Shown here: piece by piece, positions 1-64,000 of the stretch | Position numbering within the stretch: position 1 is the stretch's first letter | How the letters are laid out: each line of letters begins with the position of its first letter | Source of the DNA: Microgenomates group bacterium | Lineage (GTDB): Bacteria; Patescibacteriota; Microgenomatia; UBA12405 | DNA: 64,000 bases | NCBI GenBank assembly: GCA_049303675.1 | Contig: JBAQNJ010000001.1 | Location: 199,494-263,493, forward strand | Direction: 5' to 3' | Notes under the pieces: generated by a model | The model's database searches: none | Seen by the model: the letters and a program-made list of their open reading frames with translations, nothing else | Told to the model about the DNA's origin: nothing | Made by a program: the position numbers and the translations under genes

Positions 1-282
1 GAAAGGATCAAGCAAAGACGACACTGACATGTAGACAGTGTTTAGCAAACTTGCCTCCCACAAACTTAGTCCCAAACTTTGCAAAAACAATATGTAGGAC
101 GCAAAAAACCACGCCGAGCCAATATTTTCCAATACCTTGGCCCACACAAACACCTTTCCAATTTTACTTTTCATTTTTTTCTCCTTTTTATGTTTTTAAT
201 GTGCCCAACTCCACAGCCTCCCAGTGCTATTGAGTTGGACAAACTCCGAAAAAGAGTAAATATTCTATTTTTAATCATAAAA

Positions 283-312
283 AAAAGCCCCCTTTCGGAG
301 GCTTATCTAACT
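283..312 (-). terminator. Hairpin (AAGCC..GGCTT core) preceded on + strand by an A8 run. On the minus strand this reads as a stem-loop followed by a T-run, so it looks like a rho-independent terminator downstream of the nuclease gene.
   Basis: Seen directly: aaaaaaaagccccctttcggaggcttatct. Stem pairing checked by eye. Confidence 0.4.
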
Positions 313-483
313 TAATATTACCCAACTTTAGACAGTTTCTCCTTTAATCATTTTTGGTTTGGTATTGGCCAAGCCAAACTGGACGTCCATTTGGACATCC
401 ATAGATTCAAGATTAGAAAACTGTCTACAATAACTCATACATTCAATATTAACACATTATAGGACTAAAACACAACTGCCAAA

Positions 484-1084
484 TTAAAACAAGTTATATT
501 TTAATCTGCCTCTCTTGCTATACACCATTGGTATGGCCATTTTATTATTCACCATTTCCTTATTTACTAGCTGCCCATTTTTGCATCCCTCGGGTTTATT
601 TTCAATAAATTCTCTCGACTCATTCCCACTTAAATGCATATAGTCGGCTGGCTTAAATTTTACCTCATTCGTTTCACAACCTACCCACACCCACGCCAAT
701 ATTCTTCCATATTTATCGTCCTGCCTTGCCCGCCATAGCTTTAGCGTCGGCGGGATATCTATCATATTCCAGCCATATTTGATCGTTTTCTATTATCTCC
801 TTCAATTTAGTCTTTGCCTCCATTTCTCCTGTTTTTCCTCTGTTTGGCGCATCCACCCCCAACAATCTTACAGTTTGTCCTGTTTGTAGTTTAAAAGTGT
901 CTCCGTCTTCAAATGTTTCTACTATCCCTATCCTCGGGAAAACATTTTCATCCGCATAGTAGTTATTTATTTTGTTTATCTTGCCCACACCGTACACAGT
1001 CGCAAAAATTATTCCAGGTATCAGTACCGCCGGCACCCCCTTTCTCGCCCAAGCTTTATAGTTATTGCCCGCTTCTTTTGTCAC
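484..1084 (-). pseudogene. Staphylococcal-nuclease (thermonuclease, SNase) family gene split into two overlapping ORFs (713..1084 and 484..765) by a frameshift within about 713-765.
   Basis: ORF1 contains GDTFKL...TVRLLGVDAPN and ORF2 contains QDDKYGRILAWVWV, which together reproduce the SNase core (TVRLLLVDTPE...DKYGRGLAYIY). The two halves are in different frames. ORF1 has an N-terminal TM anchor. Confidence 0.55.
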
Positions 1085-1111
1085 TAATTAAATTTATCAC
1101 AAGGCCATCGT

Positions 1112-1375
1112 CTAATTTCTCTTCGGCATTAGTTCTTCGCCAGTTTTACTCCTCACTCTTGTTTCCAAGACTCTTCGTGAACCATCGCTAATATCAGGTT
1201 TTCTTCTTTCCATATGTTCATACGCCTTTTCACCGTATGCCCTTTCCTCTATTCTCGCAAGCAACACTTTTACCTCACCCGACGATAATTTAACTATATT
1301 TCCCCCTCGATGTTGTTCAGCGTTTTCCACTGTATCAACCAACAAGTCTGTCTTTGGGAAATAGTATAGCTTCAT
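1112..1375 (-). CDS. hypothetical protein (87 aa)
   Basis: ORF only. No recognisable motif. Confidence 0.35.
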   Translation of the reverse strand: MKLYYFPKTDLLVDTVENAEQHRGGNIVKLSSGEVKVLLARIEERAYGEKAYEHMERRKPDISDGSRRVLETRVRSKTGEELMPKRN

Positions 1376-1413
1376 ATAACTGACGCCGAGTATACCACAA
1401 AGGCCCGCTCTTT

Positions 1414-2223
1414 CTACAATGCCGCATCGACCGCCGATTTCATATCAGTGTAGCTATAGGCACCAGCAAAATTCTGAGTGTTTACAAAGAAGCTCGGTGT
1501 TCCATTGAACCCGAATTTCTGAGCAGTCGCCATGTCAGTAGCTAGCCTGTCCTCATATCTACCACTATCAAGACACTCTTTCATAAACTTAGCATCTACT
1601 GCCGACTTCAGGAACTCAGCCACTTTATCAGATTGGGTTTTGTCGTTTTTCACCGTTGTGTTCATCAACTCATATCCAGCCTCATTCATTAGTAAATCAT
1701 GTACCTGCCAGAATTTACCCTTCTCTTGGGCACAATAAAATGCCTTGGTGCCCATTTCCCCATTGCCATGTCCATTAGCATAAATCCACACAAATGACGC
1801 TTTCTTTTTATCTACTAGTTTTTTCATTTCCGCTACCGGTGCTACATATGCCCCACCATCCGCCTTTAGGATAAACTGACTCCCCATTTGTTTATTCAGA
1901 GCCCCATTTTTACCGGCGGCTACATGACAAAATGGGCAGGAAGGATCAGAAAATTCCACAAACACTAGTTTTTTGTTTTTATCTCCAAAGGTTATATTTT
2001 TACCATCAAACAATTCTTTTAACTGGTCTTGGGTCACCATAGTTGCCTGTGGTTGAGCCGCCTGTTGTGCCGGTTGTGCTGCTTGTGGTTGAGCAGTTCC
2101 AGCCGATTTTTCCAAGCTGTTTACTTTTCCATATAGGTATCCACTTGTTCCTACCATCACCATCATCAATAGTCCGACAAACATTGCTGCACTCTGGGAT
2201 ATCTCAATTTTTTTATTTTCCAT
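1414..2223 (-). CDS. DsbA-family thiol:disulfide oxidoreductase, membrane-anchored, with a Q/A/P-rich linker
   Basis: N-terminal TM helix, then a PQAAQPAQQAAQPQA linker, then a thioredoxin-fold CxxC motif (FVEFSDPSCPFCH). Confidence 0.8.
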   Translation of the reverse strand: MENKKIEISQSAAMFVGLLMMVMVGTSGYLYGKVNSLEKSAGTAQPQAAQPAQQAAQPQATMVTQDQLKELFDGKNITFGDKNKKLVFVEFSDPSCPFCHVAAGKNGALNKQMGSQFILKADGGAYVAPVAEMKKLVDKKKASFVWIYANGHGNGEMGTKAFYCAQEKGKFWQVHDLLMNEAGYELMNTTVKNDKTQSDKVAEFLKSAVDAKFMKECLDSGRYEDRLATDMATAQKFGFNGTPSFFVNTQNFAGAYSYTDMKSAVDAAL

Positions 2224-2296
2224 ATTAACTAATGTACCTAGTTACTGCTTTTCTGTCAACTATCACTTACTACAGCTGTAGTTATTTAGTTATTTT

Positions 2297-2824
2297 TTGT
2301 TACAATATTTTATGAATGTATTTGTATTTCTTTTAGTTCTAGTTTCTAGTTTCTCGTTTCCAGTTTCTGTCTCTGCCCAGTGTCCCATTTGTATTGTCAC
2401 TGTTGGGGGAGGCATGCTTATTGCCAAAAAGTTGGGAATAGATGATTTCTTAGTTAGTATTTGGATTAGTGCTCTCAACACCGCCATTGCTTTTTATCTT
2501 GCCGACAAAATGAAGATTAAAAATCATTGGTTGAAAATTTTTAAGAACCCTTGGTTTTTGTCTTTTGTTTTTTTACTTTTGACTTTAATTTATTTTGTCA
2601 CTTCTGGCCAAACTGGCCATGTAGCCAACAAGTTGCTAGGTCTCGACAAAGTTATCTTTGGCCAAACTCTGGGTATGATAGTCATGTTTATTGGCAACTT
2701 TATTTATGGCTATACTAAGTATAAAAATGACGGCAAAGCCCTCTTCCCTTATTCCAAGGTCGTCTTCCCTGTTGGTCTAGTTTTGATTATTACCCTAGCT
2801 TTTAAGTTAGGTTTTCATTTGTAA
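2297..2824 (+). CDS. Small polytopic membrane protein with an N-terminal CPIC (CxxC) motif. It sits next to, and divergent from, the DsbA gene.
   Basis: About 4 predicted TM segments. Its only cysteines are C29 and C32. The N-terminal coding region overlaps a dispersed CAGTTTC-type repeat, so the true start may be downstream (for example MLIAKK). Confidence 0.45.
   Translation: MLQYFMNVFVFLLVLVSSFSFPVSVSAQCPICIVTVGGGMLIAKKLGIDDFLVSIWISALNTAIAFYLADKMKIKNHWLKIFKNPWFLSFVFLLLTLIYFVTSGQTGHVANKLLGLDKVIFGQTLGMIVMFIGNFIYGYTKYKNDGKALFPYSKVVFPVGLVLIITLAFKLGFHL
2331..2372 (+). repeat. CAGTTTC-type degenerate tandem heptamer block (copy A)
   Basis: tagttctagtttctagtttctcgtttccagtttctgtctctg. Confidence 0.5.
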
Positions 2825-2853
2825 ATAAAAATACGATTATTGTAGGAACAGAC

Positions 2854-3048
2854 CTATGTGTCTGTTCCTTTATTAATCATTTTATTTTTCATTTTTTCAA
2901 TATCAATTTCCTTTTTTAATTTTTCCGGCAATATACCTCTCTTAAGCAACGTCCTTCTAGTGGCCACACTATTTTCATACACTTCTTGATTTAGTTTTGG
3001 TTTCCCCATCAGATTTTTTTCTTTTATATTATGATCCGTCATAACCAA
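2854..3048 (-). CDS. hypothetical small protein (64 aa)
   Basis: ORF only. Confidence 0.3.
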   Translation of the reverse strand: MVMTDHNIKEKNLMGKPKLNQEVYENSVATRRTLLKRGILPEKLKKEIDIEKMKNKMINKGTDT

Positions 3049-3106
3049 TTATTATCAAATTCAAATTTTAAGCTTAAAATTTCCCTTTCATTAAAAATTT
3101 TAAATT

Positions 3107-3625
3107 TTAAATTAAAAATTGGAAAATATGTTTATCCTTGAATTCAGCAAAATCACGCGATTGTTTGATCCCTCGTTTATAGACAGTTGACTCTATTTTT
3201 CTCTCAGTCTCTTTCAGTCTTTCTCTGGCCTCAATTCTTTTTATTACCTTTTCTTTTTCCTGCATTATTTCCTGTCGTCTAGTCTGGGTAGCAAAATATG
3301 TCTGTGCCCTAGCAATTTCAGGCTTACGGCTATCTCCATTTTGGGCAATCAAATAACACGCATATCGAGTTAGCAAATAATCATCGATATTTCTTTTGGC
3401 TGTACTTCCAGTAATTACCATTTTGTCGGCGTCCACAAAATGGTCTGTAATATCATAATCACTTGCTGCGCATGCAGCTTTGGCTTTTTTTATCACTTCA
3501 AAAAACGTCCTCCACTCCACATATCCCAACACTTTCATCAAATCTCTCGCCGACCAGTATTCTAAGGTGTCTTTAACTTTTTTAATTGCTTCAAGATCTT
3601 TGTTTATCACCACTTCTTTATTCAT
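3107..3625 (-). CDS. dinD: DNA-damage-inducible protein D (DinD)-like protein
   Basis: YWSARDLMKVLGYVEWRTFFEVIKKAKAAC...DHFVD...RYACYLIAQNGD...AQTYFATQTRRQE matches the E. coli DinD pattern (FWSARELAPLLGY..W.NF..V...A..AC / RYACYLVVQNGDP / GQTYFAIQTRRQE). Confidence 0.7.
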   Translation of the reverse strand: MNKEVVINKDLEAIKKVKDTLEYWSARDLMKVLGYVEWRTFFEVIKKAKAACAASDYDITDHFVDADKMVITGSTAKRNIDDYLLTRYACYLIAQNGDSRKPEIARAQTYFATQTRRQEIMQEKEKVIKRIEARERLKETERKIESTVYKRGIKQSRDFAEFKDKHIFQFLI

Positions 3626-3667
3626 AAAATATAATAAACCGAATATTACCCGAATGTCAATATACTA

Positions 3668-4060
3668 TTGTATTTAAATATCTCTAGTGTTAAATTTCCT
3701 CAAATGGCAAAAAACGAGACAAAAAGTAAAGGTAGGGTATTAACTGTTTTGGATTTGCAGTCAGGTGCCCGCGAACACAATTTAAAACCAGAAGATGTCA
3801 CCAAAACTTATGAAACAGTTCCTTTTTTCCCAAGGTTTAATGGTCGCGCTTTACCCCACCTCAGAGTCGCAATAACCGAAGTTAAAGAACAATTAACAGT
3901 AGCCCAGATTGGAAAAATAGTCGCTACCACCATAAATTTACGTCCAAAAATTGGCTCAGACAAAATTTCAACTCTAGAATCAATTGCACTCGAAGTTCAA
4001 AACTTGATGGCGGAAAGGCATCTCGCTATAGCCAACGTTCAGTTGAGAAAAACAAAATAA
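3668..4060 (+). CDS. hypothetical protein (likely start at MAKNETK, about 3704)
   Basis: ORF only. Confidence 0.4.
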   Translation: MYLNISSVKFPQMAKNETKSKGRVLTVLDLQSGAREHNLKPEDVTKTYETVPFFPRFNGRALPHLRVAITEVKEQLTVAQIGKIVATTINLRPKIGSDKISTLESIALEVQNLMAERHLAIANVQLRKTK

Positions 4061-4068
4061 ATTTATAT

Positions 4069-5244
4069 TCATTGTTCTTTTCCAATCATCCTCACCAGTC
4101 TTCCTGTCAGCCACACAGAAATTAGTCCCACAAACCATCCACAAATTAGGGCAATTCTTGGACTACTCGTATCTGCCACCCATCCCAAAAACAAAACCGA
4201 TATCCCCAAAAATATCGATCGACCTAACGAATTTAACGATCCCATCGTTGCTCTCTGTTTGTCTGTAAACTCTTTTTGGAATATTGTATTTTCCGCTACC
4301 GTGCTCGGTCCATACATTAGTGATGTTGTTGACATCAGAGCTGGCGACAATACTGTTGGCAGTCCCAACGCTACCAAATCAATTATTTTTGACGTCACTT
4401 GTTCAAACATCAATACTTTTTCCGCCGAAAATCGTTTTATTATTTTTCCACTCCATCCAAAGCCAATTGCCGCCCCGACATTGGCCAACATTCTAGCAAC
4501 TCCAATCGCCCACAATGGCCATAGTGTCGCAATAAATACCGATCTAAATTGAAACCCAGCCTCACCAATTCCAAACCCTATTATTGACGATAGACTTAGC
4601 AGTCTTATTTTTTGATTGCCCACAAAACTCCCAATCGCTTCTTTCAAGTGAAAATATATATTTCCTTCATGTTTTATTTTATTTTCAATTTCCAGAAGCC
4701 AAAAACTAGTTACGAAGCAAAGTAGTAGAGGAATTACCGATAGCCACATTACCAAGTGGAAAGAATATGCTGCAATTATTCCACCCAGTACTGCCGACAG
4801 TCCCAATGCCCATTGCTCCATTGAGCTAATTTTCCCCATATGCTTTGCCAAATCTTCTTTTTGTTCCGATTTATCCAAGCTATCATATAGCAGTGCATCA
4901 TTATTACCACTATAAAACGATCTACCCAGCCCGCCCAGTATCGCTCCCAGTACCAGCCACCAAAAATTCATACCGATTGCATAGGCAATCCCCGATAGTG
5001 TGTAGGCCAGACCTCCCATCATCGTTGTATATTTTCGTCCGATCAAATCCGAAAACATTCCGGTGGGAATCTCAAATATTGCTCCACTAATATTTGCCAC
5101 AGTAAAAATCGATAGACCCAACATATACGACCCCGATACCTTTGAAAAATAAATCGCCGCAATCGGCGACCACAAACTAAAGCCAATTAATAGCCCCTGC
5201 CAGGTCAATATTTTAATATTCCTCGAATAATCCATATCAAACAA
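4069..5244 (-). CDS. MFS transporter
   Basis: About 12 TM segments with MFS-like loops (GRKYTT, LGRSF). The likely start is MDYSRNI, which duplicates the start of the next gene. Confidence 0.75.
   Translation of the reverse strand: MFDMDYSRNIKILTWQGLLIGFSLWSPIAAIYFSKVSGSYMLGLSIFTVANISGAIFEIPTGMFSDLIGRKYTTMMGGLAYTLSGIAYAIGMNFWWLVLGAILGGLGRSFYSGNNDALLYDSLDKSEQKEDLAKHMGKISSMEQWALGLSAVLGGIIAAYSFHLVMWLSVIPLLLCFVTSFWLLEIENKIKHEGNIYFHLKEAIGSFVGNQKIRLLSLSSIIGFGIGEAGFQFRSVFIATLWPLWAIGVARMLANVGAAIGFGWSGKIIKRFSAEKVLMFEQVTSKIIDLVALGLPTVLSPALMSTTSLMYGPSTVAENTIFQKEFTDKQRATMGSLNSLGRSIFLGISVLFLGWVADTSSPRIALICGWFVGLISVWLTGRLVRMIGKEQ
5218..5241. repeat. 24-nt exact direct repeat, copy 1 (ttaatattcctcgaataatccata)
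   Basis: It is identical to 5710..5733. It encodes the MDYSRNI N-terminus on the minus strand. Confidence 0.7.
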
Positions 5245-5731
5245 GTTTAAACGATTTTATTAATCTCTTCACATCACTCGGACTAATTTGGCTACAAATT
5301 TGTCGATATTTTATAAATGTATCGATACCTATTCCAGTTTGGCCTTTTAATGTAAACAAAGTAATGTGAGTTGGTGGGTATCTAAAATGATAACTCAACC
5401 TTTTATTGATTCCAGAAATTAACCATTTTAAACCTGAAAATCCAACTCTGACCACTATCGTTTTTTGATCATTTTCTGCTGCCAGCTTAAATGTATTTGT
5501 TGTCTTTCCAAGTTTAAGACTACATTTTTGTGCAAAATTTAGAATTTTTATTTGATCTTTTTTGGGTACATTCTCCAGACACAACAGACTTACGTGATAG
5601 TTACTTTTTGAATAAAACATATCACCTCCAACTGCAATTTTAGGAACAATATTCAAGTTAATGGGAAACATCAAATAGTCATATTTCAAATAGACACCAA
5701 TGTTATCGTTAATATTCCTCGAATAATCCAT
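5237..5731 (-). CDS. 2H phosphoesterase (LigT/ThpR-like RNA 2',3'-cyclic phosphodiesterase) family protein
   Basis: Two H-x-[ST]-x motifs (YHVSLL and PTHITLFTL) at the spacing typical of the 2H family. The size (164 aa) fits. Confidence 0.5.
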   Translation of the reverse strand: MDYSRNINDNIGVYLKYDYLMFPINLNIVPKIAVGGDMFYSKSNYHVSLLCLENVPKKDQIKILNFAQKCSLKLGKTTNTFKLAAENDQKTIVVRVGFSGLKWLISGINKRLSYHFRYPPTHITLFTLKGQTGIGIDTFIKYRQICSQISPSDVKRLIKSFKLV

Positions 5732-5733
5732 AA
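5710..5733. repeat. 24-nt exact direct repeat, copy 2
   Basis: Identical to 5218..5241. Confidence 0.7.
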
Positions 5734-5806
5734 AAGAATGATATCAAATGTATTTTAAAGTGATTCTCCCTTTTTCAAGGGGAGATGTCCGTAGGACAGA
5801 GGGGTT

Positions 5807-6373
5807 TTGATGTTAAAATACTTTATGAATCCTGATAAAAAACTCGCCGAATTTATGTCCAAGGTCAAAAATGCCGAAGCAGGCCACGAAATGGATTTAG
5901 CCTCGGGTGAAGACCTCTCTATGGCCGTCATGAATCTTATTGCCATCGAAGAACACATGTTTTTCAACGCCAACAAAACTGGCAAAGTCAAATATTTTGA
6001 ACTTTTGGCTGAAGCCAGAGAAATGCGCAAAGTCCTCATGAAAATGCTTATTCCCAAATACGAAGGCGAGGTCTGGTGCACCAGCAAACATTTACTCGCC
6101 GCCAGTATGCGAGTCATGGAAGTGGGGACCAAGTATCAGACCAAAGGTGATACCAAAACTGCCTATGATTTATTTAAAAAGTCTTATGATCTCTACAATC
6201 TTTTTTGGGCCATCAATCTCGGCATGACCGACAAGGAAAGCCCCCTTTCCTCAAAGGGGGTGTCAGCTTTAGCTGACGGGGGATTTGATAAACCAATCGA
6301 ACTCAAAAAATCCGACATTCTCGGTAAATTCAGTAGTGCCATTGGCAAAATCCTCGACTGTTGTCGTGAATAG
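5807..6373 (+). CDS. hypothetical protein (188 aa)
   Basis: ORF only. Confidence 0.45.
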   Translation: MMLKYFMNPDKKLAEFMSKVKNAEAGHEMDLASGEDLSMAVMNLIAIEEHMFFNANKTGKVKYFELLAEAREMRKVLMKMLIPKYEGEVWCTSKHLLAASMRVMEVGTKYQTKGDTKTAYDLFKKSYDLYNLFWAINLGMTDKESPLSSKGVSALADGGFDKPIELKKSDILGKFSSAIGKILDCCRE

Positions 6374-6375
6374 CT

Positions 6376-6609
6376 CTAGTTTTCTTTAGTTACTTCACTC
6401 ACACCCTCTTTTGTTACCACGTACAAGACAACTTTTGGACCTTTTTTTAATCCCAATTTTGTTACCAAATTTGCTTTAGGGTCACCTGTGGCAAACCCAA
6501 TACCCAATTGCGGCTCCAGAGAAACCCTCCCAATTATTGGGAGTTGTCCACTGATTGCCAGTTGAGTCAGGTTGTTTGGGTATAAAAAATCGCTTCTTCT
6601 GTCTACCAT
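6376..6609 (-). CDS. hypothetical protein (77 aa)
   Basis: ORF only. Confidence 0.3.
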   Translation of the reverse strand: MVDRRSDFLYPNNLTQLAISGQLPIIGRVSLEPQLGIGFATGDPKANLVTKLGLKKGPKVVLYVVTKEGVSEVTKEN

Positions 6610-6639
6610 AAAATATTATTTCAGCTATCCAACCCTAAA

Positions 6640-8418
6640 TTATATACCTTCTAGCTCATTTTGCCAAGTCCGAATCAATTCAAACCCATCTTTCCAAAAC
6701 TTTTCATCCCCCATATCTACTCCCACTTTTTTGAGTACCTCATCCGGTGCCATCGATCCGCCAGCCGCCAGTACTTCTTCAATTTTTGTGACAAACTTTT
6801 TACCTTCTTTTTTATAGCGTGAGTAGAGGGATAGTGACAGCAATTCTCCAAAATTGTAGGCATAACAATAAAAAGGGGATTCAAAAAAATGGCTCACATA
6901 CAGCCATTCATATTTAAATATCGGATCAATTTTCATTGATGTTCCAAATTGTTCTTTTAGATTTTTGAGGTATGCCTCACTCAGGTCTTTAGCAGTTGTG
7001 CCTTTACTAATCATTTCATGCGCCTGCTTTTCAAACATTACAAAATAGCTTTGCCGCAGAATTGTGGCATACGACTCGCCAATTTTTTCCGCCAGCATTT
7101 CCTTTCTTGCTTTTTTATCTTTTTCCTCTCGCAGCATTTTTTCAAACAATATTAGTTCCCCCAGTGTCGAGGCAGTTTCCGATAGCGGTAGATTGGCGTG
7201 CTGCGGTCCAGCATAATGATGGTTCGCATACAGGCTGTGCACCGCATGGCCTAGTTCATGGGCCAGTGTCGACACATCTCGGCTGGTTCCAGTATAATTT
7301 AATAGTACGTATGGAGTATATTTTGGCCCAACCGTGGCACAAAACGCCCCACTTCTTTTATTGGGAGTCGGGTGTGAATCTATATGTTTTTCCTCCATTA
7401 CTTTTTTTGCCTCCGCCGCAAATCTAGTTGAAAAAGTCGCAAACGCCTCCAATACCATTTTTTTGGCTTCATTAAACTTTATAACTTTATGAACTTTATT
7501 AACTTTCAAACTTACTGGCGCATATAAATCAAATCTACTCAATTTCTTCACTCTAAGTAATTTTGCCTTGTATTCAAAATATCTCCAAAATACTTTTCTT
7601 TCTTCTTTGCAGACTCGCAGTAGTGTCTCAATAGCTTCATCGGGTACATGATTCCCAAAATTACGCACCTCAATTGGGCTCTGGTAGCCTCTAAATTTAG
7701 CTTCAAACGCCCAGTCCTTGACTACCGCCTGATAAATTACCAAAAATTTATCAATATTTTCCTTATGTTTATTTAGTAACGATCTATATGCCCCTTCTCT
7801 TAGCTTCGGACTCTTGTCATGGACATATTTTAGTAGTTCAGCTTGGCTTTTGATTTTTTTCTTACCCAGTTGATACACAAAATCAGCTTCAATCAGGCCT
7901 CTTAGGTCGCTTATCGCCCCGCCACCATTGATATCTTTATTGTCAATTATTTCTTCTTCCCGTTGGCTGAGGGTATATTTGGCCGCCATCCGTCCATAAT
8001 TCATTCCGTATTCTAGGTCGGGGATTGCTTTAAATAGTCGCTTGGCATTATCATCACCCAGAGTTTCCTTGCCTTCCACTGGTAGTCCCTTTAGCCAATG
8101 GCCAATCTTGCGGCTAGTTTGGTTAAATTTTAGGGCTAGGTCCGTTGCTTTTGAGTTCATTAGTCGGGCAGTAGCGTCTTTTTGGTTTACGCAGTCCATT
8201 AGTGAGGGGAGGTACATGAGACAGGAGAACTTTTCGTCTAGGGTTTCGTCATATTCCATAAATTCAGCGAACTCTTTTACACTCATGGTCGGGCTAAGTC
8301 TAGTCCACCATTTTTCTACCATGGCGATATTTCCATCCAATTCAGTGAGCATTTTATCAAAATCTTCCACTCTGCCCAGTTCCCTCAAATCCCATTTTTC
8401 TGCTTCATTTTTGGCCAT
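6640..8418 (-). CDS. pepF: oligoendopeptidase F (M3B zinc metallopeptidase)
   Basis: HELGH zinc motif (TLAHELGHAVHS). The length (592 aa) and overall pattern match PepF. Confidence 0.9.
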   Translation of the reverse strand: MAKNEAEKWDLRELGRVEDFDKMLTELDGNIAMVEKWWTRLSPTMSVKEFAEFMEYDETLDEKFSCLMYLPSLMDCVNQKDATARLMNSKATDLALKFNQTSRKIGHWLKGLPVEGKETLGDDNAKRLFKAIPDLEYGMNYGRMAAKYTLSQREEEIIDNKDINGGGAISDLRGLIEADFVYQLGKKKIKSQAELLKYVHDKSPKLREGAYRSLLNKHKENIDKFLVIYQAVVKDWAFEAKFRGYQSPIEVRNFGNHVPDEAIETLLRVCKEERKVFWRYFEYKAKLLRVKKLSRFDLYAPVSLKVNKVHKVIKFNEAKKMVLEAFATFSTRFAAEAKKVMEEKHIDSHPTPNKRSGAFCATVGPKYTPYVLLNYTGTSRDVSTLAHELGHAVHSLYANHHYAGPQHANLPLSETASTLGELILFEKMLREEKDKKARKEMLAEKIGESYATILRQSYFVMFEKQAHEMISKGTTAKDLSEAYLKNLKEQFGTSMKIDPIFKYEWLYVSHFFESPFYCYAYNFGELLSLSLYSRYKKEGKKFVTKIEEVLAAGGSMAPDEVLKKVGVDMGDEKFWKDGFELIRTWQNELEGI

Positions 8419-8463
8419 GCACTATTGTATCTCAACCACTGTCAATTTAGTTACCCCATAATA

Positions 8464-8492
8464 TTGACTTTTGACCTAAATTATCCTATAAT
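8464..8492 (+). promoter_or_regulatory. sigma70-like promoter (TTGACT, 17 nt spacer, TATAAT) about 270 nt upstream of the lipoprotein gene
   Basis: Seen directly: TTGACTtttgacctaaattatccTATAAT. This implies a long 5' UTR. Confidence 0.45.
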
Positions 8493-8758
8493 GGTCGCCA
8501 GAGTAAATACACACAAAAGACACACAATCGCTGTGAGTTGTTTTGGATATTTACAGTTCTTTAACAATTCAAGAGTATATAAAAAAGCCAAAAGCTGTGG
8601 TGCACTTAGGATTGAACCTGCTTTAGTTCATTTCTGTGCGCACTACAGCTTTATTTTGTAGGCACCCACCCCAACCCAGACCAAGGAGGTCAATCTAGTA
8701 AAAATGTAATAAAAAATTATTTAAAACGTCGTCAAAATAATATTCACAGGAGATAAAA

Positions 8759-10558
8759 ATGAAAACCCGAAATTTGTTCGCGAAAGGTACAATCTTGTGC
8801 CTCGTAGCCGTGTTACTTCTAACCAGTTGTGGTGTTGTTGGACCTGCCCTGCCTCTTCGGTCGGATATGCCGACTCAGGGTTTAGAAAATGTGGTTACCT
8901 ACAAATTGAACGGCCCAGCCGGTACTGAAAAAGAAGTCAATATCGCCGAAATGCGAGGAGTCAATGATAATTCGCCAATGATGAAACTCCAAACCATATT
9001 CGGAAAACTTTCTGGATCAAAAACTCAAGACAGCTTAATCACCCTTCCCAGCGGAGTCCCAGTTCGCGCCCTTGGCATGAACAAGATCAAGCGATTCGCA
9101 GGCCTGACAAAGTTTATGACACTTGAACCGGCGACATACCATGCGGTTGATGCACAAGGAAACTGTTTTGCAGGCATCAAGGTAAGACTAGATTTCAACC
9201 GCAATGTTGCCCAGCTGCTTGCCAGTAAGCCAGACTTCGACTATTCCAGTCTCTGGTATTACGATGCTGCATGTATCGTTGAAGCCAACGGCGAGGTAAA
9301 AATTGATATTGACCACGCAAGGCTTCGTGCAGTTGTCCTCAACGAGGTGTGGCAATTCCGACTTACAGCCGGTCCTTGGTTCTATAACTGGGGACACAGT
9401 GTCACCATTATTCCAGGCAACAAGCTTAGTGGGTTACCCGTGCGCTGGTGGGAAAAGTTTGACTATCCCAACACTGACGCTGATGCTATGGGTGCCGCTG
9501 CAATAATGAATTACCTCATTGGTGATTTATCTACCGGTGCCCAGCCATGGCTTGAGTTCAGTCCACTTGGCGAATTCAGTGATTCCTATTTGGTTTACAG
9601 CGCTGGAGATGCTGACCAATATGCCAATTGGGATCGTGTATTACTCGATCGCCAACAACAATACGTTGTCATGTATCGACCCAACAATTTGACAGCGTGG
9701 GATTGGATTACGATTAAGCCCATATACAACTACGAGTGGAACGATGTTACCCAGAACTTGTCCAAGTTCCATGGATGGACTGGCGATATCTTCAAAGACA
9801 AAATTGACGAACGTGGTCTTCCCAAAGATCCACGCGACAGTGTCATCAGCGAAGTTGAAAGAATCGGCTGGATGAATGGGCCAAATGCATCTTTAGCGCA
9901 GATTCAATATATCGGCCGCGAAGGTCAGATTCTCTATACCCAAACCATTCGTGCATACATTGGCGCCAAGGACACTCTGGTTATGTTTGGACCGGGTCAA
10001 CCAATGTATTCCGAAGCGAAGAAAAATGCTGTCAATCAAGATGGTTTGCAATATCCTTGGGCCTACGATGATAATGGCCAGCCTATCGCGAATCCGCCGA
10101 TGACACAGGATCAGTGGGTGCAGTTGCAGCAGGAAGGATCAATGTGGAACTATCTCAAGGGAGATAATCCGTTTAATTCCGACCTGTTTATTCAATATCG
10201 TTTTACTGACGATACAACCTGGCGCCCAATAACCTGCTCCGACTCAGATGGCAACAGCTATACCTGTGGTTGGAACCCTGTTGACTGGAATCTTGACTCC
10301 ACCTATTTCTTCCAGGGTAATGTGGATAAACCATGGTATATAACACAGTTACTCGGAGAAGTGGGGATGCGCACACTGGGCATGAGCTATAATTCATGTC
10401 TTTACTGCGGCACTGGAATGGAATTTGCTATGGATCAGATGAAATTCCATAGTGATTACTTCACCGGTTTTACCCAGGAATCTGTGTGGATGTTTGATGC
10501 TCGCGCTATGCAGCTTCCCGACAGTCTCGCTATATCATGGGCCAAAGTACATCAATAA
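8759..10558 (+). CDS. large secreted lipoprotein (599 aa, Trp/Tyr-rich) of unknown function. It has locally higher GC than the surrounding DNA.
   Basis: Signal peptide plus lipobox (LLTSCG). There is a good RBS (caggagataaaaATG). The composition is visibly more GC-rich than the flanks. Confidence 0.75.
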   Translation: MKTRNLFAKGTILCLVAVLLLTSCGVVGPALPLRSDMPTQGLENVVTYKLNGPAGTEKEVNIAEMRGVNDNSPMMKLQTIFGKLSGSKTQDSLITLPSGVPVRALGMNKIKRFAGLTKFMTLEPATYHAVDAQGNCFAGIKVRLDFNRNVAQLLASKPDFDYSSLWYYDAACIVEANGEVKIDIDHARLRAVVLNEVWQFRLTAGPWFYNWGHSVTIIPGNKLSGLPVRWWEKFDYPNTDADAMGAAAIMNYLIGDLSTGAQPWLEFSPLGEFSDSYLVYSAGDADQYANWDRVLLDRQQQYVVMYRPNNLTAWDWITIKPIYNYEWNDVTQNLSKFHGWTGDIFKDKIDERGLPKDPRDSVISEVERIGWMNGPNASLAQIQYIGREGQILYTQTIRAYIGAKDTLVMFGPGQPMYSEAKKNAVNQDGLQYPWAYDDNGQPIANPPMTQDQWVQLQQEGSMWNYLKGDNPFNSDLFIQYRFTDDTTWRPITCSDSDGNSYTCGWNPVDWNLDSTYFFQGNVDKPWYITQLLGEVGMRTLGMSYNSCLYCGTGMEFAMDQMKFHSDYFTGFTQESVWMFDARAMQLPDSLAISWAKVHQ

Positions 10559-10601
10559 TATGCTCTTGAATCCTCTTCTGGATTCTTCCACTAACAAAAA
10601 T

Positions 10602-10624
10602 GGGTCAGGCTAAAGCCTGACCCA
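10602..10624 (+). terminator. perfect 9-bp hairpin (gggtcaggc-taaa-gcctgaccc) 44 nt after the lipoprotein stop, with no U-tract
   Basis: Seen directly. Confidence 0.35.
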
Positions 10625-10644
10625 TCGCGGGAGAATCTGGAAGT

Positions 10645-10711
10645 TGTTGTATCCCGATTTATCGGGGCTGATGAGTTCTCGACTGGGTCAACCAGTCGGA
10701 ACGAAACAACA
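10645..10711 (+). ncRNA. type III hammerhead self-cleaving ribozyme
   Basis: The motif is present in order. Stem III 5' strand TGTTGT, then H17=A (GUA cleavage triplet). Stem I TCCCGA-TTTA-TCGGGG. C3UGAUGA9 at 10668-10674. Stem II GTTC(T)CGACTGG-GTCAA-CCAGTCGGAAC with the G10.1/C11.1 pair. G12A13A14 at 10703-10705. A15.1 then the stem III 3' strand ACAACA. All invariant core positions are present. Confidence 0.8.
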
Positions 10712-11018
10712 CTTAACAATCTATCGTTCTGATTTTATTCTATTTTTAAAATCATCTCCTTTCCACAACACACCATCGTCCCTCCTCCCACATTTGTCAC
10801 CATCACTTCATTTCCACACACACTACAATAAAATTTCTCACCAACCTTAGTAACACTCATAAACTAAAATTAACTAATAACTAAACAGATTATAAATCTA
10901 AACAAAATAGTTCACCTCGCCAAAGTCATGAGCTCGTCGATTGACGGCGGCGGGCCAACCTTAGTTACAGCCATAGTTATTTTAATTAGTAATCTAATTA
11001 ATATTCTTATTTTTCAAA

Positions 11019-11058
11019 CCCTCCTTGTCAAGGGAGGGTACTCCGAAAGCTTTCGGAG
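11019..11058 (-). terminator. two adjacent perfect hairpins (ccctcc-ttgtcaag-ggaggg and ctccgaaag/ctttcggag) at the 3' end of the toxin-antitoxin operon
   Basis: Seen directly. The minus-strand reading has a weak T-run after hairpin 1. Confidence 0.4.
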
Positions 11059-11073
11059 CGGGTGGGTTTAGTT

Positions 11074-11343
11074 CTAAAACTGTTTATAAATATCGTGTGA
11101 TCCCACAGAGTGAAACCAAATTGTATTCTCGTCTCCAAATTCAAATATAATTCTAATCTGTCTATTGATTGAAAACGACCAAAACCCATGCAATTTGTTT
11201 TGCAGAGCATGAGTTTTTAGTCTCGGGTCATGGGGATTTTTTCTAAATATCTTTTCCTTTTCTTCCGCCATTCTCTTTATTTCTGGAGATAATCTTTTAT
11301 ATTCCCTTACAAATTTCGATGAATAATATATATCCACCACCAA
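11074..11343 (-). CDS. type II toxin, RelE/ParE family
   Basis: KLHGFWSFSINRQIRIIFEF...IWFHSVGSHDIYK fits the RelE/ParE core pattern (R..Y.. / G.H.D.Y). The gene sits immediately downstream of the antitoxin. Confidence 0.75.
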   Translation of the reverse strand: MVVDIYYSSKFVREYKRLSPEIKRMAEEKEKIFRKNPHDPRLKTHALQNKLHGFWSFSINRQIRIIFEFGDENTIWFHSVGSHDIYKQF

Positions 11344-11577
11344 TTATCGCAAATCTGCCAGACTCTTCAATAGTGTACCCTTGCCTGCCTTTAGTTGTTT
11401 TTGGCTTGCCTTCAATTCACTCAGTAATTGATTTTTAGACCAATCCCTTATCAAGTTTCGGAAAAATTCACTTTTTGTGGCATAACCACCGCTTTTTACA
11501 GCCTTGTTTACCACTGTTGCCATCTGGCTAGGTAGAGATATGTTTACTATTGTCCTCATGTCTATATTGTAACACAA
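11344..11577 (-). CDS. type II antitoxin, ParD/CopG ribbon-helix-helix family
   Basis: MRTIVNISLPSQMATVVNKAVKSGGYATKSEFFRNLIRDW is a typical RHH antitoxin N-terminus. The true start is probably MRT at about 11559. Confidence 0.7.
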   Translation of the reverse strand: MCYNIDMRTIVNISLPSQMATVVNKAVKSGGYATKSEFFRNLIRDWSKNQLLSELKASQKQLKAGKGTLLKSLADLR

Positions 11578-11654
11578 ATTACATACAAAGTGTTACAGCA
11601 TGTTTTTTATTAACTATTAATTTGAAATTCGTAATTTTTAATTATTAATTAATT

Positions 11655-12269
11655 CTACCTCCACCTCTTTTTTATTTCCTCTTTTTCTCCAGTTTCTAGT
11701 TTCCAGTTTCCAGTTTCTTGCCCTCTCTGTCTCTCTACCTCCCACAACACTATCCCCGCACTTACCGACAAATTTAGACTCTGCACCATCCCTCTCATCG
11801 GAATATATATTTTTGCATCTGCTCCATCTATTGCTTCTTGGGTCACTCCTCGATGTTCATTCCCAAACACTATTGCTATTTTTTTCTGAGATCTGAAATC
11901 TGACAAACTGAGATCTACCGCCTCTTTATCCAATACTGTTACATAAATTTTGTAACCTTCATTTTTCAGCATCTCATAGCATTCCTTTGTCGACTTAAAT
12001 ATCTTAAAATCCAGCCATTTGTTGGCCGAACTCGACGATACTTTTCCCACTTTCTTCGGATTAAACACCTTCTCTTGTTCAAAAATTAGATACACTTTTT
12101 GCCAGCCCATAGCATCACAGTTTCGCCACACCGCCGCCGCATTATGCGGGTCATGAATATCCTGCAGTACCACCACTCCCTCCCTCCTTTGATCTATAAC
12201 CTTATTTAATTTTCCTTGCCTCGCCGTAGTTTCTAACGTAGGCGGGCCTTGCCTTGTTGGTGCTTTCAT
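11655..12269 (-). CDS. trmH: SpoU/TrmH-family RNA 2'-O-methyltransferase
   Basis: Family motifs present: HDPHNAAAVWRNCDAMG, IVFGNEHRGV and SLNLSVSAGIVL. The C-terminal ~25 aa of the ORF run into a CAGTTTC repeat, so the real stop is probably earlier. Confidence 0.8.
   Translation of the reverse strand: MKAPTRQGPPTLETTARQGKLNKVIDQRREGVVVLQDIHDPHNAAAVWRNCDAMGWQKVYLIFEQEKVFNPKKVGKVSSSSANKWLDFKIFKSTKECYEMLKNEGYKIYVTVLDKEAVDLSLSDFRSQKKIAIVFGNEHRGVTQEAIDGADAKIYIPMRGMVQSLNLSVSAGIVLWEVERQRGQETGNWKLETGEKEEIKKRWR
11688..11740 (+). repeat. CAGTTTC-type degenerate tandem heptamer block (copy B, same orientation as A)
   Basis: tctccagtttctagtttccagtttccagtttcttgccctctctgtctctc. Confidence 0.5.
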
Positions 12270-13648
12270 AAATGAATTTTTAGCATTGATTTGGCTATAT
12301 TATTGCTCAAATCGGTATTGATAATTCCCGAAGATAAATTTATCCCCACAAACCTCAAATTATCCACCAAAAACCCAATCATTTTTTCACCATTTATTAC
12401 CGAGTATCGCATATGAATCAACATCCAGATAGATATCCCCACAGCTACTATTATCCACCACTTTAATTTTAATTTTATTATCAATATACATCCACCAATT
12501 ATTAACAATATTTTTATCAATAGATCACTGCTAATTAATTTCTTATTAATCAAATTTTCCGGTGCATAAACTCGATTCAAAAAATCAGCTGTATCTTTCT
12601 CATACACATCTTTGAAAACTTTATTTTTTTGATAAATTGTTTTTTCATTCAGCTTTACATTTTCCCTATAGTTTGGCGTCAGTACCCAGTCTCCCAAAAT
12701 TATTTTATCCGGATTTTTACTAGGGTACATTTGCCCAAATTCGCTCATGGTGGCACTCCTTATCTGGTTATCTTTCAGCCACTTTAGTTGTTTTTCAAAT
12801 TCGGCTTCATTACCCACACTCTCCATGCCCGTTTCTAGTCCCACTGTAATTTGTCCCAGTTTTTCAACCGATAGATACTCTCCCGCCAATCTTTCAAAAT
12901 ATTTTATATCCAAATTTTGCGACAAATAGTCATTGGCTTGGAGTGAATAATTTGACACTTTTGGTCCACTGCCCTCATAAGCTTTTTCTAGGTCCCTTTG
13001 CGCCCACTGGATCACCACTGCTTTAGACTCTCCGGGCACCAAAATATTATCTCTTGCTGGGTGGTAGGGGACTCCCCACCATTGTCCCCATATGCCATAG
13101 CTATCGGTGGTTTTTTGATCACTACAAATCAAAAATGTTTTTATTTTATATTCATTTTCCAGATATTGTTGTGAGTAGCTATCTATCCACCACGCCCCTA
13201 CCGATTTTGGCCTGTAGCCAAATGTATTTTCAAAATCCCTGATCATTCGGTCGATTATTTTTTTTCTGTCATTCAAATCATATCCAGATAAAAATACTCC
13301 ACTTGGGTCATACCACGGTTTTTGTTCTTCAAAATACACTCTCGATCTATAGGCCAAATTTTTAGTCACTTCCAAAAATATTCCCAGTTCCTGATTTTTA
13401 TCAAAACTTTTTAGTTTATCAACCAATTCTTTATCACCCAAAACATCATTTTGAACTAGCCATGTTGCTTTCAAATTATATTTACCAATTGCTCCATATT
13501 GTGTCTCTACTGGTGTTAGGCTCTTATCTTTCCACAACTCTCGGCTGCGCACCGGATTGACTATCGTCACTACTTTTTCATTGGCCCTGATTATTCCACT
13601 ATTGGCCCACAGTATCACCCCCAGCCATAGCCAAATTAATTTTTTCAT
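12266..13648 (-). CDS. secreted protein with a C-terminal double-TM anchor, function unknown. ATGA overlap with trmH.
   Basis: Signal peptide (MKKLIWLWLGVILWA) and Trp-rich hydrophobic helices at the C-terminus. No confident family assignment. Confidence 0.55.
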   Translation of the reverse strand: MKKLIWLWLGVILWANSGIIRANEKVVTIVNPVRSRELWKDKSLTPVETQYGAIGKYNLKATWLVQNDVLGDKELVDKLKSFDKNQELGIFLEVTKNLAYRSRVYFEEQKPWYDPSGVFLSGYDLNDRKKIIDRMIRDFENTFGYRPKSVGAWWIDSYSQQYLENEYKIKTFLICSDQKTTDSYGIWGQWWGVPYHPARDNILVPGESKAVVIQWAQRDLEKAYEGSGPKVSNYSLQANDYLSQNLDIKYFERLAGEYLSVEKLGQITVGLETGMESVGNEAEFEKQLKWLKDNQIRSATMSEFGQMYPSKNPDKIILGDWVLTPNYRENVKLNEKTIYQKNKVFKDVYEKDTADFLNRVYAPENLINKKLISSDLLIKILLIIGGCILIIKLKLKWWIIVAVGISIWMLIHMRYSVINGEKMIGFLVDNLRFVGINLSSGIINTDLSNNIAKSMLKIHL

Positions 13649-13681
13649 TTATATCTTTATTATATCGAGTATAATCAGATA

Positions 13682-13900
13682 ATGATTTCTCTAAAAACCA
13701 CTCTTCGAACTTTCCTCTTTGCCGTTCTAATTTCTCTCACTTGGCCTCGACTCTCTCTAGCCTATCTCGATCCGGGTAGTGGCAGCTATATTATTCAGAT
13801 GCTTATGGCCGGCGCCGTTGGTTTTGGTTTTGTTTTTCGAGGGTATTGGAAGCAGGTCAAGAATAAGTTAAAGAAAAAGCCCGATGCCAAAACAGTCTGA
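13682..13900 (+). CDS. small membrane protein (72 aa)
   Basis: Two hydrophobic helices. Its end overlaps the next gene. Confidence 0.4.
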   Translation: MISLKTTLRTFLFAVLISLTWPRLSLAYLDPGSGSYIIQMLMAGAVGFGFVFRGYWKQVKNKLKKKPDAKTV

Positions 13901-15236
13901 GTCCGGTTCTTTTCGCGACCCTAGTGGACACGTCTATTACCAAGATGGTCAGATATTTAGGCAAATAAACCACTCCTATCAAGATAATTACCAACTGTTG
14001 ATGAGTAGCGGACTTTATGATGACCTCGTCAAATCACAGCAACTGATCTCTCATACCGAAATTACTTCTCCCCGCGGCATTTACAAAATTATTCAGCCTA
14101 CCCCCATCCCTTTTATCTCCTATCCCTATGAATGGTGTTTTTCTCAGCTCCAGCAGGCTGCCTTACTCACCCTCAACATTCAGAAAAAATGCCTCCATTA
14201 TGGCCTGAGTCTCAAGGATGCCTCCGCCTTTAATATCCAATTTATAGGCAAAAAGCCTATATTTATCGACACCCTCTCTTTTGAAAAATATGTCCCCGAT
14301 AGTCCATGGGTGGCTTATCGCCAGTTCTGTCAACATTTTTTGGCCCCACTCGCCCTCATGTCATATACCGATATTAAGCTCCATAAATTATCCCAATTGT
14401 ATCTCGATGGTATTCCTCTCGACTTGGCCAGCCACTTGCTTCCTGCCAGCGCTCGCCTAAATTTTGGAATTTTTGGCCATCTCATTCTCAATGCTACCAG
14501 TCAGCAAATTATGGCGGCCGAGCAGGAAGACAAACAAAAGTATCACCTCAGCCTCACTGCCCTCGAGAACTTAGTTGAAAGCCTCATAAATACCGTCTCG
14601 AATCTCACTCCCAAAATTAGAAAAAGCACTTGGGGGCAGTATTATTCTCACACCAACTACGATCAACTTGCATTCAAAAAAAAGGCAGATTTAGTCTCTC
14701 GTTTTCTTCGTAAAACATCTACCAAAACAGTTCTTGACCTCGGTGCCAACAACGGTTTATTTAGCCAGATTGCCGCCAAAACCGAGGCTTATGTTATTTC
14801 TGCCGACTATGACGAAAAATCAGTTGAGGACAACTTTACTCACTCTGGCTCCTCCACCATCCTTCCCCTAGTTATCGATTTTATGAACCCTAGTCCCAAT
14901 TCAGGTTGGGCCAATACCGAGCGCAAATCTTTTTGGGACAGGTTAAATGTCGATGTAATAATGATGTTGGCCACCATACATCACTTGGCGATTGCCAACA
15001 ATCTGCCTTTTTCTCACATCGCCAGTTTAATTAGTCATCATTGTCGCTATCTTATTATCGAGTTTGTCGACAAACAGGACTCCCAAGTTCAAATTCTTCT
15101 CTCCCATCGTCAAGACATTTTCACCAACTATGACCAAGCCACTTTTGAGACTGAATTCGGCAAATATTTCAAGATAATTTCTCGTGAACCGATTCTTCAT
15201 TCTCACCGTTGTCTTTATCTTATGAAAAAGAAATGA
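13884..15236 (+). CDS. two-domain protein: N-terminal domain of unknown function (possibly kinase-like) plus a C-terminal class I SAM-dependent methyltransferase
   Basis: Methyltransferase motif I VLDLGANNGLFS. An acidic residue follows beta2 (ISADYDE). The N-terminal domain contains LKDASAFNIQF...FIDTLSF. Confidence 0.6.
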   Translation: MPKQSESGSFRDPSGHVYYQDGQIFRQINHSYQDNYQLLMSSGLYDDLVKSQQLISHTEITSPRGIYKIIQPTPIPFISYPYEWCFSQLQQAALLTLNIQKKCLHYGLSLKDASAFNIQFIGKKPIFIDTLSFEKYVPDSPWVAYRQFCQHFLAPLALMSYTDIKLHKLSQLYLDGIPLDLASHLLPASARLNFGIFGHLILNATSQQIMAAEQEDKQKYHLSLTALENLVESLINTVSNLTPKIRKSTWGQYYSHTNYDQLAFKKKADLVSRFLRKTSTKTVLDLGANNGLFSQIAAKTEAYVISADYDEKSVEDNFTHSGSSTILPLVIDFMNPSPNSGWANTERKSFWDRLNVDVIMMLATIHHLAIANNLPFSHIASLISHHCRYLIIEFVDKQDSQVQILLSHRQDIFTNYDQATFETEFGKYFKIISREPILHSHRCLYLMKKK

Positions 15237-16813
15237 AGTCAAAAATAACTTCAATTATTATTACCAGTTTCCCTGTTTTTTTAGTCACAGTTTTCCCCAT
15301 CTTATTTTTCTGTGCTCACAATATCTCGGAGCTTTCTCTTGTTTTTCTAAGAACACCCCTTCTCCTCTCGCTGTCTATTTCTTTTCTTCTGACTGCTATT
15401 TTGTATTACTTTGTTCACCCTCTTTCCAAAACCGTTGTTCTCTCTACTACTATTATTTTTATCTTTTTTTCCTACGGCCATCTTAGTCAATCCCTTACTG
15501 ACAAACTATTTATTCCACTGCCCGGTGGGCTAGTTATCGGTCCAGACAAAATTCTCCTACCGCTCATTTTTATCTTATTTATCTTTTTTTCTGCCAAAGT
15601 AATTAAGTCCACTCAAAACTTTTCTCCAGTTATCAATTTTCTCAACATTTTTTTATTTATACTCTGTCTTAGTCCTCTTTACACCATCATCACTATCGAA
15701 GCTCATCGAAAAAATAGCCAATTATCAATATCCTCTCCCGCCACGCTCTCCTCCAGTCAATTATCTAATTTACCCGATGTTTACCACATTATTTTGGACG
15801 GCTATGCTCGCAACGATATCCTCTCCAATATCTATCAATACGACAACAGTGCCTTTACCTCCAGTTTAAAAAAAATGGGTTTCTACGTTGCCACTGATGC
15901 TCGCACCAATTATTTTCACACTTATTTATCCCTACCCTCGACTTTCAACATGACATTTCTTGATAAATTAGTTGACCAATATGGCCCCCAGCCAGTGGAC
16001 GGCTCTGCCGCCAAAAACATGATGCTCCACAATCTAGTTTCCCAAAAGTTTAAAAGTTATGGTTATCAAACTATCAATTTTGTCTCCGACTGGGAGGGGA
16101 CCAATGAAAACTATCCTGCCGATATCGTTTATCGGGATGGCCGAGTCTTCAAAGTCTTTGGTCTGAGCATTTTGGCCAGCGAGACCAATATGGTATTTCT
16201 CCGCACCACCCTGCTTTCACCCTTGATCTCTGAAGTCTGGGAATCAGCTATTCGTCAAAAAACTCTCTCTGTTTTCGAAAAAATGCCCGACGTTGCTTAT
16301 TTAGACGGCCCAAAATATGTCCTTGCCCACATCATGTCTCCCCATCCTCCCTATGTCTTTCAAGAAGATGGCTCACCTGTCACTGATCCTCGACTAGTCA
16401 ATGCTGACGAGGGTATCGAGCGCCGCCCTTTTTATTTGGATCAGTTAAAGTTCATTTCCCGACAAACTATTGTCATGATACAGAAAATAATCAGTAATTC
16501 TCGCCAGCCACCGATTATTATTCTCCAATCCGACCATGGCCCGGCCTCTATTTTTGGCTCTCGTCAGGACTGGAAATCACATTACAGTCTCGCAGCCCTC
16601 AACGAAAGATCAGGAATCCTCTATGCCATTCTGCTACCAGACAAAAATTATCAACATTTTTCCCCAGTCATTACTCCAGTCAACACCTATCGAATTCTTT
16701 TCAATCAATATTTCGGAGAAAATAATACCATTCTCCCCAACAAGACCTATTACACCAACTACGACAAAATGTATGGCTTTTCAGACATTACCCAGTTTAT
16801 TACTCCCCAGTAG
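15209..16813 (+). CDS. membrane-anchored sulfatase/alkaline-phosphatase superfamily protein (LtaS or phosphoglycerol-transferase-like)
   Basis: About 5 N-terminal TM helices, then HIILDGYAR, MSPHPPYVF and LQSDHGP motifs typical of the LtaS/sulfatase fold. Confidence 0.7.
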   Translation: MSLSYEKEMKSKITSIIITSFPVFLVTVFPILFFCAHNISELSLVFLRTPLLLSLSISFLLTAILYYFVHPLSKTVVLSTTIIFIFFSYGHLSQSLTDKLFIPLPGGLVIGPDKILLPLIFILFIFFSAKVIKSTQNFSPVINFLNIFLFILCLSPLYTIITIEAHRKNSQLSISSPATLSSSQLSNLPDVYHIILDGYARNDILSNIYQYDNSAFTSSLKKMGFYVATDARTNYFHTYLSLPSTFNMTFLDKLVDQYGPQPVDGSAAKNMMLHNLVSQKFKSYGYQTINFVSDWEGTNENYPADIVYRDGRVFKVFGLSILASETNMVFLRTTLLSPLISEVWESAIRQKTLSVFEKMPDVAYLDGPKYVLAHIMSPHPPYVFQEDGSPVTDPRLVNADEGIERRPFYLDQLKFISRQTIVMIQKIISNSRQPPIIILQSDHGPASIFGSRQDWKSHYSLAALNERSGILYAILLPDKNYQHFSPVITPVNTYRILFNQYFGENNTILPNKTYYTNYDKMYGFSDITQFITPQ

Positions 16814-17366
16814 GCGTCCCATATTTATCTTGGAGTTCTTTTAGTTGTTGCAGTTGTATACCCAAATCTTCAAACTCTATATCATCAGGAGGGGACAGGT
16901 CTTTGTCAGTCACTACTGCTGGGGCACATTCATAGTTATATTGGGTATTCCAATCAATTTTTTCATTCTCTACACCACTATTTGCCTGATCCTCACCTAC
17001 CGGCATCTTGATACCTTTCTTGCCCATTTCGCTGCTCCACATATAAACATTTTTCTCATCTGTCGCTACTATCATCTTGGTCTCTTTTTTGGTCGTCGCA
17101 TCAACTGTATTTATTTCCTGTTTAAACCTCTTTCCAGAGATCCACATCGAGCCACTAGCGCTACTACCACCATCATCCCACCTCCAATTACATTTCTGGG
17201 CCACCCCACTCCCGATTAAGTCACTCAGAGATCGCTTTGCTTGTTCTTTTTTTTCAGCTACCCTGTCTAGCAATCCACCACTATTACCAGTTGTTCCAGA
17301 CATTTTATAATAACCAACACCTCCAATGACCAACAATACTATTACTACTATGATTATTTTTTTCAT
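16800..17366 (-). CDS. secreted or TM-anchored hypothetical protein
   Basis: N-terminal hydrophobic anchor. No recognisable motif. Confidence 0.5.
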   Translation of the reverse strand: MKKIIIVVIVLLVIGGVGYYKMSGTTGNSGGLLDRVAEKKEQAKRSLSDLIGSGVAQKCNWRWDDGGSSASGSMWISGKRFKQEINTVDATTKKETKMIVATDEKNVYMWSSEMGKKGIKMPVGEDQANSGVENEKIDWNTQYNYECAPAVVTDKDLSPPDDIEFEDLGIQLQQLKELQDKYGTPTGE

Positions 17367-17658
17367 ATTAATCTAATATTACTCTCCCTTCGGCCACAAT
17401 CCAAGGTATTTATTTACTACCACCCCCTCAATTTCCATTCATCCGGCTAATTGTCGCCACGATATCTCTCCACACCAGCCAGTCCATGCCCATTATCGCT
17501 ACCATTATCCATGTTTTCCAATGCCATAATTTATTCACACCCTCTTTATATACCCAAACAATACCCGAAGTCAATAATACAAAATGGATAAATTATAATC
17601 AAATATTTACCGAAATCTCCGCACAAATATATCAAACTGAATTGTTTTTATGTATCCT

Positions 17659-17922
17659 TTACACCTTGACCCAAATATTCTTTAGCTTTTGGAATATGCC
17701 TACTCTCGGTCTCAAAGTGTCTCTGGCCATGTCAGCAGCGAGACCCAGCGCCGCCCTGTCTCCCTGATCATATCTTTTTAACAAATCACTCATCATTTGC
17801 GCCATGTTACAGCCGGGGTTCTCTGACATTTCCCTTTGGATTGCCAGTATTACTGTATTTCTAGCTTGTTCGTCTTTTTCCATCACGCTGTATTTTATCA
17901 AAGTTACCAGTATAATTATCAT
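17659..17922 (-). CDS. hypothetical protein (87 aa)
   Basis: ORF only. Confidence 0.35.
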   Translation of the reverse strand: MIIILVTLIKYSVMEKDEQARNTVILAIQREMSENPGCNMAQMMSDLLKRYDQGDRAALGLAADMARDTLRPRVGIFQKLKNIWVKV

Positions 17923-18177
17923 ATGACCACCAAAAGTAATTCACCAAAATCCGAATCATTCTCTGTCAATGGCGAAGAATTGCTCAAAAAAGTCAAACAG
18001 CTTATTCACGAGGGCAATATTCGCCAAATCAGCATCGAGGACAAATCTGGCAAAACTATTCTCATCTTTCCTCTGACTGTTGGTGTTGTTGGCGCTGTTC
18101 TCGTCCCGCCTCTAGCCGCCATTGGTGCCCTAGCTGCTCTTCTTACCGAATGTACTATCCGAGTCGAGAGAAAATAA
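17923..18177 (+). CDS. DUF4342-like small protein
   Basis: SFSVNGEELLKKVKQLIHEGNIRQISIEDKSGKTILIFPLTVGVVGAVL...AALLTECTIRVER matches the DUF4342 pattern. The start was trimmed to MTTKSN. Confidence 0.55.
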   Translation: MTTKSNSPKSESFSVNGEELLKKVKQLIHEGNIRQISIEDKSGKTILIFPLTVGVVGAVLVPPLAAIGALAALLTECTIRVERK

Positions 18178-18219
18178 TCTCTTAATCTCCACTTAATCCA
18201 ACGGCAGTATAATCAATCA

Positions 18220-19458
18220 ATGAAAAATTTTGTTATCTTTGGTGTCAGTGGTGACCTTTCCCAGAGATACATCTTACCCGCCCTTGGTAATTTAGCTGCT
18301 TCCGGCCATCACTTTAATTATTTTGGGTTTTCTCGCCAATCAGTTGATCAATCAACTATAAATTTCTCTCAAAATATAAAATATTTTACCGGTAACTATG
18401 ACTATCAGGGTCTTTCCAAAATGTCTAAATTTCTTACCCCTGATACTATCTTTTATTTTTCTATCCCTACCAGTTATGAGCTCATTGTCTCCCTTGTTTC
18501 CGGTCTATTACAACATCATTTGATTGGTGATCACACTCGCCTCGTTATTGAAAAACCCTTTGGTACTGATTATCAATCAGCCCAAAAACTCATGGATTAT
18601 CTGACCGCCAGTGTCGGTCAGGATAAGGTTTTTTTGGTTGATCACTACCTTAGCAAAGAATTGGTTCGTAACCTTATCTCTCTTCGTTTTGCCAATCCTA
18701 TTATTCACCAGTTGTGGAACAAAGAGCATATCGCCAGAATCAACATTATTGCTGTTGAATCAGCCGGGATTGGTACCCGCAGCCGATATTATGACCAAAT
18801 TGGCGCTATTCGCGATATGATTCAAAATCATTGTCTCCAGCTCCTCGCCATTTCCACCATGTCCGAGCCAGCCAGCTTTGACCAGTCGTCATTCTCTCTC
18901 GAAAAACTAAAAATTATCAACCATCTCGTCCTCACCCAGAAAATCAAAAAAAACGTCAGTATTGGCCAATATCACGGCTATCTTCAGGAATCAGGAGTGG
19001 ATCCCCAGTCCCTTACTGAGACTCTTGCTCAAATAAGTTTTGAAATTAATCTCCCTCACTGGCGGGGAGTTCCTATCACTATCACCACCGGTAAAAAAAT
19101 GGATCAAAAATTGACTGAAATAAATATTATCTTCAAAAAAGCTAGGTCTCTCAAACTCTGGAAAGAAGCTCATAGTCTCAACCCCAACGTTCTCTCAATT
19201 AATCTCTCCCCCCATGCCGACATTTTTCTGTCCCTAAACTCCAGTTTTCAGCCCCACAATCAGCTTCCTCAGCCACAGAACTTACATCTCGGCAGCCTAT
19301 CAGTTAGCCCCAGCTCCGCCTACGAAAGTGTCATTTTGGATATTCTCCACGGCGTCAACATCAATTCCCCTTCCTTTGCCGAGATAATTGCCCAGTGGAA
19401 AATAGTCGATAAAATAATCCACCTCCCTCATCTCCGAGACAAACTTTTTTATTATTAA
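18220..19458 (+). CDS. zwf: glucose-6-phosphate 1-dehydrogenase (short form)
   Basis: FVIFGVSGDLSQRYILPAL at the N-terminus. VDHYLSKE matches the RIDHYLGKE motif. WNKEHIARINIIAVESAGIGTRSRYYDQIGAIRDMIQNHCLQLLA matches the G6PD pattern. Confidence 0.8.
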   Translation: MKNFVIFGVSGDLSQRYILPALGNLAASGHHFNYFGFSRQSVDQSTINFSQNIKYFTGNYDYQGLSKMSKFLTPDTIFYFSIPTSYELIVSLVSGLLQHHLIGDHTRLVIEKPFGTDYQSAQKLMDYLTASVGQDKVFLVDHYLSKELVRNLISLRFANPIIHQLWNKEHIARINIIAVESAGIGTRSRYYDQIGAIRDMIQNHCLQLLAISTMSEPASFDQSSFSLEKLKIINHLVLTQKIKKNVSIGQYHGYLQESGVDPQSLTETLAQISFEINLPHWRGVPITITTGKKMDQKLTEINIIFKKARSLKLWKEAHSLNPNVLSINLSPHADIFLSLNSSFQPHNQLPQPQNLHLGSLSVSPSSAYESVILDILHGVNINSPSFAEIIAQWKIVDKIIHLPHLRDKLFYY

Positions 19459-19459
19459 C

Positions 19460-19618
19460 TTATTTTTTCTTGGCTTTCCTTGAGGTCTTTTTCTTTACTA
19501 CTTTCTTGACAGTCTTTTTTGGGGGCGTCTTGCAACAATCAGGACCGCAGTCCTCAATTAACCCCAAACTTTTACCTATTTTACAAACAAAACAATTACA
19601 ACATCCACCGTGGTCCAT
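19460..19618 (-). CDS. unannotated 52-aa Cys-rich peptide with a Lys-rich tail, immediately downstream of the histidine kinase
   Basis: Hand translation: MDHGGCCNCFVCKIGKSLGLIEDCGPDCCKTPPKKTVKKVVKKKTSRKAKKK. It has 8 Cys. It is below the 60-aa cutoff of the ORF track. Confidence 0.45.
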   Translation of the reverse strand: MDHGGCCNCFVCKIGKSLGLIEDCGPDCCKTPPKKTVKKVVKKKTSRKAKKK

Positions 19619-19645
19619 AAATATATTTAACAATTAATTAATCCA

Positions 19646-21046
19646 TTAAACCATATTTTCCACACTCAGTGTTACTCTAGTCCCACCAACATATTCCTTA
19701 TCATATTCTATCTTCCATGCGTTTCTTTCGCAGATCTGTTTAACCAGCGACATTCCTACTCCAAACCCCAACACTCTTGACTGGTGTTTTTCACCCCGAG
19801 TAAACCGCTCGAATACTTTACTAAATATTTTTTTATCTATTCCTTCGCCTTGATCACAGACTTCAAATATATACTCTGAGTTTATTCTATTCATAGATAT
19901 TTTTATCTCTCCACTCCTTCGGTTATACTTTATGGCGTTTGAAATCAAGTTTGCCATTGCCAGTTCGAAGCCTACTTTATCACACTTAATCAACACCGTT
20001 GGTTCAATTTCATTCAGGCATTTTAGATTCATCTCTGCAATTTTTATTTCCTGTTCTTTGCAGATCAGGTCGACCACTGTTTTTGGCGAAAAATTTTCTC
20101 TCACAATTTTTACTTCATTACGGTCATATCTTGATAACAGCAATAATTCATCCACCCTACGGGATAATTGCATCAACTCATCTTTTGTTGAATTAATTTT
20201 TTTCCTCTGTATTTCGTCATTTGTATCCAGTTTCAATACCTCCAATGTCGATACTACCCTTGCCAGCGGAGTCTTCAATTCATGCGAAGCATTGGAAATA
20301 AACGACTTTTGTTTTTCCAATCCATCCGCCAGTCTGTCCAGTAGCCGATTATATGCTCTTACCAATATTCCCACTTCATCGTTTTCATTACCCACATAAT
20401 CAATTTTATCTCCCAAATTTTCAATCCCCACCTTCTCCATCGCCTCGACTACATCATCTAGAGATCGGAAAACTATTCCCACCAGTTGGTGCGACAATGG
20501 CCAGCTCAGCAGCATACTCAGTACCAGTATTGTCAATATTAGCCAGCCAGCTATTTCCCCAAAGTGCCCAAAAATTAGCATAGGTGAGGCCAGTATCAGT
20601 TCTCCCACTTGCTTCCCCTCATCCAAAATTGGCACCGACAAAATCATATATTTTTCTCCGGACTTACCTACAAAGTTAGCATACTGAGTTTCCTGACTGT
20701 TCCAGTTGTAGCTAGCCACCTCAGCTTCGTTTTGAAATATGCCATATTTAGCCACTGCCTCATTGCCCCCATCCAAAATTTGGGCAGACATATTTTCATC
20801 CCGCAAGTAAGCGCTCAAGGTTCTCCCTTCATCATCTAATCGGAATTTAATTTCACCCTCTTCAAAAAACAGTCTATTAGTTACCATCTCCTTCGCCACA
20901 CCTTCTAGCCCACTCCTCATTCCCCGACTTGAAAACCAGTAATACCCTCCGGCCAATACCGACATTGATATTACTAGGGTAATCCCAATATACATTAAGA
21001 TATAAATCCACGCTCTAGTTTTTATCGCCAGTGGCGCATATTGCAT
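19646..21046 (-). CDS. sensor histidine kinase (2 TM, HAMP, HisKA, HATPase)
   Basis: H-box SNASHELKTPL. N, G1 and G2 boxes present (NAIKYN, DQGEGI, GFGVGMS). Confidence 0.9.
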   Translation of the reverse strand: MQYAPLAIKTRAWIYILMYIGITLVISMSVLAGGYYWFSSRGMRSGLEGVAKEMVTNRLFFEEGEIKFRLDDEGRTLSAYLRDENMSAQILDGGNEAVAKYGIFQNEAEVASYNWNSQETQYANFVGKSGEKYMILSVPILDEGKQVGELILASPMLIFGHFGEIAGWLILTILVLSMLLSWPLSHQLVGIVFRSLDDVVEAMEKVGIENLGDKIDYVGNENDEVGILVRAYNRLLDRLADGLEKQKSFISNASHELKTPLARVVSTLEVLKLDTNDEIQRKKINSTKDELMQLSRRVDELLLLSRYDRNEVKIVRENFSPKTVVDLICKEQEIKIAEMNLKCLNEIEPTVLIKCDKVGFELAMANLISNAIKYNRRSGEIKISMNRINSEYIFEVCDQGEGIDKKIFSKVFERFTRGEKHQSRVLGFGVGMSLVKQICERNAWKIEYDKEYVGGTRVTLSVENMV

Positions 21047-21698
21047 ATCCTTTACCTTTTATAGTTTTTATTAACTTGTTCTTACTTCCCTTATCTATTT
21101 TATTCCTCAAATAACGAATATGGACATCGACAGTATTGGAAAATATATTAGCATTTTCATCCCAGACATGAGCCAACAGATCAATCCTTGATACCGACTC
21201 ATTAACTCTCACCGCCAAATATTCCAAAAGAGCATATTCCTTAGTAGACAGCACAATTTCCCTGCCCGCCCTTTTTACCGTTCGAATGGCGGTATTAATT
21301 TCCAAGTTATCAATTTTTATAATTGGGCTATTAGCCACTCCGCTTCTCCGTAGAGCCGATCTAATTCTGGCTAGCAATTCCTCACTATCAAATGGTTTAG
21401 TGATATAGTCATCCGCCCCTGCATCCAGACCTTCAATTTTATCCTCAATTTGGCTATTGGCCGTCAACATTATTATTTTAACTTCCTTATTTTCCTTTCT
21501 TATCTCTCGGCATAGATCCATTCCTGACCCATCAGGCAGTTTCCAGTCCAATAGAATTAAATCATAATCAGGTGAAATTAGTTTATCATTAGCTTCCATC
21601 ACATTTTTCGCCGTATCTACCGCATAGCTGAATCGTCGGAGTATCGTGGCAAAATTTTCCAGCAGTGTTGTATCATCCTCGACAAACAATATTCTCAT
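21015..21698 (-). CDS. OmpR-family response regulator
   Basis: Receiver domain (MRILFVEDD...LLDWKLPDGSG...K) plus a winged-helix C-terminus. Confidence 0.9.
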   Translation of the reverse strand: MRILFVEDDTTLLENFATILRRFSYAVDTAKNVMEANDKLISPDYDLILLDWKLPDGSGMDLCREIRKENKEVKIIMLTANSQIEDKIEGLDAGADDYITKPFDSEELLARIRSALRRSGVANSPIIKIDNLEINTAIRTVKRAGREIVLSTKEYALLEYLAVRVNESVSRIDLLAHVWDENANIFSNTVDVHIRYLRNKIDKGSKNKLIKTIKGKGYAICATGDKN

Positions 21699-21711
21699 AT
21701 ATTTTTTTTAA

Positions 21712-21749
21712 TTCTGTTAAATTTTCTTTATTTTTATTTCTGTTAAATT
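21712..21749. promoter_or_regulatory. two exact 12-nt direct repeats (TTCTGTTAAATT) 14 nt apart in the response-regulator upstream region
   Basis: Seen directly at 21712-21723 and 21738-21749. OmpR-family regulators bind direct repeats. Confidence 0.3.
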
Positions 21750-21774
21750 CTTAAATTCAATTAAATTTTATTAT

Positions 21775-22251
21775 TTATATTCTTGTTAACTGATTTAAAA
21801 ATGAATTTGGATGTCGGTTGTGGAAAGTAGCTGACATATCCGCCCCACATTGGAATATGTCTCCCCCCGAATGTTGGTTTCTAAAACTCGTCACATCGTA
21901 TCTCCCCCCATCAATCGTAATAATGCACCGATTGTCTACTACCGGTGCTGTTGTTGGTTGTACCGTTTGAGGTGCACTTGTTGGATTATTTGGTTGTGAA
22001 TTAGGACTTTGTGAAGGCTGGGGTTGGCTAAATATCGCCGCAAACGGATCAGGATTATTTGCCACCACTCTTGATTTAGGCTTGGGTTTTACTGTTGGTA
22101 TTACGGTGGGCACCTCAGTCGGTATTGGAAAATTGGCTACGATTGGTGCAGTTGATATGGGTACGTTTGGCTTTTTCAGCGCCATCACCACTGCTCCCAA
22201 CATTATGAAGTTAAACAGAGCAATTAAAAAGGCAATTTTTATTAGTTTCAT
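21775..22251 (-). CDS. secreted cytochrome b5-like heme-binding domain protein with a Pro-rich linker
   Basis: Signal or TM anchor, a P/T/Q-rich spacer, then CIITIDGGRYDVTSFRNQHSGGDIFQCGADMSATFHNRH. This aligns with the b5 core (VYDLTKFLEEHPGGEEVL..AGGDATE.FEDVGHS) including both His ligands. Confidence 0.65.
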   Translation of the reverse strand: MKLIKIAFLIALFNFIMLGAVVMALKKPNVPISTAPIVANFPIPTEVPTVIPTVKPKPKSRVVANNPDPFAAIFSQPQPSQSPNSQPNNPTSAPQTVQPTTAPVVDNRCIITIDGGRYDVTSFRNQHSGGDIFQCGADMSATFHNRHPNSFLNQLTRI

Positions 22252-23531
22252 TATTTAAAGGCAAAATCTTCAAAAATAATATTGTTACTGTGTACCCCAT
22301 TGGCCCTTAGTTGGGTTACCATACTTTCCATCATCGCCAGTGGTCCACAAATATAAAATCGTTTGTCAGTTATCTTTCCCAGCATTTCCAGCAGAATACT
22401 AACATTGATTCTCGGCTTATTACCCCCAAAGAATCTATAATATTTTAGGTTTAACATCTGTTCCGATAGTACGGTTATTTCATTATCATAGACCGCATCC
22501 TCTACGCTAGCAGCTCCATAAAACATATGAACAGTTCTCGACAAAGGTGTCTGTTTCTCTTTGGCCAACATACTCAAAAACGGAGTCACCCCAATTCCTC
22601 CTCCAATCATCACCACATCACCACTCTTCTCATAATTCTTATAAAACCTCCCATACGGTCCCCACACGCTAGCCATCGTCCCTGTTTTTAATTGCCTTAG
22701 TTTCAAAGTATGATCTCCTAGCGCCTTAATCGAAAATCTAATCTCCTCCGAGTCTGGTCCTGACGAAATCGTGAACGGGTGTTTTTCCGCCAATTCTGGG
22801 ATATCAAAGTTAACAAAAGCAAATTGCCCCGCCCTAAACCTCATTTTGTCTCCAACCGCCGCTAGGTATATTTCCAGAATGTCTCCCATTTTTTTGACTT
22901 CTTTTACTCGATATTTATATTTAGGACCGAGGCCTCCATACAGCACTACCTTATATACAAATGAAAACAATGCCAATCCCAAAAATACAAAAATCCAAAT
23001 CCGAAGTGGCATATATCTCGACACATCACTACTTATCATAAAAATATGTAGTGCCCCCAGTAGTAGTGTCAGTCCCAAAAAGTCATGTGTTTTCAGCCAC
23101 ATATCATAAGGTAATTTAACGACAAAAGTCAGCAACAGTGCCAAAATCATCACATATAATGCCCCCACCCCGAGGTTATAACTCACCGTCGACGATAACC
23201 AATAGTATCTTGCCGCCAATTGATAGTTTGGCAGGGCATCGACAGCCAAAAATAGGGGATGGTTAATTAGCATAATAAATGACAATCCGCCCACAATATG
23301 ATGCGTTTTCATTACTTTATCCATGCCTCCAAACATATATTCCAAAAAGAAAGCCCGACTACTCAAAATGAAGCTCCATGCCAACAGCATCGTTCCCAAA
23401 AGTGAAATCAGTTGAGATGCACTTAGCCATGGCATTTGTCGGATTACTCCGATATCGCTCTTTGACATCACATACAGTCCAGTAGTAGTCATTATGGCTA
23501 GCCATATTAGCCAGTTACCTATATATTTCAT
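22251..23531 (-). CDS. NOX/ferric-reductase (FRE) family flavocytochrome: 6-TM bis-heme domain plus FAD and NAD(P)H-binding domains
   Basis: His pairs in TM helices (HHIVGGLSFIMLINH and HDFLGLTLLLGALH). FAD motif HPFTISSGP. NADPH motif MIGGGIGVTPFLSML. Confidence 0.85.
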   Translation of the reverse strand: MKYIGNWLIWLAIMTTTGLYVMSKSDIGVIRQMPWLSASQLISLLGTMLLAWSFILSSRAFFLEYMFGGMDKVMKTHHIVGGLSFIMLINHPLFLAVDALPNYQLAARYYWLSSTVSYNLGVGALYVMILALLLTFVVKLPYDMWLKTHDFLGLTLLLGALHIFMISSDVSRYMPLRIWIFVFLGLALFSFVYKVVLYGGLGPKYKYRVKEVKKMGDILEIYLAAVGDKMRFRAGQFAFVNFDIPELAEKHPFTISSGPDSEEIRFSIKALGDHTLKLRQLKTGTMASVWGPYGRFYKNYEKSGDVVMIGGGIGVTPFLSMLAKEKQTPLSRTVHMFYGAASVEDAVYDNEITVLSEQMLNLKYYRFFGGNKPRINVSILLEMLGKITDKRFYICGPLAMMESMVTQLRANGVHSNNIIFEDFAFK

Positions 23532-23547
23532 CTATCAATTATATGGC

Positions 23548-24213
23548 TTAATCGTCAATTTCTTCAGATTCAACTTCCCTTCTCTCGCTATTTCTATTCT
23601 CCCGACTTTCATACCTGTCTCTGTTTTCACTATCTTCTCTCTCATCATCGTCATCTTCAAAATCACGAACACTTGACTCATCTTTGGCCCCAGTAGGCTT
23701 GACGGTCGTGGTCGGGATAGCTGTTGGTGTCCTTGTTGGCTCTATACTCGGAGTTACCGTCAAAAAGACAGGTGCAGTTGTTACTGTTGGGGTGATTGCC
23801 CCACCGACTAAGAATTGTTGCATTTTATCTACGTTTGTACCGTACTTAGCTGAATATTTACTGGTCATATCTCCGCCACAGTTAAACAAATCACCATTTT
23901 TCCCTTGACCATTGGGTGTAGTTACATCATATTCTTTTCCAAATAGCGTAATAATACACTTACCACTGGTTTTCTTAGGTTGTTCTACTTCAATTTCGTG
24001 CAGATCAACTGGCGCTGACTCGGGTGTCACAGTTGGTACAGCTTCAGTTAATATTTTTGGTTTCGACATCTCTAATCCACTTTTGGGTATTCTATTTTCT
24101 CCCATTGCTGCCGTTGCTTTTGATGCAGCAATACCCATTGTCCCTACCGAAATACCAGCAGTTAGTAGTAACATTAGCTTAAATCCTAGAGTTGATAATA
24201 GTGATTCGTTCAT
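23548..24213 (-). CDS. secreted b5-like domain paralog lacking both canonical His ligands, with a T/P-rich linker and a poly-acidic C-terminal tail
   Basis: CIITLFGKEYDVTTPNGQGKNGDLFNCGGDMTSKY is the same fold pattern without His. The tail is DFEDDDDEREDSENRDRYESRENRNSERREVESEEIDD. Confidence 0.6.
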   Translation of the reverse strand: MNESLLSTLGFKLMLLLTAGISVGTMGIAASKATAAMGENRIPKSGLEMSKPKILTEAVPTVTPESAPVDLHEIEVEQPKKTSGKCIITLFGKEYDVTTPNGQGKNGDLFNCGGDMTSKYSAKYGTNVDKMQQFLVGGAITPTVTTAPVFLTVTPSIEPTRTPTAIPTTTVKPTGAKDESSVRDFEDDDDEREDSENRDRYESRENRNSERREVESEEIDD

Positions 24214-24270
24214 AATTAGTTAAATTCTAATGGGTCATTGTATCTCAGCCAACATTAAGATTTGATTAAC

Positions 24271-24603
24271 TTATTTAACCAATCTGGCCACAATTGGGTA
24301 TTTTCGTCTAATTATCGCTCCACCGGCTATGTTTAAATCAGTTGTCGAGTCTTTTCCCGCCAAAAAGTTATAAACTGCGCCTTTTTCATAAAATTTTTTG
24401 CCACTAGTCACATCATAAACATTGCCCTCATAGGCCAAATATATTGGCAATTTTGGATCACTTCCATCATGTTTAGACAATTCACTCAAAGTCATTGGTT
24501 TCAAATTTTGATCCACCACCGTCGGTGCTTTTTGAAAAAAGGGCAATTGTTTAGCCAACAAATATGTTCCCATGACCAATCCCAAAGTCAACAAAACCAT
24601 CAA
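24271..24603 (-). CDS. MAPR/PGRMC-like cytochrome b5-type heme/steroid-binding domain protein with an N-terminal TM anchor
   Basis: LSELSKHDGSDPKLPIYLAYEGNVYDVTSGKKFYEKGAVYNFLAGKDSTTDL matches the MAPR pattern (KPI..AV.G.VFDVT.G.KFYGP.GPY..FAGRDASR.L). Confidence 0.6.
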   Translation of the reverse strand: MMVLLTLGLVMGTYLLAKQLPFFQKAPTVVDQNLKPMTLSELSKHDGSDPKLPIYLAYEGNVYDVTSGKKFYEKGAVYNFLAGKDSTTDLNIAGGAIIRRKYPIVARLVK

Positions 24604-24630
24604 CCCACTCTTAATATATTTAATTAATTT

Positions 24631-24658
24631 CGTAATTAGTAATTCGTAATTAGTAATT
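24631..24658. repeat. exact 14-nt tandem duplication (CGTAATTAGTAATT x2) in the cupin/MAPR intergenic space
   Basis: Seen directly. Confidence 0.5.
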
Positions 24659-25055
24659 ATTCTGTCGTTACTCCATCAAATTCAGGACTATTAGTCTCGG
24701 CCTCAGCTTTGGTTGCTCGGACCACCTTGTCTTGATGATGTGCCGGAGAATAAATAGTATACAGTTTTAGCATTTCTGTCTCCGAAGTATTGATCACATT
24801 ATGGTTTGCTCCAGCCGGTACTACAATTGCCGATCCGTTGGTCACCGTATACTCATGGTCATCAATAATTACCTTGCCAAATCCACTCTCAAATCTAAAA
24901 AACTGGTCATTCTCCCTATGGACCTCCATCCCAATTTCTTCTTTTGGTATTAGGTTCATCAATACCAGCTGACTATGTTTACTGGTGTAGAGTACTTGTC
25001 TAAAATTATTATTTTTGATTGTCGCTTCTTCGATGTTTATATTAAATCCATTCAT
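24657..25055 (-). CDS. cupin-domain protein
   Basis: Small beta-barrel pattern with the two cupin motifs (G.EVHRENDQFF...G / PAGANHNV). Confidence 0.6.
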   Translation of the reverse strand: MNGFNINIEEATIKNNNFRQVLYTSKHSQLVLMNLIPKEEIGMEVHRENDQFFRFESGFGKVIIDDHEYTVTNGSAIVVPAGANHNVINTSETEMLKLYTIYSPAHHQDKVVRATKAEAETNSPEFDGVTTE

Positions 25056-25088
25056 ATTACTAGTTATTAGTTAATTGTAACTAACTTA

Positions 25089-25493
25089 TTATAGACCACG
25101 ATTCAAAAAAGTTATGGAAACTTGTAAAATAGTAGCAAATCCAACCCACAGCAAATAAGGGATTTGAATATAAGCAATCCATGACTTAATTGGATAAATA
25201 ACTTGCATCGCCCAAATCAAGGTAGCAAGCACCAATATTATATCCACCATCGCCAAATAGTTGTTTTTCAAACCAAATTGTATCGGTGTAAATATAATAT
25301 TAAATAAAATATTTAGTAAAAAAGGCAACCAAACCACAACAGAAATTTGCTTACTTATAGCCATTTTAAACACATTTCCAAAAGAAATTGCTATCAGTAC
25401 ATAGAGGAATGTCCAGACCGGACCAAACAAAAAAGCAGGCGGAGCCCATGATGGTTTTATCAGTGTCGCATACCAGTTATATGTTGGAGTCAT
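25089..25493 (-). CDS. tspO: TspO/MBR (tryptophan-rich sensory protein, translocator protein) family membrane protein
   Basis: WYATLIKPSWAPPAFLFGPVWTFLYVLI matches the TspO signature (W...L.KP.W.PP...F..VW..LY). Confidence 0.8.
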   Translation of the reverse strand: MTPTYNWYATLIKPSWAPPAFLFGPVWTFLYVLIAISFGNVFKMAISKQISVVVWLPFLLNILFNIIFTPIQFGLKNNYLAMVDIILVLATLIWAMQVIYPIKSWIAYIQIPYLLWVGFATILQVSITFLNRGL

Positions 25494-25568
25494 AATTCAT
25501 TCTACTCTCTTTTAATCGCCTCTTAATCTCTCAAAAGATATCATACTTGCGTTAACCATTAAATTATT

Positions 25569-26195
25569 ATGAACAATTCAAAAAGTAATTTATTTCAAAA
25601 TGCCGTTTTACTCGGTAGTGCCCTCATTATTTCCAGTCTGGCTGCGTTTAGCTTAGTCAAAAATATCTCTCGGGTCAATGCTGCTGCCCCCTGTATTATC
25701 ACTGTCTTTGGCCAGCAATACGATGTCGCTCCTCTCCAAACCGGTCATTCAGGTGGCAATATCTTCGTTTGCGGTACTGACATGACTGCATCTTATCAGA
25801 GTATGCACGGTACTGACGTTTCTCGTATCGCCGCTTATCTTATCACCTCCACTCCGACACCTACGGTTACTGTTGCCCCCAGTGTCAGTCCCACCCCCAC
25901 AGTCACTACCACTCCCACCGTTACTCCTACGTCCTCCCCATCGCCCACAGTGGTTCCTTCGGTTAGCCCCACTGCCACACCTTCAGTTATCAAACACGAC
26001 GATGACGATGAAAATGAAATAGAGGATGAACATGAAAACGAAAATGAAGATCACGACAACGATCATGATGACAATGAACACCGTGAACGTCGTGGCGACA
26101 ATCGCTCCGATCGCGGTCAAGAGCACGGTCAAAATGAATTGCATCAAAGTAGCAATTCCCAAATAAAAGCAGACTCAAGTCATGAAGATGACTAA
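25569..26195 (+). CDS. secreted cytochrome b5-like domain protein with a T/P/S-rich linker and a His- and acid-rich C-terminal tail
   Basis: Signal peptide, then CIITVFGQQYDVAPLQTGHSGGNIFVCGTDMTASYQSMHGTD (both His present). The tail is HDDDDENEIEDEHENENEDHDNDHDDNEHRERRGD... Confidence 0.65.
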   Translation: MNNSKSNLFQNAVLLGSALIISSLAAFSLVKNISRVNAAAPCIITVFGQQYDVAPLQTGHSGGNIFVCGTDMTASYQSMHGTDVSRIAAYLITSTPTPTVTVAPSVSPTPTVTTTPTVTPTSSPSPTVVPSVSPTATPSVIKHDDDDENEIEDEHENENEDHDNDHDDNEHRERRGDNRSDRGQEHGQNELHQSSNSQIKADSSHEDD

Positions 26196-26213
26196 CCAAT
26201 AGGGAATTGTCCA

Positions 26214-26247
26214 AAAAAGCCCCGACTCCGGTCGGGGTTTTATTTTA
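26214..26247 (+). terminator. rho-independent terminator (ccccgac-tccg-gtcgggg followed by TTTTATTTT). It could act in both directions because an A-run precedes it.
   Basis: Seen directly. Confidence 0.6.
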
Positions 26248-27399
26248 TCTTCTGACCAGCAATATTCCAAAAGGTAGGTCTCTCCCAGGCCCTGCCAAGT
26301 ATTTGCCATTTTGCCACAAGGCAATCGACCCCCCACTATCCAAGTTGATCGCATTTTTTATCCCTAGTCCCACCACCACATTGGCCATTTCTGCTACCGT
26401 ACAATTATATACCAGTCCAATATAGACAGTGTTATCCGTCCCTCCAATAAAGGCTCTGGTACCCTTACCTGATTTCTTTGGGTCCCCATCGCCACTGAAT
26501 TGTGATTGGCCGTTAAATACCAGTAGTGGCTGGCCGGCAATGACACTATCCACTCCGGTGTCCCGTCCCCACTGCGATGACTGCGATACAAATCGTGATG
26601 TTGTCGAAAATATAGCGGCGGGTACAGAACTGTAGACATTATTATCCGAATTAAAATAAACCTTATTTTTGTTCATCATTAGCGTATCAAACGAATTTTT
26701 CTTACTGGCACAAGCAGGGTAGCTGGCTGGACAAAAATATGGTCCATTTATGGCCGCTATTGCCCCCGATCTGGCGGCATAAGTGCCCAGCGACATAACC
26801 GGACAATTATCGCCACAGCTACCATCGCTGGCGGTATCTACTACCACCTTGGTTGTCCGTAGATCAGCACTAATTACTCGGACCGCAAATTCACCGCTAT
26901 TGGTATTTACCGTTTGGGTACCGACTGCCCCACTGGCTGGCACACTTGCCACTGCCCGTCTATCTGATTCCTTCTTAATTTCCAACCCCAATAATTTTAG
27001 TGTTGCCGATGCCGAGGCTATATTTTCCTTTGTCACCCAGTCCAAAGTCTGGGCAAAATACTTATCTATTGTCGCCAATTGTTTTTTATCACTTCGTAGA
27101 TCTATCAAATCTTCATAGCTAATTATTGTTGATTTTAGAATTGTCTTTAGTTCTTTTAGTTCCTTATTTAGATTTTCATTTATCACCACCTGATCACTTT
27201 TTTTAAATTCTTCGTACTCGTTTACTTTTTGTTCCAGCTGTCCGGCCAAATCCAGATTCTTTTTTTGAAGGTTGTTTTGTGTTTCAGTCCAAGACTTTAT
27301 TTGCCGGTCATTAATCCTCAAAATTACCATCACCATCATTCCTAGCAATATTATTCCACCTATCCACAATCCCAATTTTCTCATCTCTAAGTCTACCAA
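26245..27399 (-). CDS. phosphodiester glycosidase (NAGPA-like/DUF2233) family protein with an N-terminal TM helix and a coiled coil
   Basis: The C-terminal domain has AINGPYF...GQPLLVFNG...AINLDSGGS, as in the phosphodiester glycosidase family. Confidence 0.55.
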   Translation of the reverse strand: MVDLEMRKLGLWIGGIILLGMMVMVILRINDRQIKSWTETQNNLQKKNLDLAGQLEQKVNEYEEFKKSDQVVINENLNKELKELKTILKSTIISYEDLIDLRSDKKQLATIDKYFAQTLDWVTKENIASASATLKLLGLEIKKESDRRAVASVPASGAVGTQTVNTNSGEFAVRVISADLRTTKVVVDTASDGSCGDNCPVMSLGTYAARSGAIAAINGPYFCPASYPACASKKNSFDTLMMNKNKVYFNSDNNVYSSVPAAIFSTTSRFVSQSSQWGRDTGVDSVIAGQPLLVFNGQSQFSGDGDPKKSGKGTRAFIGGTDNTVYIGLVYNCTVAEMANVVVGLGIKNAINLDSGGSIALWQNGKYLAGPGRDLPFGILLVRR

Positions 27400-27413
27400 A
27401 TCTATACAATTTT

Positions 27414-27827
27414 TTATCTAAAACTTAATAATAATGCAGCTATTTCCAAGCAGAATAATGAACAAAAGGCTTGGATCGCTATTTTCTTAACTATCCACTT
27501 GGGTTCTGTCCCCCCAAACAACACCCCACTAATTTGGGTTGGTACTATAAACCCAATCCATATAAATCCGGCCATAGCATAGGCGTTCCACTCTGGCTGA
27601 TAGGCCATAAATATAGCTAGGACAAACGTTGTCACTACCGTAATCAAAAATTGAACTACGTATATTGGTCCCATTGATTTCATCATCTTCATCTGGACTT
27701 CTTTGGTTAATTTATCAAATCCGTGTATCCTTCCCCACAGCTTCCCAAAAAAAGCGCTGTACCACACCGCCCCAAATATAAATTGCAGTATGGCAGCCCA
27801 GAGCACAGTCACAAAATTTATATTCAT
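27414..27827 (-). CDS. DUF1761-like small membrane protein
   Basis: 4 TM. Pattern AAILQFIFGAVWYS.... Confidence 0.45.
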   Translation of the reverse strand: MNINFVTVLWAAILQFIFGAVWYSAFFGKLWGRIHGFDKLTKEVQMKMMKSMGPIYVVQFLITVVTTFVLAIFMAYQPEWNAYAMAGFIWIGFIVPTQISGVLFGGTEPKWIVKKIAIQAFCSLFCLEIAALLLSFR

Positions 27828-27936
27828 ATAATTTATTGTACTACCACTTTAGTAGTAGTTAAAAGGGGTTATTTTTCAATTCCTTAGTTCCATTTTTAAC
27901 CAAAATACAATTGGTAAAAATTTTTACTTTCATATT

Positions 27937-29100
27937 CTATTTTACCCTCAATAATTTGTAATAAATTACCCCAATTGACAGCATCAGCAGTTGAACAACT
28001 AGTAGTGATCTCGCTACCCCAAATTTATCGGCCGCCATTCCTACCAATATTGCCGAAATTGAATACAAAATATTCCCCACAAACGAATTAATCGAAGTCA
28101 TGGTCGCTCGCTGCTCGTTGGTAAATTCATTTTGTAAAATTGTACTTTTGGCTACCACACTCGGGCCATATGAAATTGATGCTGTTGCCACCAAAAATGG
28201 TGAGGCAATTGAGGGAAAAATATACGCGGCCAACACCAATACTCGGCAATATACCTCCGAATAAAACAGGACTTTCATAGCCTCGTATTTTGCCACCAAC
28301 TTTCCACTAAAGCGAAAACTGACAAAGCTAGTAAAAAAGTTAATCGACATGACGATATTTGTCGCCCAAAGTGGCAAAAACAAATTATAAAACGCCGACT
28401 GAAAATTCCACAGCACGCCACCCATCGAACCAATCATCTCTGTAATACTTAACAATCGCACTTTTACATTATTTTTGTACATCAACCACGAATCATAAAA
28501 ATGATGTTTTGCACTTTTTATTTCTTTCTTAATAACCTCTGGATCAACAAAACCGAAACTAATAATAATTGCCAAAAATCTAGGCATTATAGAAATAAAA
28601 TACAGTAGTTGCAATGATCTCATCGCCAGTAAGCTACCTGTAAATACCCCTACAAATCCTGCCAATTCTAGCCACGAATTCATCTTGCCATATTCGTGTT
28701 GATAGCGTTCTTTTTTACCTTGACTTTCCAATGTCTCAAATAGTAGTGCATCATTATTACCCGAAAACGCGGCAAAACTAATGCCATCAAAAATTGATGC
28801 CAGTACCAAAATCCAATAATTTAGACCAATGGCATATAAAATTACTGCTATCAGGCTAGCCATCGCCCCAGCTCGTAAACAGTTGCTTCGGCCATATTTG
28901 TCCGAATAGTATCCCAGCGGTATTTCCCCTAATCCCTGACTAATTTGTGATATCGAAAACAGGCTTAGTGCTAGGGTGTATGACCCTGTAACTTGGTAAA
29001 AGTAAATTACTGCCAGTACCGAGTACAGGCGAAAGTTGTGCAGTGAATAAAACAATGTAAACAGTCTTACATTGCCAATATTTTTTAATTTTAAAAACAT
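27937..29100 (-). CDS. MFS transporter (paralog of 4069..5244)
   Basis: 12 TM, and similar to the other MFS protein (for example GNNDALL, LxxxDKxGR). Confidence 0.75.
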   Translation of the reverse strand: MFLKLKNIGNVRLFTLFYSLHNFRLYSVLAVIYFYQVTGSYTLALSLFSISQISQGLGEIPLGYYSDKYGRSNCLRAGAMASLIAVILYAIGLNYWILVLASIFDGISFAAFSGNNDALLFETLESQGKKERYQHEYGKMNSWLELAGFVGVFTGSLLAMRSLQLLYFISIMPRFLAIIISFGFVDPEVIKKEIKSAKHHFYDSWLMYKNNVKVRLLSITEMIGSMGGVLWNFQSAFYNLFLPLWATNIVMSINFFTSFVSFRFSGKLVAKYEAMKVLFYSEVYCRVLVLAAYIFPSIASPFLVATASISYGPSVVAKSTILQNEFTNEQRATMTSINSFVGNILYSISAILVGMAADKFGVARSLLVVQLLMLSIGVIYYKLLRVK

Positions 29101-29122
29101 AATTTTGATAATTTATAAATAC

Positions 29123-29147
29123 AAAAAAAGCCAGTCGGGTGACTGGC
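29123..29147 (-). terminator. rho-independent terminator of the padR-DUF1048 operon (gccagtc-gggt-gactggc plus a T-run on the minus strand)
   Basis: Seen directly. Confidence 0.55.
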
Positions 29148-29304
29148 GATTAATTATCAAAATTAGTTTTTATATTTTTGACACCTCACACACCAGTCCG
29201 ACAAATTGTCGTATCCGAACCTTGGTATGTGACATTGCTATCATAATGAGGTTATTGTAGCATGAAAATATTCCCTGTCAACATTATAGGACTTATATAA
29301 TTAT

Positions 29305-29643
29305 TTACTTTCCCAGCTTTTCTCTAATTTCACGGTTTAGCTTTTCACCCCAATCTTCTGTATACGTTTTGGTATTACGCAGTAGATCATTACAGAATCC
29401 AGTCACGTCCTTTCCCGTAATTTCCAGTACCTGTCTGCCATCCGCGACGCCTGCTTCAAATAAATCAATCAGTTCGTATTGCACCTTCAACATATCCATA
29501 CCATCCCCACCATCATGATTCCACATATAACTTTGAATTTTCTTGTATACAAATTGATAATCTTCTGGCATTGCATTGACCCGTGCCATCATCATTTTAT
29601 ATTCTCTTTTATCGTTAATTAGTTTTTTGAAAAAATCTAACAT
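29305..29643 (-). CDS. DUF1048-like protein (common partner of PadR regulators)
   Basis: Position and size fit. It is directly coupled to padR with a 1-nt gap. Confidence 0.45.
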   Translation of the reverse strand: MLDFFKKLINDKREYKMMMARVNAMPEDYQFVYKKIQSYMWNHDGGDGMDMLKVQYELIDLFEAGVADGRQVLEITGKDVTGFCNDLLRNTKTYTEDWGEKLNREIREKLGK

Positions 29644-29644
29644 C

Positions 29645-29968
29645 TTAAATTTCCTTCTTTAACTTATAAATTTTTTTGAAGACAAAATCACATTTCTCCC
29701 AAAATGTTTTTAGTTCTTCTCTCCCTTTTTTATTAAGAGAATAGAATTTACGACTCGGTCCCATATCAGATGATTTCTTTTCAATATTGACCAATTTGCT
29801 ATTTTCTAGCCTCAATAATATTGTATAAACCGTCCCTTCCACCACATCATCAAAACCTAATGCATTTAATTTCTTCGTAATTTCATACCCATAAATTTCT
29901 TTTTTGCTAATAATCTCTAAAACACATCCTTCGAGGATGCCTTTTAGCATTTCGGTTAGGTCATTCAT
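29645..29968 (-). CDS. PadR-family transcriptional regulator
   Basis: GYEITKKL...GTVYTILLRLENSKLV is a PadR winged helix. Confidence 0.8.
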   Translation of the reverse strand: MNDLTEMLKGILEGCVLEIISKKEIYGYEITKKLNALGFDDVVEGTVYTILLRLENSKLVNIEKKSSDMGPSRKFYSLNKKGREELKTFWEKCDFVFKKIYKLKKEI

Positions 29969-30126
29969 ATTTTTCTTTCACTACTAAGTGGTCTTAAGTA
30001 CCTCTATATAGTAATACTAAGTAGTTAGTCTGTCAATATGTTAAAACAGGACAAGTGAAGTTTAATCCACCAACATCTTGGCAAAGCAGGTGAGTCTAGT
30101 AGCTTTATACTCTATAGGTTTCCATC

Positions 30127-30561
30127 TTAACCAGCTAGGCCTTTTTCCCAAATTGACAAAAATTCGGGGTGAAATTTTTCACCACTATCTATCATTTTTT
30201 GAATATTAACCAAATCAAAAAATTCAATTTTACTCAATTCATCAGAGTTTATTTTAAAAGGACCGTTATGTTTAATTTTATAGATAGTTGCCTCTACCTC
30301 TCTGTTAATATTTGGTAGCCAGCCTGAGTATTGTAAATGCTCTTGACCGATAAGTACCACATCTCCCTCAATACCCAACTCTTCAAACAATTCTCTGTTG
30401 GCCGCCTCTATTTGACTCTCGCCTTCATCAATATGTCCACCAGCCGAAAAATCCCAATGGTCCGGAAATGATTTATCCCCAGAACTCCTCTTTTGTAAAG
30501 CTAGCTCGCCCTCATTGTTGTAGATAAGAATATCTACCACATAGTGGTGTTCAACAACCAT
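30127..30561 (-). CDS. NUDIX hydrolase
   Basis: Nudix box GGHIDEGESQIEAANRELFEELGI. Confidence 0.8.
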   Translation of the reverse strand: MVVEHHYVVDILIYNNEGELALQKRSSGDKSFPDHWDFSAGGHIDEGESQIEAANRELFEELGIEGDVVLIGQEHLQYSGWLPNINREVEATIYKIKHNGPFKINSDELSKIEFFDLVNIQKMIDSGEKFHPEFLSIWEKGLAG

Positions 30562-30630
30562 GCCTTATATATAACATATTAGCGGTGGCAGAACAGGTGA
30601 ACCTTAACTGCACCCTTATGATTAAAACCA

Positions 30631-30798
30631 TTATTTATTTTTCTTGGCAAAGAAAAATAGGTATATTATTGCTCCACCAAACATAACCTTAGCCCACCAG
30701 CTCAGGTCAGCAACAAACATCCACAATCCAGAAAATAGACCCTTAAATCCTGCTACTACTAAGTCACCATAAAACTTAATCCAAGTCTCACCTGTCAT
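30631..30798 (-). CDS. unannotated 55-aa hydrophobic, Trp-rich peptide
   Basis: Hand translation: MTGETWIKFYGDLVVAGFKGLFSGLWMFVADLSWWAKVMFGGAIIYLFFFAKKNK. It is co-directional with its neighbours. Confidence 0.3.
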   Translation of the reverse strand: MTGETWIKFYGDLVVAGFKGLFSGLWMFVADLSWWAKVMFGGAIIYLFFFAKKNK

Positions 30799-30868
30799 TC
30801 AAATAATTCTACCATCAACAGAATTGTGTAATAGACAAGTCTGGAGCCTTTCTATCTCTATATAACAA

Positions 30869-31135
30869 TTATTTTATAAATAAAGCGCCAATCGACATTA
30901 AAAGTGAAACAATTGAGATTAATAAAGCCCAATTACTTCTTGCCTCAGCATTCTTCTTAAACCTCATTTCCCTCTCAATGTCTATCTCCTGTATTAGTGA
31001 CTCTTTTTCAACGTTATCTCTGCTTCCTTTCTCGCCATTATATAAGCCGCCTACGAATCCCAATCTGCGTTGTTGTAATTCTGTGTCAGACAGTTTTGTC
31101 AGGTCAGTTTTAAATTTATCGTCATGTACTACCAT
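30869..31135 (-). CDS. small tail-anchored membrane protein (88 aa)
   Basis: Charged N-terminal part and a C-terminal TM helix (WALLISIVSLLMSIGALFI). Confidence 0.4.
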   Translation of the reverse strand: MVVHDDKFKTDLTKLSDTELQQRRLGFVGGLYNGEKGSRDNVEKESLIQEIDIEREMRFKKNAEARSNWALLISIVSLLMSIGALFIK

Positions 31136-31287
31136 AGCAAAGTATACTACATAAAATGATCACACCATCCACACCTTGGAAGCCATACAGCAGATGTTGG
31201 AGTGAAAATTATTTCAGCGATAAAGACTAAATTTATTCTCCGCAATAAAGAATTGACGATCAAATCATGAATAATATTAAAACCAAC

Positions 31288-31884
31288 TTACTTTAATTTA
31301 CAATAAAGTTTACTTACATCATTAAACCAATCTTTATGATAGGTATTTAGATATTCTTCCATGTTTTTTAAAGCAACAAGCATTTTATTTAAAACATCTA
31401 TTTGATTAGAAACACCTTGGGTTTCGTTTGTATTATAAGCTGACAAATCATAATTTCCATAAGGATGAGCGAACTCGTTTCTTATTCTATTAACGGTATT
31501 TATACTTTCTTCTAACTTCTTCTTCATTTTTGGGTCATATTCATTAACATTTTTTAAAAACGTCTTTAAAATAGCATGAAATTCCATATTTGATATAAGT
31601 CGATGAACTTGAATTGAAACATCACCCATAATACTTCCTCTTAAATCTACATTATTGATAGTTTTATCTTCTTCAATTGTTTTAAAAGAGGCTCGTGTTA
31701 TCGAAGCAGCCATCCAGTCCTCAAGTCTTGCATGTGTATTAAAAACGAAGGTTCTTAATTTTGGAACGCCTTTCGGAAATTTTCCTTCCAGATGTGCACT
31801 AAGAACTTTCATTATTCTTTTTCTGTCTGCTACTTGAGTCATATTAAAGAGGTTTGTCCTGTGTAGAGTAACCTTTATTCTCAA
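31288..31884 (-). CDS. HEPN-domain (Rx4-6H) protein, possibly Abi-like RNase
   Basis: RIRNEFAHPYG contains the R-x4-H HEPN catalytic signature (R[ND]xxAH as in Abi_2). The alternative start MTQ at 31842 abuts the upstream gene stop. Confidence 0.5.
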   Translation of the reverse strand: MRIKVTLHRTNLFNMTQVADRKRIMKVLSAHLEGKFPKGVPKLRTFVFNTHARLEDWMAASITRASFKTIEEDKTINNVDLRGSIMGDVSIQVHRLISNMEFHAILKTFLKNVNEYDPKMKKKLEESINTVNRIRNEFAHPYGNYDLSAYNTNETQGVSNQIDVLNKMLVALKNMEEYLNTYHKDWFNDVSKLYCKLK

Positions 31885-32344
31885 TATATTTTAGAAAGTC
31901 CTCACCCAACTTTTCAATTTTGTAGTAATTACCCGAGACAGACAATAATTGATTATCTTGTAAATACTGTGTAATAAATGGCGTGATCCAGCCATCGTAT
32001 CTATCTGTTTTAGACTTTATTATTTGTTGGAAATAATTACTAACATAACCACAATCAAGACCGCGCCCCTTAATAGATCCTTCCCGTAATAAAACTAAAA
32101 ATCTTAATTGTGCACCAGTCATTTTTTCATAGAGATTTTCCATCAAATCATCATGTTTCCCCGTCTCTTTTTTGGTCTGATATTGTCCACTGAAGATAAT
32201 TTTAAAAAGATCTTTGAATGCCAGCTCCTGAAGGTTAGCTTTGTTTAATAGATTTGAAATATCACTTTTTAAAACAAAAAATACTACGATTACGACTACC
32301 GGCCAAGAAATAATTATTCGGAATATATCGATTAGATAGGACAT
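31844..32344 (-). CDS. N-terminal single-TM protein (166 aa) translationally coupled to the HEPN gene
   Basis: TM helix IISWPVVVIVVFFVL, then a soluble domain of unknown fold. Confidence 0.5.
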   Translation of the reverse strand: MSYLIDIFRIIISWPVVVIVVFFVLKSDISNLLNKANLQELAFKDLFKIIFSGQYQTKKETGKHDDLMENLYEKMTGAQLRFLVLLREGSIKGRGLDCGYVSNYFQQIIKSKTDRYDGWITPFITQYLQDNQLLSVSGNYYKIEKLGEDFLKYIENKGYSTQDKPL

Positions 32345-32509
32345 AGTGGATTATATCAACAAACAACGAAACACCCCATTACTGGCTATTTTAGCGGAAA
32401 ATGCCAGTATTTACGAATATTTACCAACAGGTTAGGGAAAACCCAGAATACTGAGCGGGTTGGGTAGAACTTTGAACGTTTGGCGGCGAACCATTGACGC
32501 AGTTAGAAC

Positions 32510-33118
32510 CTATTTTGCAGATAACGCCTTAGTAATTTCGCTTACCCCTTCCTCTGGTTTAGTTTGATCAAAAAGCAGTGTATTCCAACCCATTTCCCTT
32601 GGAATAACTAAATTTTTCTCTTGGTTATCCACAAACAAAATCTGCTCAGATCTTACCCTGTATTCGCTCTGGGCCAATTCATAAATTTCTCTATTTGGCT
32701 TTTTAATTCCCAGATTGCACGACAATAATATTTTTTGATATTTAATATCTGGTATTAAACCTGTTTTTATCATCTCCTCCCACATCCCCGAGTTAATATT
32801 TGAGATGACACCGATCTCTATCTTTTTAGCCATGTTATGGATAAATTTTCCTATCGGTTTGACTGGTTTGTAGTCTGATACCCACCATTTTACGAAATCA
32901 TAATCTTCCGCGCTTTTAAGATGAAAATAATCTACGCATTTTCTCCAAAACTCCCCGGTTTTAATTTTTCCATTAATCAAGTCATGTTTATGCTGGATAT
33001 AAAAAGCTAAAAAATCATCAAAATCTAAATTAAAATCTTTACAAACCTTTTGAAAATAATGACCACAATCCACTATGACATCGCCAATATCAAAGTAAAT
33101 AAGCTTAATCATGCGCAA
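32510..33118 (-). CDS. HAD-superfamily hydrolase
   Basis: Motif I YFDIGDVIV, motif II SNINSG, motif III K (GIKKP), motif IV FVDNQEKN. Confidence 0.75.
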   Translation of the reverse strand: MRMIKLIYFDIGDVIVDCGHYFQKVCKDFNLDFDDFLAFYIQHKHDLINGKIKTGEFWRKCVDYFHLKSAEDYDFVKWWVSDYKPVKPIGKFIHNMAKKIEIGVISNINSGMWEEMIKTGLIPDIKYQKILLSCNLGIKKPNREIYELAQSEYRVRSEQILFVDNQEKNLVIPREMGWNTLLFDQTKPEEGVSEITKALSAK

Positions 33119-33135
33119 TTATACATTGTCACGAC

Positions 33136-33220
33136 ATTGGCGGAGGAGGCGAGATTCGAACTCGCGAGTCCTTGCGAACGCGCGCTTTCCAAGCGCGTGC
33201 CATACCACTAGGCGACTCCT
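33136..33220 (-). tRNA. tRNA-Ser (anticodon GGA), long variable arm, CCA encoded
   Basis: Folded by hand. Acceptor GGAGGAG/CTCCTCC. Anticodon stem CGCGC/GCGCG with loop TTGGAAA. T-loop GTTCGAATC. Confidence 0.85.
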
Positions 33221-33457
33221 CCAAACTGTTTGTTAAGCCATACCATTACCTTGCCAATCCGAAGCCTAGGCGAAGGATGGGGCGATTTGCCTTGCCAAAG
33301 ATTTAGCGAAGGCAGGCTCCTCCATATACAGAATGTTCCTATTATCTCATTTAGTCTCGCCAAATCCAACTTTATGTTTACTAAAGTCTCCCTTGTTTAC
33401 CCGACTTTAGAGGGTTAAAGGCGTGTGGTCCCAGAAGTGGGAGAGATTTAGAGGGAT

Positions 33458-33943
33458 TTACCGAGCGGGGGATTTTATCCCCATTCTCCCCGCTACTTTT
33501 TTCAGCAACAACTTCTCGCTCTCAAAAGCTATTTTATGTAGAGCCTCCTCATAGCTCACCCACACCCGATCCAATACCACCTCACTATCATAATATTTCA
33601 AGTTACTCTCTCCCACATATTCCATCAAAAAGAAGGTTACTTTTTTGATTATTTTTTTCTTTTTCAATTTATCCCAAATCACATAATCATTGGATCCTAC
33701 CTTGGTAATTACCTTACTTTTTATCCGCCCTTCCTCTTCCACCTCGCGAGTAGCTGTTTGTTTTAGCACCTCTCCCTCCTTGATATGACCCTTGGGAAAC
33801 TTGAAAATAGTTTTGTGTCGCTTGTTGGCAAAGGTTTTGATTAGCAAAAACAGCAATTTATCACCCTCTTTTTTATAGACAATTCCCCCCGCCGACCTCT
33901 CATCATAATACAAATTTTCGCTTTCGCTGATTATTTTATCCAC
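33458..33943 (-). CDS. NUDIX hydrolase
   Basis: Nudix box GHIKEGEVLKQTATREVEEEGRI. Confidence 0.8.
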   Translation of the reverse strand: MDKIISESENLYYDERSAGGIVYKKEGDKLLFLLIKTFANKRHKTIFKFPKGHIKEGEVLKQTATREVEEEGRIKSKVITKVGSNDYVIWDKLKKKKIIKKVTFFLMEYVGESNLKYYDSEVVLDRVWVSYEEALHKIAFESEKLLLKKVAGRMGIKSPAR

Positions 33944-34029
33944 CCTCTATTATAACCTACCTATTCTCCGTCTCTGCTTTTTTATAGTACTTTTTACTTT
34001 ATAAACTTTTAACTTTACAAACTGCCATG

Positions 34030-34101
34030 TGTTCCTGCCGAGAGTCGAACTCGGATCAATCCCTTCGGAGGGGATCATCTTATCCATTGGACTACAGGAA
34101 C
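34030..34101 (-). tRNA. tRNA-Arg (anticodon CCG)
   Basis: Acceptor GTTCCTG/CAGGAAC has 7 bp. Anticodon stem ATCCC/GGGAT with loop CTCCGAA. T-arm CCGAG-TTCGACT-CTCGG. The D-stem is weak, with one mismatch. Confidence 0.7.
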
Positions 34102-34149
34102 CTAGCCTGTATTTTATCCTATTTTTATGATATAAACCAAACTATTCAA

Positions 34150-34425
34150 ATGAAACGGATTACCGTTGAATTTAGTCAAAAACAAGCCAATCAGCTCTAT
34201 TCTTATGGGGTTGCCTTAGGTGATGACAGGTCCATCAATATTACCCAACATGTCGTCAGAGAGCTTTATCGTCATTGTACTGATGCCGAAAAGAAGGCCG
34301 AGAAAGATAGGCGGTCTCCCACTTTTTGGCAACTGCATGACCAAATTCTTAGAAAAATTGATGACGCTAATCTAGCAACTTTCGAGTCAAGTCCCCGTCG
34401 AAAGTCTAAACGTTTCTCTTTTTAG
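34150..34425 (+). CDS. hypothetical protein (start trimmed to MKRITVEF, since the longer ORF overlaps the tRNA)
   Basis: ORF only. Confidence 0.35.
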   Translation: MKRITVEFSQKQANQLYSYGVALGDDRSINITQHVVRELYRHCTDAEKKAEKDRRSPTFWQLHDQILRKIDDANLATFESSPRRKSKRFSF

Positions 34426-36133
34426 TCTGTAGATTCCACAATTTTTGATAGACGCCTTTTTTGGCTAGCAATTTATCATGTTTTCCTTGTTCGACAATTT
34501 TGCCGTTGGCTAGCACCACTATATTATCCGCATCCCTCACTGTCGAAAACCGATGGGCCACAATAATCACTGTTCTACTCTTGGACACTTCTTCCAATGC
34601 CACCTGAATCATTTTTTCCGACTCAGAATCCAAATTGGATGTCGCCTCATCAAATACCAATACTTTTGGGTTTGTCAGTAGCGCCCTAGCAATCGCCAAT
34701 CGCTGTTTTTGGCCCCCACTTAGTTTTATTCCCCGTTCCCCCACCACCGTATCCCAGCCACTTGGTAGCTTGTCTATAAATCCCACGATGTTTGCCTGTT
34801 CAGCTACCGTCAATATTTCTTCCATTGTCGCTTCTTCCCTACCATAGGCCAAATTATATTTTATAGTGTTGTTAAACAGGACCGGTTCTTGGGGTACCAC
34901 CGAAATAATCGACCGTAAATTATTCTTGGTCATCTTTTTAATATCCACCCCGTCGATCAATATTTTTCCCCTAGTAGTGTCATAAAACCGCAACAATAGT
35001 TTGACCAGAGTTGTCTTCCCCGTCCCCGATCTACCCACAAACGCTACTTTACTTCCGGCTTTAATCACCAAATTTATCCCATCCAGCACTTTTTGTTGAT
35101 TTTTTGGATAGACAAAACTCATGTTCTTAAATTCAATCTTGCCCTTACTTTTAGAAATAGTTTTGGGATGGGCCACATCTTTTACCGTTGTCTCATTGTC
35201 CAATATTCCAAAATAGACCTCGAGATCAATTACATGTTTGGCAATACTCCGAATTTGCGAAAACAGGTGAAAAAACTGGAAATGAATCGAAGTCACAAAT
35301 CCAGACACCATAATCACATCACCCAGAGTTAGACCCTTATTCAGCTTGGATATCGACAGGTAGAGCATGATTAGCATTCCTGTAGCCGACACCGTCCCTA
35401 TACTTATGTCCATTAGCCTAAATGTGTTCGAATAGTCCCAGACTGCCTTTTTCCATTCTACAAATTTGTTGGCCAGCCTTTTTTCTTCTTTCTTTTCCGC
35501 CGCAAAGTATTTGACCGTATCATAATTGATCATCGTGTCGGTAATTATTCCGGAAACTTCATCCTCCGATTTATTGAAGGCCGCTCTCTTACCCAAGTTT
35601 TTTCTAATCAACCAAAAAATTAAGCCCATGTTAATCACAAATAATCCCAGAAGTGTTACTCCAATTGATGTATCCGCACGGAACAAAAACCATAGGGCAA
35701 TTGTGATATAAATTATCGTCCAATAAATTTCCTCAAATACAGCCGAAAATATGGCATCCACCGCCCCATCGCCTCGCTTGAATGCGCTAATAAGTGAGCC
35801 AGTATTCTTGTCCACATGGTAGGCAAAGTCGAGGTCGAGTACTTTTTTAAAAACTACTTTTCGAATCCTCTCCGATATCGGGATTTTTATCAAATCCGCC
35901 AAAAAATACATCAGCGCATTCACCATATTTCCTCCAATTACCACTACCCCCAGCATTCCCAAATACCAATAAACATTTACTTGTCTATTAGCCTCTGCAC
36001 TATCCAAAATCATTTTCATGGTCCACGGCCTCATCGATTCCGCCACCACCGACAGGGTGTTCATCATCATAAACGCCACCATTTCTAGCTTGTAATACCC
36101 CAAAAAATAGAAAAATCTCCTCACTACCTTCAT
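34406..36133 (-). CDS. ABC transporter permease/ATP-binding protein (exporter, 6 TM plus NBD)
   Basis: Walker A GRSGTGKTT, signature LSGGQKQRLAIARAL, Walker B LVFDEATS. Confidence 0.85.
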   Translation of the reverse strand: MKVVRRFFYFLGYYKLEMVAFMMMNTLSVVAESMRPWTMKMILDSAEANRQVNVYWYLGMLGVVVIGGNMVNALMYFLADLIKIPISERIRKVVFKKVLDLDFAYHVDKNTGSLISAFKRGDGAVDAIFSAVFEEIYWTIIYITIALWFLFRADTSIGVTLLGLFVINMGLIFWLIRKNLGKRAAFNKSEDEVSGIITDTMINYDTVKYFAAEKKEEKRLANKFVEWKKAVWDYSNTFRLMDISIGTVSATGMLIMLYLSISKLNKGLTLGDVIMVSGFVTSIHFQFFHLFSQIRSIAKHVIDLEVYFGILDNETTVKDVAHPKTISKSKGKIEFKNMSFVYPKNQQKVLDGINLVIKAGSKVAFVGRSGTGKTTLVKLLLRFYDTTRGKILIDGVDIKKMTKNNLRSIISVVPQEPVLFNNTIKYNLAYGREEATMEEILTVAEQANIVGFIDKLPSGWDTVVGERGIKLSGGQKQRLAIARALLTNPKVLVFDEATSNLDSESEKMIQVALEEVSKSRTVIIVAHRFSTVRDADNIVVLANGKIVEQGKHDKLLAKKGVYQKLWNLQTKKRNV

Positions 36134-36171
36134 ATCTTCATTATATGTTATTCCCCAAACTCTGGCAATAA

Positions 36172-37986
36172 CTAGACTATTCTATAGCTACTAAACCGAT
36201 CATCTTGGCCTAGACACTCAATCAACAATGCTTCTTGTTCCGCGGTCATCCCTGCCACAGTTATTCTAATATTAAATATGCCGCCTCTTGTTTTTTGATC
36301 TGTGCTGACAATGTTTTTGCCCATTTCTTTTATTCTTTGTGTCACTGCCTCCAATATTCCCACTTGATCATTTCCGGCCAGTCTTACTGAAGTCAGCCCC
36401 AGTTCCTGTTTAGTAATTTTTGCCTCATCCAATGCCAAGTTAACATCTTTTGCAGATATTGTTCCATAACCCAGTAAAAAATAAAAATAATTTTCATTAT
36501 TGGCTCCAAAAGTAAAATATATTTGTTTAGCCCGATCATCTATATCTTCCAGTACCAATAATCCTCTTGGAGCCAATATTTCTTCCATTAGTATTTTTCC
36601 CTGCTCCACCCAATCTCCACGTCTTTCCACACTTCTTAACCGGAGTATTTCATCTCTTGTAGTGGGCAAGCAATAATCCTCGAGAAATTTTAATGGTGCC
36701 AATCTACTCTCACCAGTAACAATTTTTACCAAACTCGCGTTAGGAATGATGGCCGAAATATCTACTGGCTCGCCGTCGACAAACATTATTCTTTGGGCAT
36801 TAATTAATAGTTGTCTATTAATCGTCAGTGCAAAGTCAACTCCAGTCGCCTTTTCTGGCAAAAATCTCAGCCTGCCAGCAGGGGTGAACACAAACTTTAG
36901 ATTATAATCTTTTAAATCAGTATTTCCCTTGTTAATTTTGTCGATTATTCCCCAATTATTAAAATCTTCCATTTCTTTGGTCACAATTGCTATTTCCACT
37001 GGTCCCTGAGGAAATTTCATCGTAGTTTGCAGTGCTTCATAGCCGTTTACTCTGGCGTTATCCCCAATAAATTCATCAAATCTTTCAAAATCAATTTGTA
37101 CTCCTCGATTATCATGTATTACACCTAGTAATTGTCTACACTCCTCCCTTGACTTCACCACTACCCTAATACTCAATAGATCATTTATATTTTCAAAACT
37201 ATCTGGATTTCCTTCTTCTCCCATGGCCATCTTCACCCGTTTTTCTTTTAGTGCCCAATAGCCATTTTTTCTCAATTCAATAGTTCCTTCAACCCCGCTT
37301 GCCTCCATTAATTGTCTCAGGTCACTCGATACATAGCTCGTAAACAAGCTATTCAATCTTTGATCACTGTCAACTTCATCCACAATTTTTTGATAACCCT
37401 CAGGATCAATATATTTAAAACACAAATCTTCCAAATCCCTTTTTACTTTCCATATTCCCAGAGATTCGGCCAACTTTGTGTACACGTCCAGTGTTTCAGT
37501 TGATTTTTCTATTTGTTTTTCCGGACTCATAAATTCCAGTGTTCGCATGTTATGCAGTCTGTCCGCTAGCTTGACAATCGCCACCTTTGGATTTAAATGC
37601 GTCTTTTTAAGTACTTTAGCCAATGTTTGTTGATCTGTTCCTGTCTCTAGTTTAGTTACCCCCTCGACAATCTCCGCCACTTCATCACCAAATTCTTCTC
37701 TGACCTGTTCAATAGTTATCGATGAATCTTCAACTGCGTCATGGAGTATTCCCGCTGCTAGGGTATTTTCATCTTGTATGCCCCACTCTTGTTCCAATAT
37801 TTTTAGTACGGCGACACAATGATTAAAGTATGGCTCACCCGAATGTCTTTTCTGCCCCTCATGAGATTTAGATGCCAAATTATATGCCGCCGTCAACTTT
37901 TCCGATTCAAACAATATTTCACCTACCTTATCGCCCTTACTTACCCTATCTGGATACATGGAGGATTGTAGCGCCTCTCTCCCCAA
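36172..37986 (-). CDS. rel: RelA/SpoT-homolog bifunctional (p)ppGpp synthetase/hydrolase (short, 604 aa)
   Basis: HD hydrolase motif HSGEPYFNHCVAV...GILHDAVED. The synthetase region and a C-terminal ACT-like region are present. Confidence 0.85.
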   Translation of the reverse strand: MGREALQSSMYPDRVSKGDKVGEILFESEKLTAAYNLASKSHEGQKRHSGEPYFNHCVAVLKILEQEWGIQDENTLAAGILHDAVEDSSITIEQVREEFGDEVAEIVEGVTKLETGTDQQTLAKVLKKTHLNPKVAIVKLADRLHNMRTLEFMSPEKQIEKSTETLDVYTKLAESLGIWKVKRDLEDLCFKYIDPEGYQKIVDEVDSDQRLNSLFTSYVSSDLRQLMEASGVEGTIELRKNGYWALKEKRVKMAMGEEGNPDSFENINDLLSIRVVVKSREECRQLLGVIHDNRGVQIDFERFDEFIGDNARVNGYEALQTTMKFPQGPVEIAIVTKEMEDFNNWGIIDKINKGNTDLKDYNLKFVFTPAGRLRFLPEKATGVDFALTINRQLLINAQRIMFVDGEPVDISAIIPNASLVKIVTGESRLAPLKFLEDYCLPTTRDEILRLRSVERRGDWVEQGKILMEEILAPRGLLVLEDIDDRAKQIYFTFGANNENYFYFLLGYGTISAKDVNLALDEAKITKQELGLTSVRLAGNDQVGILEAVTQRIKEMGKNIVSTDQKTRGGIFNIRITVAGMTAEQEALLIECLGQDDRFSSYRIV

Positions 37987-37998
37987 ATATCAATTATC

Positions 37999-39459
37999 TT
38001 ATATCCACCTACCTGTTGGCAGCTCAAATTTTCGATCCATTTTTAGCTCAGTTATAAATTCTGGTGTGTGGGATACCAATATCATCGATCCACTGTAGGC
38101 TTTCAGTGCCTCCAAAATTAATCTTTGCGACAATACATCTAGATAAGTTGTTGGTTCATCCAGTACCAGCAAATTATAGTTTTGACCTAGTAGCAGGGCA
38201 ATTGCCAATCTAGTCTTCTCACCCCCAGACAGGGTTTTCACTTTTTGGACTACTTTATCTGCGCCAAACAAAAATCGGCCGAGGTGTCCTCGCAGAGTTT
38301 GTTCTGGTAGGGGACAGGCCTCTTTCATTGTTTCTATGACCGTTTTATCAAAATCAAATGTCTCAAATTCTTGGCTATAGTAGCCAATATTTAGTTTTTC
38401 GTCTCGCTCAATCTCCCCGCTATCCGCCGCTTGTAGTCCCATTAATATTTTTATTAGAGTACTTTTACCCACCCCATTTGGTCCCATTAGGGCAATTTTC
38501 TCACCTCGACTTATATCAAAATCAATATTCTCCAGCACTATTTTACTGCCATAGCTCTTGTTTATCCCCACCATCATCAGTGGCACTGCCCCCATTCTCG
38601 CTGGCTCGGGTAACTTTATTTTAAATTTTCTGGCCTCGGCGGGCATTGTTGGTAGACTGGTTTCCATTCCCTCAATTCTTTTTTCCAGTTGTAATCTCTG
38701 CCTCACCCCCTTACTTGACTTGACATGACTCATTTTCAGCCAGCCTTTTTTCATCCGCACGATGTGTCTCTCTTGGACATGGATTTGACGTACCAGCAGT
38801 GCCTCCTTATCGCCTTTTAGTTTTACGTACTCCGTATAATTTCCCCGATACTCATCAATTGTCTTTTTCTGACCATTAATTTCCAATATCTTGTCTATGG
38901 CTCCATCGAGTAAATTCAAATCATGAGAAATAATTAATAAGGTTTTGGGATATTTACCCAAAAATTCCATTACCCATTTCTTTCCGGCTGTATCGAGGAA
39001 ATTTGTTGGTTCGTCCAGTAGTAACACATCAGGGGAGGCGATTAGCGCCCGTACTATGGCCAGTTTAGTCTTTTGGCCACCACTCATCTTTACTGGCTTA
39101 TCTTCCAAATCATATTCACCCAATTCCATTTTGGCCAAGAGTCGCCTGATTTCGTAATCTTCATGGCTATTTTTTGGATCTACATATTCCCTTACCGATC
39201 GGGCTTTTTCCATCTGCTCGTCGTACTTCACTTCTTGGGGTACTCCCATAACCGTCCCCTCGACTTTAATAGTTCCCTCATCAGGCTGATCCTCCCCCAT
39301 AATTAGTTTGAAAAGGGTTGATTTACCCGAGCCATTTTGTCCCACAATTCCCACTTTCTCTCCCTTGCCCACAAAAAATTCTGTCTCCGTAAAAATCGGC
39401 TCTTTGCTATATCTATATGTAATATTTCTCCCCAAAATCATTCCCCATTCTACCATCAA
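37999..39459 (-). CDS. ABC-F family ATPase (two NBDs, no TM)
   Basis: Two Walker A sites (GQNGSGKST and GPNGVGKST) and two signature motifs (MSGGQKTKL and LSGGEKTRL). Confidence 0.85.
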   Translation of the reverse strand: MMVEWGMILGRNITYRYSKEPIFTETEFFVGKGEKVGIVGQNGSGKSTLFKLIMGEDQPDEGTIKVEGTVMGVPQEVKYDEQMEKARSVREYVDPKNSHEDYEIRRLLAKMELGEYDLEDKPVKMSGGQKTKLAIVRALIASPDVLLLDEPTNFLDTAGKKWVMEFLGKYPKTLLIISHDLNLLDGAIDKILEINGQKKTIDEYRGNYTEYVKLKGDKEALLVRQIHVQERHIVRMKKGWLKMSHVKSSKGVRQRLQLEKRIEGMETSLPTMPAEARKFKIKLPEPARMGAVPLMMVGINKSYGSKIVLENIDFDISRGEKIALMGPNGVGKSTLIKILMGLQAADSGEIERDEKLNIGYYSQEFETFDFDKTVIETMKEACPLPEQTLRGHLGRFLFGADKVVQKVKTLSGGEKTRLAIALLLGQNYNLLVLDEPTTYLDVLSQRLILEALKAYSGSMILVSHTPEFITELKMDRKFELPTGRWI

Positions 39460-39482
39460 ATTTACAAATCAGCAGTGTCAAT

Positions 39483-39923
39483 TCAAGAAATCTGTTTACA
39501 AAATTTCTGATACTTCTCTAGACTCTCAATATATTTTTGAGCCCTAGGGGAGCATCTTTCAAATTTATATTTTACTTGTTTAATCGCTCCGGCCATGCCT
39601 TTATATCCAATATAAAAATCCAAATTATTATCAAAAAAGGAAATACTATCAGCATCCCTTAGAATATTAGCCTCTGTATTTCCGCCAACTTCGTGCAATC
39701 TCACCAAGTTGGTTACCTCGATAATCACTTTTTTATCGATAGCATACTTTTTCAAGATATTTTCTAAAATTTTTGCCCCTTTTTCACTGTGGGCCCTCTT
39801 ATATTCCTCATGACTCTCAAAATCCTTATCCATAAATCTTGGTAAAATTCCTCTTTCAATGTCGTGAGCAAGTGCGGCAATTTGCAGGGCGGCATGGCAG
39901 ATGGCTTTAACTTTTTCACCCAA
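39483..39923 (-). CDS. HD-domain phosphohydrolase
   Basis: H...HD...D pattern (AALQIAALAHDIER ... LRDADS). Confidence 0.55.
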   Translation of the reverse strand: MGEKVKAICHAALQIAALAHDIERGILPRFMDKDFESHEEYKRAHSEKGAKILENILKKYAIDKKVIIEVTNLVRLHEVGGNTEANILRDADSISFFDNNLDFYIGYKGMAGAIKQVKYKFERCSPRAQKYIESLEKYQKFCKQIS

Positions 39924-40093
39924 AATAGAGTATTTTGTGCATGTGATATTTCTCTGCCATGTTCAGATCTATCCAAAATACTCAATATTTCTTTTTTTAA
40001 TGCAAGTGGAATCATGGTTATTTTTCAAATATATTTCAATATTCGCAGCAACTATTTTTTGGATAGCAAATTAGACAGTGGTACATGAATTAA

Positions 40094-40345
40094 TTATACC
40101 TTGTCACTCCATTTAATATGCCTTTTTATAAATTCTCTACCAGAACCTGTTTTCATATATTTTTCAAATCGAAAGGCAACTTTTTCATCAGTGAAAGCAA
40201 AATATGCAATTAGTTTCCAAGGTCTTAGATTTTTTGTTGCTGGAACAAATCCCTTATTGTGTCTTTGAAATCTATCTTTCAAATCATTAGTACAACCAAC
40301 ATAAGGAATTTTGTCTTTGTTTTCTAGAAAGTAAACATAAAACAC
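40094..40345 (-). CDS. GIY-YIG nuclease superfamily protein (UPF0213/YhbQ-like)
   Basis: YVYFLENKDKIPYVGCTNDLKDRFQRHN contains GIY...YVG plus the conserved R and N. Confidence 0.75.
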   Translation of the reverse strand: MFYVYFLENKDKIPYVGCTNDLKDRFQRHNKGFVPATKNLRPWKLIAYFAFTDEKVAFRFEKYMKTGSGREFIKRHIKWSDKV

Positions 40346-40468
40346 AATTAAATAATACTCTCTTTCTCGTTAAGCGGATTTATCCGCCGGAGCAGGGTGT
40401 AGTACAGTCATAGAAAAGCTTACTCTAATCGAAAACAACCCGCCTACGTTATCACCCAGCGGGCGTAG

Positions 40469-40510
40469 GCGGAGCATTAGGATCTGGAACCTTCCTGTCC
40501 CTATAACCCA
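40469..40510 (+). repeat. direct repeat copy 1 (about 42 nt) ending exactly at the ATG of ORF 40510
   Basis: ggcggagcattaggatctggaaccttcctgtccctataaccc. Confidence 0.6.
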
Positions 40511-40860
40511 TGTCTAAACTTAATGGCAATATTTTGAAAATTCTTATATACTATTCTTGTATGGGATATAACGAAAACCATATTCAGTCAACTCTATCAC
40601 AAGCAGTTGCCGACATGAAGCAATACTATCCTCGTGTTGAAGTACTATCCAACTTTCGTCGTGCTTCCGATGGTCACCCCACCCGGGTTACTTTGACAGT
40701 CATCGGTTTTTCTGATACTGGTTATAACGAAAGAACTTTACCCCTTCGTCATCCACGCCACCCTGGTGAACAGTCACTTATAGCCCAAAAACGTATGCTT
40801 GATCATGAAATCGGTCTTCGATGTCTTACTATCCGTCCGGATGTTGAAATCAATAGTTAG
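40510..40860 (+). CDS. hypothetical protein (116 aa) bracketed by about 42-nt direct repeats
   Basis: ORF only. Its composition is somewhat GC-richer than the surroundings. Confidence 0.45.
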   Translation: MSKLNGNILKILIYYSCMGYNENHIQSTLSQAVADMKQYYPRVEVLSNFRRASDGHPTRVTLTVIGFSDTGYNERTLPLRHPRHPGEQSLIAQKRMLDHEIGLRCLTIRPDVEINS

Positions 40861-40862
40861 TT

Positions 40863-40906
40863 GGCGGAGCATTGGGGTCTGGAATCTTTCTGTCCCTATA
40901 ACACCC
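40863..40906 (+). repeat. direct repeat copy 2, starting 2 nt after the ORF stop
   Basis: ggcggagcattggggtctggaatctttctgtccctataacaccc, about 85 percent identical to copy 1. Confidence 0.6.
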
Positions 40907-41046
40907 TCTTACCCACTGTCTCATTCTATCAAAGATTTAAAGCTAAATGAGACAAATGAGACGGTTTAAAATGGAACTTAAAACTTGTGATGTAGTTTGA
41001 CATATAAATATCTTTGCCCCAAATGTTTTTAGTTTCAAGCCAACAG

Positions 41047-41079
41047 GGCATGACTTAAATAAAATAAGCAGGTTGAAGT
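41047..41079 (-). terminator. rho-independent terminator (aagcag-loop-ctgctt plus a T-run on the minus strand)
   Basis: Seen directly. Confidence 0.5.
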
Positions 41080-41109
41080 AAATCTGCTTATAAATATAAC
41101 AAGATAACT

Positions 41110-41337
41110 CTAATCTAGATTATCCAAATATACTCTGTAGTTATTGGCCGTTTTGCCTTTTTTGGCGGCTTCAACTATAGCCTGATCATTTTTATCGGAC
41201 TCATCCTGGATAGCTTGTGGTATATTTATTCCGTCCAGAGAAAGGATATCGCCTAGTTCGGCACCCACAGGGGCGTGGACAAAACGATTAAGGGCTCGAC
41301 GAAGACCTGAATCAATTGAGATTTTTAGTTTATCCAT
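41110..41337 (-). CDS. hypothetical protein (75 aa)
   Basis: ORF only. Confidence 0.4.
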   Translation of the reverse strand: MDKLKISIDSGLRRALNRFVHAPVGAELGDILSLDGINIPQAIQDESDKNDQAIVEAAKKGKTANNYRVYLDNLD

Positions 41338-41485
41338 AATTGTCAGATTTTACCACGTATTTTCAACTTTATTTATTGTTGCTCAAATTTATACCTATTT
41401 CTGGGTTTTATGTTCGCTGGCAAATTAATCTACTTTCAATGTGGATTATAACTCACAACTTTAGGTATATAATTCCCCTATAAAT

Positions 41486-42064
41486 ATGACCGAAATTGAA
41501 ATTCGAGGCAAATTATCAAAAGACAAATTTGACGAGCTATTTAAGCTATTAACCAGTGGTGGAGAATTGGCTGATCACTACCATCGTCTATCAATTGATT
41601 TATCTTCGGGTTTCGATCCCACTACAAAAACATGGAAAAACAGCAGTGGTACGGATATCAGATTAAAGAAAAGTGATGATAAAGAAAAACTATCGGTAAA
41701 AATGGGTAGTTTTCACGAAAAAGAAAGAAAAGAGGTTGAGGTCAAACTCCAAACAGGACAATTCCTCAGTGCTCTAGACTTCTTGGAGGCTCTAGGGTAT
41801 CAAAATGGCATGATTTATTATTGGGAAAGTTGGGAATTCAATTATCGGGGTGTCGAGATTAAATTATCAAAATATACCGATGATTATTTTACTTTTGAAA
41901 TCGAAGGTAAAGAGAATACTGACGTTGATGCGATTGCTGAGGATTTTGAACTAACTCAATACTCTCAAGAGCAATACCGACAAGTGATTGACTGGGAGAA
42001 CCAAAATATTCATCAACTATACACTCGAGAACTAACCGAAAATTTGTTAAAAAGTGAATTTTAA
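41486..42064 (+). CDS. CYTH-domain (triphosphate tunnel metalloenzyme, CyaB-like) protein
   Basis: N-terminal EIEIRGKL (ExExK motif), and alternating acidic residues along the predicted beta-strands. Confidence 0.55.
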   Translation: MTEIEIRGKLSKDKFDELFKLLTSGGELADHYHRLSIDLSSGFDPTTKTWKNSSGTDIRLKKSDDKEKLSVKMGSFHEKERKEVEVKLQTGQFLSALDFLEALGYQNGMIYYWESWEFNYRGVEIKLSKYTDDYFTFEIEGKENTDVDAIAEDFELTQYSQEQYRQVIDWENQNIHQLYTRELTENLLKSEF

Positions 42065-42611
42065 TATGCACATAATCTATCTTTCAGGAGGAAGTGTCCG
42101 CAATAAGATTTGGATCGAAGAAATTAAATCGAAATTCGATAAATTTTCTGATGGCCAAATTCTGTATTATTCTCATTGGGAAACGGGTGAGAAAAATCTA
42201 AATTTTGAAATTGAAACTAAGAAACTATCAGAACTAGTTGCGGGTAAAGATGAATATTTTGTCTTTGCCAAATCCATCGGTTCAATTTTGGCACTAAAAA
42301 GCATTTATGAAAAAGTTATTAGCCCCAAAAAGATGGTGATTTGCGGTCATCCCTATAATTTAGCCAAAGAGCTAGGATTTCCTATTGATGACTATTTAAA
42401 ATCGTTGACTATCTCTACAATTTTCTTCCAAAACGAATTCGACCCATTATTTAGTTATGCTGATCTTGAAAAAGTTTTAGGAGAGAATATTGCGTCTGAT
42501 TATCACTTAATAAAAAATCCAGATAACAACACTCATGATTATGAGGACTTTGAAAAATTGACAGAAGTCGCAAACAAGTCGTTTACCGCTATGCAACCTC
42601 CAATTGTCTAA
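42054..42611 (+). CDS. alpha/beta-hydrolase-like protein (overlaps the CYTH gene by 11 nt)
   Basis: Nucleophile-elbow-like FAKSIGS. The fold call is tentative. Confidence 0.4.
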   Translation: MNFNMHIIYLSGGSVRNKIWIEEIKSKFDKFSDGQILYYSHWETGEKNLNFEIETKKLSELVAGKDEYFVFAKSIGSILALKSIYEKVISPKKMVICGHPYNLAKELGFPIDDYLKSLTISTIFFQNEFDPLFSYADLEKVLGENIASDYHLIKNPDNNTHDYEDFEKLTEVANKSFTAMQPPIV

Positions 42612-43443
42612 GGTAATTTATTGAATTTTGAACTAAATCAATTTTATTTTCTTTTCCTTCAGGCTCAATTGAAAAAAAGCCATCATATCCATTCTTTAAT
42701 AAGATTCTAAACAATGATTTATAAGGTATATCACCTTTACCCAACTCAACCACCGCTTTGTTTTTCTCATCAAAATCCTTTAGGTGAATATATTCAATTG
42801 AATCAACAGTTTTTTCAAAATCATTAATTCCAATAGGCTGTCCTATTACATAGGTGTTGCCAATGTCTAACAATAATTTATAGTTGTCTCCATACAGATT
42901 TTTGAAGTTTAGTATTTGTGAAGTGGAATAGAAATATGTTGATAAACCGTTTTCAAGTAACAAATCAATGTGATTATCTCTTGCCTGAGTAAGAGCTAAT
43001 TCGTATAGGTCACTTTCTTCATTCCAAAAAGAATCATTTTCTTGACCTTCGCTTTTTATCAAAGAAAATATCCTTACATATTTAGTTTCGAAAATCTTGG
43101 CTACTACAAAAGCCTTCATTATATAATCTATCTTCGTGTGTTTCGGTATATATTTATTAAAACCAAACATGAGATCGTTATGGGTCAGATCCCTAGTATC
43201 TTGATTGTCGCTCTCCGGACACCACTTGAACAGTGGTGATGCAATTGCCGAAACTTGAATATTATTACGATCAAGTTTTTCTTTTATGTTATTAATTTCT
43301 TCGATAGTACAGTCGAGAATATTTTTATTACCAATGTATCGTAATTCAACATAATCAATATGGTTACTTACCAAAAACTTTAAACTTTCGTCGAAGTTGT
43401 CACTAATTTCATCATTGATAACTGATAATTTGGGAATGTTCAC
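42589..43443 (-). CDS. sugar phosphate isomerase/epimerase (xylose-isomerase-like TIM barrel)
   Basis: Size and pattern (VELRY...E...H.KD...E) fit. Confidence 0.6.
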   Translation of the reverse strand: MNIPKLSVINDEISDNFDESLKFLVSNHIDYVELRYIGNKNILDCTIEEINNIKEKLDRNNIQVSAIASPLFKWCPESDNQDTRDLTHNDLMFGFNKYIPKHTKIDYIMKAFVVAKIFETKYVRIFSLIKSEGQENDSFWNEESDLYELALTQARDNHIDLLLENGLSTYFYSTSQILNFKNLYGDNYKLLLDIGNTYVIGQPIGINDFEKTVDSIEYIHLKDFDEKNKAVVELGKGDIPYKSLFRILLKNGYDGFFSIEPEGKENKIDLVQNSINYLRQLEVA

Positions 43444-43458
43444 TGTTTTTATTAAAAA

Positions 43459-44175
43459 CTATAAATGAATACCATTGTTGACATCGATACATACTCCATT
43501 AATGTATCTTGGGCTTGATGTAGCAAGCCAAAATATAGTCTCAGCAATTTCTTCAACAGTCGCGTATCTTTTCTCAATAGATGATGCCTTAAAAGCCTCT
43601 TTTCTCTCTTTGGGTGCAGTCTGTAACATGTCAGTATCCACTGGCCCGGGTGCCACACAATTTATAACAATACCCTCAGGACCTAATATTTTTGAAAAAC
43701 TCTTTGTAACATTAACAATACCAGCTTTGGCGATACCATACCAAATATCAGAGTGGCCAACATGAGCTGCCATTGAAGAAAGATTAACGATCCTTCCATT
43801 CTTTTTCTTAATCATACTTTTTGAAAATTCTTTGATCAGTTCAATTGGCGCAAAGAGATCGAGTGTTAACATTTCATCCTGTTTCTTAGCTGGGTAATTG
43901 TCATACGGTAGTGCGTTTAGAATACCTGCATTGTTTACTAGTATGTCGATGTTTCCAACGTCTATTATGAGTTTTGGAATATTGTCTAAATCTAGAAGGT
44001 TGTATTCTATACAGCGCACTTTTGAAACTATTGACTTTGGAAATTTTGAAAAATCTTTATCGACAATGATGATTTCGTACGAATTTTTATCTTCAATAAA
44101 CTTTTTTACTGTGGCTAAGCCGATTCCTTTACCACCACCTGTAATTAAAACTCGGGGAATATAATTATCACTCAT
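43459..44175 (-). CDS. SDR-family oxidoreductase
   Basis: TGGGKGIG Rossmann motif. NAG and YxxxK-like motifs present (YGIAKAG). Confidence 0.85.
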   Translation of the reverse strand: MSDNYIPRVLITGGGKGIGLATVKKFIEDKNSYEIIIVDKDFSKFPKSIVSKVRCIEYNLLDLDNIPKLIIDVGNIDILVNNAGILNALPYDNYPAKKQDEMLTLDLFAPIELIKEFSKSMIKKKNGRIVNLSSMAAHVGHSDIWYGIAKAGIVNVTKSFSKILGPEGIVINCVAPGPVDTDMLQTAPKERKEAFKASSIEKRYATVEEIAETIFWLATSSPRYINGVCIDVNNGIHL

Positions 44176-44225
44176 CTGTTTTCAAAGAATATTTAACTTG
44201 AGACATTATAACCCAACTTAAGCTA

Positions 44226-46097
44226 TTAAGACATCTTTATGACAACATTAATCTTAGATAAATTGGCTAAGATTTCATCTTTGATCAACTTAGTTTCCTT
44301 TGAAGTTATTTGTTTTTGACTGTCAAGAAACTCCAGAGATAGTGTTAAGTTATTTTCATACAGGCTTCTATATTCAACTTTAAAAACTTTTTTACTGGTC
44401 GCAGATATAATATTTGTAATTTCAGAGTAATTGTCTTTTGGGCTTATTACCAAAGTTAAATCCTCTTTAACGGAATTAAAATGACTCACAGGAATATAAG
44501 TTTTTGTTCTATTTGACCTAAGCAAAGCATCTTCAACGTCAAATTCATAAGACAAGATATTGTTTGGGTGGATTACAATGTTTGGTTGTTGATTGTCTAA
44601 ACCTACCTCATCAAACAGTGACTCGAGTACTCCTTTTAATCGTAGATACTCCACGTTTTTAGTTACCAGGGCTAAATGGACTGGTTGAAGCGGTAAGTCT
44701 CCAAGGCTAGGTAAATACACAGAAGCAATTTCAAACAACATAATCGACTCAGCGTAGTTTTGATTTCGTTTTAATACATCCAAAAGTTGAGGCGTTAATG
44801 AGGTTCGTAAGGTACAATAATCTTCGGTTAATGGGTTAACGATTTTAATGGCATTCTCCCCATCAGTCTTGATATTTGAAATTGATTTTGTATAACATTC
44901 AAAAAATCCTTGGTATTTAAGGTAATCTTTGATAATATCTTCTTGCTTAAAAATTGACTCCGAAGTTTTATCAGGAATTTGACCGTCTGGAATAATACCT
45001 TTGATATTGTAGTAACCATAAAGACGAATCACTTCTTCGGCCAAATCCTCAGGAATTTCAATATCGTTATACCTCCAAGAAGGAACAGTTACTTCTTTGT
45101 TCTCGACAACAAAACCAAGTTTAGTCAATAACTCGTCGATCTGGTTAGGACTGATTACGGTCCCGGAAATTAAATTAATTCGGTCATAATCTATTTTTAC
45201 TTTTTTTATCGGATAAACTTTATTTACAATATCAATCAAATCAGACGCAACAATGCTGTGTGAACTTTGATTAATCATTTCCACTGCCTGAGTCAGTGAG
45301 GGGATAACACCATCATGATCAATCCCTTTTTCAAAACGAAGGGCAGCATCAGTACGATGTCCCAAACTCATGGAAGCACGCCTAATGCGTAGTGGATCGT
45401 AGACTTGAACAAAAAGTAAAACACGTTTTGTATTTTCATCAACTTCGCTGTTTTTAGCACCCATGATTCCGCAAAGGTCAACCAATCGTCCTGAACCATC
45501 CTCGATGACAATAACACCATCTGGAAGTGTTCGAGAAGTGCCGTCTAGAGTTACTATTTGTTCACCTTGTTTAGATTCACGAACAACCATCTTATTGTCT
45601 TTGATCTTGTCATAGTCAAATGAATGCATCGGTTGACCCTTATCAATCATAATGTAGTTGGTGGTGTCAACAATGTTATCAATAGCACGAAGGCCAACTT
45701 TTTCAAGGCGACTACGGATAAGTGATGATGACTGAGTAGGTACTGCATTATCCAAAACGATGGCGCTAAAACGAGGCACCAGATCAGGATTAGCCAAAAC
45801 TACATTAAGAGAGTAAGTATTGCCGGGTTGAATATTGTATGAAGGTTGAGGTTTCTTTGAACACGAATATCCCATCAAAGGTAAAATGACGGCTAGTTCT
45901 CGCGATAGACCAAAAACCGAAAGGACATCTCCTCGATTGGGGGTAACCTCAACTTCGTAAATTGAATCACCATCATCCCAAGGGATAATTTTTTCAACAC
46001 TAAAGGCATGAAGTGAGAGGGCGCGAGCAATATCTTTCGGAGTTGCGTTAGTTTCAATATAGTCTCTAATCCAAGAGTCGGGAATTTTGACATTCAT
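44226..46097 (-). CDS. pheT: phenylalanine--tRNA ligase beta subunit (short form)
   Basis: Canonical start KIPDSWIRDYI. B3/4 and B5-like regions present. It sits directly downstream of pheS. Confidence 0.85.
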   Translation of the reverse strand: MNVKIPDSWIRDYIETNATPKDIARALSLHAFSVEKIIPWDDGDSIYEVEVTPNRGDVLSVFGLSRELAVILPLMGYSCSKKPQPSYNIQPGNTYSLNVVLANPDLVPRFSAIVLDNAVPTQSSSLIRSRLEKVGLRAIDNIVDTTNYIMIDKGQPMHSFDYDKIKDNKMVVRESKQGEQIVTLDGTSRTLPDGVIVIEDGSGRLVDLCGIMGAKNSEVDENTKRVLLFVQVYDPLRIRRASMSLGHRTDAALRFEKGIDHDGVIPSLTQAVEMINQSSHSIVASDLIDIVNKVYPIKKVKIDYDRINLISGTVISPNQIDELLTKLGFVVENKEVTVPSWRYNDIEIPEDLAEEVIRLYGYYNIKGIIPDGQIPDKTSESIFKQEDIIKDYLKYQGFFECYTKSISNIKTDGENAIKIVNPLTEDYCTLRTSLTPQLLDVLKRNQNYAESIMLFEIASVYLPSLGDLPLQPVHLALVTKNVEYLRLKGVLESLFDEVGLDNQQPNIVIHPNNILSYEFDVEDALLRSNRTKTYIPVSHFNSVKEDLTLVISPKDNYSEITNIISATSKKVFKVEYRSLYENNLTLSLEFLDSQKQITSKETKLIKDEILANLSKINVVIKMS

Positions 46098-46100
46098 ATT

Positions 46101-47129
46101 TTAAAATTGTTCAAGAAACTTTAAATCGTTACTAAGTAAATGTCGAATATCGTTTAGTTTAGTTCCCGATTTCATCATATAAGTACGTTCAACACCCCAC
46201 CCGAAGGCAAAACCAGTATAAACAGATGGATCAATCTTACCTGACTTTAGCACATTGGGGTGAACCATTCCTGCACCACCGAGTTCCACCCACCCTTCCT
46301 TACAGAACTTACAACCATTACCCCCACAAAGACCGCAACTGACATCGATTTCAAAACTTGGTTCGGTAAAACGGAAATCGTAAGGCCGAAGTCGAATTTT
46401 ACGATCAGCAGAAAAAAAGTGTTTGGCAAAATAATCAACTACTCCGATAAGATGAGCAATACTAATACCTTTGTCAACTACTAATCCCTCAAATTGAAAA
46501 AAAGTTGGGTTGTGAGAAACATCCTCTTGTCGGCGCCCGCAACGAGAGATATTTAACATTCGAATAGGAAGATTGCCTTTAAGCATTTCTCTAACTTGTC
46601 CATTTGAAGTGTGGGGAGTAACAACTTGACGACCAAGGTCAGATTTTGGTGGGGTATCAATAAAAAATGTTTCGAACTCATCCCGAGCTGGATGGGTGGA
46701 AGGTATATTTAAGGCTTCGAAGGCAAAGTACTCCCAATCAATTTCTGGATAACGGACTTGAGTAAAGCCTAATGGCTTAAAAATTTCAGTAATTTCCCTG
46801 ATTGCTTGAGTAATAACATGGAGATGTCCAACATTAGGTTTAATCCCTGGCAAAGAACGCTTGAATGTTTCATCAACCTCATCTTTAAGACTATTTCGAA
46901 TTATTTTATCTGACTCATCAATTGCCAGGGTAATTTTATCCTTTAGTGCATTCACTTCTTCCCCAAAACTCTTTTTTTCTTGCGGTGGAATAGAAGAAAT
47001 GGTACCAAATAGCTCAGCCAGTAGACCCTTTTTTCCCAGATACTTTGTTCTAATTTCTCCCAACATCGTGGAGGTGTTGACAGAGACAATATCAGAACTA
47101 AATTGTTTTTCTATTTCTTTAATTTTCAT
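46101..47129 (-). CDS. pheS: phenylalanine--tRNA ligase alpha subunit
   Basis: Class II motifs present (FRFTEPSFEIDV, GWVELGGAGMVHP) and the Zn-binding CGLCGGNGCKFC. The start was trimmed to MKIKEIEKQ because the longer ORF covers the tRNA-Phe. Confidence 0.85.
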   Translation of the reverse strand: MKIKEIEKQFSSDIVSVNTSTMLGEIRTKYLGKKGLLAELFGTISSIPPQEKKSFGEEVNALKDKITLAIDESDKIIRNSLKDEVDETFKRSLPGIKPNVGHLHVITQAIREITEIFKPLGFTQVRYPEIDWEYFAFEALNIPSTHPARDEFETFFIDTPPKSDLGRQVVTPHTSNGQVREMLKGNLPIRMLNISRCGRRQEDVSHNPTFFQFEGLVVDKGISIAHLIGVVDYFAKHFFSADRKIRLRPYDFRFTEPSFEIDVSCGLCGGNGCKFCKEGWVELGGAGMVHPNVLKSGKIDPSVYTGFAFGWGVERTYMMKSGTKLNDIRHLLSNDLKFLEQF

Positions 47130-47135
47130 AATACG

Positions 47136-47208
47136 GTGCCGAAGGTTGGACTCGAACCAACATTCCAGGTTTTTCAGACCAGTGCCGTGACCATCTTGGC
47201 TACTTCGG
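47136..47208 (-). tRNA. tRNA-Phe (anticodon GAA), 7 nt upstream of the pheS start
   Basis: Acceptor GCCGAAG/CTTCGGC. Anticodon loop CTGAAAA. T-arm GTTGG-TTCGAGT-CCAAC. There is one T-T mismatch in the anticodon stem. Confidence 0.7.
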
Positions 47209-47212
47209 CTAA

Positions 47213-47239
47213 TAAAAAACCTCCCTTTTTGTCTGGGAG
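47213..47239 (-). terminator. terminator-like hairpin (cctccc...gggagg) with a T-run on the minus strand, between the GT-like gene and tRNA-Phe
   Basis: Seen directly. Confidence 0.45.
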
Positions 47240-47385
47240 GCTTGTTTAATTTTACCTTTTTCAAGATTCAAGCCTCCGTTAATACGGAGTAAAGAAGAAA
47301 AAGTTAAAATTAAAAACATTGATCACAAGACGATAGTACCACTAAGTAGATATTTAGGTCAATAGCGATAATTATTAAGAAGAAC

Positions 47386-48624
47386 CTAAGATATTTGACC
47401 AAAAATCTCTCGACACTTTTCCTTTGTGAAAATTGAAGTATAAGTCAGAACCGTTTTTTGCTGGCTGGAAAGGAGTTTTTCTCTGACATTCTCGTCTTTT
47501 ATCGCTTGATCGACTTTCTTTAATACTTTTTTCATATCTTCAACCAGAGCGTTCTCTTTATCAAAATTATTTATTAAACTTTGAATCTCACCAATCTCCT
47601 GATCGGGATTATTGTTGGCTTTTCTGTTTATTCTTGTATTAAACAACATTTCTGGGAAAATTTTGCGAAGCTCATTTAAAGATAATGAATCACCCATTAA
47701 TCTTGAATAATTTGAGAAATGACCATCGTGTTGTTCTGGCAAAAAGATAATCGGCACGTCATACAACAAAGATTCATATAAAGTTGTAATCCCAACAGGT
47801 GCAAAAAGTAAAATGGACTCATTTAGCAGGTTCAACAACTCATCATGGCTAAGAGATTTAATTTTAATTCGATCATTAGTAACTTTAATTTGTGATGCAA
47901 CTAAAGGATTGGTTGTTAATATTATTTCAATGTCCTCCGGTAATTGTCTAATAAATCCTCCAAGTAATGTAAGTACCAGCTCGGAATATTTAATGGCATT
48001 TTCTATCTTATTCAACGGAGACAGTAATCCAGATAATGAAACTATAATTTTATTTCTCTTTAAGTTTTTCCTCTTTAGTGTTGTGTCAATAATGGCTCCA
48101 ATTTCTTTAGAACCAATTTTTTCACGAAACGAGTCTTCTTTCTTTGCAACATTTATAAAAGTCTGTGTCAGGCTGTAGTCCGACAGTTTGTGAGCAATAT
48201 ATTGGAGGTGGTGATCATCGAAACTTGTTAAATGTTTCCATTTGTTGATGGTGCTGGAATTGGTGTTATTTTTCAAACTATTTTCAATTAAATTTAGATG
48301 TTCATTATCCCAACTCCAAAACCAAAATAAACTGTCTACGTAAAAAGTTTTTTTGTTATTGAGCGATGACCATATCGCCAAATGTGGTTCCATAACACTG
48401 ATAACTAAATCATACGACTGAAGGTCTGGATATGTGCCAGAAAAACTTGTTATTTTGTTAAATAAATTCTTGTTTTGTTGAACATAAATTAAAGCAATAC
48501 TATCGCCCACAAAGTCTACTTCTACATCAGATCCCTCAAGGCTACTGATTAGTTTTACTAGGGTTACTAGTTTTGACACCGGTCCATAACCAAAAGATTG
48601 AGCAGAACAAAGGATCTTTTTCAT
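47386..48624 (-). CDS. putative GT-B fold glycosyltransferase (low confidence)
   Basis: N-terminal FGYGPVSK and the overall size resemble MGT/UGT-like GT-B enzymes. No diagnostic motif. Confidence 0.35.
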   Translation of the reverse strand: MKKILCSAQSFGYGPVSKLVTLVKLISSLEGSDVEVDFVGDSIALIYVQQNKNLFNKITSFSGTYPDLQSYDLVISVMEPHLAIWSSLNNKKTFYVDSLFWFWSWDNEHLNLIENSLKNNTNSSTINKWKHLTSFDDHHLQYIAHKLSDYSLTQTFINVAKKEDSFREKIGSKEIGAIIDTTLKRKNLKRNKIIVSLSGLLSPLNKIENAIKYSELVLTLLGGFIRQLPEDIEIILTTNPLVASQIKVTNDRIKIKSLSHDELLNLLNESILLFAPVGITTLYESLLYDVPIIFLPEQHDGHFSNYSRLMGDSLSLNELRKIFPEMLFNTRINRKANNNPDQEIGEIQSLINNFDKENALVEDMKKVLKKVDQAIKDENVREKLLSSQQKTVLTYTSIFTKEKCREIFGQIS

Positions 48625-48626
48625 GT

Positions 48627-49874
48627 TTATAAAGAACTCGCGGCTACCATTTTCCCGCAGGTTTTACATGAATAATTCCAACCATCTTTTAGAACCATTC
48701 GACCCTGACAATTCGGACACGTAGGATCTTTAAACTCGTTTAAATTATCACTGATTTTTTCGAGCCTCTGGCATTCGTTTATGTTAATCAATGTACCTTC
48801 TTTTCCGGCAAAAGCATCATAAAGTTGCATAACCTTTAGTGCATCTACCAGTCCTGCAATTTGGGGCTTTTTCTTTTTGCTCACGCAGTCGATAAAGTAC
48901 GACAGTTCGTGATAATAACCCAGAAGAAAAGAACCTTTGTTGTAAAGTTGTCCTAAGGAGAATTCAGGTGAAAAGAATTGTGCCCCGTTGGGGTTATTGG
49001 GGAGAAAATCTGTTGTAGTGCCGTAAGGCAACCGTTGACTGGGCGGATAATATCGAATATTAATGTTGTTGTCGAGACATACGTTGGCATTTTCTCCAGT
49101 TATTTCCAATTGCTCAAGCGGACACATTTCTGAAGCTCCAGGACATAAATGTATAGTGCCAATAACATCTTCATTTTTATGTATTAGAGTTGCGACAGCG
49201 CTACCTCGACCATTTCGTTTGTAATACAGATAGTCAGGTCTACCTAGTAAAGCAATCAAACTAGAAGCAACATGAACAAAATCATCAATAAAACGTCTAC
49301 CGCTTGCACTGGTAATATCTCTAATGTCATTAGGGAGATCAACTGGATATCTCATCGAATAGGAATTAATTTTCCCAAACTCTTCTCTTTTAATTATTTC
49401 TTGTATCTTTCTTATACTCGGCATAAACATTTTTTTGAATCCAACCTGAGCAAATGCCTTTCCTTTTTGTTCTGACTTTATATATTCTCTGACTTCTTCA
49501 CTGTTTCTAGCTGGAGGTTTTTCAAACCAGACAGGCATGCTTCTTTCTAGCAAATCCTTAACTATCTGAAAATACAGGGGCGTTCCGTCTTCAGCATAAC
49601 CAACCACGACAATAACAGCATCTAGTTCTTCTTTCTCTAACATTTCTTGGTACGAGGTGTAAGCGCTATGAGCTCCAAACTTTGCTTTGTAAGCCTTAGC
49701 CTTTGCTTCATTTTGATCACACACTGCCACCAACTCGACGGGGATGTACTGTAGAGCAGAAAGGATATTTCTAAATGAATGGCTACCACAACCAATAAAT
49801 CCGATTTTTACAGGTAATCTGTTTCCTGTCTTTATTAATTCGCCTTCTATACCAAGATAAAAATTATTTTTCAT
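48627..49874 (-). CDS. Gfo/Idh/MocA-family oxidoreductase with a C-terminal CxxC...CxxC zinc ribbon
   Basis: IGFIGCGSHSFRNIL Rossmann. The C-terminus has CPNCQGRMVLKDGWNYSCKTCG. Confidence 0.6.
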   Translation of the reverse strand: MKNNFYLGIEGELIKTGNRLPVKIGFIGCGSHSFRNILSALQYIPVELVAVCDQNEAKAKAYKAKFGAHSAYTSYQEMLEKEELDAVIVVVGYAEDGTPLYFQIVKDLLERSMPVWFEKPPARNSEEVREYIKSEQKGKAFAQVGFKKMFMPSIRKIQEIIKREEFGKINSYSMRYPVDLPNDIRDITSASGRRFIDDFVHVASSLIALLGRPDYLYYKRNGRGSAVATLIHKNEDVIGTIHLCPGASEMCPLEQLEITGENANVCLDNNINIRYYPPSQRLPYGTTTDFLPNNPNGAQFFSPEFSLGQLYNKGSFLLGYYHELSYFIDCVSKKKKPQIAGLVDALKVMQLYDAFAGKEGTLININECQRLEKISDNLNEFKDPTCPNCQGRMVLKDGWNYSCKTCGKMVAASSL

Positions 49875-49886
49875 ATTTTTATAAAT

Positions 49887-51320
49887 TTATATTTCAAATG
49901 TAACATATGGGATATTATTATTGCGACCTGCGGCTAATGCCTCACAAACCTTAGCTAGGATTTTGTTAGTTCTATCTTGTTGCGACAATTCAGAGTTGTC
50001 TTCTTCGTTGTTTAAAAATTTCAGAAGAATATTGTCTTTTCCTTTCTCATTATGTCCCATGTAATAAATATCGTCTTCATTCTTTTTCTTCATATCTTGC
50101 CCAAAATCAATCTTTTCGAAGTTTTTCCCTCCAACAAGTCCTGAGTTTCTGAATAGATAGATGTCAAAATGATGTTCGTTTCCGACCCCTTCAATAGACT
50201 CTGTCGCGCGATTTCTCGCTTCATAAGCCTGATAGGTATGAACTTGAATATTTAGTAAGTTTGATACCTGAATGTTTTGACGTTCATGTCTTAACCGGCC
50301 ATTACCCTTATAAGTATCTTCGGGGAGATCCAACCAAGCCCTTCTTGAGAACGAATTTTGCTGCAACGTTATCGAACCTGTCGTTACCACTTTATTATCT
50401 CTCAGTAACTGCAACATGATAAAAACATCTAGTTCTCCGTAATTTTTGAAATTTTCTTCTTGATATTTTTCAAAAAATGAGGTGATATTTTCTGATTTTC
50501 CGAATAGCTTTTCATAGTTTTGCTGGTTTATTTGATGAAAAAAATCTACTGGAGAAAAACTATTTACATACAACCTGGCTTGATTTGGTTTCTTATCAAC
50601 GACTTGATCATTTAATTCAGTAATCCACGAAAAAAGGTCTACACCATGATATCCAGAATGCATCAGTTTACCGTAGCCGTATTTGTATGGATGATTTTCC
50701 TTTTCAAATTCATTTGGCATTGTCCAGGTTCCGTCAGCAAAGTAACTGTCGAAGTATGAAATTGGTACCCCGTATTGCTTTATGAAATCATTTAAATAAT
50801 CTCTGATGAAAATGTAACCATCATGACTTCTCCTTTGTACTGAAACATAACACCTGCCTTTTGATTTTTTTACCATTTGCTCAATTTCCAGGAAATCACG
50901 ATAGACTTTTTTTGACGACTCAATGTCTACATTTGAACCAACTGGTGACGTGATTGGTTTGTCTAACAATATGGGAATATTATTATCAGTAGCCCATTTT
51001 AGATAAATATTGTGGGCTTTTGGCTCTGTCGCGATAATAATTCCATCAATTCGGCGCTGTGAAACCAATAGGTCCAACTCTTTTTCCGCTATCGGATCAA
51101 GCTTATCACCCAATCGATTATGATCATTGTTATCTAAATAGATACTCTTTTCTGGCTTTAAATTACTCTCTAGAATAAATCTTTCTATTTTAGATCGTTG
51201 GTCTTCCAGATCTATAACAAGAGATAAATGAATATTAAATTGTGCCTGGTATTTTTCCAAAAGAGGATAATATATTTTTCGTGCATGAGGACCAACCCCA
51301 ACCAATGCTATATTTTTCAT
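49887..51320 (-). CDS. Gfo/Idh/MocA-like NAD-binding oxidoreductase
   Basis: IALVGVGPHARKIYYPLL N-terminus and a long C-terminal domain. Confidence 0.55.
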   Translation of the reverse strand: MKNIALVGVGPHARKIYYPLLEKYQAQFNIHLSLVIDLEDQRSKIERFILESNLKPEKSIYLDNNDHNRLGDKLDPIAEKELDLLVSQRRIDGIIIATEPKAHNIYLKWATDNNIPILLDKPITSPVGSNVDIESSKKVYRDFLEIEQMVKKSKGRCYVSVQRRSHDGYIFIRDYLNDFIKQYGVPISYFDSYFADGTWTMPNEFEKENHPYKYGYGKLMHSGYHGVDLFSWITELNDQVVDKKPNQARLYVNSFSPVDFFHQINQQNYEKLFGKSENITSFFEKYQEENFKNYGELDVFIMLQLLRDNKVVTTGSITLQQNSFSRRAWLDLPEDTYKGNGRLRHERQNIQVSNLLNIQVHTYQAYEARNRATESIEGVGNEHHFDIYLFRNSGLVGGKNFEKIDFGQDMKKKNEDDIYYMGHNEKGKDNILLKFLNNEEDNSELSQQDRTNKILAKVCEALAAGRNNNIPYVTFEI

Positions 51321-51781
51321 TTTTACTATTATAAGGCAATTGTTTCGGTTTTGTAATCATAATTTAGAGGTATGATTAGTTATGAACATATCTACATGGT
51401 TACCTACACTGGCAGTTTTAGTCGTTGTATTTGGAATCAAATTTATGTAGATTTACTGGAAAAAAGACCAGTAGATACAAGTAAATTACCATTTATTAAA
51501 AAAGTATATACTCTTACCAACTCCGAAAAATATTTTTTTCGATTTCTTGAGGAATTGTCGATAGTTAAAGAAAATTTTTATGTCTTTCCAATCTTTCTTT
51601 CAAATTATCACTACATCCTATGTATGGATGATTATTAATACATCTTAAAACATAAACGTACTGCACAAGTCCATTTTACATCAAAGCGGACATTGTCCGC
51701 CGAAGCGAAAGCAACGAGACAATGGTATAGGATGAAGAGTTAGAAAACAACAGGCCTACGTTTTACTTCGGCCTGCGAAGG

Positions 51782-51864
51782 CGGAAGGGGAGGGAGTCGA
51801 ACCCTCATGCCATTTCTGACGCGGGTTTAGCAAACCCGTGGCTTACCATTCGCCGCACCCTTCC
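51782..51864 (-). tRNA. tRNA-Ser (anticodon GCT), long variable arm
   Basis: Acceptor GGAAGGG/CCCTTCC. Anticodon stem CGGGT/ACCCG with loop TTGCTAA. T-arm GAGGG-TTCGACT-CCCTC. Confidence 0.8.
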
Positions 51865-52027
51865 AGAGAAAAGCTATTTAGCTTTTTGATAGAAACGTCT
51901 ATTGATTTATCAATATTACGTTTCATGGTATTAAGAAAAGAGGAACGTAATAAATTCACAGAATTTAAACGTTCCATTTTCGCTCCGCTCAAGTATATCA
52001 AAAAACTAGGCTCAATTTTATGTTAAG

Positions 52028-52585
52028 ATGATATTGATGACAGACGCAAAAAAGAAGCTTGACCCAATCGATTCCCAGATTGAAGATGTCAATGAAGAGA
52101 AGGTCTTGTTTGAATGGATAGCCCCCGAACGTGCTTTTCAACGCCGCGAAAAAGATTTTTGGATTACTGCCGTAGCCATTTTAGTACTAGTAGCTGTTAT
52201 TTTTATATTTATCAAAGAGTTTTTCTTGGTCATCGCCCTCGGCTCACTCTTGTTTTTATTCTATGTCCTATCAACTGTTCCACCGGAGAATATCAAATAT
52301 AAGATTACCAACCGAGGGGTTTATTTTGGTGAAGCCCATTATTATTGGGACACTTTGGAAAAATTTTGGTTCCAGAAAAATTTGAGTACAGAAATGATTC
52401 ATTTTGGCACTATTCTCAAGTTTCCTCGGACAGTTTCACTGGTCATCAAAGCCGCCGATAAAGAAAAATTGCAGGAAATTGTCGTTAAACTAATTCCCCT
52501 TGTAGAGAATCCACCCAATTCGGTCGATAAAATTACCAACTGGTTTTCCGCCCGTTTGCCACTAGAAGATAGGCAGAAGACTTAG
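52028..52585 (+). CDS. hypothetical 2-TM membrane protein
   Basis: Two adjacent hydrophobic helices. ORF only. Confidence 0.45.
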   Translation: MILMTDAKKKLDPIDSQIEDVNEEKVLFEWIAPERAFQRREKDFWITAVAILVLVAVIFIFIKEFFLVIALGSLLFLFYVLSTVPPENIKYKITNRGVYFGEAHYYWDTLEKFWFQKNLSTEMIHFGTILKFPRTVSLVIKAADKEKLQEIVVKLIPLVENPPNSVDKITNWFSARLPLEDRQKT

Positions 52586-52618
52586 ACAGCTAAATACGAT
52601 ATAATCAACAAGTTTTAC

Positions 52619-52690
52619 GCACCTATAGTTTAATGGATAGAATAGCGGTTTGCGGAACCGTTGATCCGGGTTCGATTCCCAGTGGGTGCA
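52619..52690 (+). tRNA. tRNA with anticodon GCG (Arg?)
   Basis: Acceptor GCACCTA/TGGGTGC (one GU pair). Anticodon stem GCGGT/ACCGT with loop TTGCGGA. T-loop TTCGATT. There is one mismatch in the T-stem. Confidence 0.6.
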
Positions 52691-52713
52691 CAAAACGGAA
52701 ACATATCTAACGA

Positions 52714-53094
52714 TTATTGTTCAGAAAAGTTTTTTTGAAATCTCTTAAGTTCACCAGATTGATCACCGTAATATACTATTTTAGTACTTCCATTAAGTGG
52801 TTGTTTTTCTGGTACAGAATATAATAAATAGATATTTGGTTTATCTGTTTGAATGGCCCTACGAATTAATGTACCTAAATTATCATGACCGATATGAGGT
52901 AATTCTATTTCATTGATTGTTTGTAAATTTAGAGCTTCTTGAATCTGTTCTAATGTTAAAGTACTTTCATCTAGAATTGCTGCTTGGCTAGGATTTTCTT
53001 GAACTTGACTTAATTTAGCTTGATGGTTACCAACTAAACTTTTTATCCTATCAGCTGTACTTGATTCTGGAGTTGGAATACTTTTGTTGTCCAT
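52714..53094 (-). CDS. hypothetical protein (126 aa)
   Basis: ORF only. Confidence 0.4.
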   Translation of the reverse strand: MDNKSIPTPESSTADRIKSLVGNHQAKLSQVQENPSQAAILDESTLTLEQIQEALNLQTINEIELPHIGHDNLGTLIRRAIQTDKPNIYLLYSVPEKQPLNGSTKIVYYGDQSGELKRFQKNFSEQ

Positions 53095-53508
53095 GAAAGA
53101 TATTATAATTCAACGGCAGTTTATTTGCATACATTTCTAAAAGTCTCCACCAAATCCTTGATACAATATATCAGCTCATGGAACCTATCTGTGGTTAGAT
53201 ACAGCTCCCCCTGGGCGCACATTACCTCTTTAATATTGGAAAATCATTGGGTAACGATTCCTCCAATAGACTGATGGCAAACAAATCTTCCACCCCATTT
53301 CTTTTATTTTCTCGGGTCGCTCCATCAATAGATACCTGATAGACAGCTTCTTCACAAACCTCATCCACAAATGCTTCAAACCCTGTTTTGCTCAAAGGCA
53401 ATCTAGCTCTATCAACAGCATTTAGATATGAGGCGGCCATTTTGACCATTTTTAGGTCGATATTCTTCATGGGGAATATTATACAAATTAGATATAATAC
53501 ATCCAAGA

Positions 53509-53595
53509 GGAGAGATGCGCCGAATTGGTAAGGCAGCAACCTCGAAAGTTGCCGGTCGTAAGGCCATGGGGGTTCGAGTCCCTCTCTCTCCGCCA
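53509..53595 (+). tRNA. tRNA-Ser (anticodon CGA), long variable arm, CCA encoded
   Basis: Acceptor GGAGAGA/TCTCTCC. Anticodon stem GCAAC/GTTGC with loop CTCGAAA. T-loop TTCGAGT. Confidence 0.85.
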
Positions 53596-53596
53596 T

Positions 53597-54595
53597 TTAT
53601 CTCAAATATCTCTCAAAAAATTCTACCGTTCGCAGCATCGCTGTCTTAAAATCTGGACTGGAGATATTGTGATCTCCCTTGTCATATTCATAAAACTCCA
53701 CTATTTTCCCCGCATTTTTTAACTCTTGATACAAGTGTTGTGATAATTGAATTGGCACGCTGTCATCGGTAGACCCATGATGTAATTGAACAGGGGACTC
53801 TATTTTTTGGATATAAGAGTATGGATCCATTTTGGACCAAAAAGGCGATTCCATTCTTGGTTCACCAAATCTTTTTACCAAATCATAGGGAGAATTAGTG
53901 TTCGTCTCCACCAAATTAGGTATTAGCTTTTCATTACCGATCCACGGAATTTTACTCCGATAATTAATTAGCAAATCTTCATAGCTCCCCACCACTCCCG
54001 CCCAAATGACTGTCGCCTTAATATCTTTTGACGCTTCAATTGTTCGCAGGGCTATCCCCCCACCATTCGAATGGCCCCACAGTCCTATCAATTTTGGATT
54101 TGTCTTTTGGTAACTTTTGAGGGCCGAGATTAAGTTCAGAGTATCAACTACATAATCTTGATTAAAATTAGAATTGACTGGCATCCCTGCCGATTTTCCA
54201 TGACCTCGGAGATCCGGCTTAAATGTTACCCAGCCATTTCTCGCCAATCCATCTTGGTACGCCACATATCTCTCGGTCGTCTGGTATTTTGTCGGATCGA
54301 GGTATCCATGAAGCATCACAATTGTCGGGAACTTATCCTCCACTCGGTCACTATTTGGCACAGTTAGTAGTCCGTATATTTTCCACCCATCCGACAAATA
54401 GGAGGCAATATATCTCTGGTAATTTGATCCCGCCGGCAGCATCTCCTCTATTTTTATCTCACTCACCGGATAATCTCTACTTATTAGCGTTTCGATATAC
54501 AAAAACGCCATCGGGTCAGGTGATTTGGCAGGTGATATTACTAAATATCCCATAACCACTGCCAAAACCAACAATAATACTAGCCATCTTTTCAC
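53597..54595 (-). CDS. secreted alpha/beta hydrolase (S9 prolyl-oligopeptidase/dienelactone-hydrolase-like)
   Basis: Signal peptide. Nucleophile elbow GHSNGG. Downstream D and H residues present. Confidence 0.7.
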   Translation of the reverse strand: MKRWLVLLLVLAVVMGYLVISPAKSPDPMAFLYIETLISRDYPVSEIKIEEMLPAGSNYQRYIASYLSDGWKIYGLLTVPNSDRVEDKFPTIVMLHGYLDPTKYQTTERYVAYQDGLARNGWVTFKPDLRGHGKSAGMPVNSNFNQDYVVDTLNLISALKSYQKTNPKLIGLWGHSNGGGIALRTIEASKDIKATVIWAGVVGSYEDLLINYRSKIPWIGNEKLIPNLVETNTNSPYDLVKRFGEPRMESPFWSKMDPYSYIQKIESPVQLHHGSTDDSVPIQLSQHLYQELKNAGKIVEFYEYDKGDHNISSPDFKTAMLRTVEFFERYLR

Positions 54596-54652
54596 TATTT
54601 AATACTACCATGTTCATAATACCTACTCTCATAATTATTGGTAAAATAGGCT

Positions 54653-55543
54653 ATGTATCTCTTATTTTTAGACGCACTTACCGACAGTCTTCGTACTGTG
54701 CCCCTCCTGCTCATCATCTATATCGGTATTGAGCTGGTTGAATACCAATTTGGCGACCAAATTAGAAATTGGGTCTCCCGTGCTGGCCGCACCGGCCCCG
54801 TTGTTGGTGCCGTTTCCGGTGCATTCCCTCAATGTGGTTTTTCGGTCATCGCCACTGCTCTCTATACCCAGCGTTTGGTCACCATGGGTACTTTACTAGC
54901 AGTTTATCTATCTACCTCCGACGAAGCCATTCCCATTATATTATCCCGACCCGAGAGTACTCATCTAATTTGGCCGATAATTGGGATCAAAATAGTTATT
55001 GCTATTGTGGCCGGTTTAGTTATTGATCTAATTTTCAAAAAGTCCCAGAATCAAATTATCAAACATCAACTAGCCATCGAGACCGGCCATGACAGCCACA
55101 GTCATCATCACGAAGTCGTCTTGGACGAAGTTGCCTGTTGTGGTCACTCTACTTCTTGTACCTCCAAAAAGTTTGATATCCGCGAAATTTTTTGGCACCC
55201 CCTTCTCCATACCCTCAATGTTTTTGTCTTTATTTTTATCTCCACTCTCCTAATTAATTATCTCCTCCAATATTTCTCCCTGACTATTTTCAACAACGTT
55301 TTTCTCACTTCCTTAGTTGGTCTCATTCCCAACTGCGCCGCCTCGGTTTCCCTTACTGAATTGTATTTGCAGGGAGCCATCGGCTTTGCCCCCGCTATTT
55401 CAGGACTCTCGGCCAGTGGTGGACTAGGACTATTAGTTTTGTATCGTGAGGAGAAAAACAAATTTCATTTTTTCAAAATTGTCGCCTTACTTTACTCTGT
55501 TTCCGTTATTGCTGGACTAATTATTTTGGCCACTGGGCACTAA
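54653..55543 (+). CDS. polytopic membrane protein with a His/Cys-rich loop (HDSHSHHH, CCGHSTSC), putative metal-ion permease
   Basis: About 8 TM. The GAFPQCGFS motif resembles ArsP/DUF318-type permeases. Confidence 0.45.
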   Translation: MYLLFLDALTDSLRTVPLLLIIYIGIELVEYQFGDQIRNWVSRAGRTGPVVGAVSGAFPQCGFSVIATALYTQRLVTMGTLLAVYLSTSDEAIPIILSRPESTHLIWPIIGIKIVIAIVAGLVIDLIFKKSQNQIIKHQLAIETGHDSHSHHHEVVLDEVACCGHSTSCTSKKFDIREIFWHPLLHTLNVFVFIFISTLLINYLLQYFSLTIFNNVFLTSLVGLIPNCAASVSLTELYLQGAIGFAPAISGLSASGGLGLLVLYREEKNKFHFFKIVALLYSVSVIAGLIILATGH

Positions 55544-57752
55544 TTAGGATTTCTTCTTTGTACCCCAACACTTCTTTTGTCTCCTGATAAATAGCCTCAG
55601 TTACAAATGGCATAAATGGATGTAATAGTTTTAGGCTAGTGTGCAATACCTCGCTTAGTACAGGGATAACTTCAGCTCCTCTATCCTTAGTTGACTCGAT
55701 ATAAGAATCACAAAAATCATGCCAGAAAAATTGGTAGAGATCCTCCGACGCCTGTCCAAATTTGTATTTTTCCAAATTTGTCGTTGTACTCTTTACTATT
55801 TTTTTTAGTTTATCAAGTATTTCTTTATCCTCATTCTCTAAATTCGTAACTGATAACTCAAAACTCGTAACTGTTTTATTCTCCATTTGCATGAGAATAA
55901 AACGCGCCGCATTCCAAATCTTATTAGCAAAGTTTCGTTGTGCCTTCACCTTATCATCCGACAACGGAATATCTGATCCGGGGGCGACTCCGTACACTAG
56001 CGCCATCCGTAGGGCATCTGCCCCATACTGATCTACTAGCGTTAGGGGATTAATTACATTCCCCTTCGATTTACTCATTTTTACCCCCTTAGCATCCACC
56101 ACTCGTGAATGCATATGAGCCACTTCAAATGGAATTTGGCCAGTCACATACACCCCCATCATAATCATTCTCGCCACCCAGAAAAACAAAATATCCCACA
56201 TGGTATCGAGGACTGTCGTTGGATAAAAATATTCAAAATCTGGTGAATGTTTGCCATCTTTATCCCAACCTAGGGTAGAATATGGCCATTGTCCCGAGGA
56301 GAACCATGTGTCAAAAGTATCAGTTTCTTGGAGTACCATTGTACCCTGACTTTTTGCCTCATTTTCATCTAAATATGCCGTTACATTTGGTGGGGCAATC
56401 AATGATTGCAAACCAGATTTTATTTCCTCGAATTTATATTTCTTTTCCAACTCAGCAAATACTCCCGTCACTGTCTTTTTGTCTTTATCAATAAATGTCA
56501 AATTAATATTTTTATCAATGTCTAGCACATACCACGCCGGAATCCGCTGTCCCCAGACAATTTGTCGCGATATTGGCCAGTCTCGAATATCATTCATCCA
56601 TCGCAAAAATTCCTTTTTAAACCGGACTGGGAAAAATTTTATTTTATCTCCCTTAACCACTTTGATTGCTCCATCTGCCAGGGGCTTAATTTTTACAAAC
56701 CATTGTGGTGCAGTGATTGGTTCAATTGGCCGGCCACAGCGATAACAATGTCCCACTTCTTGGGAATGATCTTCTATTTTTTCAACCAGTCCCAATTCGG
56801 TCAAATCATTTATCACCGCTTCTCGTACCTGGGAGGGGAACATACCCAGATATTTTTCCGGTACATTTTCGTTGGCCCGCCCATCATAATCAAAAATTCT
56901 CACAAATTCCAAGCCATGTTTTTTGGCCATATCATAGTCCTCAGGGCTATGAGATGGCGTCACCTTCACCGCCCCTGTTCCAAATTTAATATCAATAGTT
57001 TCCTCAGCAATTACCAGTATTTCTCTACCAACTATTGGTAAAATTATTTTAGTCCCCACCAGTTTTGCATATCTTTTGTCTTTGGGGTTCACGGCCACGG
57101 CGGTATCGCCTAGCATTGTCTCAGGTCTGGTTGTCGCCACCGTCAGCGGTCCATACTTTATGTACCACAAATGTGAATTAACACTCTTGTGATTTACTTC
57201 CAAATTGGAAAAAGCCGTCCCACAAAAAGTACAATAGTTGACAATTTTTTCATCCCGATAAATTAGTCCATCCTCATGCATTTTGGCAAAAACCTCATAG
57301 ACAGTTTTGGTATGTTTTGGATCCAGAGTAAATTTTTCCCTCGTCCAATCTAGTGAAAATCCCAGTCGTTTCATTTGATCTACCGCCACTGTTCTGTTTT
57401 TATTGACGTACTCCATAATCATCCCGTAGAGTGTCTCCCGATCATAATCAAATCTCGACTTGCTCTGAGTCTTTAGATATTTTTCAAACACAAACTGGGT
57501 CTCTATCCCCGCATGATCTGTCCCAGGCAGCCACAAGGTCGGGTCTCCTAGCATCCGGTGATACCGCACCATAATATCTTCGACCGTAAATAGGGCATGT
57601 CCCGCATGTAGCGCCTCGTTAGCATTCGGTGGTGGCAAAATTATCGTGAATGGTTTTTTTGTTTTATCTATTTTTGGAGTGAAGGCCCCTGATTTCTCCC
57701 ACATTTCATATATTTTTTTCTCGTGATCTGTTGGACTAAACTTCGATTCCAT
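55521..57752 (-). CDS. valS: valine--tRNA ligase (short, 743 aa)
   Basis: PPPNANEALHAGHALF...GTDHAGIETQ is a ValS-type HIGH region. KMSKSKGN present. Confidence 0.85.
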   Translation of the reverse strand: MESKFSPTDHEKKIYEMWEKSGAFTPKIDKTKKPFTIILPPPNANEALHAGHALFTVEDIMVRYHRMLGDPTLWLPGTDHAGIETQFVFEKYLKTQSKSRFDYDRETLYGMIMEYVNKNRTVAVDQMKRLGFSLDWTREKFTLDPKHTKTVYEVFAKMHEDGLIYRDEKIVNYCTFCGTAFSNLEVNHKSVNSHLWYIKYGPLTVATTRPETMLGDTAVAVNPKDKRYAKLVGTKIILPIVGREILVIAEETIDIKFGTGAVKVTPSHSPEDYDMAKKHGLEFVRIFDYDGRANENVPEKYLGMFPSQVREAVINDLTELGLVEKIEDHSQEVGHCYRCGRPIEPITAPQWFVKIKPLADGAIKVVKGDKIKFFPVRFKKEFLRWMNDIRDWPISRQIVWGQRIPAWYVLDIDKNINLTFIDKDKKTVTGVFAELEKKYKFEEIKSGLQSLIAPPNVTAYLDENEAKSQGTMVLQETDTFDTWFSSGQWPYSTLGWDKDGKHSPDFEYFYPTTVLDTMWDILFFWVARMIMMGVYVTGQIPFEVAHMHSRVVDAKGVKMSKSKGNVINPLTLVDQYGADALRMALVYGVAPGSDIPLSDDKVKAQRNFANKIWNAARFILMQMENKTVTSFELSVTNLENEDKEILDKLKKIVKSTTTNLEKYKFGQASEDLYQFFWHDFCDSYIESTKDRGAEVIPVLSEVLHTSLKLLHPFMPFVTEAIYQETKEVLGYKEEILISAQWPK

Positions 57753-58134
57753 GGGCTATTTTACCACTCTCTAGCCTCAATAATTTATTTTTAATCGCTA
57801 TTCCTGCCGAGTATCCACCCATTCCTCCATCACTTCTAATTACCCGATGACAGGGGATAATAATTAGTATTGGGTTTTTGGCTACAGCACTTGCGACCGC
57901 TCTAATTGCTCGTGGCACTCCGATTCTTCTCGCCAGCTCTTTATAAGTAATAGTTTCGCCATAAGGCACTTTGATCAATTCCTTCCACACTTTCTTCTGA
58001 AAATCCGTCCCTTTGGGTCTAATTGGTAAATCAAATATTTCCTTACCAATTCCTATCCTCCCGTCCTCAAAATTTAGACTTGTCAGGTATCCATTTTCCA
58101 CCACCGCTTTCATCACTAAATTATACCAACCCAA
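57736..58134 (-). CDS. ogt: methylated-DNA--protein-cysteine methyltransferase
   Basis: Active-site IIPCHRVI motif. Confidence 0.85.
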   Translation of the reverse strand: MGWYNLVMKAVVENGYLTSLNFEDGRIGIGKEIFDLPIRPKGTDFQKKVWKELIKVPYGETITYKELARRIGVPRAIRAVASAVAKNPILIIIPCHRVIRSDGGMGGYSAGIAIKNKLLRLESGKIAHGIEV

Positions 58135-58313
58135 GTGCGCTAAAATATTCTATGAAGTCACCAAAACCAGTCAATGTCGAAGTGATTCTCAAATTAAATC
58201 CCGATTCAGTCCCACCATCCATCTATTCTCCTCGAATTTCGTTTGGCTTACCTCGAGTCAGGGACACCAAAGATCTCGATAGACGTATTAGCCAAATAAT
58301 CATCACCAGCAAC

Positions 58314-58523
58314 TTAGCTGTTACCGACAGAGTTATCAGCCTTATTAGACGCTAATTTTCTTTTCTCGTCTACTTCCAAAATCATCGCCGCTACTGCCGC
58401 TGCTTTACCGGCGCTTACCCGCAATACCGGCGCCTCATTATTAGCCAATGTTGGCAATAGTACCTCCTTCTCTTTTCTATCCACCAGTCCCAAGGCAAAC
58501 AGTAAATTTTTCTTATTATCCAT
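58314..58523 (-). CDS. hypothetical small protein (69 aa)
   Basis: ORF only. Confidence 0.3.
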   Translation of the reverse strand: MDNKKNLLFALGLVDRKEKEVLLPTLANNEAPVLRVSAGKAAAVAAMILEVDEKRKLASNKADNSVGNS

Positions 58524-58529
58524 ATTAGT

Positions 58530-59528
58530 TTAGCTCAGTATACTCCCCAGTCTCGGAATTTTACTAATTCCATACACCACACCATAAGATAGTACTATGG
58601 TCATCAGCCCCAACAGCCATTCATTTGGCCACAGTTTCCACATCATTTCTAGTACCAGTACGTGGACAAAAAACACCCCCATCGACAGCGCTGAAATTTT
58701 TCTAACTACGTTTGCTTCAATGTTTATTTTCGACAACAGGTAGTACATACTCCCCGCCAACAATATAGTGTAAATCAACACACTCGGTCGCCACTGTGAA
58801 TAAAATGCGAGGTAATTCCCGCTCGAGAGATATCTGCTAATTCCTTCATATACTACATATATACCAACCGCAATCGTTGCCAAAAACCAATAAAAATTAT
58901 ATTTTTCCAATATTGACTCTAGTCTATGCAAATGATGGCTCACTGTCATCCCCAACATAAATACAAATATGTTTAGTATCATCACTGCCAATGGATAGGC
59001 CATGTTGAGTGAATGAGTATAGTAGTCTTTTGTCAATAAAAATAATTCTCCCACCCCTATCGCTCCCAATATATATTTATTTGACCACCATTTTAGTGTT
59101 GACGATAGTATCGGAAAAATTACATAAAATATAATCAATGTTGGCATAAAATAGAGCTGGTATGAGGCATTACCACCCATTAGTGATTGCCAGTATCCCA
59201 TGGCATGATTGGTATAGACCCAGTAGTAATAAATTGCACTCCAGATTATATAAGGCCACAATATTTTTTCAATTCTCTTTTTCTGAAATTTCCACTTATC
59301 CTCATAGTTGGCATAACTTACTTCCAAGACATATCCCGATATCATAAAAAATAATGGGACAGCAAATCGAGCTAGTTGATTAAAAAATATTGCTATTGGC
59401 GCACTGGCAAAATCAAAGTGTGCCACTTCCAATATTCTAGTAGTGGTGTGAATTATTACTACTGCTATTGTCGCCACAATCCGCATCAAGTTGATACTAC
59501 TGTTGTGAAGTTTTTGTTCTTCTATCAT
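58530..59528 (-). CDS. acyltransferase-3 (OatA-like) family membrane protein
   Basis: About 10 TM. N-terminal RIVATIAVVIIHT pattern. Confidence 0.7.
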   Translation of the reverse strand: MIEEQKLHNSSINLMRIVATIAVVIIHTTTRILEVAHFDFASAPIAIFFNQLARFAVPLFFMISGYVLEVSYANYEDKWKFQKKRIEKILWPYIIWSAIYYYWVYTNHAMGYWQSLMGGNASYQLYFMPTLIIFYVIFPILSSTLKWWSNKYILGAIGVGELFLLTKDYYTHSLNMAYPLAVMILNIFVFMLGMTVSHHLHRLESILEKYNFYWFLATIAVGIYVVYEGISRYLSSGNYLAFYSQWRPSVLIYTILLAGSMYYLLSKINIEANVVRKISALSMGVFFVHVLVLEMMWKLWPNEWLLGLMTIVLSYGVVYGISKIPRLGSILS

Positions 59529-59542
59529 TAGAATTTCTTATA

Positions 59543-60130
59543 TTACGCTGTTTTCAGTTTCAGACGTTTTAAATATAGTTTTTCAAACATGTTTTTACTG
59601 TAAGGAGTTATAAATTTTGTCAATCTTAGTTCTCTGCTTTTTTTCATATATCTTTCTTCTGAATCCTTATCTCCAAAAATACCCATAACATCTGGATCCA
59701 TACCTCCCAAGCTATCCGCCTCCATTATTACTATTTCATCCACATCCTTCAAGGCATCTAGTTTGTCGTGTACACCTACTAGGTGTATCGCTCTCTTCTT
59801 CCTATCCTCTGTTAAATGATCAAAAAAACGGCTTTCCAATAACTTGGATAATTTTTCTGCACCTACCTTCATATGAGTTTCTTTTAATTCCCCTAGATGC
59901 TCTAATCTTATCTTTATAGTTGGATCAAGCAAATCTGTATAGCCCCAATCATGAGCATATGCCGCAATAATCAATACCTCTAGGTCTAATTTAAGTTCCG
60001 GAGAATCAGTGACAATGTTCTTGATCATTTTTACTACCAACAAAGTGTGCGGTACATCATTTGGTCTTCCCTTGGCCAAATCAGGCAATATATTCTCACT
60101 CAAGAATTTTTCCAGTATCTCCATCTCCAT
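59543..60130 (-). CDS. HD-domain phosphohydrolase
   Basis: AAYAHDWGY (HD motif) and downstream H/D residues. Confidence 0.6.
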   Translation of the reverse strand: MEMEILEKFLSENILPDLAKGRPNDVPHTLLVVKMIKNIVTDSPELKLDLEVLIIAAYAHDWGYTDLLDPTIKIRLEHLGELKETHMKVGAEKLSKLLESRFFDHLTEDRKKRAIHLVGVHDKLDALKDVDEIVIMEADSLGGMDPDVMGIFGDKDSEERYMKKSRELRLTKFITPYSKNMFEKLYLKRLKLKTA

Positions 60131-60171
60131 AATTTCATATTATATCCTAGTAAAAGTTGATAAACTAAACC

Positions 60172-60738
60172 ATGTCCACTATCTATCTTTTTCGACATGG
60201 CAAGACCGACTACAACCAGCAGCATCGTTTTACTGGTTGGCTTCAGTCGAGTCTTACCGATGAAGGAATTCAGCAAGCTGAGTATTTAGCCGAATTACTC
60301 AAAGACAAAAAAATAGATATGGCTATTGTTCCCAATTTGACTCGTTGTCAAAAAACTCTGGATATTGTTCTTCGCTATCATCCTGAATGTCTCAATACTT
60401 TAGTTGATGACCGATTATTAGAGCGAAATTATGGTGATTTAGGTGGCAAATTACACCAAGATATTATTAGTCAGTATGGTCAAGAGCAATTTGACAAATG
60501 GCATCGTGGTTGGGCCGATCGACCACCCGAGGGCGAGAGTTATGCCGATGTCGAAATCAGAATTGGTGAATTTATATTGGAGCTTCGCTCCAAATTTGCT
60601 TCTTTAGATACCACTATCGCCATTTGTGGCAGTAGTAACTCCATTCGTCTTTTTCGAAAAATTATCGAAAATGCTTCAATCGAGGAGGCGGTTAGTTGGA
60701 TTATTCCTTATGACCAATATTTTGAATACACCATCTGA
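60172..60738 (+). CDS. histidine phosphatase (phosphoglycerate-mutase-like) family protein
   Basis: LFRHGKTDYN (RHG motif) and a later catalytic H. Confidence 0.8.
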   Translation: MSTIYLFRHGKTDYNQQHRFTGWLQSSLTDEGIQQAEYLAELLKDKKIDMAIVPNLTRCQKTLDIVLRYHPECLNTLVDDRLLERNYGDLGGKLHQDIISQYGQEQFDKWHRGWADRPPEGESYADVEIRIGEFILELRSKFASLDTTIAICGSSNSIRLFRKIIENASIEEAVSWIIPYDQYFEYTI

Positions 60739-61414
60739 AATAATTATTTTATCGCCCCATCCCGACGATGCTATTTTTTCCCTCGGCCAACATATCCATA
60801 ATTGGCTCAGTTCAGGTCAAAAACTTAAAATAATCAATATTTTTAATTCTTTTGGTACCGACGATGTTTTCTCCGAAAACGCATGGAATTATTTACTCAA
60901 ATATGGTTACAAAAATACCATAGAGCTATCCCAATCACGGTCTGCTGATAACCAAAATATATATACCAATTTAAATATTACTCCTTCCAATTTGGACTTT
61001 ATCGATGCGTCTTTTCGCCAGTTTGGCAGTGGCCCTATCTATCAGACCCCTCAGGCGCTCAACAATGGTCGTCCTTCAACCTACGATTCAGATCTGCCCT
61101 TAGAGATAATTAATCTGTTGGGCCTGCAGACAGATCAACTAATTTTATGTCCCTACGGAGTTGGCGGACATGTCGACCACTCCCTAGTTCGTCGGGTGGG
61201 TGATATTCTCAAAAAGCAAAAATACTCAGTCAAATTTTATTTAGAATCACCCTATCTGTGGCGAGATCTCAACTATCTCAAATATTCTCTCGACATCCTC
61301 CGTGCTACTAGTTATCTACGTGAAGTGACCGACAAAATGGAGTTAGTCAAACTTTACTCTTATGCCAATCAAATCGTTCGCCGTGGCGAATCATTCCCCG
61401 AAGTCATTATCTAA
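60710..61414 (+). CDS. PIG-L/LmbE-family N-acetylglucosaminyl deacetylase
   Basis: LSPHPDDAIFSLG matches the [AS]HPDDE motif. The start was trimmed to MTNILN, and it overlaps the end of the previous gene. Confidence 0.7.
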   Translation: MTNILNTPSEIIILSPHPDDAIFSLGQHIHNWLSSGQKLKIINIFNSFGTDDVFSENAWNYLLKYGYKNTIELSQSRSADNQNIYTNLNITPSNLDFIDASFRQFGSGPIYQTPQALNNGRPSTYDSDLPLEIINLLGLQTDQLILCPYGVGGHVDHSLVRRVGDILKKQKYSVKFYLESPYLWRDLNYLKYSLDILRATSYLREVTDKMELVKLYSYANQIVRRGESFPEVII

Positions 61415-61417
61415 TCT

Positions 61418-61816
61418 TCAAATTCCATAAGCATCTCTATAAATATCAATATAATATTTTTCCGGATTGTCATAGATTTCTTCTCTCCGGTGGACCCACG
61501 CCTCTATATCACTAGCACATCTCGGAGTTAACCCATCCAGTACTACCTTTTGCCACATTTCTTGCCTTTCTTCTTTGTCTACTTTTACCAGCTCTTCCAT
61601 CTTTTGACTATTTTTTGGTGGTACACACAACATCGGATGTCTACATCTAGCGCTTATGGCAATTAGTGCCAATTCCTCAACTTCTGCTGACATGTTTATC
61701 GCTTCCTCAGCTCGATATGGCTTAATATTCCAGCTTTTACTCTGGTACCCACTACGGTCAAATATTTTTTCCCTTCGTTTAGTGGCCGTTTCTCCCAATT
61801 CAACAAAAATTTTCAT
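61418..61816 (-). CDS. hypothetical protein (132 aa)
   Basis: ORF only. Confidence 0.4.
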   Translation of the reverse strand: MKIFVELGETATKRREKIFDRSGYQSKSWNIKPYRAEEAINMSAEVEELALIAISARCRHPMLCVPPKNSQKMEELVKVDKEERQEMWQKVVLDGLTPRCASDIEAWVHRREEIYDNPEKYYIDIYRDAYGI

Positions 61817-61965
61817 AGTTGATTCTACTGATTTAATCTATACCGGCAAACTCCAGTTCTTGACCGTGTTTACAAAAATCAGCTTTGCTTTTTCCAAATA
61901 GTTAATCAAAACCTCTAATTTTTGATTTCCAATAATTTCCAAAAGGTGATATTATCCTCTCGACC

Positions 61966-62643
61966 ATGAAGAAATACAATTTTCCCACACTTACCGATAT
62001 CCTTACCGTCAAGGTTGGCACCAAATATGTCTGGGAGGATAGAGTTCGTCAGCAATCAACTCTCGTCCACCTCCTTGAGGATATTTACGGCATCAAATTA
62101 AATCTCCGTGCCTTTTCTTTTTATCCCAACCAACTCTATTTTGGCATGCCCATTACCAACTCCCCAATTTTCGAAGACTCAAAACCACTCTGGCAAAAAA
62201 TTGCCAAAATATTTCAAAGCCATAAATGGAAAGTCTATTCCGCTTGGGAGCATGTCAACCCCAATTTGGCCGTGCCTCAAAAAATCGACTCCTTTGATGA
62301 TTTGGGTTTTGGCCATGTCCAAGTTCTCCTTTCTGAATTAGTTCTCATGGACTTAAACCATCCCTCCTTTGGAGTTGGCCAACAACTGGAACTATCCTTA
62401 TTCCAGCCATTTATCGGTTTTTCTCGCGGGCCTGTTTCTCGTATGGTCAAGGGTCGTCCGGGGAGCCTAATTCTCAAATATCAAAACGAAGACGATCTCC
62501 TCAAAATGCTCACCTCTATTTCCCGCCGCAAAAGTTTTCGAACAGAACCATTTTATACCAAAAAATCCTCGTTTAGACCTCTCAACTGTGTCTACAAAGG
62601 TAAAGTAAATTTGAATAGCTTTTTCGAAGAAAAATCTATTTAG
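61966..62643 (+). CDS. hypothetical protein (225 aa)
   Basis: ORF only. Confidence 0.45.
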   Translation: MKKYNFPTLTDILTVKVGTKYVWEDRVRQQSTLVHLLEDIYGIKLNLRAFSFYPNQLYFGMPITNSPIFEDSKPLWQKIAKIFQSHKWKVYSAWEHVNPNLAVPQKIDSFDDLGFGHVQVLLSELVLMDLNHPSFGVGQQLELSLFQPFIGFSRGPVSRMVKGRPGSLILKYQNEDDLLKMLTSISRRKSFRTEPFYTKKSSFRPLNCVYKGKVNLNSFFEEKSI

Positions 62644-63898
62644 TCGACAGCTCTTCCTCTATTCTCATCAATCTATTATATTTACACACTCGCTCGCCTC
62701 GAGTTGGGCCCACTTTTATATACTCACTGCCTACTGCTACAGCCAGATCCGCCATAAAAGTATCATTTGTTTCCCCGCCACCGCGATGTGAGGGGATGGT
62801 CCACATTTTATTGGCTATGGCCAACTTACAGCACTCAATTGTTTCACTGACTGTACCTGCCTGATTTAATTTTATTAAGATAGCGTTGGCCGCCTTTTTA
62901 TCTATCGCTTCTTGCCAAATTTTGGTATTAGTCACTGTCAAATCGTCAGCAATCAGGGGGAATCTACCATTAATTCTCGTTAGTAGTATTGGCCAGCTTT
63001 CCCAGTCAAATTCCGACAACATATCTTCCATACTCACAATTGGGTACTCATCCACCCAATTCATATAATATTCAATCAATTCATGTGAGGTCAACTTTTT
63101 CTTTTCTATACTTAATACATAATACTTACTACTTAATTCATAAAATTCGCTAGCTGCCGCGTCAATTGAAATACCGGCATCTTCATTTGGTTTATATCCG
63201 CCACTTTCTATCGCTTCCACCAAATAATCCAGTGGCAATTCATTACTGGCTATCTGATCCGGTGCAAACGCTCCTTCATTGCCTCCATTGGTCGACAATC
63301 CCTCTCGTTTTAATATCACTTTTAGGGCCTCGTATATTTCCATTTCCATTCTAATATTTTCTACGGCTGTCTTCGTTCCCTTGGCACTTACACAAAATTC
63401 TTGTAGATCGGTTGTTTGATCAGCATGTTTGCCTCCCTCGATCATCACTACCATTGGTTTTGGTAATCTGAAACTTGAATTCAAACCATATACCTTATCC
63501 AAATATTTATATAGCGGCAGTTTTACTCCATTGGCCGCTGCTCGGGCTACCGCCATACTTACCCCCAAGATTGAATTTCCACCCAATTTAGATTTATTTG
63601 GTGTACCATCCATTTGCAGCATCTTTTCATCCAGTTTTTGCTGTTCCCCCGCCTCCATGCCTACTATTCTCGGACCGATAATTTTATTGACCATATCTAC
63701 CGCCATCATCATTCCTCTGCCCTCATATCTCCTCCCTCCATCTAGCAATACCACTGCTTCTTTTGACCCCACCGATGCCCCATAACTTACCGATGCTTCG
63801 CCTATTATTCCACTCTCTAGTTCCACGCTCACCTCTAGGCTCGGTGCCCCCCCACTGGCCAATATTTCTCTGGCTTTTATCGATTTAATTCTTCCCAT
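62636..63898 (-). CDS. eno: enolase (phosphopyruvate hydratase)
   Basis: Enolase N- and C-terminal patterns including SHRGGETND (the SHRSGETED motif). Confidence 0.9.
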   Translation of the reverse strand: MGRIKSIKAREILASGGAPSLEVSVELESGIIGEASVSYGASVGSKEAVVLLDGGRRYEGRGMMMAVDMVNKIIGPRIVGMEAGEQQKLDEKMLQMDGTPNKSKLGGNSILGVSMAVARAAANGVKLPLYKYLDKVYGLNSSFRLPKPMVVMIEGGKHADQTTDLQEFCVSAKGTKTAVENIRMEMEIYEALKVILKREGLSTNGGNEGAFAPDQIASNELPLDYLVEAIESGGYKPNEDAGISIDAAASEFYELSSKYYVLSIEKKKLTSHELIEYYMNWVDEYPIVSMEDMLSEFDWESWPILLTRINGRFPLIADDLTVTNTKIWQEAIDKKAANAILIKLNQAGTVSETIECCKLAIANKMWTIPSHRGGGETNDTFMADLAVAVGSEYIKVGPTRGERVCKYNRLMRIEEELSTK

Positions 63899-64000
63899 AA
63901 TTCATTATAGAACGAATCACTTTTTTTATCTTCAAATATTTATATTTATTTATCCAGTCGCCAAGTGTTATTTTATTTTTCAAAAATAAATCCACATATC

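Follow-up and report, generated by a model that had tools for sequence, protein, structure and literature searches.

A type III hammerhead ribozyme motif behind a hairpin in the 3′ region of a CPR lipoprotein gene, at a position where relatives carry intrinsic terminators

Hammerhead ribozymes cleave their own RNA to leave a 2′,3′-cyclic phosphate on one product and a 5′-OH on the other, and in natural examples a contact between loop 1 and loop 2 makes this reaction fast at cellular Mg2+ concentrations. Self-cleaving ribozymes have been put to different ends in messenger RNAs: the mammalian Clec2 3′-UTR hammerhead and glmS, a ligand-dependent ribozyme of the 5′ UTR, lower expression because the cut message becomes open to decay; RiboJ-type engineered insulators combine a hammerhead-type ribozyme with a hairpin so that transcript ends are made context-independent. 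An mRNA that ends in a hairpin should resist bacterial 3′ exonucleases, as the product of an intrinsic terminator does. Type III hammerheads, represented in Rfam by Hammerhead_3 (RF00008), are found in viroid, satellite RNA, plant and some bacterial sequences and share one core, a junction that is open at stem III, and NUH cleavage triplets. Thousands of bacterial hammerheads are known, and those described are mainly linked to prophages and often clustered around small ORFs (PMC3088659, PMC6155905); a review by de la Pena et al. (2017) likewise treats them as mostly phage-linked and leaves their role open (PMC6155905).

Here we describe a hammerhead motif that is tied to one conserved family of cellular genes in CPR bacteria. 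The motif lies in a 64,000-nucleotide stretch of Microgenomates group DNA, referred to as the window, and is a type III hammerhead by every sequence and structure criterion tested except the Rfam score cutoff. It shares with the RF00008 class the core, the stem III-open junction and a NUH triplet; it departs from the class in that the copies scored here fall below the Rfam threshold and that the window copy carries an 11-bp bulged stem II in place of a short capped helix. Unlike the RF00008 hammerheads of replicating RNAs, the copies in these loci are single and DNA-encoded and lie in the predicted 3′ UTR of a chromosomal gene, with no tandem or multimeric arrangement. With the prophage hammerheads (PMC3088659, PMC6155905) the motif has in common that it is DNA-encoded and intergenic, that it would presumably split a long transcript, and that one relative, L072, sits on a viral-labelled contig; the differences are that no prophage is present, that there is one copy per locus and a single cellular gene family, and that the ribozyme adjoins a hairpin and alternates with terminators.

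Intrinsic terminators resemble the element in another way, since they occupy the same place past the stop codon in orthologous loci and the expected product is again a hairpin with a short tail. However, the element described here has no U-tract, and its RNA end would arise by self-cleavage after read-through, bearing a cyclic phosphate instead of a 3′-OH while polymerase continues. Hairpin and hammerhead together are thus a functional analogue of an intrinsic terminator, not a member of that class. Like the Clec2 hammerhead and glmS, the motif would be a self-cleaving ribozyme acting in cis from an untranslated region of an mRNA, but its cleavage site comes after a protective hairpin, so that stabilization or insulation is to be expected. 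RiboJ is artificial and usually placed 5′, whereas the lipoprotein-gene element would be a natural 3′ counterpart. In the open-access literature, we found no paper that joins hammerheads with CPR, Patescibacteria, Saccharibacteria or Microgenomates, and none that links hammerheads to intrinsic terminators in bacterial mRNAs, both of which are weak evidence of absence; neither PMC3088659 nor PMC6155905 mentions such an arrangement, and the word "terminator" does not occur in PMC3088659. The ribozyme class is therefore already known, and its gene-specific 3′ context appears to be undescribed.

The original prediction, made from the letters of the window, had placed a complete type III hammerhead behind the stop codon of a lipoprotein gene. 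Direct reading of plus-strand positions 10645-10711 found all invariant positions of the motif present, in the order TGTTGT / A / TCCCGA-TTTA-TCGGGG / CTGATGA / GTTC(T)CGACTGG-GTCAA-CCAGTCGGAAC / GAA / ACAACA, which divides as follows.

10645-10650/10706-10711, plus strand: stem III, 6 bp, TGTTGT with ACAACA.
10651, plus strand: H17 = A10651, the non-G nucleotide at the cleavage site.
10651..10652, plus strand: predicted self-cleavage site between A10651 and U10652, from hammerhead numbering.
10652-10657/10662-10667, plus strand: stem I, 6 bp including U-G at 1.1-2.1, loop UUUA.
10668-10674, plus strand: core C3-A9, CUGAUGA (CTGATGA), with C3, U4, G5, A6, N7, G8 and A9 all as required.
10675-10686/10692-10702, plus strand: stem II, 11 bp with bulged U10679, loop GUCAA.
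10703-10705, plus strand: G12 A13 A14, the GAA between stems II and III.

The pair closing stem II, G10.1-C11.1, corresponds to G10675-C10702, the A15.1-U16.1 pair corresponds to U10650-A10706, and the cleavage triplet is GUA, so that each of these claimed details can be read from the plus strand. Stem lengths of 6, 11 and 6 bp for stems I, II and III were also recovered, with one bulge in addition in stem II. Measured from the lipoprotein stop at 10558, the motif starts 86 nt beyond and the cleavage site lies 93 nt beyond, the latter being the distance first given. The completeness of the hammerhead was further borne out by its predicted structure, by a full-length Rfam alignment and by compensatory changes in homologous loci, which are described below.

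Folding of 10560-10730 with RNAfold returned the three-way junction as both the minimum free energy (MFE) and the centroid structure, together with the strong hairpin at 10575-10643 (z = −6.6). The core is surrounded by three helices, of which stems I and II close in loops and stem III is open, and helix probabilities in this context are 0.77-0.97. In a descriptor search that covered both strands of the 64-kb window, this was the sole type III hammerhead. Across first-order Markov shuffles, motifs arose by chance at a rate of 0.06 per 64 kb when stems of at least 3/3/3 bp were accepted, and in 0/150 shuffles when at least 4/4/4 bp were demanded; as the real stems measure 6/11/6 bp against the loosest setting of 3/3/3, a chance motif is excluded. 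When successively longer prefixes were folded, the hammerhead was the MFE structure throughout, from the prefix ending at 10711 to that ending at about 10761, or ~50 nt past its 3′ strand. Once the folded RNA included over 60 nt of 3′ flank, or the coding sequence, equilibrium folding favoured competitors by about 6.5 kcal/mol, the competing pairing being that of core positions 10664-10676 with 10772-10782, inside the coding sequence of the opposite-strand gene.

The surroundings of the motif contain the following elements.

8759..10558, plus strand: 599-aa predicted lipoprotein gene with signal peptide and lipobox LTSC, GC 0.468.
10575..10643, plus strand: long hairpin with a 15-bp outer stem, 10575-10589/10629-10643.
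10600-10610/10615-10625, plus strand: inner hairpin of 11 bp with loop UAAA, enclosed by the outer stem.
10599..10626, minus strand: the inner hairpin followed by TTTTTGTT, a terminator-like site that would serve the convergent genes of this strand.
10735-10860, minus strand: desulforedoxin-like gene of 41 aa, CxxC...CC (TIGR00319, 34.8 bits).
11074-11577, minus strand: YafQ/RelE-like toxin and RHH antitoxin.

The neighbourhood comprises an M3 peptidase, the lipoprotein, the desulforedoxin-like protein, the toxin-antitoxin pair and a SpoU methylase. The desulforedoxin-like gene, which the original prediction had overlooked, ends 24 nt from the hammerhead motif and is convergent to the lipoprotein gene, so the hammerhead sits in a convergent intergenic region; we regard this gene as context, outside the ribozyme module. 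The toxin-antitoxin module reported nearby proved to be the YafQ/RelE-like toxin and RHH antitoxin listed above. The long hairpin (z = −7.2; 0/200 shuffles as stable) ends 1 nt short of stem III, with the cleavage site 8 nt from its end, and it has no plus-strand U-tract, in agreement with the description first given of it. Within 8300-11700, a scan for terminators found no terminator-like site on the plus strand, and its only site was that formed by the inner hairpin on the minus strand. Because TTTTTGTT follows on the minus strand only, the inner hairpin can terminate minus-strand transcripts, not plus-strand ones.

On balance, we favour the reading that the 3′ UTR of the lipoprotein mRNA contains, at 10645-10711, a functional type III hammerhead, which forms, together with hairpin 10575-10643, a module that makes the 3′ end of the message. 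We infer the following course of events in the cell. RNA polymerase would pass through the hairpin, since there is no U-tract on the plus strand; the hammerhead would then fold co-transcriptionally and cut itself after A10651. The lipoprotein mRNA would be left with a stable hairpin and an 8-nt tail, UUGUUGUA, ending in a 2′,3′-cyclic phosphate, and would thereby be protected at its 3′ end. The read-through RNA would be released with a 5′-OH, and in the window this fragment would run antisense to the toxin-antitoxin operon as well as to the desulforedoxin-like gene. Setting the 3′ end of the lipoprotein transcript was one of two roles originally suggested for the ribozyme, and it is the one favoured by the comparative data, in which the ribozyme follows the 3′ end of the gene, adjoins the hairpin and alternates with terminators. 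The hypothesis is specific and cheap to test: it predicts a hairpin-protected 3′ end and a message insulated from its downstream context.

To obtain these comparative data, we gathered homolog DNA by exact-protein look-ups and by family-based scans of genome and metagenome collections, and located hammerhead loci by descriptor and then by a family covariance model, R1, built from six compact copies. A type III hammerhead was present in 8 of the 43 distinct loci having enough flank (the window, L011/L012, L013, L019, L027, L034, L035/L036 and L043). At all eight it lies on the strand of the gene, 59-137 nt past the lipoprotein stop, and the eight loci encode homologs with 38-100% protein identity, of both Microgenomates type and Saccharibacteria type. 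R1 returned no other credible hammerhead match (E < 1e-3) on either strand in ~410 kb of homolog loci. Five further homolog contexts (L066-L071) contained no hammerhead and serve as negatives, and the contig found through the exact protein, L001, is 100% identical to the window over 601 aligned bases and is therefore uninformative as a comparator.

Among the copies, the catalytic core was held constant as the stems diverged. The core is the same in all eight intact relatives, N7 being U, or C in L013, and GAA is invariant in the alignment; at H17 every copy has A, C or U, although the descriptor demanded a non-G H17, so that only the model-found copies test this position independently. Stem sequences differ between loci, with 15 of 18 pairs changed on both sides and 92.7% of cells paired, a value somewhat inflated by fitting the alignment to the model. 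None of 500 shuffles reached the observed values, and partners slid out of register were 34-47% paired. The G10.1-C11.1 and U16.1-A15.1 pairs were invariant in 9/9 sequences. MAFFT, by comparison, misaligned the window copy owing to its stem II insertion. In a rough neighbour-joining tree of the proteins, from which L043 was left off as its protein is only partial, hammerhead loci fell into two clades (window, L011, L013; and L019, L034, L035), with the Saccharibacteria-type L027 distant and with hammerhead-free loci nested among hammerhead loci.

A scan with the Rfam hammerhead models had been proposed as a check, with a score below threshold counting against the motif, and a score of that kind was indeed obtained. 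On a 77-nt scan, Hammerhead_3 (RF00008) aligned to the window copy end to end (all of model positions 1-54; 27.3 bits, E = 1.6e-4), and the score fell short of the gathering score of 48.5 bits, as did the 40.7 bits of L019. Rfam scans of 551 nt at E ≤ 10, and of the whole window at gathering scores, did not report a hammerhead; reading such a result as the absence of a ribozyme was rejected because the 77-nt scan revealed the sub-threshold match. At gathering scores, 40 related loci gave no hammerhead, nor any other ribozyme class at that position in the hammerhead-free loci. The long stem II accounts for most of the lost Rfam score, and the gathering threshold is a curation cutoff, not a biochemical feature. 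Since sister copies are also sub-threshold yet clearly conserved, we ascribe the low score to the model and not to the motif. R1 behaved similarly: under the default filters of cmsearch it did not detect the window copy, which with filters off was found via the identical L001 at 24.5 bits (E = 4.6e-4 in 56 kb). With its score under the gathering threshold, the ribozyme is missed by standard annotation, and as other copies share this property, CPR genomes probably hold further unannotated hammerheads.

The same scores bear on whether the window copy is active. One alternative, which we consider unlikely though it fares best among the four we weighed, is that this copy is a catalytically dead or very slow relic with a broken tertiary contact, and that the 3′ end is made otherwise, for example by weak termination at the hairpin and the UUGUUGU behind it. 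The window copy scores lowest in the family under both Rfam and R1, and the tail after the hairpin is U-rich (5/8 nt). Its architecture is atypical as well. In the compact relatives, stem I is 7 bp long under a loop of 3-4 nt and stem II is 4 bp long under an AAAA/GAAA loop, an arrangement that fits a tertiary contact; the window copy has its 11-bp bulged stem II where all relatives have 4 bp and a tetra- or pentaloop. With stem II elongated, the usual contact between loop 1 and loop 2 may be altered or lost, and by eye we saw no Watson-Crick complementarity between the two loops of the window copy. Against a relic, the catalytic core and the three helices of the window copy are intact, unlike those of the decayed copy L023, the extra 7 bp of its stem II are perfectly paired, and the terminator scan offers no plus-strand terminator to make the end instead. 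The bulged U10679, which is placed where loop 2 sits in the compact relatives, could conceivably replace the contact.

The hairpin ahead of the ribozyme is a constant companion. At 8/8 hammerhead loci, a long hairpin, often branched and always without a U-tract, ends 1-9 nt ahead of the cleavage site, and these hairpins are far more stable than expected (z = −4.3 to −11.0; 0/200 shuffles each). Most hammerhead-free relatives have a comparable long hairpin that is followed by a U-tract, ~100 nt or less past the stop. We called terminators by a home-made rule, which asks for a run of 4 or more T, with 5 or more T among 8 nt, no further than 3 nt from a helix that has 5 bp or more and dG ≤ −10. 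By this rule, terminators were found in the close clade at 14/18 hammerhead-free loci and at 1/7 hammerhead loci, there ahead of the ribozyme (Fisher p = 0.007), and the same comparison over all 43 distinct loci gave p = 0.05, both p-values being descriptive only because the loci are phylogenetically related and the counts are not independent. The alternation has further shades: L011, a hammerhead locus, has a possible terminator-like site upstream too, and many loci of the distant clade have neither hammerhead nor terminator.

At one further locus, L023, a terminator stands beside a hammerhead in decay. Here a canonical terminator, GGGCGG-TTTTTT, is followed by a decayed hammerhead that reads CTAATGA in its core (G5 to A) and has lost stem I. 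A change of G5 to A abolishes hammerhead catalysis, and decay of this kind is the pattern expected where a terminator renders the ribozyme redundant. These comparisons suggest that in relatives an ordinary terminator takes the position that the hammerhead holds in the window. More tentatively, and with rather less confidence than we place in the 3′-end role at this locus, we propose that the hairpin-hammerhead cassette of CPR bacteria is a protein-independent alternative to intrinsic termination, evolutionarily interchangeable with a hairpin and U-tract at the same gene. If this is true, no earlier bacterial hammerhead would have had a defined housekeeping role for a conserved chromosomal gene, and the cassette would be a "ribozyme insulator" of natural origin at a 3′ end. 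The loci supply natural positive, negative and decayed comparators for such a proposal.

The position of the ribozyme between two genes also admits the opposite assignment, in which an active hammerhead serves the downstream side by trimming or insulating the 5′ end of the next transcript and the hairpin is incidental. Processing of long transcripts into gene-length mRNAs was proposed for bacterial hammerheads by Perreault et al. (2011; PMC3088659). At L013, L034, L035 and L043, the next gene is co-directional and begins 12-173 nt past the ribozyme, and on the viral-labelled contig L072 a member of this ribozyme subfamily lies ~20 nt ahead of an 85-aa ORF. The next gene is convergent, however, in the window and L027, which leaves no downstream message to mature, and hammerhead-free relatives have a terminator at that position, not another processing site. 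Downstream genes are unrelated among the loci and vary in orientation, while the upstream gene and its adjacent hairpin are constant, so it is these last two that are the conserved partners of the ribozyme. We accordingly judge service to the downstream gene improbable and retain the 3′ end of the lipoprotein message as the favoured role.

Bacterial hammerheads being generally phage-linked (PMC6155905, PMC3088659), we also weighed a mobile origin. A comparison of the DNA of the RNA region, and of the protein, with 50,697 phage records gave no match; no phage or integrase genes adjoin the locus, and the hammerhead is single in 64 kb. Pattern scans of viral contigs returned unrelated hammerheads and one true relative, L072, a near-identical compact hammerhead (68.9 bits with R1) on a viral-labelled contig without a lipoprotein homolog. 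This occurrence means that the ribozyme subfamily is not tied everywhere to a role at lipoprotein 3′ ends, and judging from the sequence of that contig it apparently has a classical, phage-like use as well. A passenger, selfish or neutral, derived from a phage or a mobile RNA or DNA element, patchily kept and of no benefit to the lipoprotein gene, would account for presence in only 8/43 loci, for L072 and for the decayed copy L023. Yet the stems have been kept by compensatory changes in lineages whose proteins are 38-66% identical to that of the window, and the fixed position and strand with respect to one gene, together with the tight juxtaposition to the hairpin, argue for selection. Moreover, there is one copy per locus, without repeats, and the decay in L023 has occurred exactly where a terminator makes the ribozyme redundant. 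A mere passenger is thus quite improbable in our view.

The second suggestion of the original prediction, that the motif marks the edge of an acquired island, found no support. Its premise of a GC-richer lipoprotein gene was accurate (0.468 against 0.386 for the window). However, homologs are GC-richer than their surroundings by 5-19 points in nearly every genome checked, and an excess common to the whole family is not a sign of recent acquisition. The family is also widespread in CPR bacteria, phage and mobile genes are absent from the flanks, and it is the gene, not a junction, that the ribozyme follows.

That the ribozyme lowers or regulates expression, its cut in the 3′ UTR being destabilizing or conditional and building no protected end, has precedents in the reduction of mRNA levels by the Clec2 hammerhead and glmS and could in principle draw on the core-sequestering alternative pairing as a switch, but we hold it very improbable, as the cut comes after a very stable hairpin in 8/8 loci and leaves the coding RNA its protective 3′ structure, the competitor pairing reaches into codons of the opposite-strand gene, and neither an apparent ligand-binding domain nor an Rfam riboswitch match is present.

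The gene served by the proposed module belongs to a family of which we collected ~60 homologs with 35-81% identity, every one of them from a CPR bacterium (Microgenomates group, Shapiro-, Levy-, Woese- and Gottesmanbacteria, and Saccharibacteria), so that by its sequence distribution the family appears CPR-specific. An identical protein is annotated in a Microgenomates MAG, and the lipobox Cys24 is nearly invariant across the family. Searches against Pfam, NCBIfam and PDB sequences found no relative of the lipoprotein, and its AlphaFold model, which is confident (pLDDT 82.5), drew only spurious beta-barrel matches from the PDB in Foldseek (TM ≤ 0.2). At the other end of the gene, a consensus scan picked out one further element.

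8464..8492, plus strand: promoter-like site TTGACT-17-TATAAT, 11/12 matches by consensus scan only, ~270 nt upstream of the lipoprotein start.

This promoter-like site is a candidate for the start of the transcription unit that would end at the ribozyme.

Three elements on the minus strand flank the predicted type III hammerhead ribozyme (window 10645-10711, plus strand) that lies 3' of the lipoprotein gene:

10599-10626, minus strand: terminator-like inner hairpin of 11 bp, then TTTTTGTT; precedes the hammerhead on the plus strand
10735-10860, minus strand: desulforedoxin-like gene, 41 aa, MSVTKVGEKFYCSVCGNEVMVTNVGGGTMVCCGKEMILKIE (TIGR00319, 34.8 bits)
10912-10974, minus strand: 20-aa ORF, MAVTKVGPPPSIDELMTLAR, approximately 50 nt upstream of the desulforedoxin-like gene

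Read on the minus strand, the inner hairpin is terminator-like for the convergent genes, that is, the desulforedoxin-like gene and the toxin/antitoxin pair beyond it. Because the hairpin is followed by TTTTTGTT in this direction, we infer from the sequence that it is a one-directional terminator, with the putative ribozyme doing that job on the opposite strand. The 20-aa ORF and the desulforedoxin-like gene have an M-x-VTKVG start in common; the ORF could represent either a leader or a truncated duplicate.

The hammerhead fold is predicted to face a competitor as transcription proceeds. Positions 10664-10676, which comprise the hammerhead core and the 3' strand of stem I (GGGGCUGAUGAG), are complementary to 10772-10782, a stretch approximately 100 nt downstream of the core and within the small desulforedoxin-like gene on the opposite strand. 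Equilibrium predictions favor this pairing over the ribozyme fold by approximately 6.5 kcal/mol once 10772-10782 has been transcribed.

We also compared the 3' UTRs of lipoprotein homologs at other loci (L-numbers). The branched hairpins that precede the hammerhead at L013 (6797-6895) and L043 (1004-1113) have the sequence blocks CAGGATGAGGA ... CACCGACTCNGTCGGAA in common, and because of these blocks the pre-hammerhead hairpin may be a conserved structured RNA in its own right. At L023, a decayed hammerhead (1362-1418) with a CTAATGA core and no stem I directly follows a canonical intrinsic terminator 3' of a lipoprotein homolog. Several hammerhead-free 3' UTRs have a common motif, TCCGCAGA(T), no more than approximately 15 nt from the stop codon and 5' of a terminator hairpin that starts with GCAA(G/A)A; the motif is a conserved element of these 3' UTRs. 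It was located just 3' of the stop at the following sites:

L014, 4906-4920
L066, 2297-2310
L017, 2835-2845
L064/L065
L039

In almost all of the genomes checked, the lipoprotein gene itself (8759-10558) and its homologs in L013, L021, L027, L026, and other loci exceed their own flanks in GC content by 5-19 points; examples are L013 (0.567 vs 0.407) and L027 (0.633 vs 0.465). This GC excess is a trait of the whole lipoprotein family.

A hammerhead of the subfamily found at the lipoprotein loci was also present in a viral-labelled contig without a lipoprotein homolog:

L072 (IMGVR_UViG_3300027816_000524), 6566-6620, minus strand: compact type III hammerhead, 68.9 bits with R1, a covariance model built from six compact copies at lipoprotein-homolog loci

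An 85-aa ORF starts approximately 20 nt downstream of it, and the approximately 450 nt upstream hold no ORF of at least 70 aa on the hammerhead's own (minus) strand. At 1405-1466 in a second viral contig, L002 (IMGVR_UViG_3300001605_000031), a tRNA-like 3' half with a GGTTCGAATCC T-arm runs directly into a hammerhead core (CTGACGAGTCCGAAAGGACGAAAC); a second, weak hammerhead-like match lies at 1616-1677.

Two other RNA matches were recorded on contigs with lipoprotein homologs: a group II intron domain (L020 117-264, 42.5 bits) on an Anaerolineaceae-labelled contig, where it lies 5' of the homolog, and the Actinobacteria sRNA Ms_IGR-7 (L059 45-159, 72.7 bits) on a soil contig with a distant lipoprotein homolog. 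Elsewhere in the window, between 40000 and 54000, GC skew climbs from approximately −0.25 to near 0 and GC content falls to 0.33-0.37; this segment holds four of the window's six tRNA genes (47137, 51782, 52619, and 53509).

Follow-up and report, generated by a model that had tools for sequence, protein, structure and literature searches.

Sequence analysis of a Microgenomates-group flavocytochrome and cytochrome b5-like gene cluster, a further instance of a published CPR operon, and of a shared promoter element

Tamarit et al. 2021 (bioRxiv 10.1101/2021.11.17.468889, section 3.5) have described a CPR operon that encodes cytb5MY, pFre, two atypical cytb5-like proteins, and a two-component system; they regard it as the probable ancestral state in CPR and speculate that cytb5MY releases ferrous heme. 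The operon reconstructed by Thejer et al. 2023 (PMC10093951) also held TSPO, and a link with TSPO was noted. In SpNOX, a bacterial NOX, the outer heme is highly exposed. The enzyme reduces cytochrome c directly when O2 is excluded and consumes O2 in vitro, but the canonical centre for O2 reduction is missing and O2 as the physiological acceptor is doubted by its authors; both groups studying SpNOX have raised a protein acceptor as possible. The window considered here, the whole 64,000-nt stretch of DNA analysed from a Microgenomates-group genome, contains a locus that is, as judged from its genes, a further instance of the published CPR cytb5MY/putative ferric reductase/cytb5-like/two-component operon. 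A first-pass annotation had taken such a module to be not described for small-genome CPR-like bacteria, but the operon was published in 2021-2023; the new part of the present analysis is a promoter element shared by several genes, the gene cluster itself having already been described.

All ten ORFs were confirmed at the coordinates and on the strands where they had been placed, and a survey of gene neighbourhoods found that synteny is strongly conserved, so that their adjacency is not due to chance. The core, consisting of the genes for the long b5-like protein, the MAPR-like protein, the flavocytochrome, the short b5 protein, the response regulator, and the kinase, is present in every close relative examined and recurs in distant CPR phyla, which supports the earlier proposal of a functional module and shows it to be conserved. 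Of 80 loci from different species, 23 have a b5-type gene as the next gene downstream of that for the flavocytochrome, in most cases with an overlap, and only one b5 match among 7,006 ORFs was found outside such clusters. The reductase-b5 pair is also present in DPANN archaea (L013, confirmed as archaeal) and in the gammaproteobacterium Nitrincola, where the b5 is fused to an FMN_bind domain with a signal peptide. TspO, the cupin, and the Cys-rich peptide are missing from most distant loci, as might be expected if unrelated genes were adjacent by coincidence, but the order and overlaps of the core, which are conserved in CPR phyla, in DPANN archaea, and in one gammaproteobacterium, together with the presence of a shared promoter box, leave the probability of this explanation close to negligible. 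The neighbours of the core are variable and include a P-type ATPase with MgtC, SUF, or a CsoR-like protein with thioredoxin; a DUF1295/steroid-reductase-like membrane protein is encoded close by in L090 and L091.

The flavocytochrome (22251..23531, minus strand) is a full-length SpNOX-type bacterial NOX (pFre), with a 6-TM bis-heme domain and FAD and NAD(P)H domains (Pfam FAD_binding_8 and NAD_binding_1). His77, His91, His149, and His162 are invariant in 29 homologues, with spacings of x13 and x12, and the family profile matches SpNOX (8qt6/8qq7) with 236 bits over nearly the full length, from residue 43 on. The motifs HPFTISSGP and GIGVTPF that had been quoted are both present; HPFTI and GIGVTP satisfy the filters of Hajjar et al., and the protein passes all of the bacterial-NOX sequence filters. 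Most of the domain calls made earlier hold in HMM searches, the exceptions being those of the two longer b5-like proteins, Ferric_reduct, and NAD_binding_6. Pfam Ferric_reduct gives no match to the window flavocytochrome, although its homologues do carry PF01794, and NAD_binding_6 is under the cut-off, the call supported by Pfam being NAD_binding_1. The sequence filters and the O2 uptake of SpNOX in vitro would also fit a true NADPH oxidase, making superoxide or peroxide from O2 at the cell surface as a signal, as a defence, or to attack a host cell, with b5 as a modulator or scavenger; the box before the gene for glucose-6-phosphate dehydrogenase (G6PD) is a further point in its favour, as G6PD induced together with the oxidase would recall the way in which the pentose-phosphate pathway supplies a respiratory burst. 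However, the missing O2-reduction centre of SpNOX and the doubts of its authors about O2 weigh against an oxidase, and with O2 reacting directly at the outer heme it would be difficult to account for the b5 gene that comes next after the reductase gene in 23 of the 80 loci, so that we regard this role as improbable.

The short cytb5-like protein of 158 residues (b5x158; 21775..22251, minus strand) has an N-terminal anchor, a Pro/Thr-rich tether of ∼75 residues, and a minimal bis-His b5 domain, which scores 23.8 bits with Pfam Cyt-b5 against a cut-off of 23.7. In the alignment, His127 and His147 are near-invariant and Cys109 and Cys135 invariant; the AF2 model superposes on cytochrome b5 with about 2.6 Å over 54 columns, and its top matches in Foldseek are all cytochrome b5 (probability 1.0). 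The 1-nt overlap with the flavocytochrome gene that had been reported is present, the stop codon meeting the start at 22251, an arrangement consistent with translational coupling. The long protein, b5x221 (221 residues; 23548..24213, minus strand), and b5x208 (208 residues; 25569..26195, plus strand) match nothing in Pfam or NCBIfam, even at E=10, and were assigned solely via homology to the 158-residue protein; b5x208 is a divergent paralogue of the long family and is also homologous to b5x221. The latter has an N-terminal anchor, a Pro/Thr linker, and a conserved acidic C-terminal motif, DDDDEREDSENRDRY, and its b5-like domain contains the Cys pair but neither of the heme-ligand histidines. 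The second His is replaced by Tyr, and the His-less form is conserved in orthologues from several sub-clade loci; with this sequence, b5x221 cannot be a bis-His cytochrome. In the counterparts in L085, L086, and L097 the whole b5 domain is absent and this, together with the loss of both histidines in b5x221, argues that the long protein is not a relay. In b5x208 an anchor or signal peptide (VNA-AA) precedes a minimal b5 domain that retains HSGG...H and the Cys pair; next come a Pro/Thr linker and a tail that is acidic and rich in His. The description of the locus as encoding three secreted b5-like proteins should be modified as follows: the 158-residue protein is a bis-His b5 and the 208-residue protein keeps its histidines, as judged by homology, but the 221-residue protein is without them.

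In 35 of 42 proteins the anchor carries more positive charge on its N-flank than on its C-flank, the number of conserved Cys per b5-type domain (CBL-type) is exactly two in an otherwise Cys-poor proteome, and sites resembling those of signal peptidase are present in b5x208 and the Nitrincola protein. It should be noted that the long b5 family gives no clear signal in its flank charges and that the window MAPR-like protein has no positive N-flank, its orientation hence being ambiguous. The extracytoplasmic location suggested earlier for the b5 domains is favoured by the positive N-flanks, the Cys pairs, the Pro/Thr linkers, and the Nitrincola FMN_bind fusion; the b5-type domains are most likely extracytoplasmic, which makes electron export the best reading of the cluster. 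A system facing the cytoplasm, in the manner of b5 reductase and b5, in which b5 domains at the inner face take electrons from FAD for a membrane enzyme, for example a lipid-modifying one, might draw on the match of the flavocytochrome FAD/NAD domain to NADH-cytochrome b5 reductases in the PDB, on the DUF1295/steroid-reductase-like protein encoded nearby in L090 and L091, and on the ambiguous flank charges. It would leave the four invariant transmembrane heme histidines needless, as electrons would depart from FAD, and is opposed by the Cys pair conserved in every CBL-type domain, the positive N-flanks, the Pro/Thr linkers and acidic tails, the signal-peptidase-like sites, and the extracytosolic nature of FMN_bind; we consider it very improbable indeed.

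The MAPR-like cytochrome b5 of 110 residues (24271..24603, minus strand; Pfam Cyt-b5, 42 bits), corresponds to the cytb5MY of Tamarit et al. It carries a membrane anchor at its N-terminus, contains neither Cys nor His ligands, and shows the conserved tyrosines FY...Y; its best PDB matches are Arabidopsis MAPR (1t0g/1j03), archaeal cytb5M (6nzx), and PGRMC1 (4x8y). Its orthologues adjoin the flavocytochrome in five genome loci and in all close relatives. The Cupin_2 protein (24657..25055, minus strand; Pfam, 51 bits) has orthologues whose genes immediately precede that of the MAPR-like protein in L092, L093, and L094; a 68-residue ORF separates the two in L090 and L091, and the cupin is 4.3 kb away in L084. 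The TspO/MBR protein (25089..25493, minus strand; Pfam TspO_MBR, 104 bits) is a short four-helix form without TM1, its alignment beginning at residue ∼28-31 of full-length TspO; it is 80% identical to a 132-residue orthologue in L088 and is partly present in L092. By their distribution, TspO and the cupin are accessory, recurring in the sub-clade of the window only and TspO in just part of it. The earlier statement that all components deal with heme, flavin, or electrons is too broad where the cupin, the two-component system, and the Cys-rich peptide are concerned. Heme acquisition or trafficking, in which the MAPR-like, b5-like, and TspO proteins would be heme or porphyrin receptors and chaperones for scavenged heme, overlaps the electron-export explanation: heme would be cargo rather than cofactor, and the flavocytochrome would reduce bound ferric heme, which the MAPR-like protein would hold tightly through tyrosine, to the weakly bound ferrous form for release or hand-over. 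The conserved MAPR-type tyrosine ligation, the conserved His-less domain with Tyr for its second His, the idea of ferrous heme release from cytb5MY (Tamarit et al.), the recurrence of TspO in the sub-clade, and the TSPO link of Thejer et al. are all in keeping with this. Nevertheless, the conserved core of the loci examined contains no iron or heme transporter and no heme-degrading gene, TspO is missing from most loci, the short b5 protein, which is the partner found most widely, has the classical bis-His ligation typical of electron carriers, and the Nitrincola fusion with FMN_bind indicates electron transfer; heme trafficking as the main function is therefore unlikely, although it retains some weight.

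The OmpR/PhoB-family response regulator (21015..21698, minus strand; Pfam Response_reg and Trans_reg_C, NCBIfam) is matched by orthologues that occupy the same place in L004, L005, L081, L082, L084-L086, L088, L090, L091, L094, L097, and L098. The sensor histidine kinase (19646..21046, minus strand; Pfam and NCBIfam) has two TM helices around an external domain of ∼120-130 residues, followed by HAMP, HisKA, and HATPase_c. The gene for a 52-residue Cys-rich, Lys-tailed peptide, MDHGGCCNCFVCK... (19460..19618, minus strand), immediately follows that of the kinase, an arrangement conserved in L088, L090, and L091, the closest relatives, and only two relatives of the peptide are found among 1.84 billion representative proteins; with its ATG at 19618 it contains seven Cys rather than the eight previously counted.

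Consensus promoter and terminator scans gave no enrichment over shuffles. A direct-repeat box, TTAATC-N4-yTTAAT with a -10 hexamer 10-11 nt downstream (in a looser form, TTAABC-N4-YTTAAT with a spacer of 10-12 nt), is present in three exact copies in the window, whereas 0.24 would be expected, and three copies were not reached in any of 100 shuffles. The first is internal to the cluster, ahead of the long b5 gene (24237..24269, minus strand; TTAATCAAATCTTAAT, 11-nt spacer, TACAAT), the second precedes b5x208 (25512..25544, plus strand; TTAATCGCCTCTTAAT, 11-nt spacer, TATCAT), and the third (18182..18213, plus strand; TTAATCTCCACTTAAT, 10-nt spacer, TATAAT) ends 6 nt before the start codon of G6PD (18220..19458, plus strand; Pfam G6PD_C, 222 bits, and G6PD_N), which is convergent with the cluster. 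The box upstream of the long b5 gene is at the same position and exact in each of the 15 further loci where the start of the long b5 is intact, 10 from the first round and five from held-out metagenome loci (5/5 positive); a 16th locus, L097, has it with one mismatch. The genes are co-directional, as had been noted, but a single uninterrupted transcript is improbable because this conserved promoter element separates the MAPR gene from that of the long b5-like protein. Regulator and kinase are present in all box loci with enough sequence; L001, L003, and L046 lack both. The box before the long b5 gene is a candidate binding site for the OmpR/PhoB-type regulator of the operon, and G6PD is a putative regulon member and NAD(P)H supplier. 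G6PD has the same convergent position in L090 and, cut, in L088, but in L090, the sole relative with that region readable, the box is absent, and the link with G6PD may thus be lineage-specific.

The whole is best explained, in our view with reasonable though far from complete confidence, as an inducible, NAD(P)H-driven chain that would export electrons to outward-facing b5 carriers. Cytoplasmic NAD(P)H, in the window genome probably supplied in part by the co-regulated G6PD, would be oxidized by the FAD/NAD domain of the flavocytochrome, and electrons would cross the membrane through its two b hemes. The exposed outer heme would hand them to membrane-tethered b5-type hemoproteins, of which b5x158, its start overlapping the reductase stop codon, would be the immediate acceptor, able by its long Pro/Thr tether to take electrons away from the membrane, and b5x208, with predicted bis-His ligation, the second carrier. 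The MAPR-like protein, expected to bind heme via tyrosine, and the long protein, which lacks the heme histidines and ends in an invariant acidic motif, would be heme-handling, docking, or substrate-binding subunits as opposed to simple relays. The terminal acceptor would most likely be Fe(III) or ferric heme, for assimilation, and control may be exerted by the operon's own OmpR/PhoB-type regulator, with the direct-repeat box in place of a -35 element.

Clusters that combine PF01794 and PF00175 proteins with extracytosolic FMN-binding proteins have been proposed to act in assimilatory iron reduction; among CPR, flavinylation is rare. These clusters may be viewed as functional analogues of the module in the window.

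All ten open reading frames that the first-pass annotation placed in this cluster were found at the coordinates claimed for them, and Pfam supports its domain assignments in part. Matches were obtained for TspO_MBR (25089-25493, minus strand; 104 bits), Cupin_2 (24657-25055, minus), Cyt-b5 in the 110-residue MAPR-like protein (24271-24603, minus; 42.3 bits), FAD_binding_8 together with NAD_binding_1 in the reductase (22251-23531, minus) and Cyt-b5 in the 158-residue protein (21775-22251, minus; 23.8 bits, which is borderline relative to the cut-off of 23.7), as well as for an OmpR/PhoB-type regulator (21015-21698, minus) and a HAMP-HisKA-HATPase_c kinase (19646-21046, minus). The Ferric_reduct domain, which the first-pass annotation had named for checking, is not matched in Pfam by the reductase sequence itself, and the 221-residue protein (23548-24213, minus) and its divergently encoded 208-residue paralogue (25569-26195, plus), both of which had been called b5-like, give no b5 match there. 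The claim that such a combination had not been described before was wrong, since the core was already present in Tamarit et al. (2021) and, with TSPO added, in Thejer et al. (2023). The available text of Tamarit et al. (bioRxiv 10.1101/2021.11.17.468889) places cytb5MY beside a putative ferric reductase in 29 of the 36 CPR genomes that have cytb5MY, with other cytb5-domain proteins ('CBLA' and 'CBLB') co-located in 28 and a two-component system in 22; the authors infer this arrangement to be ancestral in the CPR and propose a membrane redox complex that is inducible and whose function is unknown. The operon reconstructed by Thejer et al. (PMC10093951) also contained TSPO, and a literature search found no experimental follow-up of the CPR cytb5MY/pFre operon.

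The window holds the same set as that operon, namely a tyrosine-ligand MAPR-like cytb5 (cytb5MY), an adjacent ferric-reductase-like transmembrane protein (pFre), two membrane-anchored cytb5-like proteins, an OmpR-type two-component system and TSPO; the host belongs to the CPR (Patescibacteria) by the depositor's NCBI label, 'Microgenomates group bacterium', which is the sole basis for that placement. The cluster is a further member of a kind of operon known from genome comparisons, with extras that are specific to its sub-clade. The observation behind its earlier reading as a functional module is real and the reading is reasonable, but it should be recognized that everything beyond gene content, homology, synteny and a sequence element is inference.

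Four histidines of the reductase, His77, His91, His149 and His162, are invariant in an alignment of 29 homologues with 34-65% identity, and form the pairs H77-x13-H91 and H149-x12-H162, a spacing that is the same as that of the two bis-His heme sites in NOX/FRE proteins. A profile of the reductase family matches the SpNOX structures 8qt6 and 8qq7 with 236 bits from TM2 to the C terminus, the transmembrane domain aligns to that of SpNOX, and PF01794 matches homologues of the reductase with 34-64% identity, although not the window sequence. Hydropathy indicates five hydrophobic segments, whereas homology to SpNOX gives six. In the available text of Hajjar et al. (2017), bacterial NOX enzymes are selected by sequence motifs and by two His-X12/14-His pairs that are separated by 20 residues or more and lie within 3-7 transmembrane helices. 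The reductase passes all of these sequence filters, with HPFTI, GIGVTP and two His pairs separated by at least 20 residues, and is classified by them as an SpNOX-type bacterial NOX.

Such a classification is also what would be expected of a true O2-reducing NOX. In the accessible descriptions of SpNOX, the enzyme has no canonical O2-reduction centre, its outer heme is unusually exposed, and cytochrome c is a direct substrate in the absence of O2; we regard O2 reduction as a distinctly unlikely function for the window protein. The architecture and length class of the reductase are those of SpNOX from Streptococcus pneumoniae (8qq7, 8qt6; Hajjar et al. 2017, Dubach et al., Petit-Hartlein et al. 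2024), both having six transmembrane helices, two bis-His hemes and FAD and NAD(P)H domains. However, the available SpNOX literature reports no partner protein, whereas in the window the gene that follows overlaps the reductase stop codon and encodes a b5 protein that is predicted to face outward. The overlap is of 1 nt, as had been claimed, the stop codon and the start of the 158-residue gene having one base in common. The investigators of SpNOX consider, in the text available, that a protein acceptor may exist, and the product of the short b5 gene is a concrete candidate for it. The cluster bears on the in vivo substrate of bacterial NOX homologues such as SpNOX.

In the 158-residue protein an N-terminal helix is joined by a disordered tether of ∼75 residues, rich in Pro and Thr, to a domain of ∼50 residues, which is predicted by AF2 with pLDDT values of 79-91. 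In a Foldseek search of the PDB with this model, the top ∼40 matches are all cytochrome b5, and the modeled domain superposes on classical cytochromes b5 with an rmsd of ∼2.6 Å over 54 columns, indicating that it would adopt a b5 fold in a minimal (∼50-residue) form. In the family alignment His127 (within HSGG) and His147 are nearly invariant, and Cys109 and Cys135 are invariant. Both axial histidines are thus present in the 158-residue protein, as they are in the 208-residue paralogue, which also keeps both cysteines.

The pairing of the reductase with a b5 protein is not peculiar to the window. One genome per species was scanned with the reductase alignment, yielding 80 loci, and an HMM built from the b5 domains of the window was run on 7,006 ORFs. 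There were 29 matches, 23 of them immediately downstream of the reductase gene, mostly overlapping it by 4 nt; the others, bar one stray match, are immediately upstream of it. The pair is found in several CPR groups (Collierbacteria, Paceibacterota, WS6, Saccharibacteria, Buchananbacteria and Staskawiczbacteria) and in DPANN archaea, labeled Pacearchaeota and Woesearchaeota, in which the reductase is accompanied by an overlapping gene for a b5 of the HPGG type (L013 9875-11652, L014 and L041). The first of these loci is truly archaeal, because eIF2-gamma and aIF5B are encoded nearby. The complete genome of the gammaproteobacterium Nitrincola sp. MINF-07-Sa-05 (NZ_CP176580.1) also carries the pair (L066 11170-12360); here the partner, directly after the reductase homologue, is a 396-residue protein with a signal peptide in which Cyt-b5 (53 bits) is fused to FMN_bind (43 bits). 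This locus, which has a LysR regulator upstream and MgtE downstream, is a culturable example of the pairing from outside the CPR, and the cultured organism makes an experimentally tractable case. The available text of Tamarit et al. states that co-location of the reductase and cytb5 was not seen outside the CPR; contrary to this, the archaeal and Nitrincola loci extend the pairing beyond that group.

The order of the core genes is also kept in close relatives, as a synteny check suggested in the first-pass annotation would have it. In L081, L082, L085, L086, L097 and L098 the genes run in the common order, from long b5-like through MAPR-like, reductase and short b5 to regulator and kinase, and in the sub-clade of the window (L088 and L090-L096) they run from MAPR-like through long b5-like to reductase. 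Conservation of synteny across the surveyed loci excludes a chance adjacency of genes, an explanation that we find barely credible. In the survey, no partner of this reductase clade is as widespread as a b5 gene placed directly after that of the reductase. In three Rhodobacterales loci (L075, L078 and L080) the reductase homologue is flanked by small signal-peptide proteins containing DDDC..P...W.PR, with no b5 there; these could represent another type of extracytoplasmic partner.

In 35 of 42 b5-type proteins from these loci more positive charge is found on the N-terminal side of the hydrophobic segment than on its C-terminal side, which indicates an N-in, C-out orientation. The CBL-type b5 domains have two cysteines each at conserved positions, with four or five in double-domain proteins; other proteins of the window cluster are cysteine-poor, and no cysteine occurs in the MAPR-like proteins that the operons of close relatives encode. 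Sites resembling those of signal peptidase are found in the 208-residue protein (VNA↓AA) and the Nitrincola protein (SHA↓QS), and the FMN_bind domain of the latter is of an extracytosolic type (Meheust et al. 2021, PMC8238504). Flank charge alone is ambiguous for the window MAPR-like protein and for the long family, as might be the case if the cluster encoded a b5 reductase/b5 pair that faces the cytoplasm, an arrangement that we consider highly improbable. The flank charges, cysteine pairs, cleavage-type sites and FMN_bind fusion favour outward-facing b5-type domains, in agreement with the extracytoplasmic location predicted for them in the first-pass annotation. In four loci the downstream partner is a single anchored protein that contains two tandem b5 domains, each with a cysteine pair (L023 10588-11637, L036 8160-9245, L037 11221-12063 and L005 8740-9618).

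The 221- and 158-residue proteins are encoded on either side of the reductase gene, and the 208-residue paralogue is a third protein of this type. Searches up to E=10 gave no Pfam or NCBIfam match for the 221- and 208-residue proteins, so that their assignment as b5-like rests on homology to the 158-residue protein, through the motif C-I-I-T..G..YDV....GG..F.CG.DM that they have in common with it. The 221-residue protein keeps the cysteines but has GKNG and AKYG at the histidine positions. It is not a decaying copy, as the same His-less but otherwise well conserved domain recurs in orthologues from L088, L090, L092, L093 and L094 and in the database proteins P0146-P0149. HSGG...H is kept in the more distant long-family orthologues of L004, L081, L082, L095 and L096, and the b5 domain is wholly missing from those of L085, L086 and L097. 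Invariant in the long family are the N-terminal anchor and an acidic motif at the C terminus, [DE]n-R-E-D-x-x-[NH]-x-[DE]-R-Y. This motif, encoded at 23548-23640 in the window (the C terminus of the 221-residue protein), is nearly invariant in its residues, mostly ends in DD, is kept even where the b5 domain has been lost, and occurs in the same region in L004, L081, L082, L085, L086, L088, L090 and L092-L098.

The best relatives of known structure of the 110-residue protein are Arabidopsis MAPR (1t0g, 1j03), the archaeal cytb5M 6nzx and human PGRMC1. The tyrosines of the MAPR FY...Y motif are aligned (KFYEKGAVYNFLAGKD versus SFYGSGGDYSMFAGKD) and the His ligands are absent. The MAPR-specific inter-helical insert (MIHIR), a eukaryotic invention according to the available text of Tamarit et al. 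(bioRxiv 10.1101/2021.11.17.468889), is missing, with 8 residues between two aligned blocks as compared with 32 in Arabidopsis MAPR 1t0g; because of this the protein is MAPR-like rather than a MAPR, and from its sequence is of the cytb5MY type of Tamarit et al.

The TspO protein of the window has 134 residues, and its alignment begins at residue 28-31 of full-length TspO proteins; it has four hydrophobic segments as compared with the five transmembrane helices of TspO/MBR, TM1 being missing. There is neither an ORF nor room for TM1 upstream, and nothing appears to be missing there because only 75 bp separate the gene from its divergent neighbor. The short form starts at a WYxxLxKPSWxPP motif (window 25089-25493, minus; L088 71-469). 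Truncation by artefact is disfavoured, as the L088 orthologue, with 132 residues, is also short; since the two are 80% identical, as compared with 64% for the reductases, the short TspO looks like a maintained variant. TspO is also upstream in L092, and the MAPR-like gene is immediately preceded by a cupin gene in L092, L093 and L094; in L090 and L091 the two are separated by one 68-residue ORF. The small cysteine-rich peptide (19460-19618, minus), for which eight cysteines had been claimed, contains seven in the 52 residues that follow the ATG at 19618. Its gene comes directly after that of the kinase in L088 (5882-6022), L090 (6451-6612) and L091 (7189-7350); the product has the sequence pattern M[DN]HGGCCNC[FL][VI]CK.G..LGL[IV]E[DE]C and then a tail rich in Lys, and lacks a signal peptide. 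A search of 1.84 billion representative proteins gave only two relatives, and no family was matched; the product could be a metal-binding or kinase-modulating peptide.

The presence of TspO and a tyrosine-type MAPR-like protein is what might be expected if the cluster were a heme-trafficking system. Homologues of TspO, the cupin and the Cys-rich peptide are essentially absent from the 80 distant loci (there is one cupin, in L024), so that these three are not core members, and the reductase-b5 pair is the widespread part; a function in heme trafficking is considered unlikely, although somewhat less so than O2 reduction. The neighbors of the operon vary and often relate to metals or redox reactions (L081 8574-10929, L085 13881-17190, L086 3028-9066 and 13917-16367, and L084 4123-4621), examples being a P-type cation ATPase together with MgtC, the SUF system for Fe-S assembly, a soluble FAD/NAD reductase alongside ferredoxin and DsbA, and a CsoR-like repressor paired with thioredoxin. 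In relatives a conserved block encoding DUF2177, DUF1295 (steroid-reductase/ICMT-like) and a 167-residue protein is found upstream of the cupin gene (L090 15-888, L091 22-1626 and L084 6208-6603), and is absent from the window cluster.

Comparison of the non-coding sequences that precede the long b5-like gene identified a box, the direct repeat TTAATC-N4-yTTAAT, which has an 11-bp period and is followed 10-12 nt on by a -10 hexamer (TAnAAT), with the start codon 6-8 nt after the hexamer in most box loci. The exact form, TTAABCNNNNYTTAAT, is at the expected position in all 10 first-round loci that hold the gene start. In a held-out set of new metagenome loci, fetched with the long-protein alignment, each of the five with an intact gene start has one exact box, 38-60 nt before the ATG and with the -10 hexamer 11 nt after it; in a sixth, L097, the box has one mismatch. 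The box co-occurs with the regulator and kinase genes across loci and is missing in L001, L003 and L046, which are loci without the long b5-like gene, the regulator or the kinase. An exact match in the Clostridium locus L061, where neither a -10 hexamer nor a start codon is suitably spaced from it, and off-target matches in L006 and L037, which are in line with the chance rate, are attributed to chance.

Three exact boxes are present in the window, as compared with 0.24 expected, and none of 100 shuffles gave three. One (24254-24269, minus) lies between the MAPR-like and long b5-like genes, a second (25512-25527, plus) is ahead of the divergent 208-residue b5 gene, and the third (18182-18197, plus) is followed after 10 nt by TATAAT and, 6 nt further, by the ATG of glucose-6-phosphate dehydrogenase (G6PD). 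Allowing one mismatch gives 10 matches in the window against 7 expected, which is uninformative; one such site (41425-41440) was put down to chance because no -10 hexamer stands at the correct distance from it and the ORF that follows belongs to no family. Counts from a scan for consensus promoters and terminators were not above those in shuffled sequences, and the scan is therefore not used as evidence. Its one clear feature is a strong bidirectional terminator hairpin (26216-26241) with an 11-bp stem and T-runs on either side, between the convergent 208-residue b5 gene and a NAGPA-domain gene (26245-27399). Elsewhere in the window, G+C content falls to 0.33-0.38 at positions 40001-54000, where the GC skew is close to zero (-0.02 to -0.08, versus about -0.2 to -0.3 elsewhere); this stretch holds four of the six tRNA genes of the window.

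In PhoB pho boxes and the class II promoters of the OmpR family, two direct repeats with an 11-bp period replace the -35 element ∼10 nt upstream of the -10 hexamer. The geometry of the pho box is like that of the present box, but the repeat sequence differs (TTAATC/TTAAT here), and the box is a putative operator that may be bound by the operon's own regulator. Its position between the MAPR-like and long b5-like genes indicates that the cluster probably comprises at least two transcription units: TspO, cupin and MAPR-like would probably form one, and the long b5-like, reductase, short b5, regulator and kinase genes, together probably with that of the peptide, a box-controlled unit. The box ahead of the 208-residue gene would tie the divergent b5 gene to the system through regulation, and G6PD, which produces NAD(P)H, appears from its box to be co-regulated with the cluster in the window genome, so that the regulon seemingly marks NAD(P)H as the source of electrons. 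A convergent gene for G6PD also lies downstream in L090 and, although cut, in L088; in L090, the one relative that can be read there, the G6PD box is absent, and the link may be lineage-specific for that reason. The -10 hexamer ends 6-8 nt before the start, with no Shine-Dalgarno sequence, in L004, L081, L082, L085, L086, L088, L095 and L097 and at 18208-18222 of the window, and transcripts from these promoters would be leaderless or nearly so. The conserved box and the putative window regulon are new here. The box provides a means of defining the regulon and, together with the regulon and the culturable Nitrincola, turns descriptive synteny into biochemical and genetic questions.

The best-supported model is an inducible electron-export chain, in which electrons would pass from NAD(P)H to FAD and through the inner and outer hemes of the reductase to the tethered bis-His 158-residue b5, then probably to the 208-residue paralogue, and at the end of the chain to an external acceptor. 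SpNOX serves as the precedent for such a chain. Fe(III) or ferric heme is favoured as the terminal acceptor only by analogy. The MAPR-like and His-less long proteins are unlikely to be simple relays, and roles in heme handling, docking or, through the acidic motif, binding of cationic substrates are speculation. CPR bacteria and DPANN archaea are, to our knowledge, generally held to lack electron-transport chains. We tentatively suggest, as a possibility with chances well below even, that they carry out a regulated, NAD(P)H-driven extracellular electron transfer based on b5 hemes, in which an SpNOX-type flavocytochrome would deliver electrons to a b5 on a Pro/Thr-rich leash, which is switched on together with G6PD by a two-component system and a pho-box-like operator, and which is directed to external Fe(III), ferric heme or a host surface. 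If this were true, a class of physiological protein acceptor long sought for bacterial NOX enzymes would be identified.

The operon differs from that of other CPR in that the MAPR-like gene precedes the long b5-like gene, the reverse of the usual order, and in its additional divergent b5 paralogue, its His-less long protein, its cupin and its Cys-rich peptide. The available text of Tamarit et al. does not describe a promoter box, a link to G6PD, an acidic motif at the C terminus or any occurrence of the reductase-b5 pair outside the CPR. In eukaryotes, PGRMC1 and TSPO parallel the cluster in the MAPR-type binding of heme by tyrosine and in their association, but the eukaryotic MAPR carries an insert that the prokaryotic MAPR-like protein lacks; the cluster bears on the role of prokaryotic relatives of MAPR/PGRMC proteins and on the origin of MAPR. 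Yeast Fre1, a NOX-type flavocytochrome that reduces extracellular Fe(III), can be likened to the reductase, although no permease or oxidase partner was found here. MsrPQ of E. coli is similar in that a bis-heme membrane protein of the ferric-reductase-domain superfamily feeds a dedicated extracytoplasmic partner, but MsrQ takes electrons from quinol and is without an FAD/NAD domain, and its partner MsrP is a molybdoenzyme; Pfam detects no MsrP-type molybdopterin reductase domain among the proteins of the window cluster. Closer to the present arrangement are the 'MsrQ-like' flavinylated systems, in which a PF01794 heme domain is fused to PF00175 and is encoded, as here, next to an extracytosolic redox carrier. 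Clusters of such a protein with an extracytosolic FMN_bind carrier were proposed to be assimilatory iron reductases by Meheust et al. (2021; PMC8238504), who found flavinylation to be rare in the CPR. The carrier in those systems is an FMN_bind protein flavinylated by ApbE, whereas that of the window is predicted to be a b5-type heme protein; Pfam detects no apbE or FMN_bind gene in the window cluster, FMN_bind being found only in the Nitrincola locus. A heme-based carrier in the CPR could fill the role of the FMN_bind carrier, and the b5-FMN_bind fusion of Nitrincola, which bridges the 'MsrQ-like' and b5-type systems, links the two designs.

Follow-up and report, generated by a model that had tools for sequence, protein, structure and literature searches.

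Several groups of described proteins come close to the small peptide treated here. The bacterial metallothioneins, of the SmtA/BmtA type and including mycobacterial MymT, are small cytoplasmic Cys/His-rich proteins in which Cys-to-His exchange occurs at ligand positions. In the WhiB-like (Wbl) proteins of Actinobacteria, involved with redox sensing, a basic C-terminal tail comes after a Cys cluster, and Hsp33 and RsrA, which are much larger and carry effector domains, hold redox-switch zinc centres that are re-reduced by thioredoxin. Retroviral-type zinc knuckles and small zinc-finger micro-proteins unite a mini metal-binding knuckle and a polycationic segment. Finally, desulforedoxin and rubredoxin share with the peptide their size class (~36-55 aa), a CxxC motif with a later Cys pair, and a setting in anaerobic hosts, close to genes of oxidative stress and of NAD(P)H flavoproteins. 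The peptide is a member of none of the known families compared, since every family model tested fails. Its small-protein family is new but of a general kind already known, and in its working it would resemble most the small metal-thiolate proteins.

The peptide is encoded in a window of 64,000 nucleotides, the whole stretch of DNA analysed here, which belongs to a Microgenomates group bacterium whose genome (G000) consists of one 998-kb contig with 40% G+C. A previous sequence-only reading had translated the minus strand by hand, and its peptide was reproduced exactly, as were the placement of the gene downstream of a histidine kinase and its convergence on zwf (Table 1). The Cys residues, however, number seven (C6, C7, C9, C12, C24, C28 and C29) and not eight, as had been counted. 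The basic residues amount to 14 Lys and one Arg, and the very basic tail noticed at that time was confirmed, with 13 K/R and no acidic residue among its 23 residues. The ATG lies 27 nt past the kinase stop codon (19646-19648), the kinase gene being itself preceded by an OmpR-type response regulator, and the stop codons of the peptide gene and zwf converge with 1 nt between them. The zwf of the window is a variant with a short C-terminus (Pfam profile positions 2-265 of 296). The heme and redox surroundings that had been pointed out are indeed present, farther out on the same side, with genes for two Cyt-b5-like proteins, a ferric-reductase-like FAD/NAD protein, a cupin and TspO, and Rfam returned nothing credible across positions 17500-22000.

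Table 1. Features of the peptide locus, in positions of the window.
Feature	Position	Strand	Basis and remarks
Peptide CDS, 52 aa	19460..19618	-	ATG start, 52 codons + TAA; stop codon 19460-19462
N-terminal His/Cys domain, residues 1-29	19532..19618	-	Alignments, AlphaFold2, hhalign
Poly-lysine tail, residues 30-52, disordered	19463..19531	-	13 K/R, zero acidic residues
Upstream stretch: 27-nt AT-rich spacer and TGGTTTAAT string	19619..19653	-	Read from sequence
Histidine kinase, upstream neighbour, same strand	19646..21046	-	Pfam HAMP, HisKA, HATPase_c
zwf (glucose-6-phosphate dehydrogenase), convergent	18220..19458	+	Pfam G6PD_N, G6PD_C
DUF4342 gene, recurrent convergent neighbour	17836..18177	+	Pfam

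The 52-codon ORF is a genuine conserved protein-coding gene. Its richness in Cys is by itself within chance, as at least six Cys were found in 44 of the 3980 mechanical ORFs of 40-90 aa in the window genome, and it is conservation that distinguishes the peptide ORF. Orthologues were found in 10 of the 104 genomes of the taxonomic family (Candidatus Shapirobacteria), namely the window genome, all four other genomes of its genus and five more of the family; two weak family-level matches devoid of the motif (G080 and G096, E ~4e-3) were left out of this count. The peptide was not found in any of the 28 genomes from the six other families of the order, and a match in Azospirillaceae (L030, E 4e-4) was discarded, the motif being absent from it. 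Conservation of the reading frame and a bias of variation towards third positions had been proposed as checks on the ORF, and both were observed. The peptide frame was open in all 15 copies of the Shapirobacteria type, and each of the other frames contained stops in at least six of them. Among the 10 orthologues, in the ungapped first 24 codons, the variable columns numbered 13, 8 and 20 of 24 at the first, second and third codon positions, respectively, and pooled values of 0.67 for pS and 0.18 for pN resulted in a pN/pS of 0.26. With 13 sequences, pN/pS was 0.30 in the peptide frame versus 0.43-1.74 in the five other frames; 0.43 was the value of the antisense frame, whose third positions coincide with those of the peptide frame, and the remaining four lay at 0.99-1.74.

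It was observed that no Shine-Dalgarno (SD) sequence precedes the ATG of the peptide. This is uninformative for the gene, since SD sequences are rare throughout the window genome, where the SD core was found before 8% of long ORFs versus 5% at random positions taken as background; in the distant relatives from other genomes, a GGAGG is placed 6-9 nt before the ATG. At 19645-19653, a TGGTTTAAT string that runs over the kinase stop codon may represent an extended -10 element, and the orthologues have similar TGn..AAT strings 24-50 nt upstream of their ATG. A scan for consensus promoters and terminators identified no site for the peptide gene. The presence of TGn..AAT strings upstream in all copies may hint at a promoter of its own.

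This matters for the coupling to the two-component system that had been suggested for the peptide. According to this explanation, the neighbouring pair of histidine kinase and response regulator would have the peptide as its accessory or its output, co-transcribed with the pair and modulating or responding to the kinase. In its favour, the peptide and kinase genes lie on the same strand, 27 nt apart, in G000 and are arranged in the same way in G002 and G003. However, the kinase is directly upstream in only these three of the 10 family genomes, all of one genus, and also in two metagenome contigs that hardly differ from G003, whereas in G004, which also belongs to the genus of the window, the gene upstream encodes an ABC-F ATPase. 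No kinase is adjacent in four other family genomes nor at any of the 14 loci outside Shapirobacteria, and the possible promoter described above also speaks against co-transcription. Thus, the linkage is weak and limited to a genus, the idea of a functional appendage of the kinase is not supported, and an accessory role of this kind is considered very unlikely.

The remaining neighbourhoods of the gene in Shapirobacteria give a weak signal, since the contexts vary (ABC-F, MetK, SurA_N-like, DUF4342). A divergent SurA_N-like gene is placed upstream in G057, G061 and G071, and a nitroreductase-like gene on the same strand in G066, L033 and L037, the nitroreductase-like gene being the direct neighbour of the peptide gene in L025, L033 and L037. 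The peptide loci of G001 and G019 start at contig ends. Downstream, a convergent zwf was found in G000, G003 and L032, a Bcp peroxiredoxin gene 4 nt away on the same strand in G001, and genes for MetK, PIG-L, a kinase-like AAA_33 protein and an SDR among the other partners, while a convergent DUF4342 gene at 0-5.5 kb recurs in G000, G002, G003, G019, L038 and L039.

The peptide belongs to an undescribed small-protein family that is almost confined to the class Microgenomatia (Patescibacteria), one group of ultra-small bacteria from groundwater. With a profile built on the first 32 residues, only four of 1.84 billion representatives were recovered at E <1e-3, and when whole genomes were searched with such a profile in a class sample of 401, distant relatives came to light in other taxonomic families. 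Once these had been added, 13 robust and two weak matches were obtained in the 401 class genomes, and a phylum sample of 401 genomes gave one match among the 400 other genomes. The alignment of the Shapirobacteria type and that of the distant type were matched by hhalign with a probability of 97.5% (E 6.9e-12, 28 columns). A combined full-length profile run against 5.8 billion proteins retrieved 86 clusters, all of 41-84 aa, in which there was no precomputed Pfam domain and the sole name was 'hypothetical protein', as in records of Shapirobacteria and Levybacteria.

Database searches were negative within the scope of each. Up to an E of 10, Pfam returned no family for P0001, P0002 and P0007, and neither did NCBIfam for the peptide at the same limit; scans of the peptide and its relatives with Pfam, NCBIfam and PADLOC gave nothing above threshold. 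Two zinc-finger models approached the relatives only, PF13771 with an E of 0.0075 (16.5-16.9 bits versus a cut-off of 29.1) and PF09889 with an E of 0.097 (12.7-13.1 bits versus a cut-off of 26.8). Sequence searches of the PDB with three profiles gave no match at E up to 10, and the ESM Atlas offered no lead, because its best matches, with a score of 0.76, were unnamed clusters. In fold searches with a 32-residue model, Foldseek returned no match and VIA-align no chain with Z >=2. In the portion of the literature covered by the search, no description of the peptide family was found.

The domain of the window type can be written as M-x-H-G-x-C-C-N-C-F-V-C-K-I-G-K-S-L-G-L-x3-C-x3-C-C, in which H3, C6, C7, C9, C12, C24, C28 and C29 are the putative metal ligands. 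In 25 aligned N-termini, H3, C9 and C12 were invariant, and G4 and G19 nearly so. The other ligand positions vary in a restricted manner: of the 87 motif-bearing sequences, 57 have His and 30 have Cys at position 6, and at position 7 there are 47 with Cys, 29 with Asp and 11 with His. At position 24 the residue is Cys or, in three genome-derived members of one taxonomic family within the 25-sequence alignment, His. Another Cys is found 3-4 residues past position 24, and it is followed by a conserved His in the His-containing form of the family and by a second, adjacent Cys in the Cys form. In both forms about eight ligand-type residues are therefore packed into ~33 residues, with exchanges among Cys, His and Asp. 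Since such swaps are tolerated by a metal site but not by a disulphide-exchange site, the pattern would be of the metal-site type rather than that of disulphide-exchange chemistry, and the metal- or Fe-S-binding option that had been raised from the window alone fits the exchanges now seen over 87 family members.

The Shapirobacteria form, to which the window peptide belongs, has only Cys at the exchangeable positions and a poly-Lys tail, whereas the other contains His and presents a mixed or acidic tail. A tail net charge of at least +6 was found in 31 sequences, 29 of them with Cys at position 6, and the tail was mixed or acidic in 56 of the 87, of which 55 have His at this position. Because tail charge splits with the form of the family, the poly-Lys tail is a lineage-specific addition. 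In all 15 copies of the Shapirobacteria type, the tail comprises 17-29 aa with 10-15 K/R and at most one acidic residue, and it is its composition that is kept and not its sequence. Among members of the His-containing form, His-rich tail ends were observed in P0021, P0042 and P0064, and Cys-rich ones in P0050, P0055, P0065 and P0067.

As for the fold, AlphaFold2 gave a pLDDT of 58 for the whole peptide and of 74.4 for residues 1-32 with a deeper alignment, and it predicts a single helix, at residues ~9/10-18, which starts at the CxxC. This structure model (pLDDT 58 for the whole, 74 for the domain) deserves only moderate confidence. A complex prediction with two copies of the peptide and two Zn, with a score of 0.02, is given no weight here.

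The spacing of the Cys residues brings in a mini iron protein as an alternative. The peptide would then bind iron either in a rubredoxin/desulforedoxin-like Fe(Cys)4 site or as a [4Fe-4S] cluster on C6-x2-C9-x2-C12 plus C24, and it would work as an electron carrier or as a sensor of O2 or oxidants, the poly-Lys form being a WhiB-like, redox-sensing factor on nucleic acid. Of the 15 Shapirobacteria-type copies, 13 show the CxxCxxC...C spacing; C9, C12, C28 and C29 would correspond in numbering to those of Desulfovibrio gigas desulforedoxin; the genes of the relatives adjoin those of NAD(P)H flavoproteins and thioredoxin-fold proteins; and the hosts are anaerobic and otherwise poor in small redox carriers, neither rubredoxin nor rubrerythrin having been found in G000. 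However, His occupies position 6 in most of the family, and the G004 peptide has Lys there, with a Cys at position 5 instead. The His-containing form lacks the C28-C29 pair, which 12 of the 15 copies of the Shapirobacteria type possess. Furthermore, Pfam gave no rubredoxin (PF00301), desulforedoxin or Wbl match at E up to 10, and the predicted element is a helix after the CxxC, not the beta knuckles of rubredoxin. The peptide also differs from desulforedoxin and rubredoxin in its extra N-terminal His/Cys ligands and its poly-Lys tail. An iron protein is thus regarded as possible but rather unlikely. A further candidate role, that of the missing electron donor for rubrerythrin, was rejected, as G000 has no rubrerythrin.

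Other described groups depart from the peptide in their own ways. In the bacterial metallothioneins, the small Cys/His-rich character is shared, and it is plausible that the peptide too buffers metal in connection with oxidative stress, but there is no Pfam or NCBIfam match, and the peptide family has only about eight ligands, long charged tails, and a conserved helix, as far as predicted, with Gly and Lys residues that are invariant or nearly so. The Wbl proteins resemble the poly-Lys form in the architecture of a Cys cluster with a basic tail, but they have about twice its length, belong to another phylum, are spaced differently in their Cys (C-x-C-x2-C-x11-C in the peptide) and gave no Pfam match.

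The tail itself is the centre of another explanation, in which the peptide would be a nucleic-acid-binding zinc-knuckle protein of the nucleoid or ribosome, or an RNA chaperone; the activity would reside in the tail, with no more than a structural part for the Cys domain, and the redox genes around the relatives would have no bearing on the poly-Lys form. The composition of the tail, conserved throughout the Shapirobacteria-type copies, agrees with this, as do their variable and housekeeping-like contexts. On the other hand, more than half of the family members have mixed or acidic tails although their domain is conserved. In comparison with the described zinc knuckles and micro-proteins, the family has a different ligand spacing. 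A replacement of HU or bL36 was also considered and rejected: both were found in G000, so the peptide is no substitute for them. A zinc-knuckle protein of this kind is judged to be improbable, and of the nucleic-acid-binding, zinc-ribbon-like factor that had been proposed at first, what stands is a possible role for the poly-Lys form, while the tail on which the proposal depended is not conserved family-wide.

The same cationic character, together with small size and abundance of Cys, had also led to the suggestion of a RiPP precursor, to which a leaderless secreted cationic antimicrobial peptide may be added, and a MacB/FtsX-HlyD ABC system is indeed found near the gene in G019 and G220. Nevertheless, no radical-SAM, lanthionine, YcaO or other maturase was detected at the loci scanned with Pfam, which covered seven proteins of the window and then 36, 54 and 15 proteins of related loci, and NCBIfam and PADLOC gave no match for such a product. 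There would be no separate leader, because conservation already covers residues Met1 to His3 and the C-terminal tail is the only variable part. Relatives with acidic tails and a cytoplasmic redox context fit a secreted product poorly as well, and this origin hardly seems credible.

A different picture emerges from the loci outside Shapirobacteria, where the His-containing form holds a reproducible position in thiol-redox islands. At 11 of these 14 loci, a thiol-redox gene was found within 3 kb, mostly one or two genes away; the unpublished genome G197, which contributes one row to two of the alignments, also contributes one of the loci, and without it the proportion is 10 of 13. The genes counted were those of thioredoxins, glutaredoxin-like proteins, a 449-aa class-I pyridine-nucleotide disulphide oxidoreductase and DsbD_TM-DUF3179 membrane proteins. 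The 449-aa oxidoreductase, whose only two Cys lie in the active site GGTCLNRGC, scored under every NCBIfam equivalog cut-off. DsrE-like, DUF1684, C2H2 zinc-finger, FMN-reductase and CRP/MarR genes are often also carried by the islands, and no thiol-redox gene was present at the loci L054, L056 and L057. In five genomes of five taxonomic families, matches to Thioredoxin, Glutaredoxin and Pyr_redox_2 amounted to 5-14 per 0.9-1.5 Mb, from which 0.03-0.065 such genes would be expected in a random 6-kb span, and at least one was observed at all five loci; the outside loci are not fully independent, since synteny is inherited among related genomes. In G407, the relative of the peptide is fused in frame to a thioredoxin/glutaredoxin-like protein that is encoded by a separate, adjacent gene in its kin.

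In this wider sense, the remark that the redox neighbourhood of the window gene was suggestive holds, because it is the distant relatives that sit in thiol-redox islands. For the window peptide itself, this context is borrowed from those relatives, since no homologue of the island flavoprotein disulphide reductase was detected in the window genome with the query used; this genome has one Pyr_redox_2 gene of thioredoxin-reductase size. The adjacency to thioredoxin, glutaredoxin and disulphide reductase genes recalls the zinc centres of Hsp33 and RsrA, but no homology to these proteins was detected.

The reading favoured here, which is given about an even chance, is that of a metal-thiolate mini-protein that works in the cytoplasm as part of the thiol-redox/NADPH network and is equipped in the window genome with a polyanion-binding tail. 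In such a protein, the first ~33 residues would provide the ligands H3, H/C6, C/D/H7, C9, C12, C/H24, C28/29 and H33 or a second Cys, with the short helix presumably starting at the C9-x2-C12 motif, and the domain may chelate one or two thiophilic metal ions in two sites or in a small cluster. Zn2+ would be the most likely metal, with Fe or an Fe-S cluster possible. The domain would act in an NAD(P)H-driven network of thiol redox and of oxidant and metal stress, probably as an oxidant-sensitive metal-thiolate or a metal buffer that is re-reduced by thioredoxin-fold proteins. In the Shapirobacteria lineage, all the ligand positions would have turned into Cys and the poly-Lys tail of 17-29 residues would have been gained, and through this tail the protein would attach to polyanions, for instance nucleic acid or an acidic membrane.

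A bolder version, held to be unlikely, would make the family a new class of redox metalloproteins of ~30 residues, either a mini-ferredoxin/rubredoxin-like carrier or an Fe-S/Zn oxidant sensor, serving as a dedicated partner of the uncharacterised, Microgenomatia-specific island of NAD(P)H flavoprotein disulphide reductase and thioredoxin-fold proteins. The Shapirobacteria version would then be an independent WhiB-like switch, all-Cys and with a poly-Lys tail, that couples the redox or metal state to nucleic acid.

The ultra-small Patescibacteria have very few recognisable proteins for redox and metal handling, and their small proteins are mostly unannotated. The family offers a tractable entry point, with a ligand-type signature, two evolutionary forms and a reproducible position in thiol-redox islands, and tractable because a protein of 45-55 residues can be made synthetically or in E. 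coli. If a redox metalloprotein or switch were true, it would be a new component of the oxidative-stress physiology of Patescibacteria, which is so far poorly understood, and the present result already corrects the idea, tempting but without support, that the peptide belongs with the two-component system beside it.

Genes of glucose-6-phosphate metabolism recur at some of the peptide loci and would connect the peptide with NADPH supply, in line with the favoured reading. A phyletic link between zwf and the peptide was examined and rejected, as no co-occurrence is seen across the family: three of the 10 peptide-bearing genomes have zwf, as do 16 of the 94 others, which speaks against a specific dependence on Zwf. 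Outside Shapirobacteria, the gene in G304 is placed directly after that of a cupin-type glucose-6-phosphate isomerase (GPI). The 204-aa gene found upstream in L054 is unrelated to the GPI gene upstream in L076. In G553, a glutaredoxin gene lies just upstream and zwf and a 6-phosphogluconate-dehydrogenase-like gene lie downstream. Finally, in protein P0008, available as a protein sequence only, the motif occupies residues 2-27 and is followed by positions 241-295 of G6PD_C (E 4.5e-14).

The 87-aa protein P0008, encoded on a Logan contig, carried the N-terminal motif of the peptide family at residues 2–27, followed in frame by the final ~55 residues of glucose-6-phosphate dehydrogenase (G6PD_C 241–295, E 4.5e-14). 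This joining of the motif and G6PD_C may reflect a genuine gene fusion, the remains of a deletion, or an error of assembly. The Zwf encoded in the window itself was devoid of the usual C-terminal ~30 positions of the G6PD_C model. This short form, in which the match ended at profile position 266–275, was also found in six other genomes of the family (G003, G007, G024, G041, G043, and G052), and the full-length form occurred in other genomes of the same family.

Features of the window neighbouring the peptide gene
Feature	Position	Strand	Description
DUF4342 gene	17836-18177	+	~85 aa; recurrent convergence with the peptide gene, both in the window and at related loci
zwf	18220-19458	+	Match of the protein to the G6PD_C model (296 positions) confined to positions 2-265
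Redox-type cluster	21775-25493; 25569-26195	-; +	TspO, cupin, at least two Cyt-b5-domain proteins, ferric-reductase-like FAD/NAD membrane protein

The genes encoding DUF4342 and the peptide were adjacent in the congeneric genome G002 and in the related locus L038, were separated by a gap of 160 nt in L039, and were parted by inserted genes in G000 (the genome of the window), G003, and G019. No mention of DUF4342 was found in the literature searched.

Regarding translation initiation, Shine-Dalgarno (SD) cores preceded only 8% of the ORFs of at least 200 aa across the whole G000 genome, against 5% at random positions, and translation initiation in this organism is thus largely SD-independent. 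In contrast, the peptide-gene relatives found in other families carried strong GGAGG sites. It was also observed that many orthologues presented a hairpin 10–14 nt 5′ of the start codon, composed of a 4–5-bp stem and an AU-rich loop of 14–20 nt, as found in the upstream regions of the loci L022/L023 (5951–6003), L024–L027, L033, and L037–L039. Its arms varied by lineage (ACCGC/GCGGT, GCCCA/TGGGC, TGTCC/GGACA, and TGCTC/GGGCA) and were aligned inconsistently by MAFFT, and no such hairpin was present upstream of the peptide gene in the window, G001, G004, or G019. This structure may represent a translational control element or have arisen by chance.

The heme/redox cluster of the window was also conserved in G002 and G003, and two further proteins of this cluster shared the motif Cys-x-I-T-x-F-G-x-x-Y-D-V, Pro/Thr-rich linkers, and strongly acidic tails. 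G393, a distant genome, encoded a cupin with 54% identity to that of the cluster at ~800 nt from the peptide gene.

A conserved thiol-redox island was common to several families of the class (L052–L062, L075, and L077). It encoded a 449-aa class-I flavoprotein disulphide reductase scoring under every NCBIfam equivalog cut-off, whose nearest models were dihydrolipoyl dehydrogenase, mycothione reductase, and MerA, but in which a C-terminal Cys pair was absent. The other island genes encoded several thioredoxin/glutaredoxin-like proteins, a DsbD_TM-DUF3179 protein, DsrE-like and DUF1684 proteins, and a small C2H2 zinc-finger protein, and the island of the unpublished genome G197 additionally contained a GDCCVxC-domain protein.
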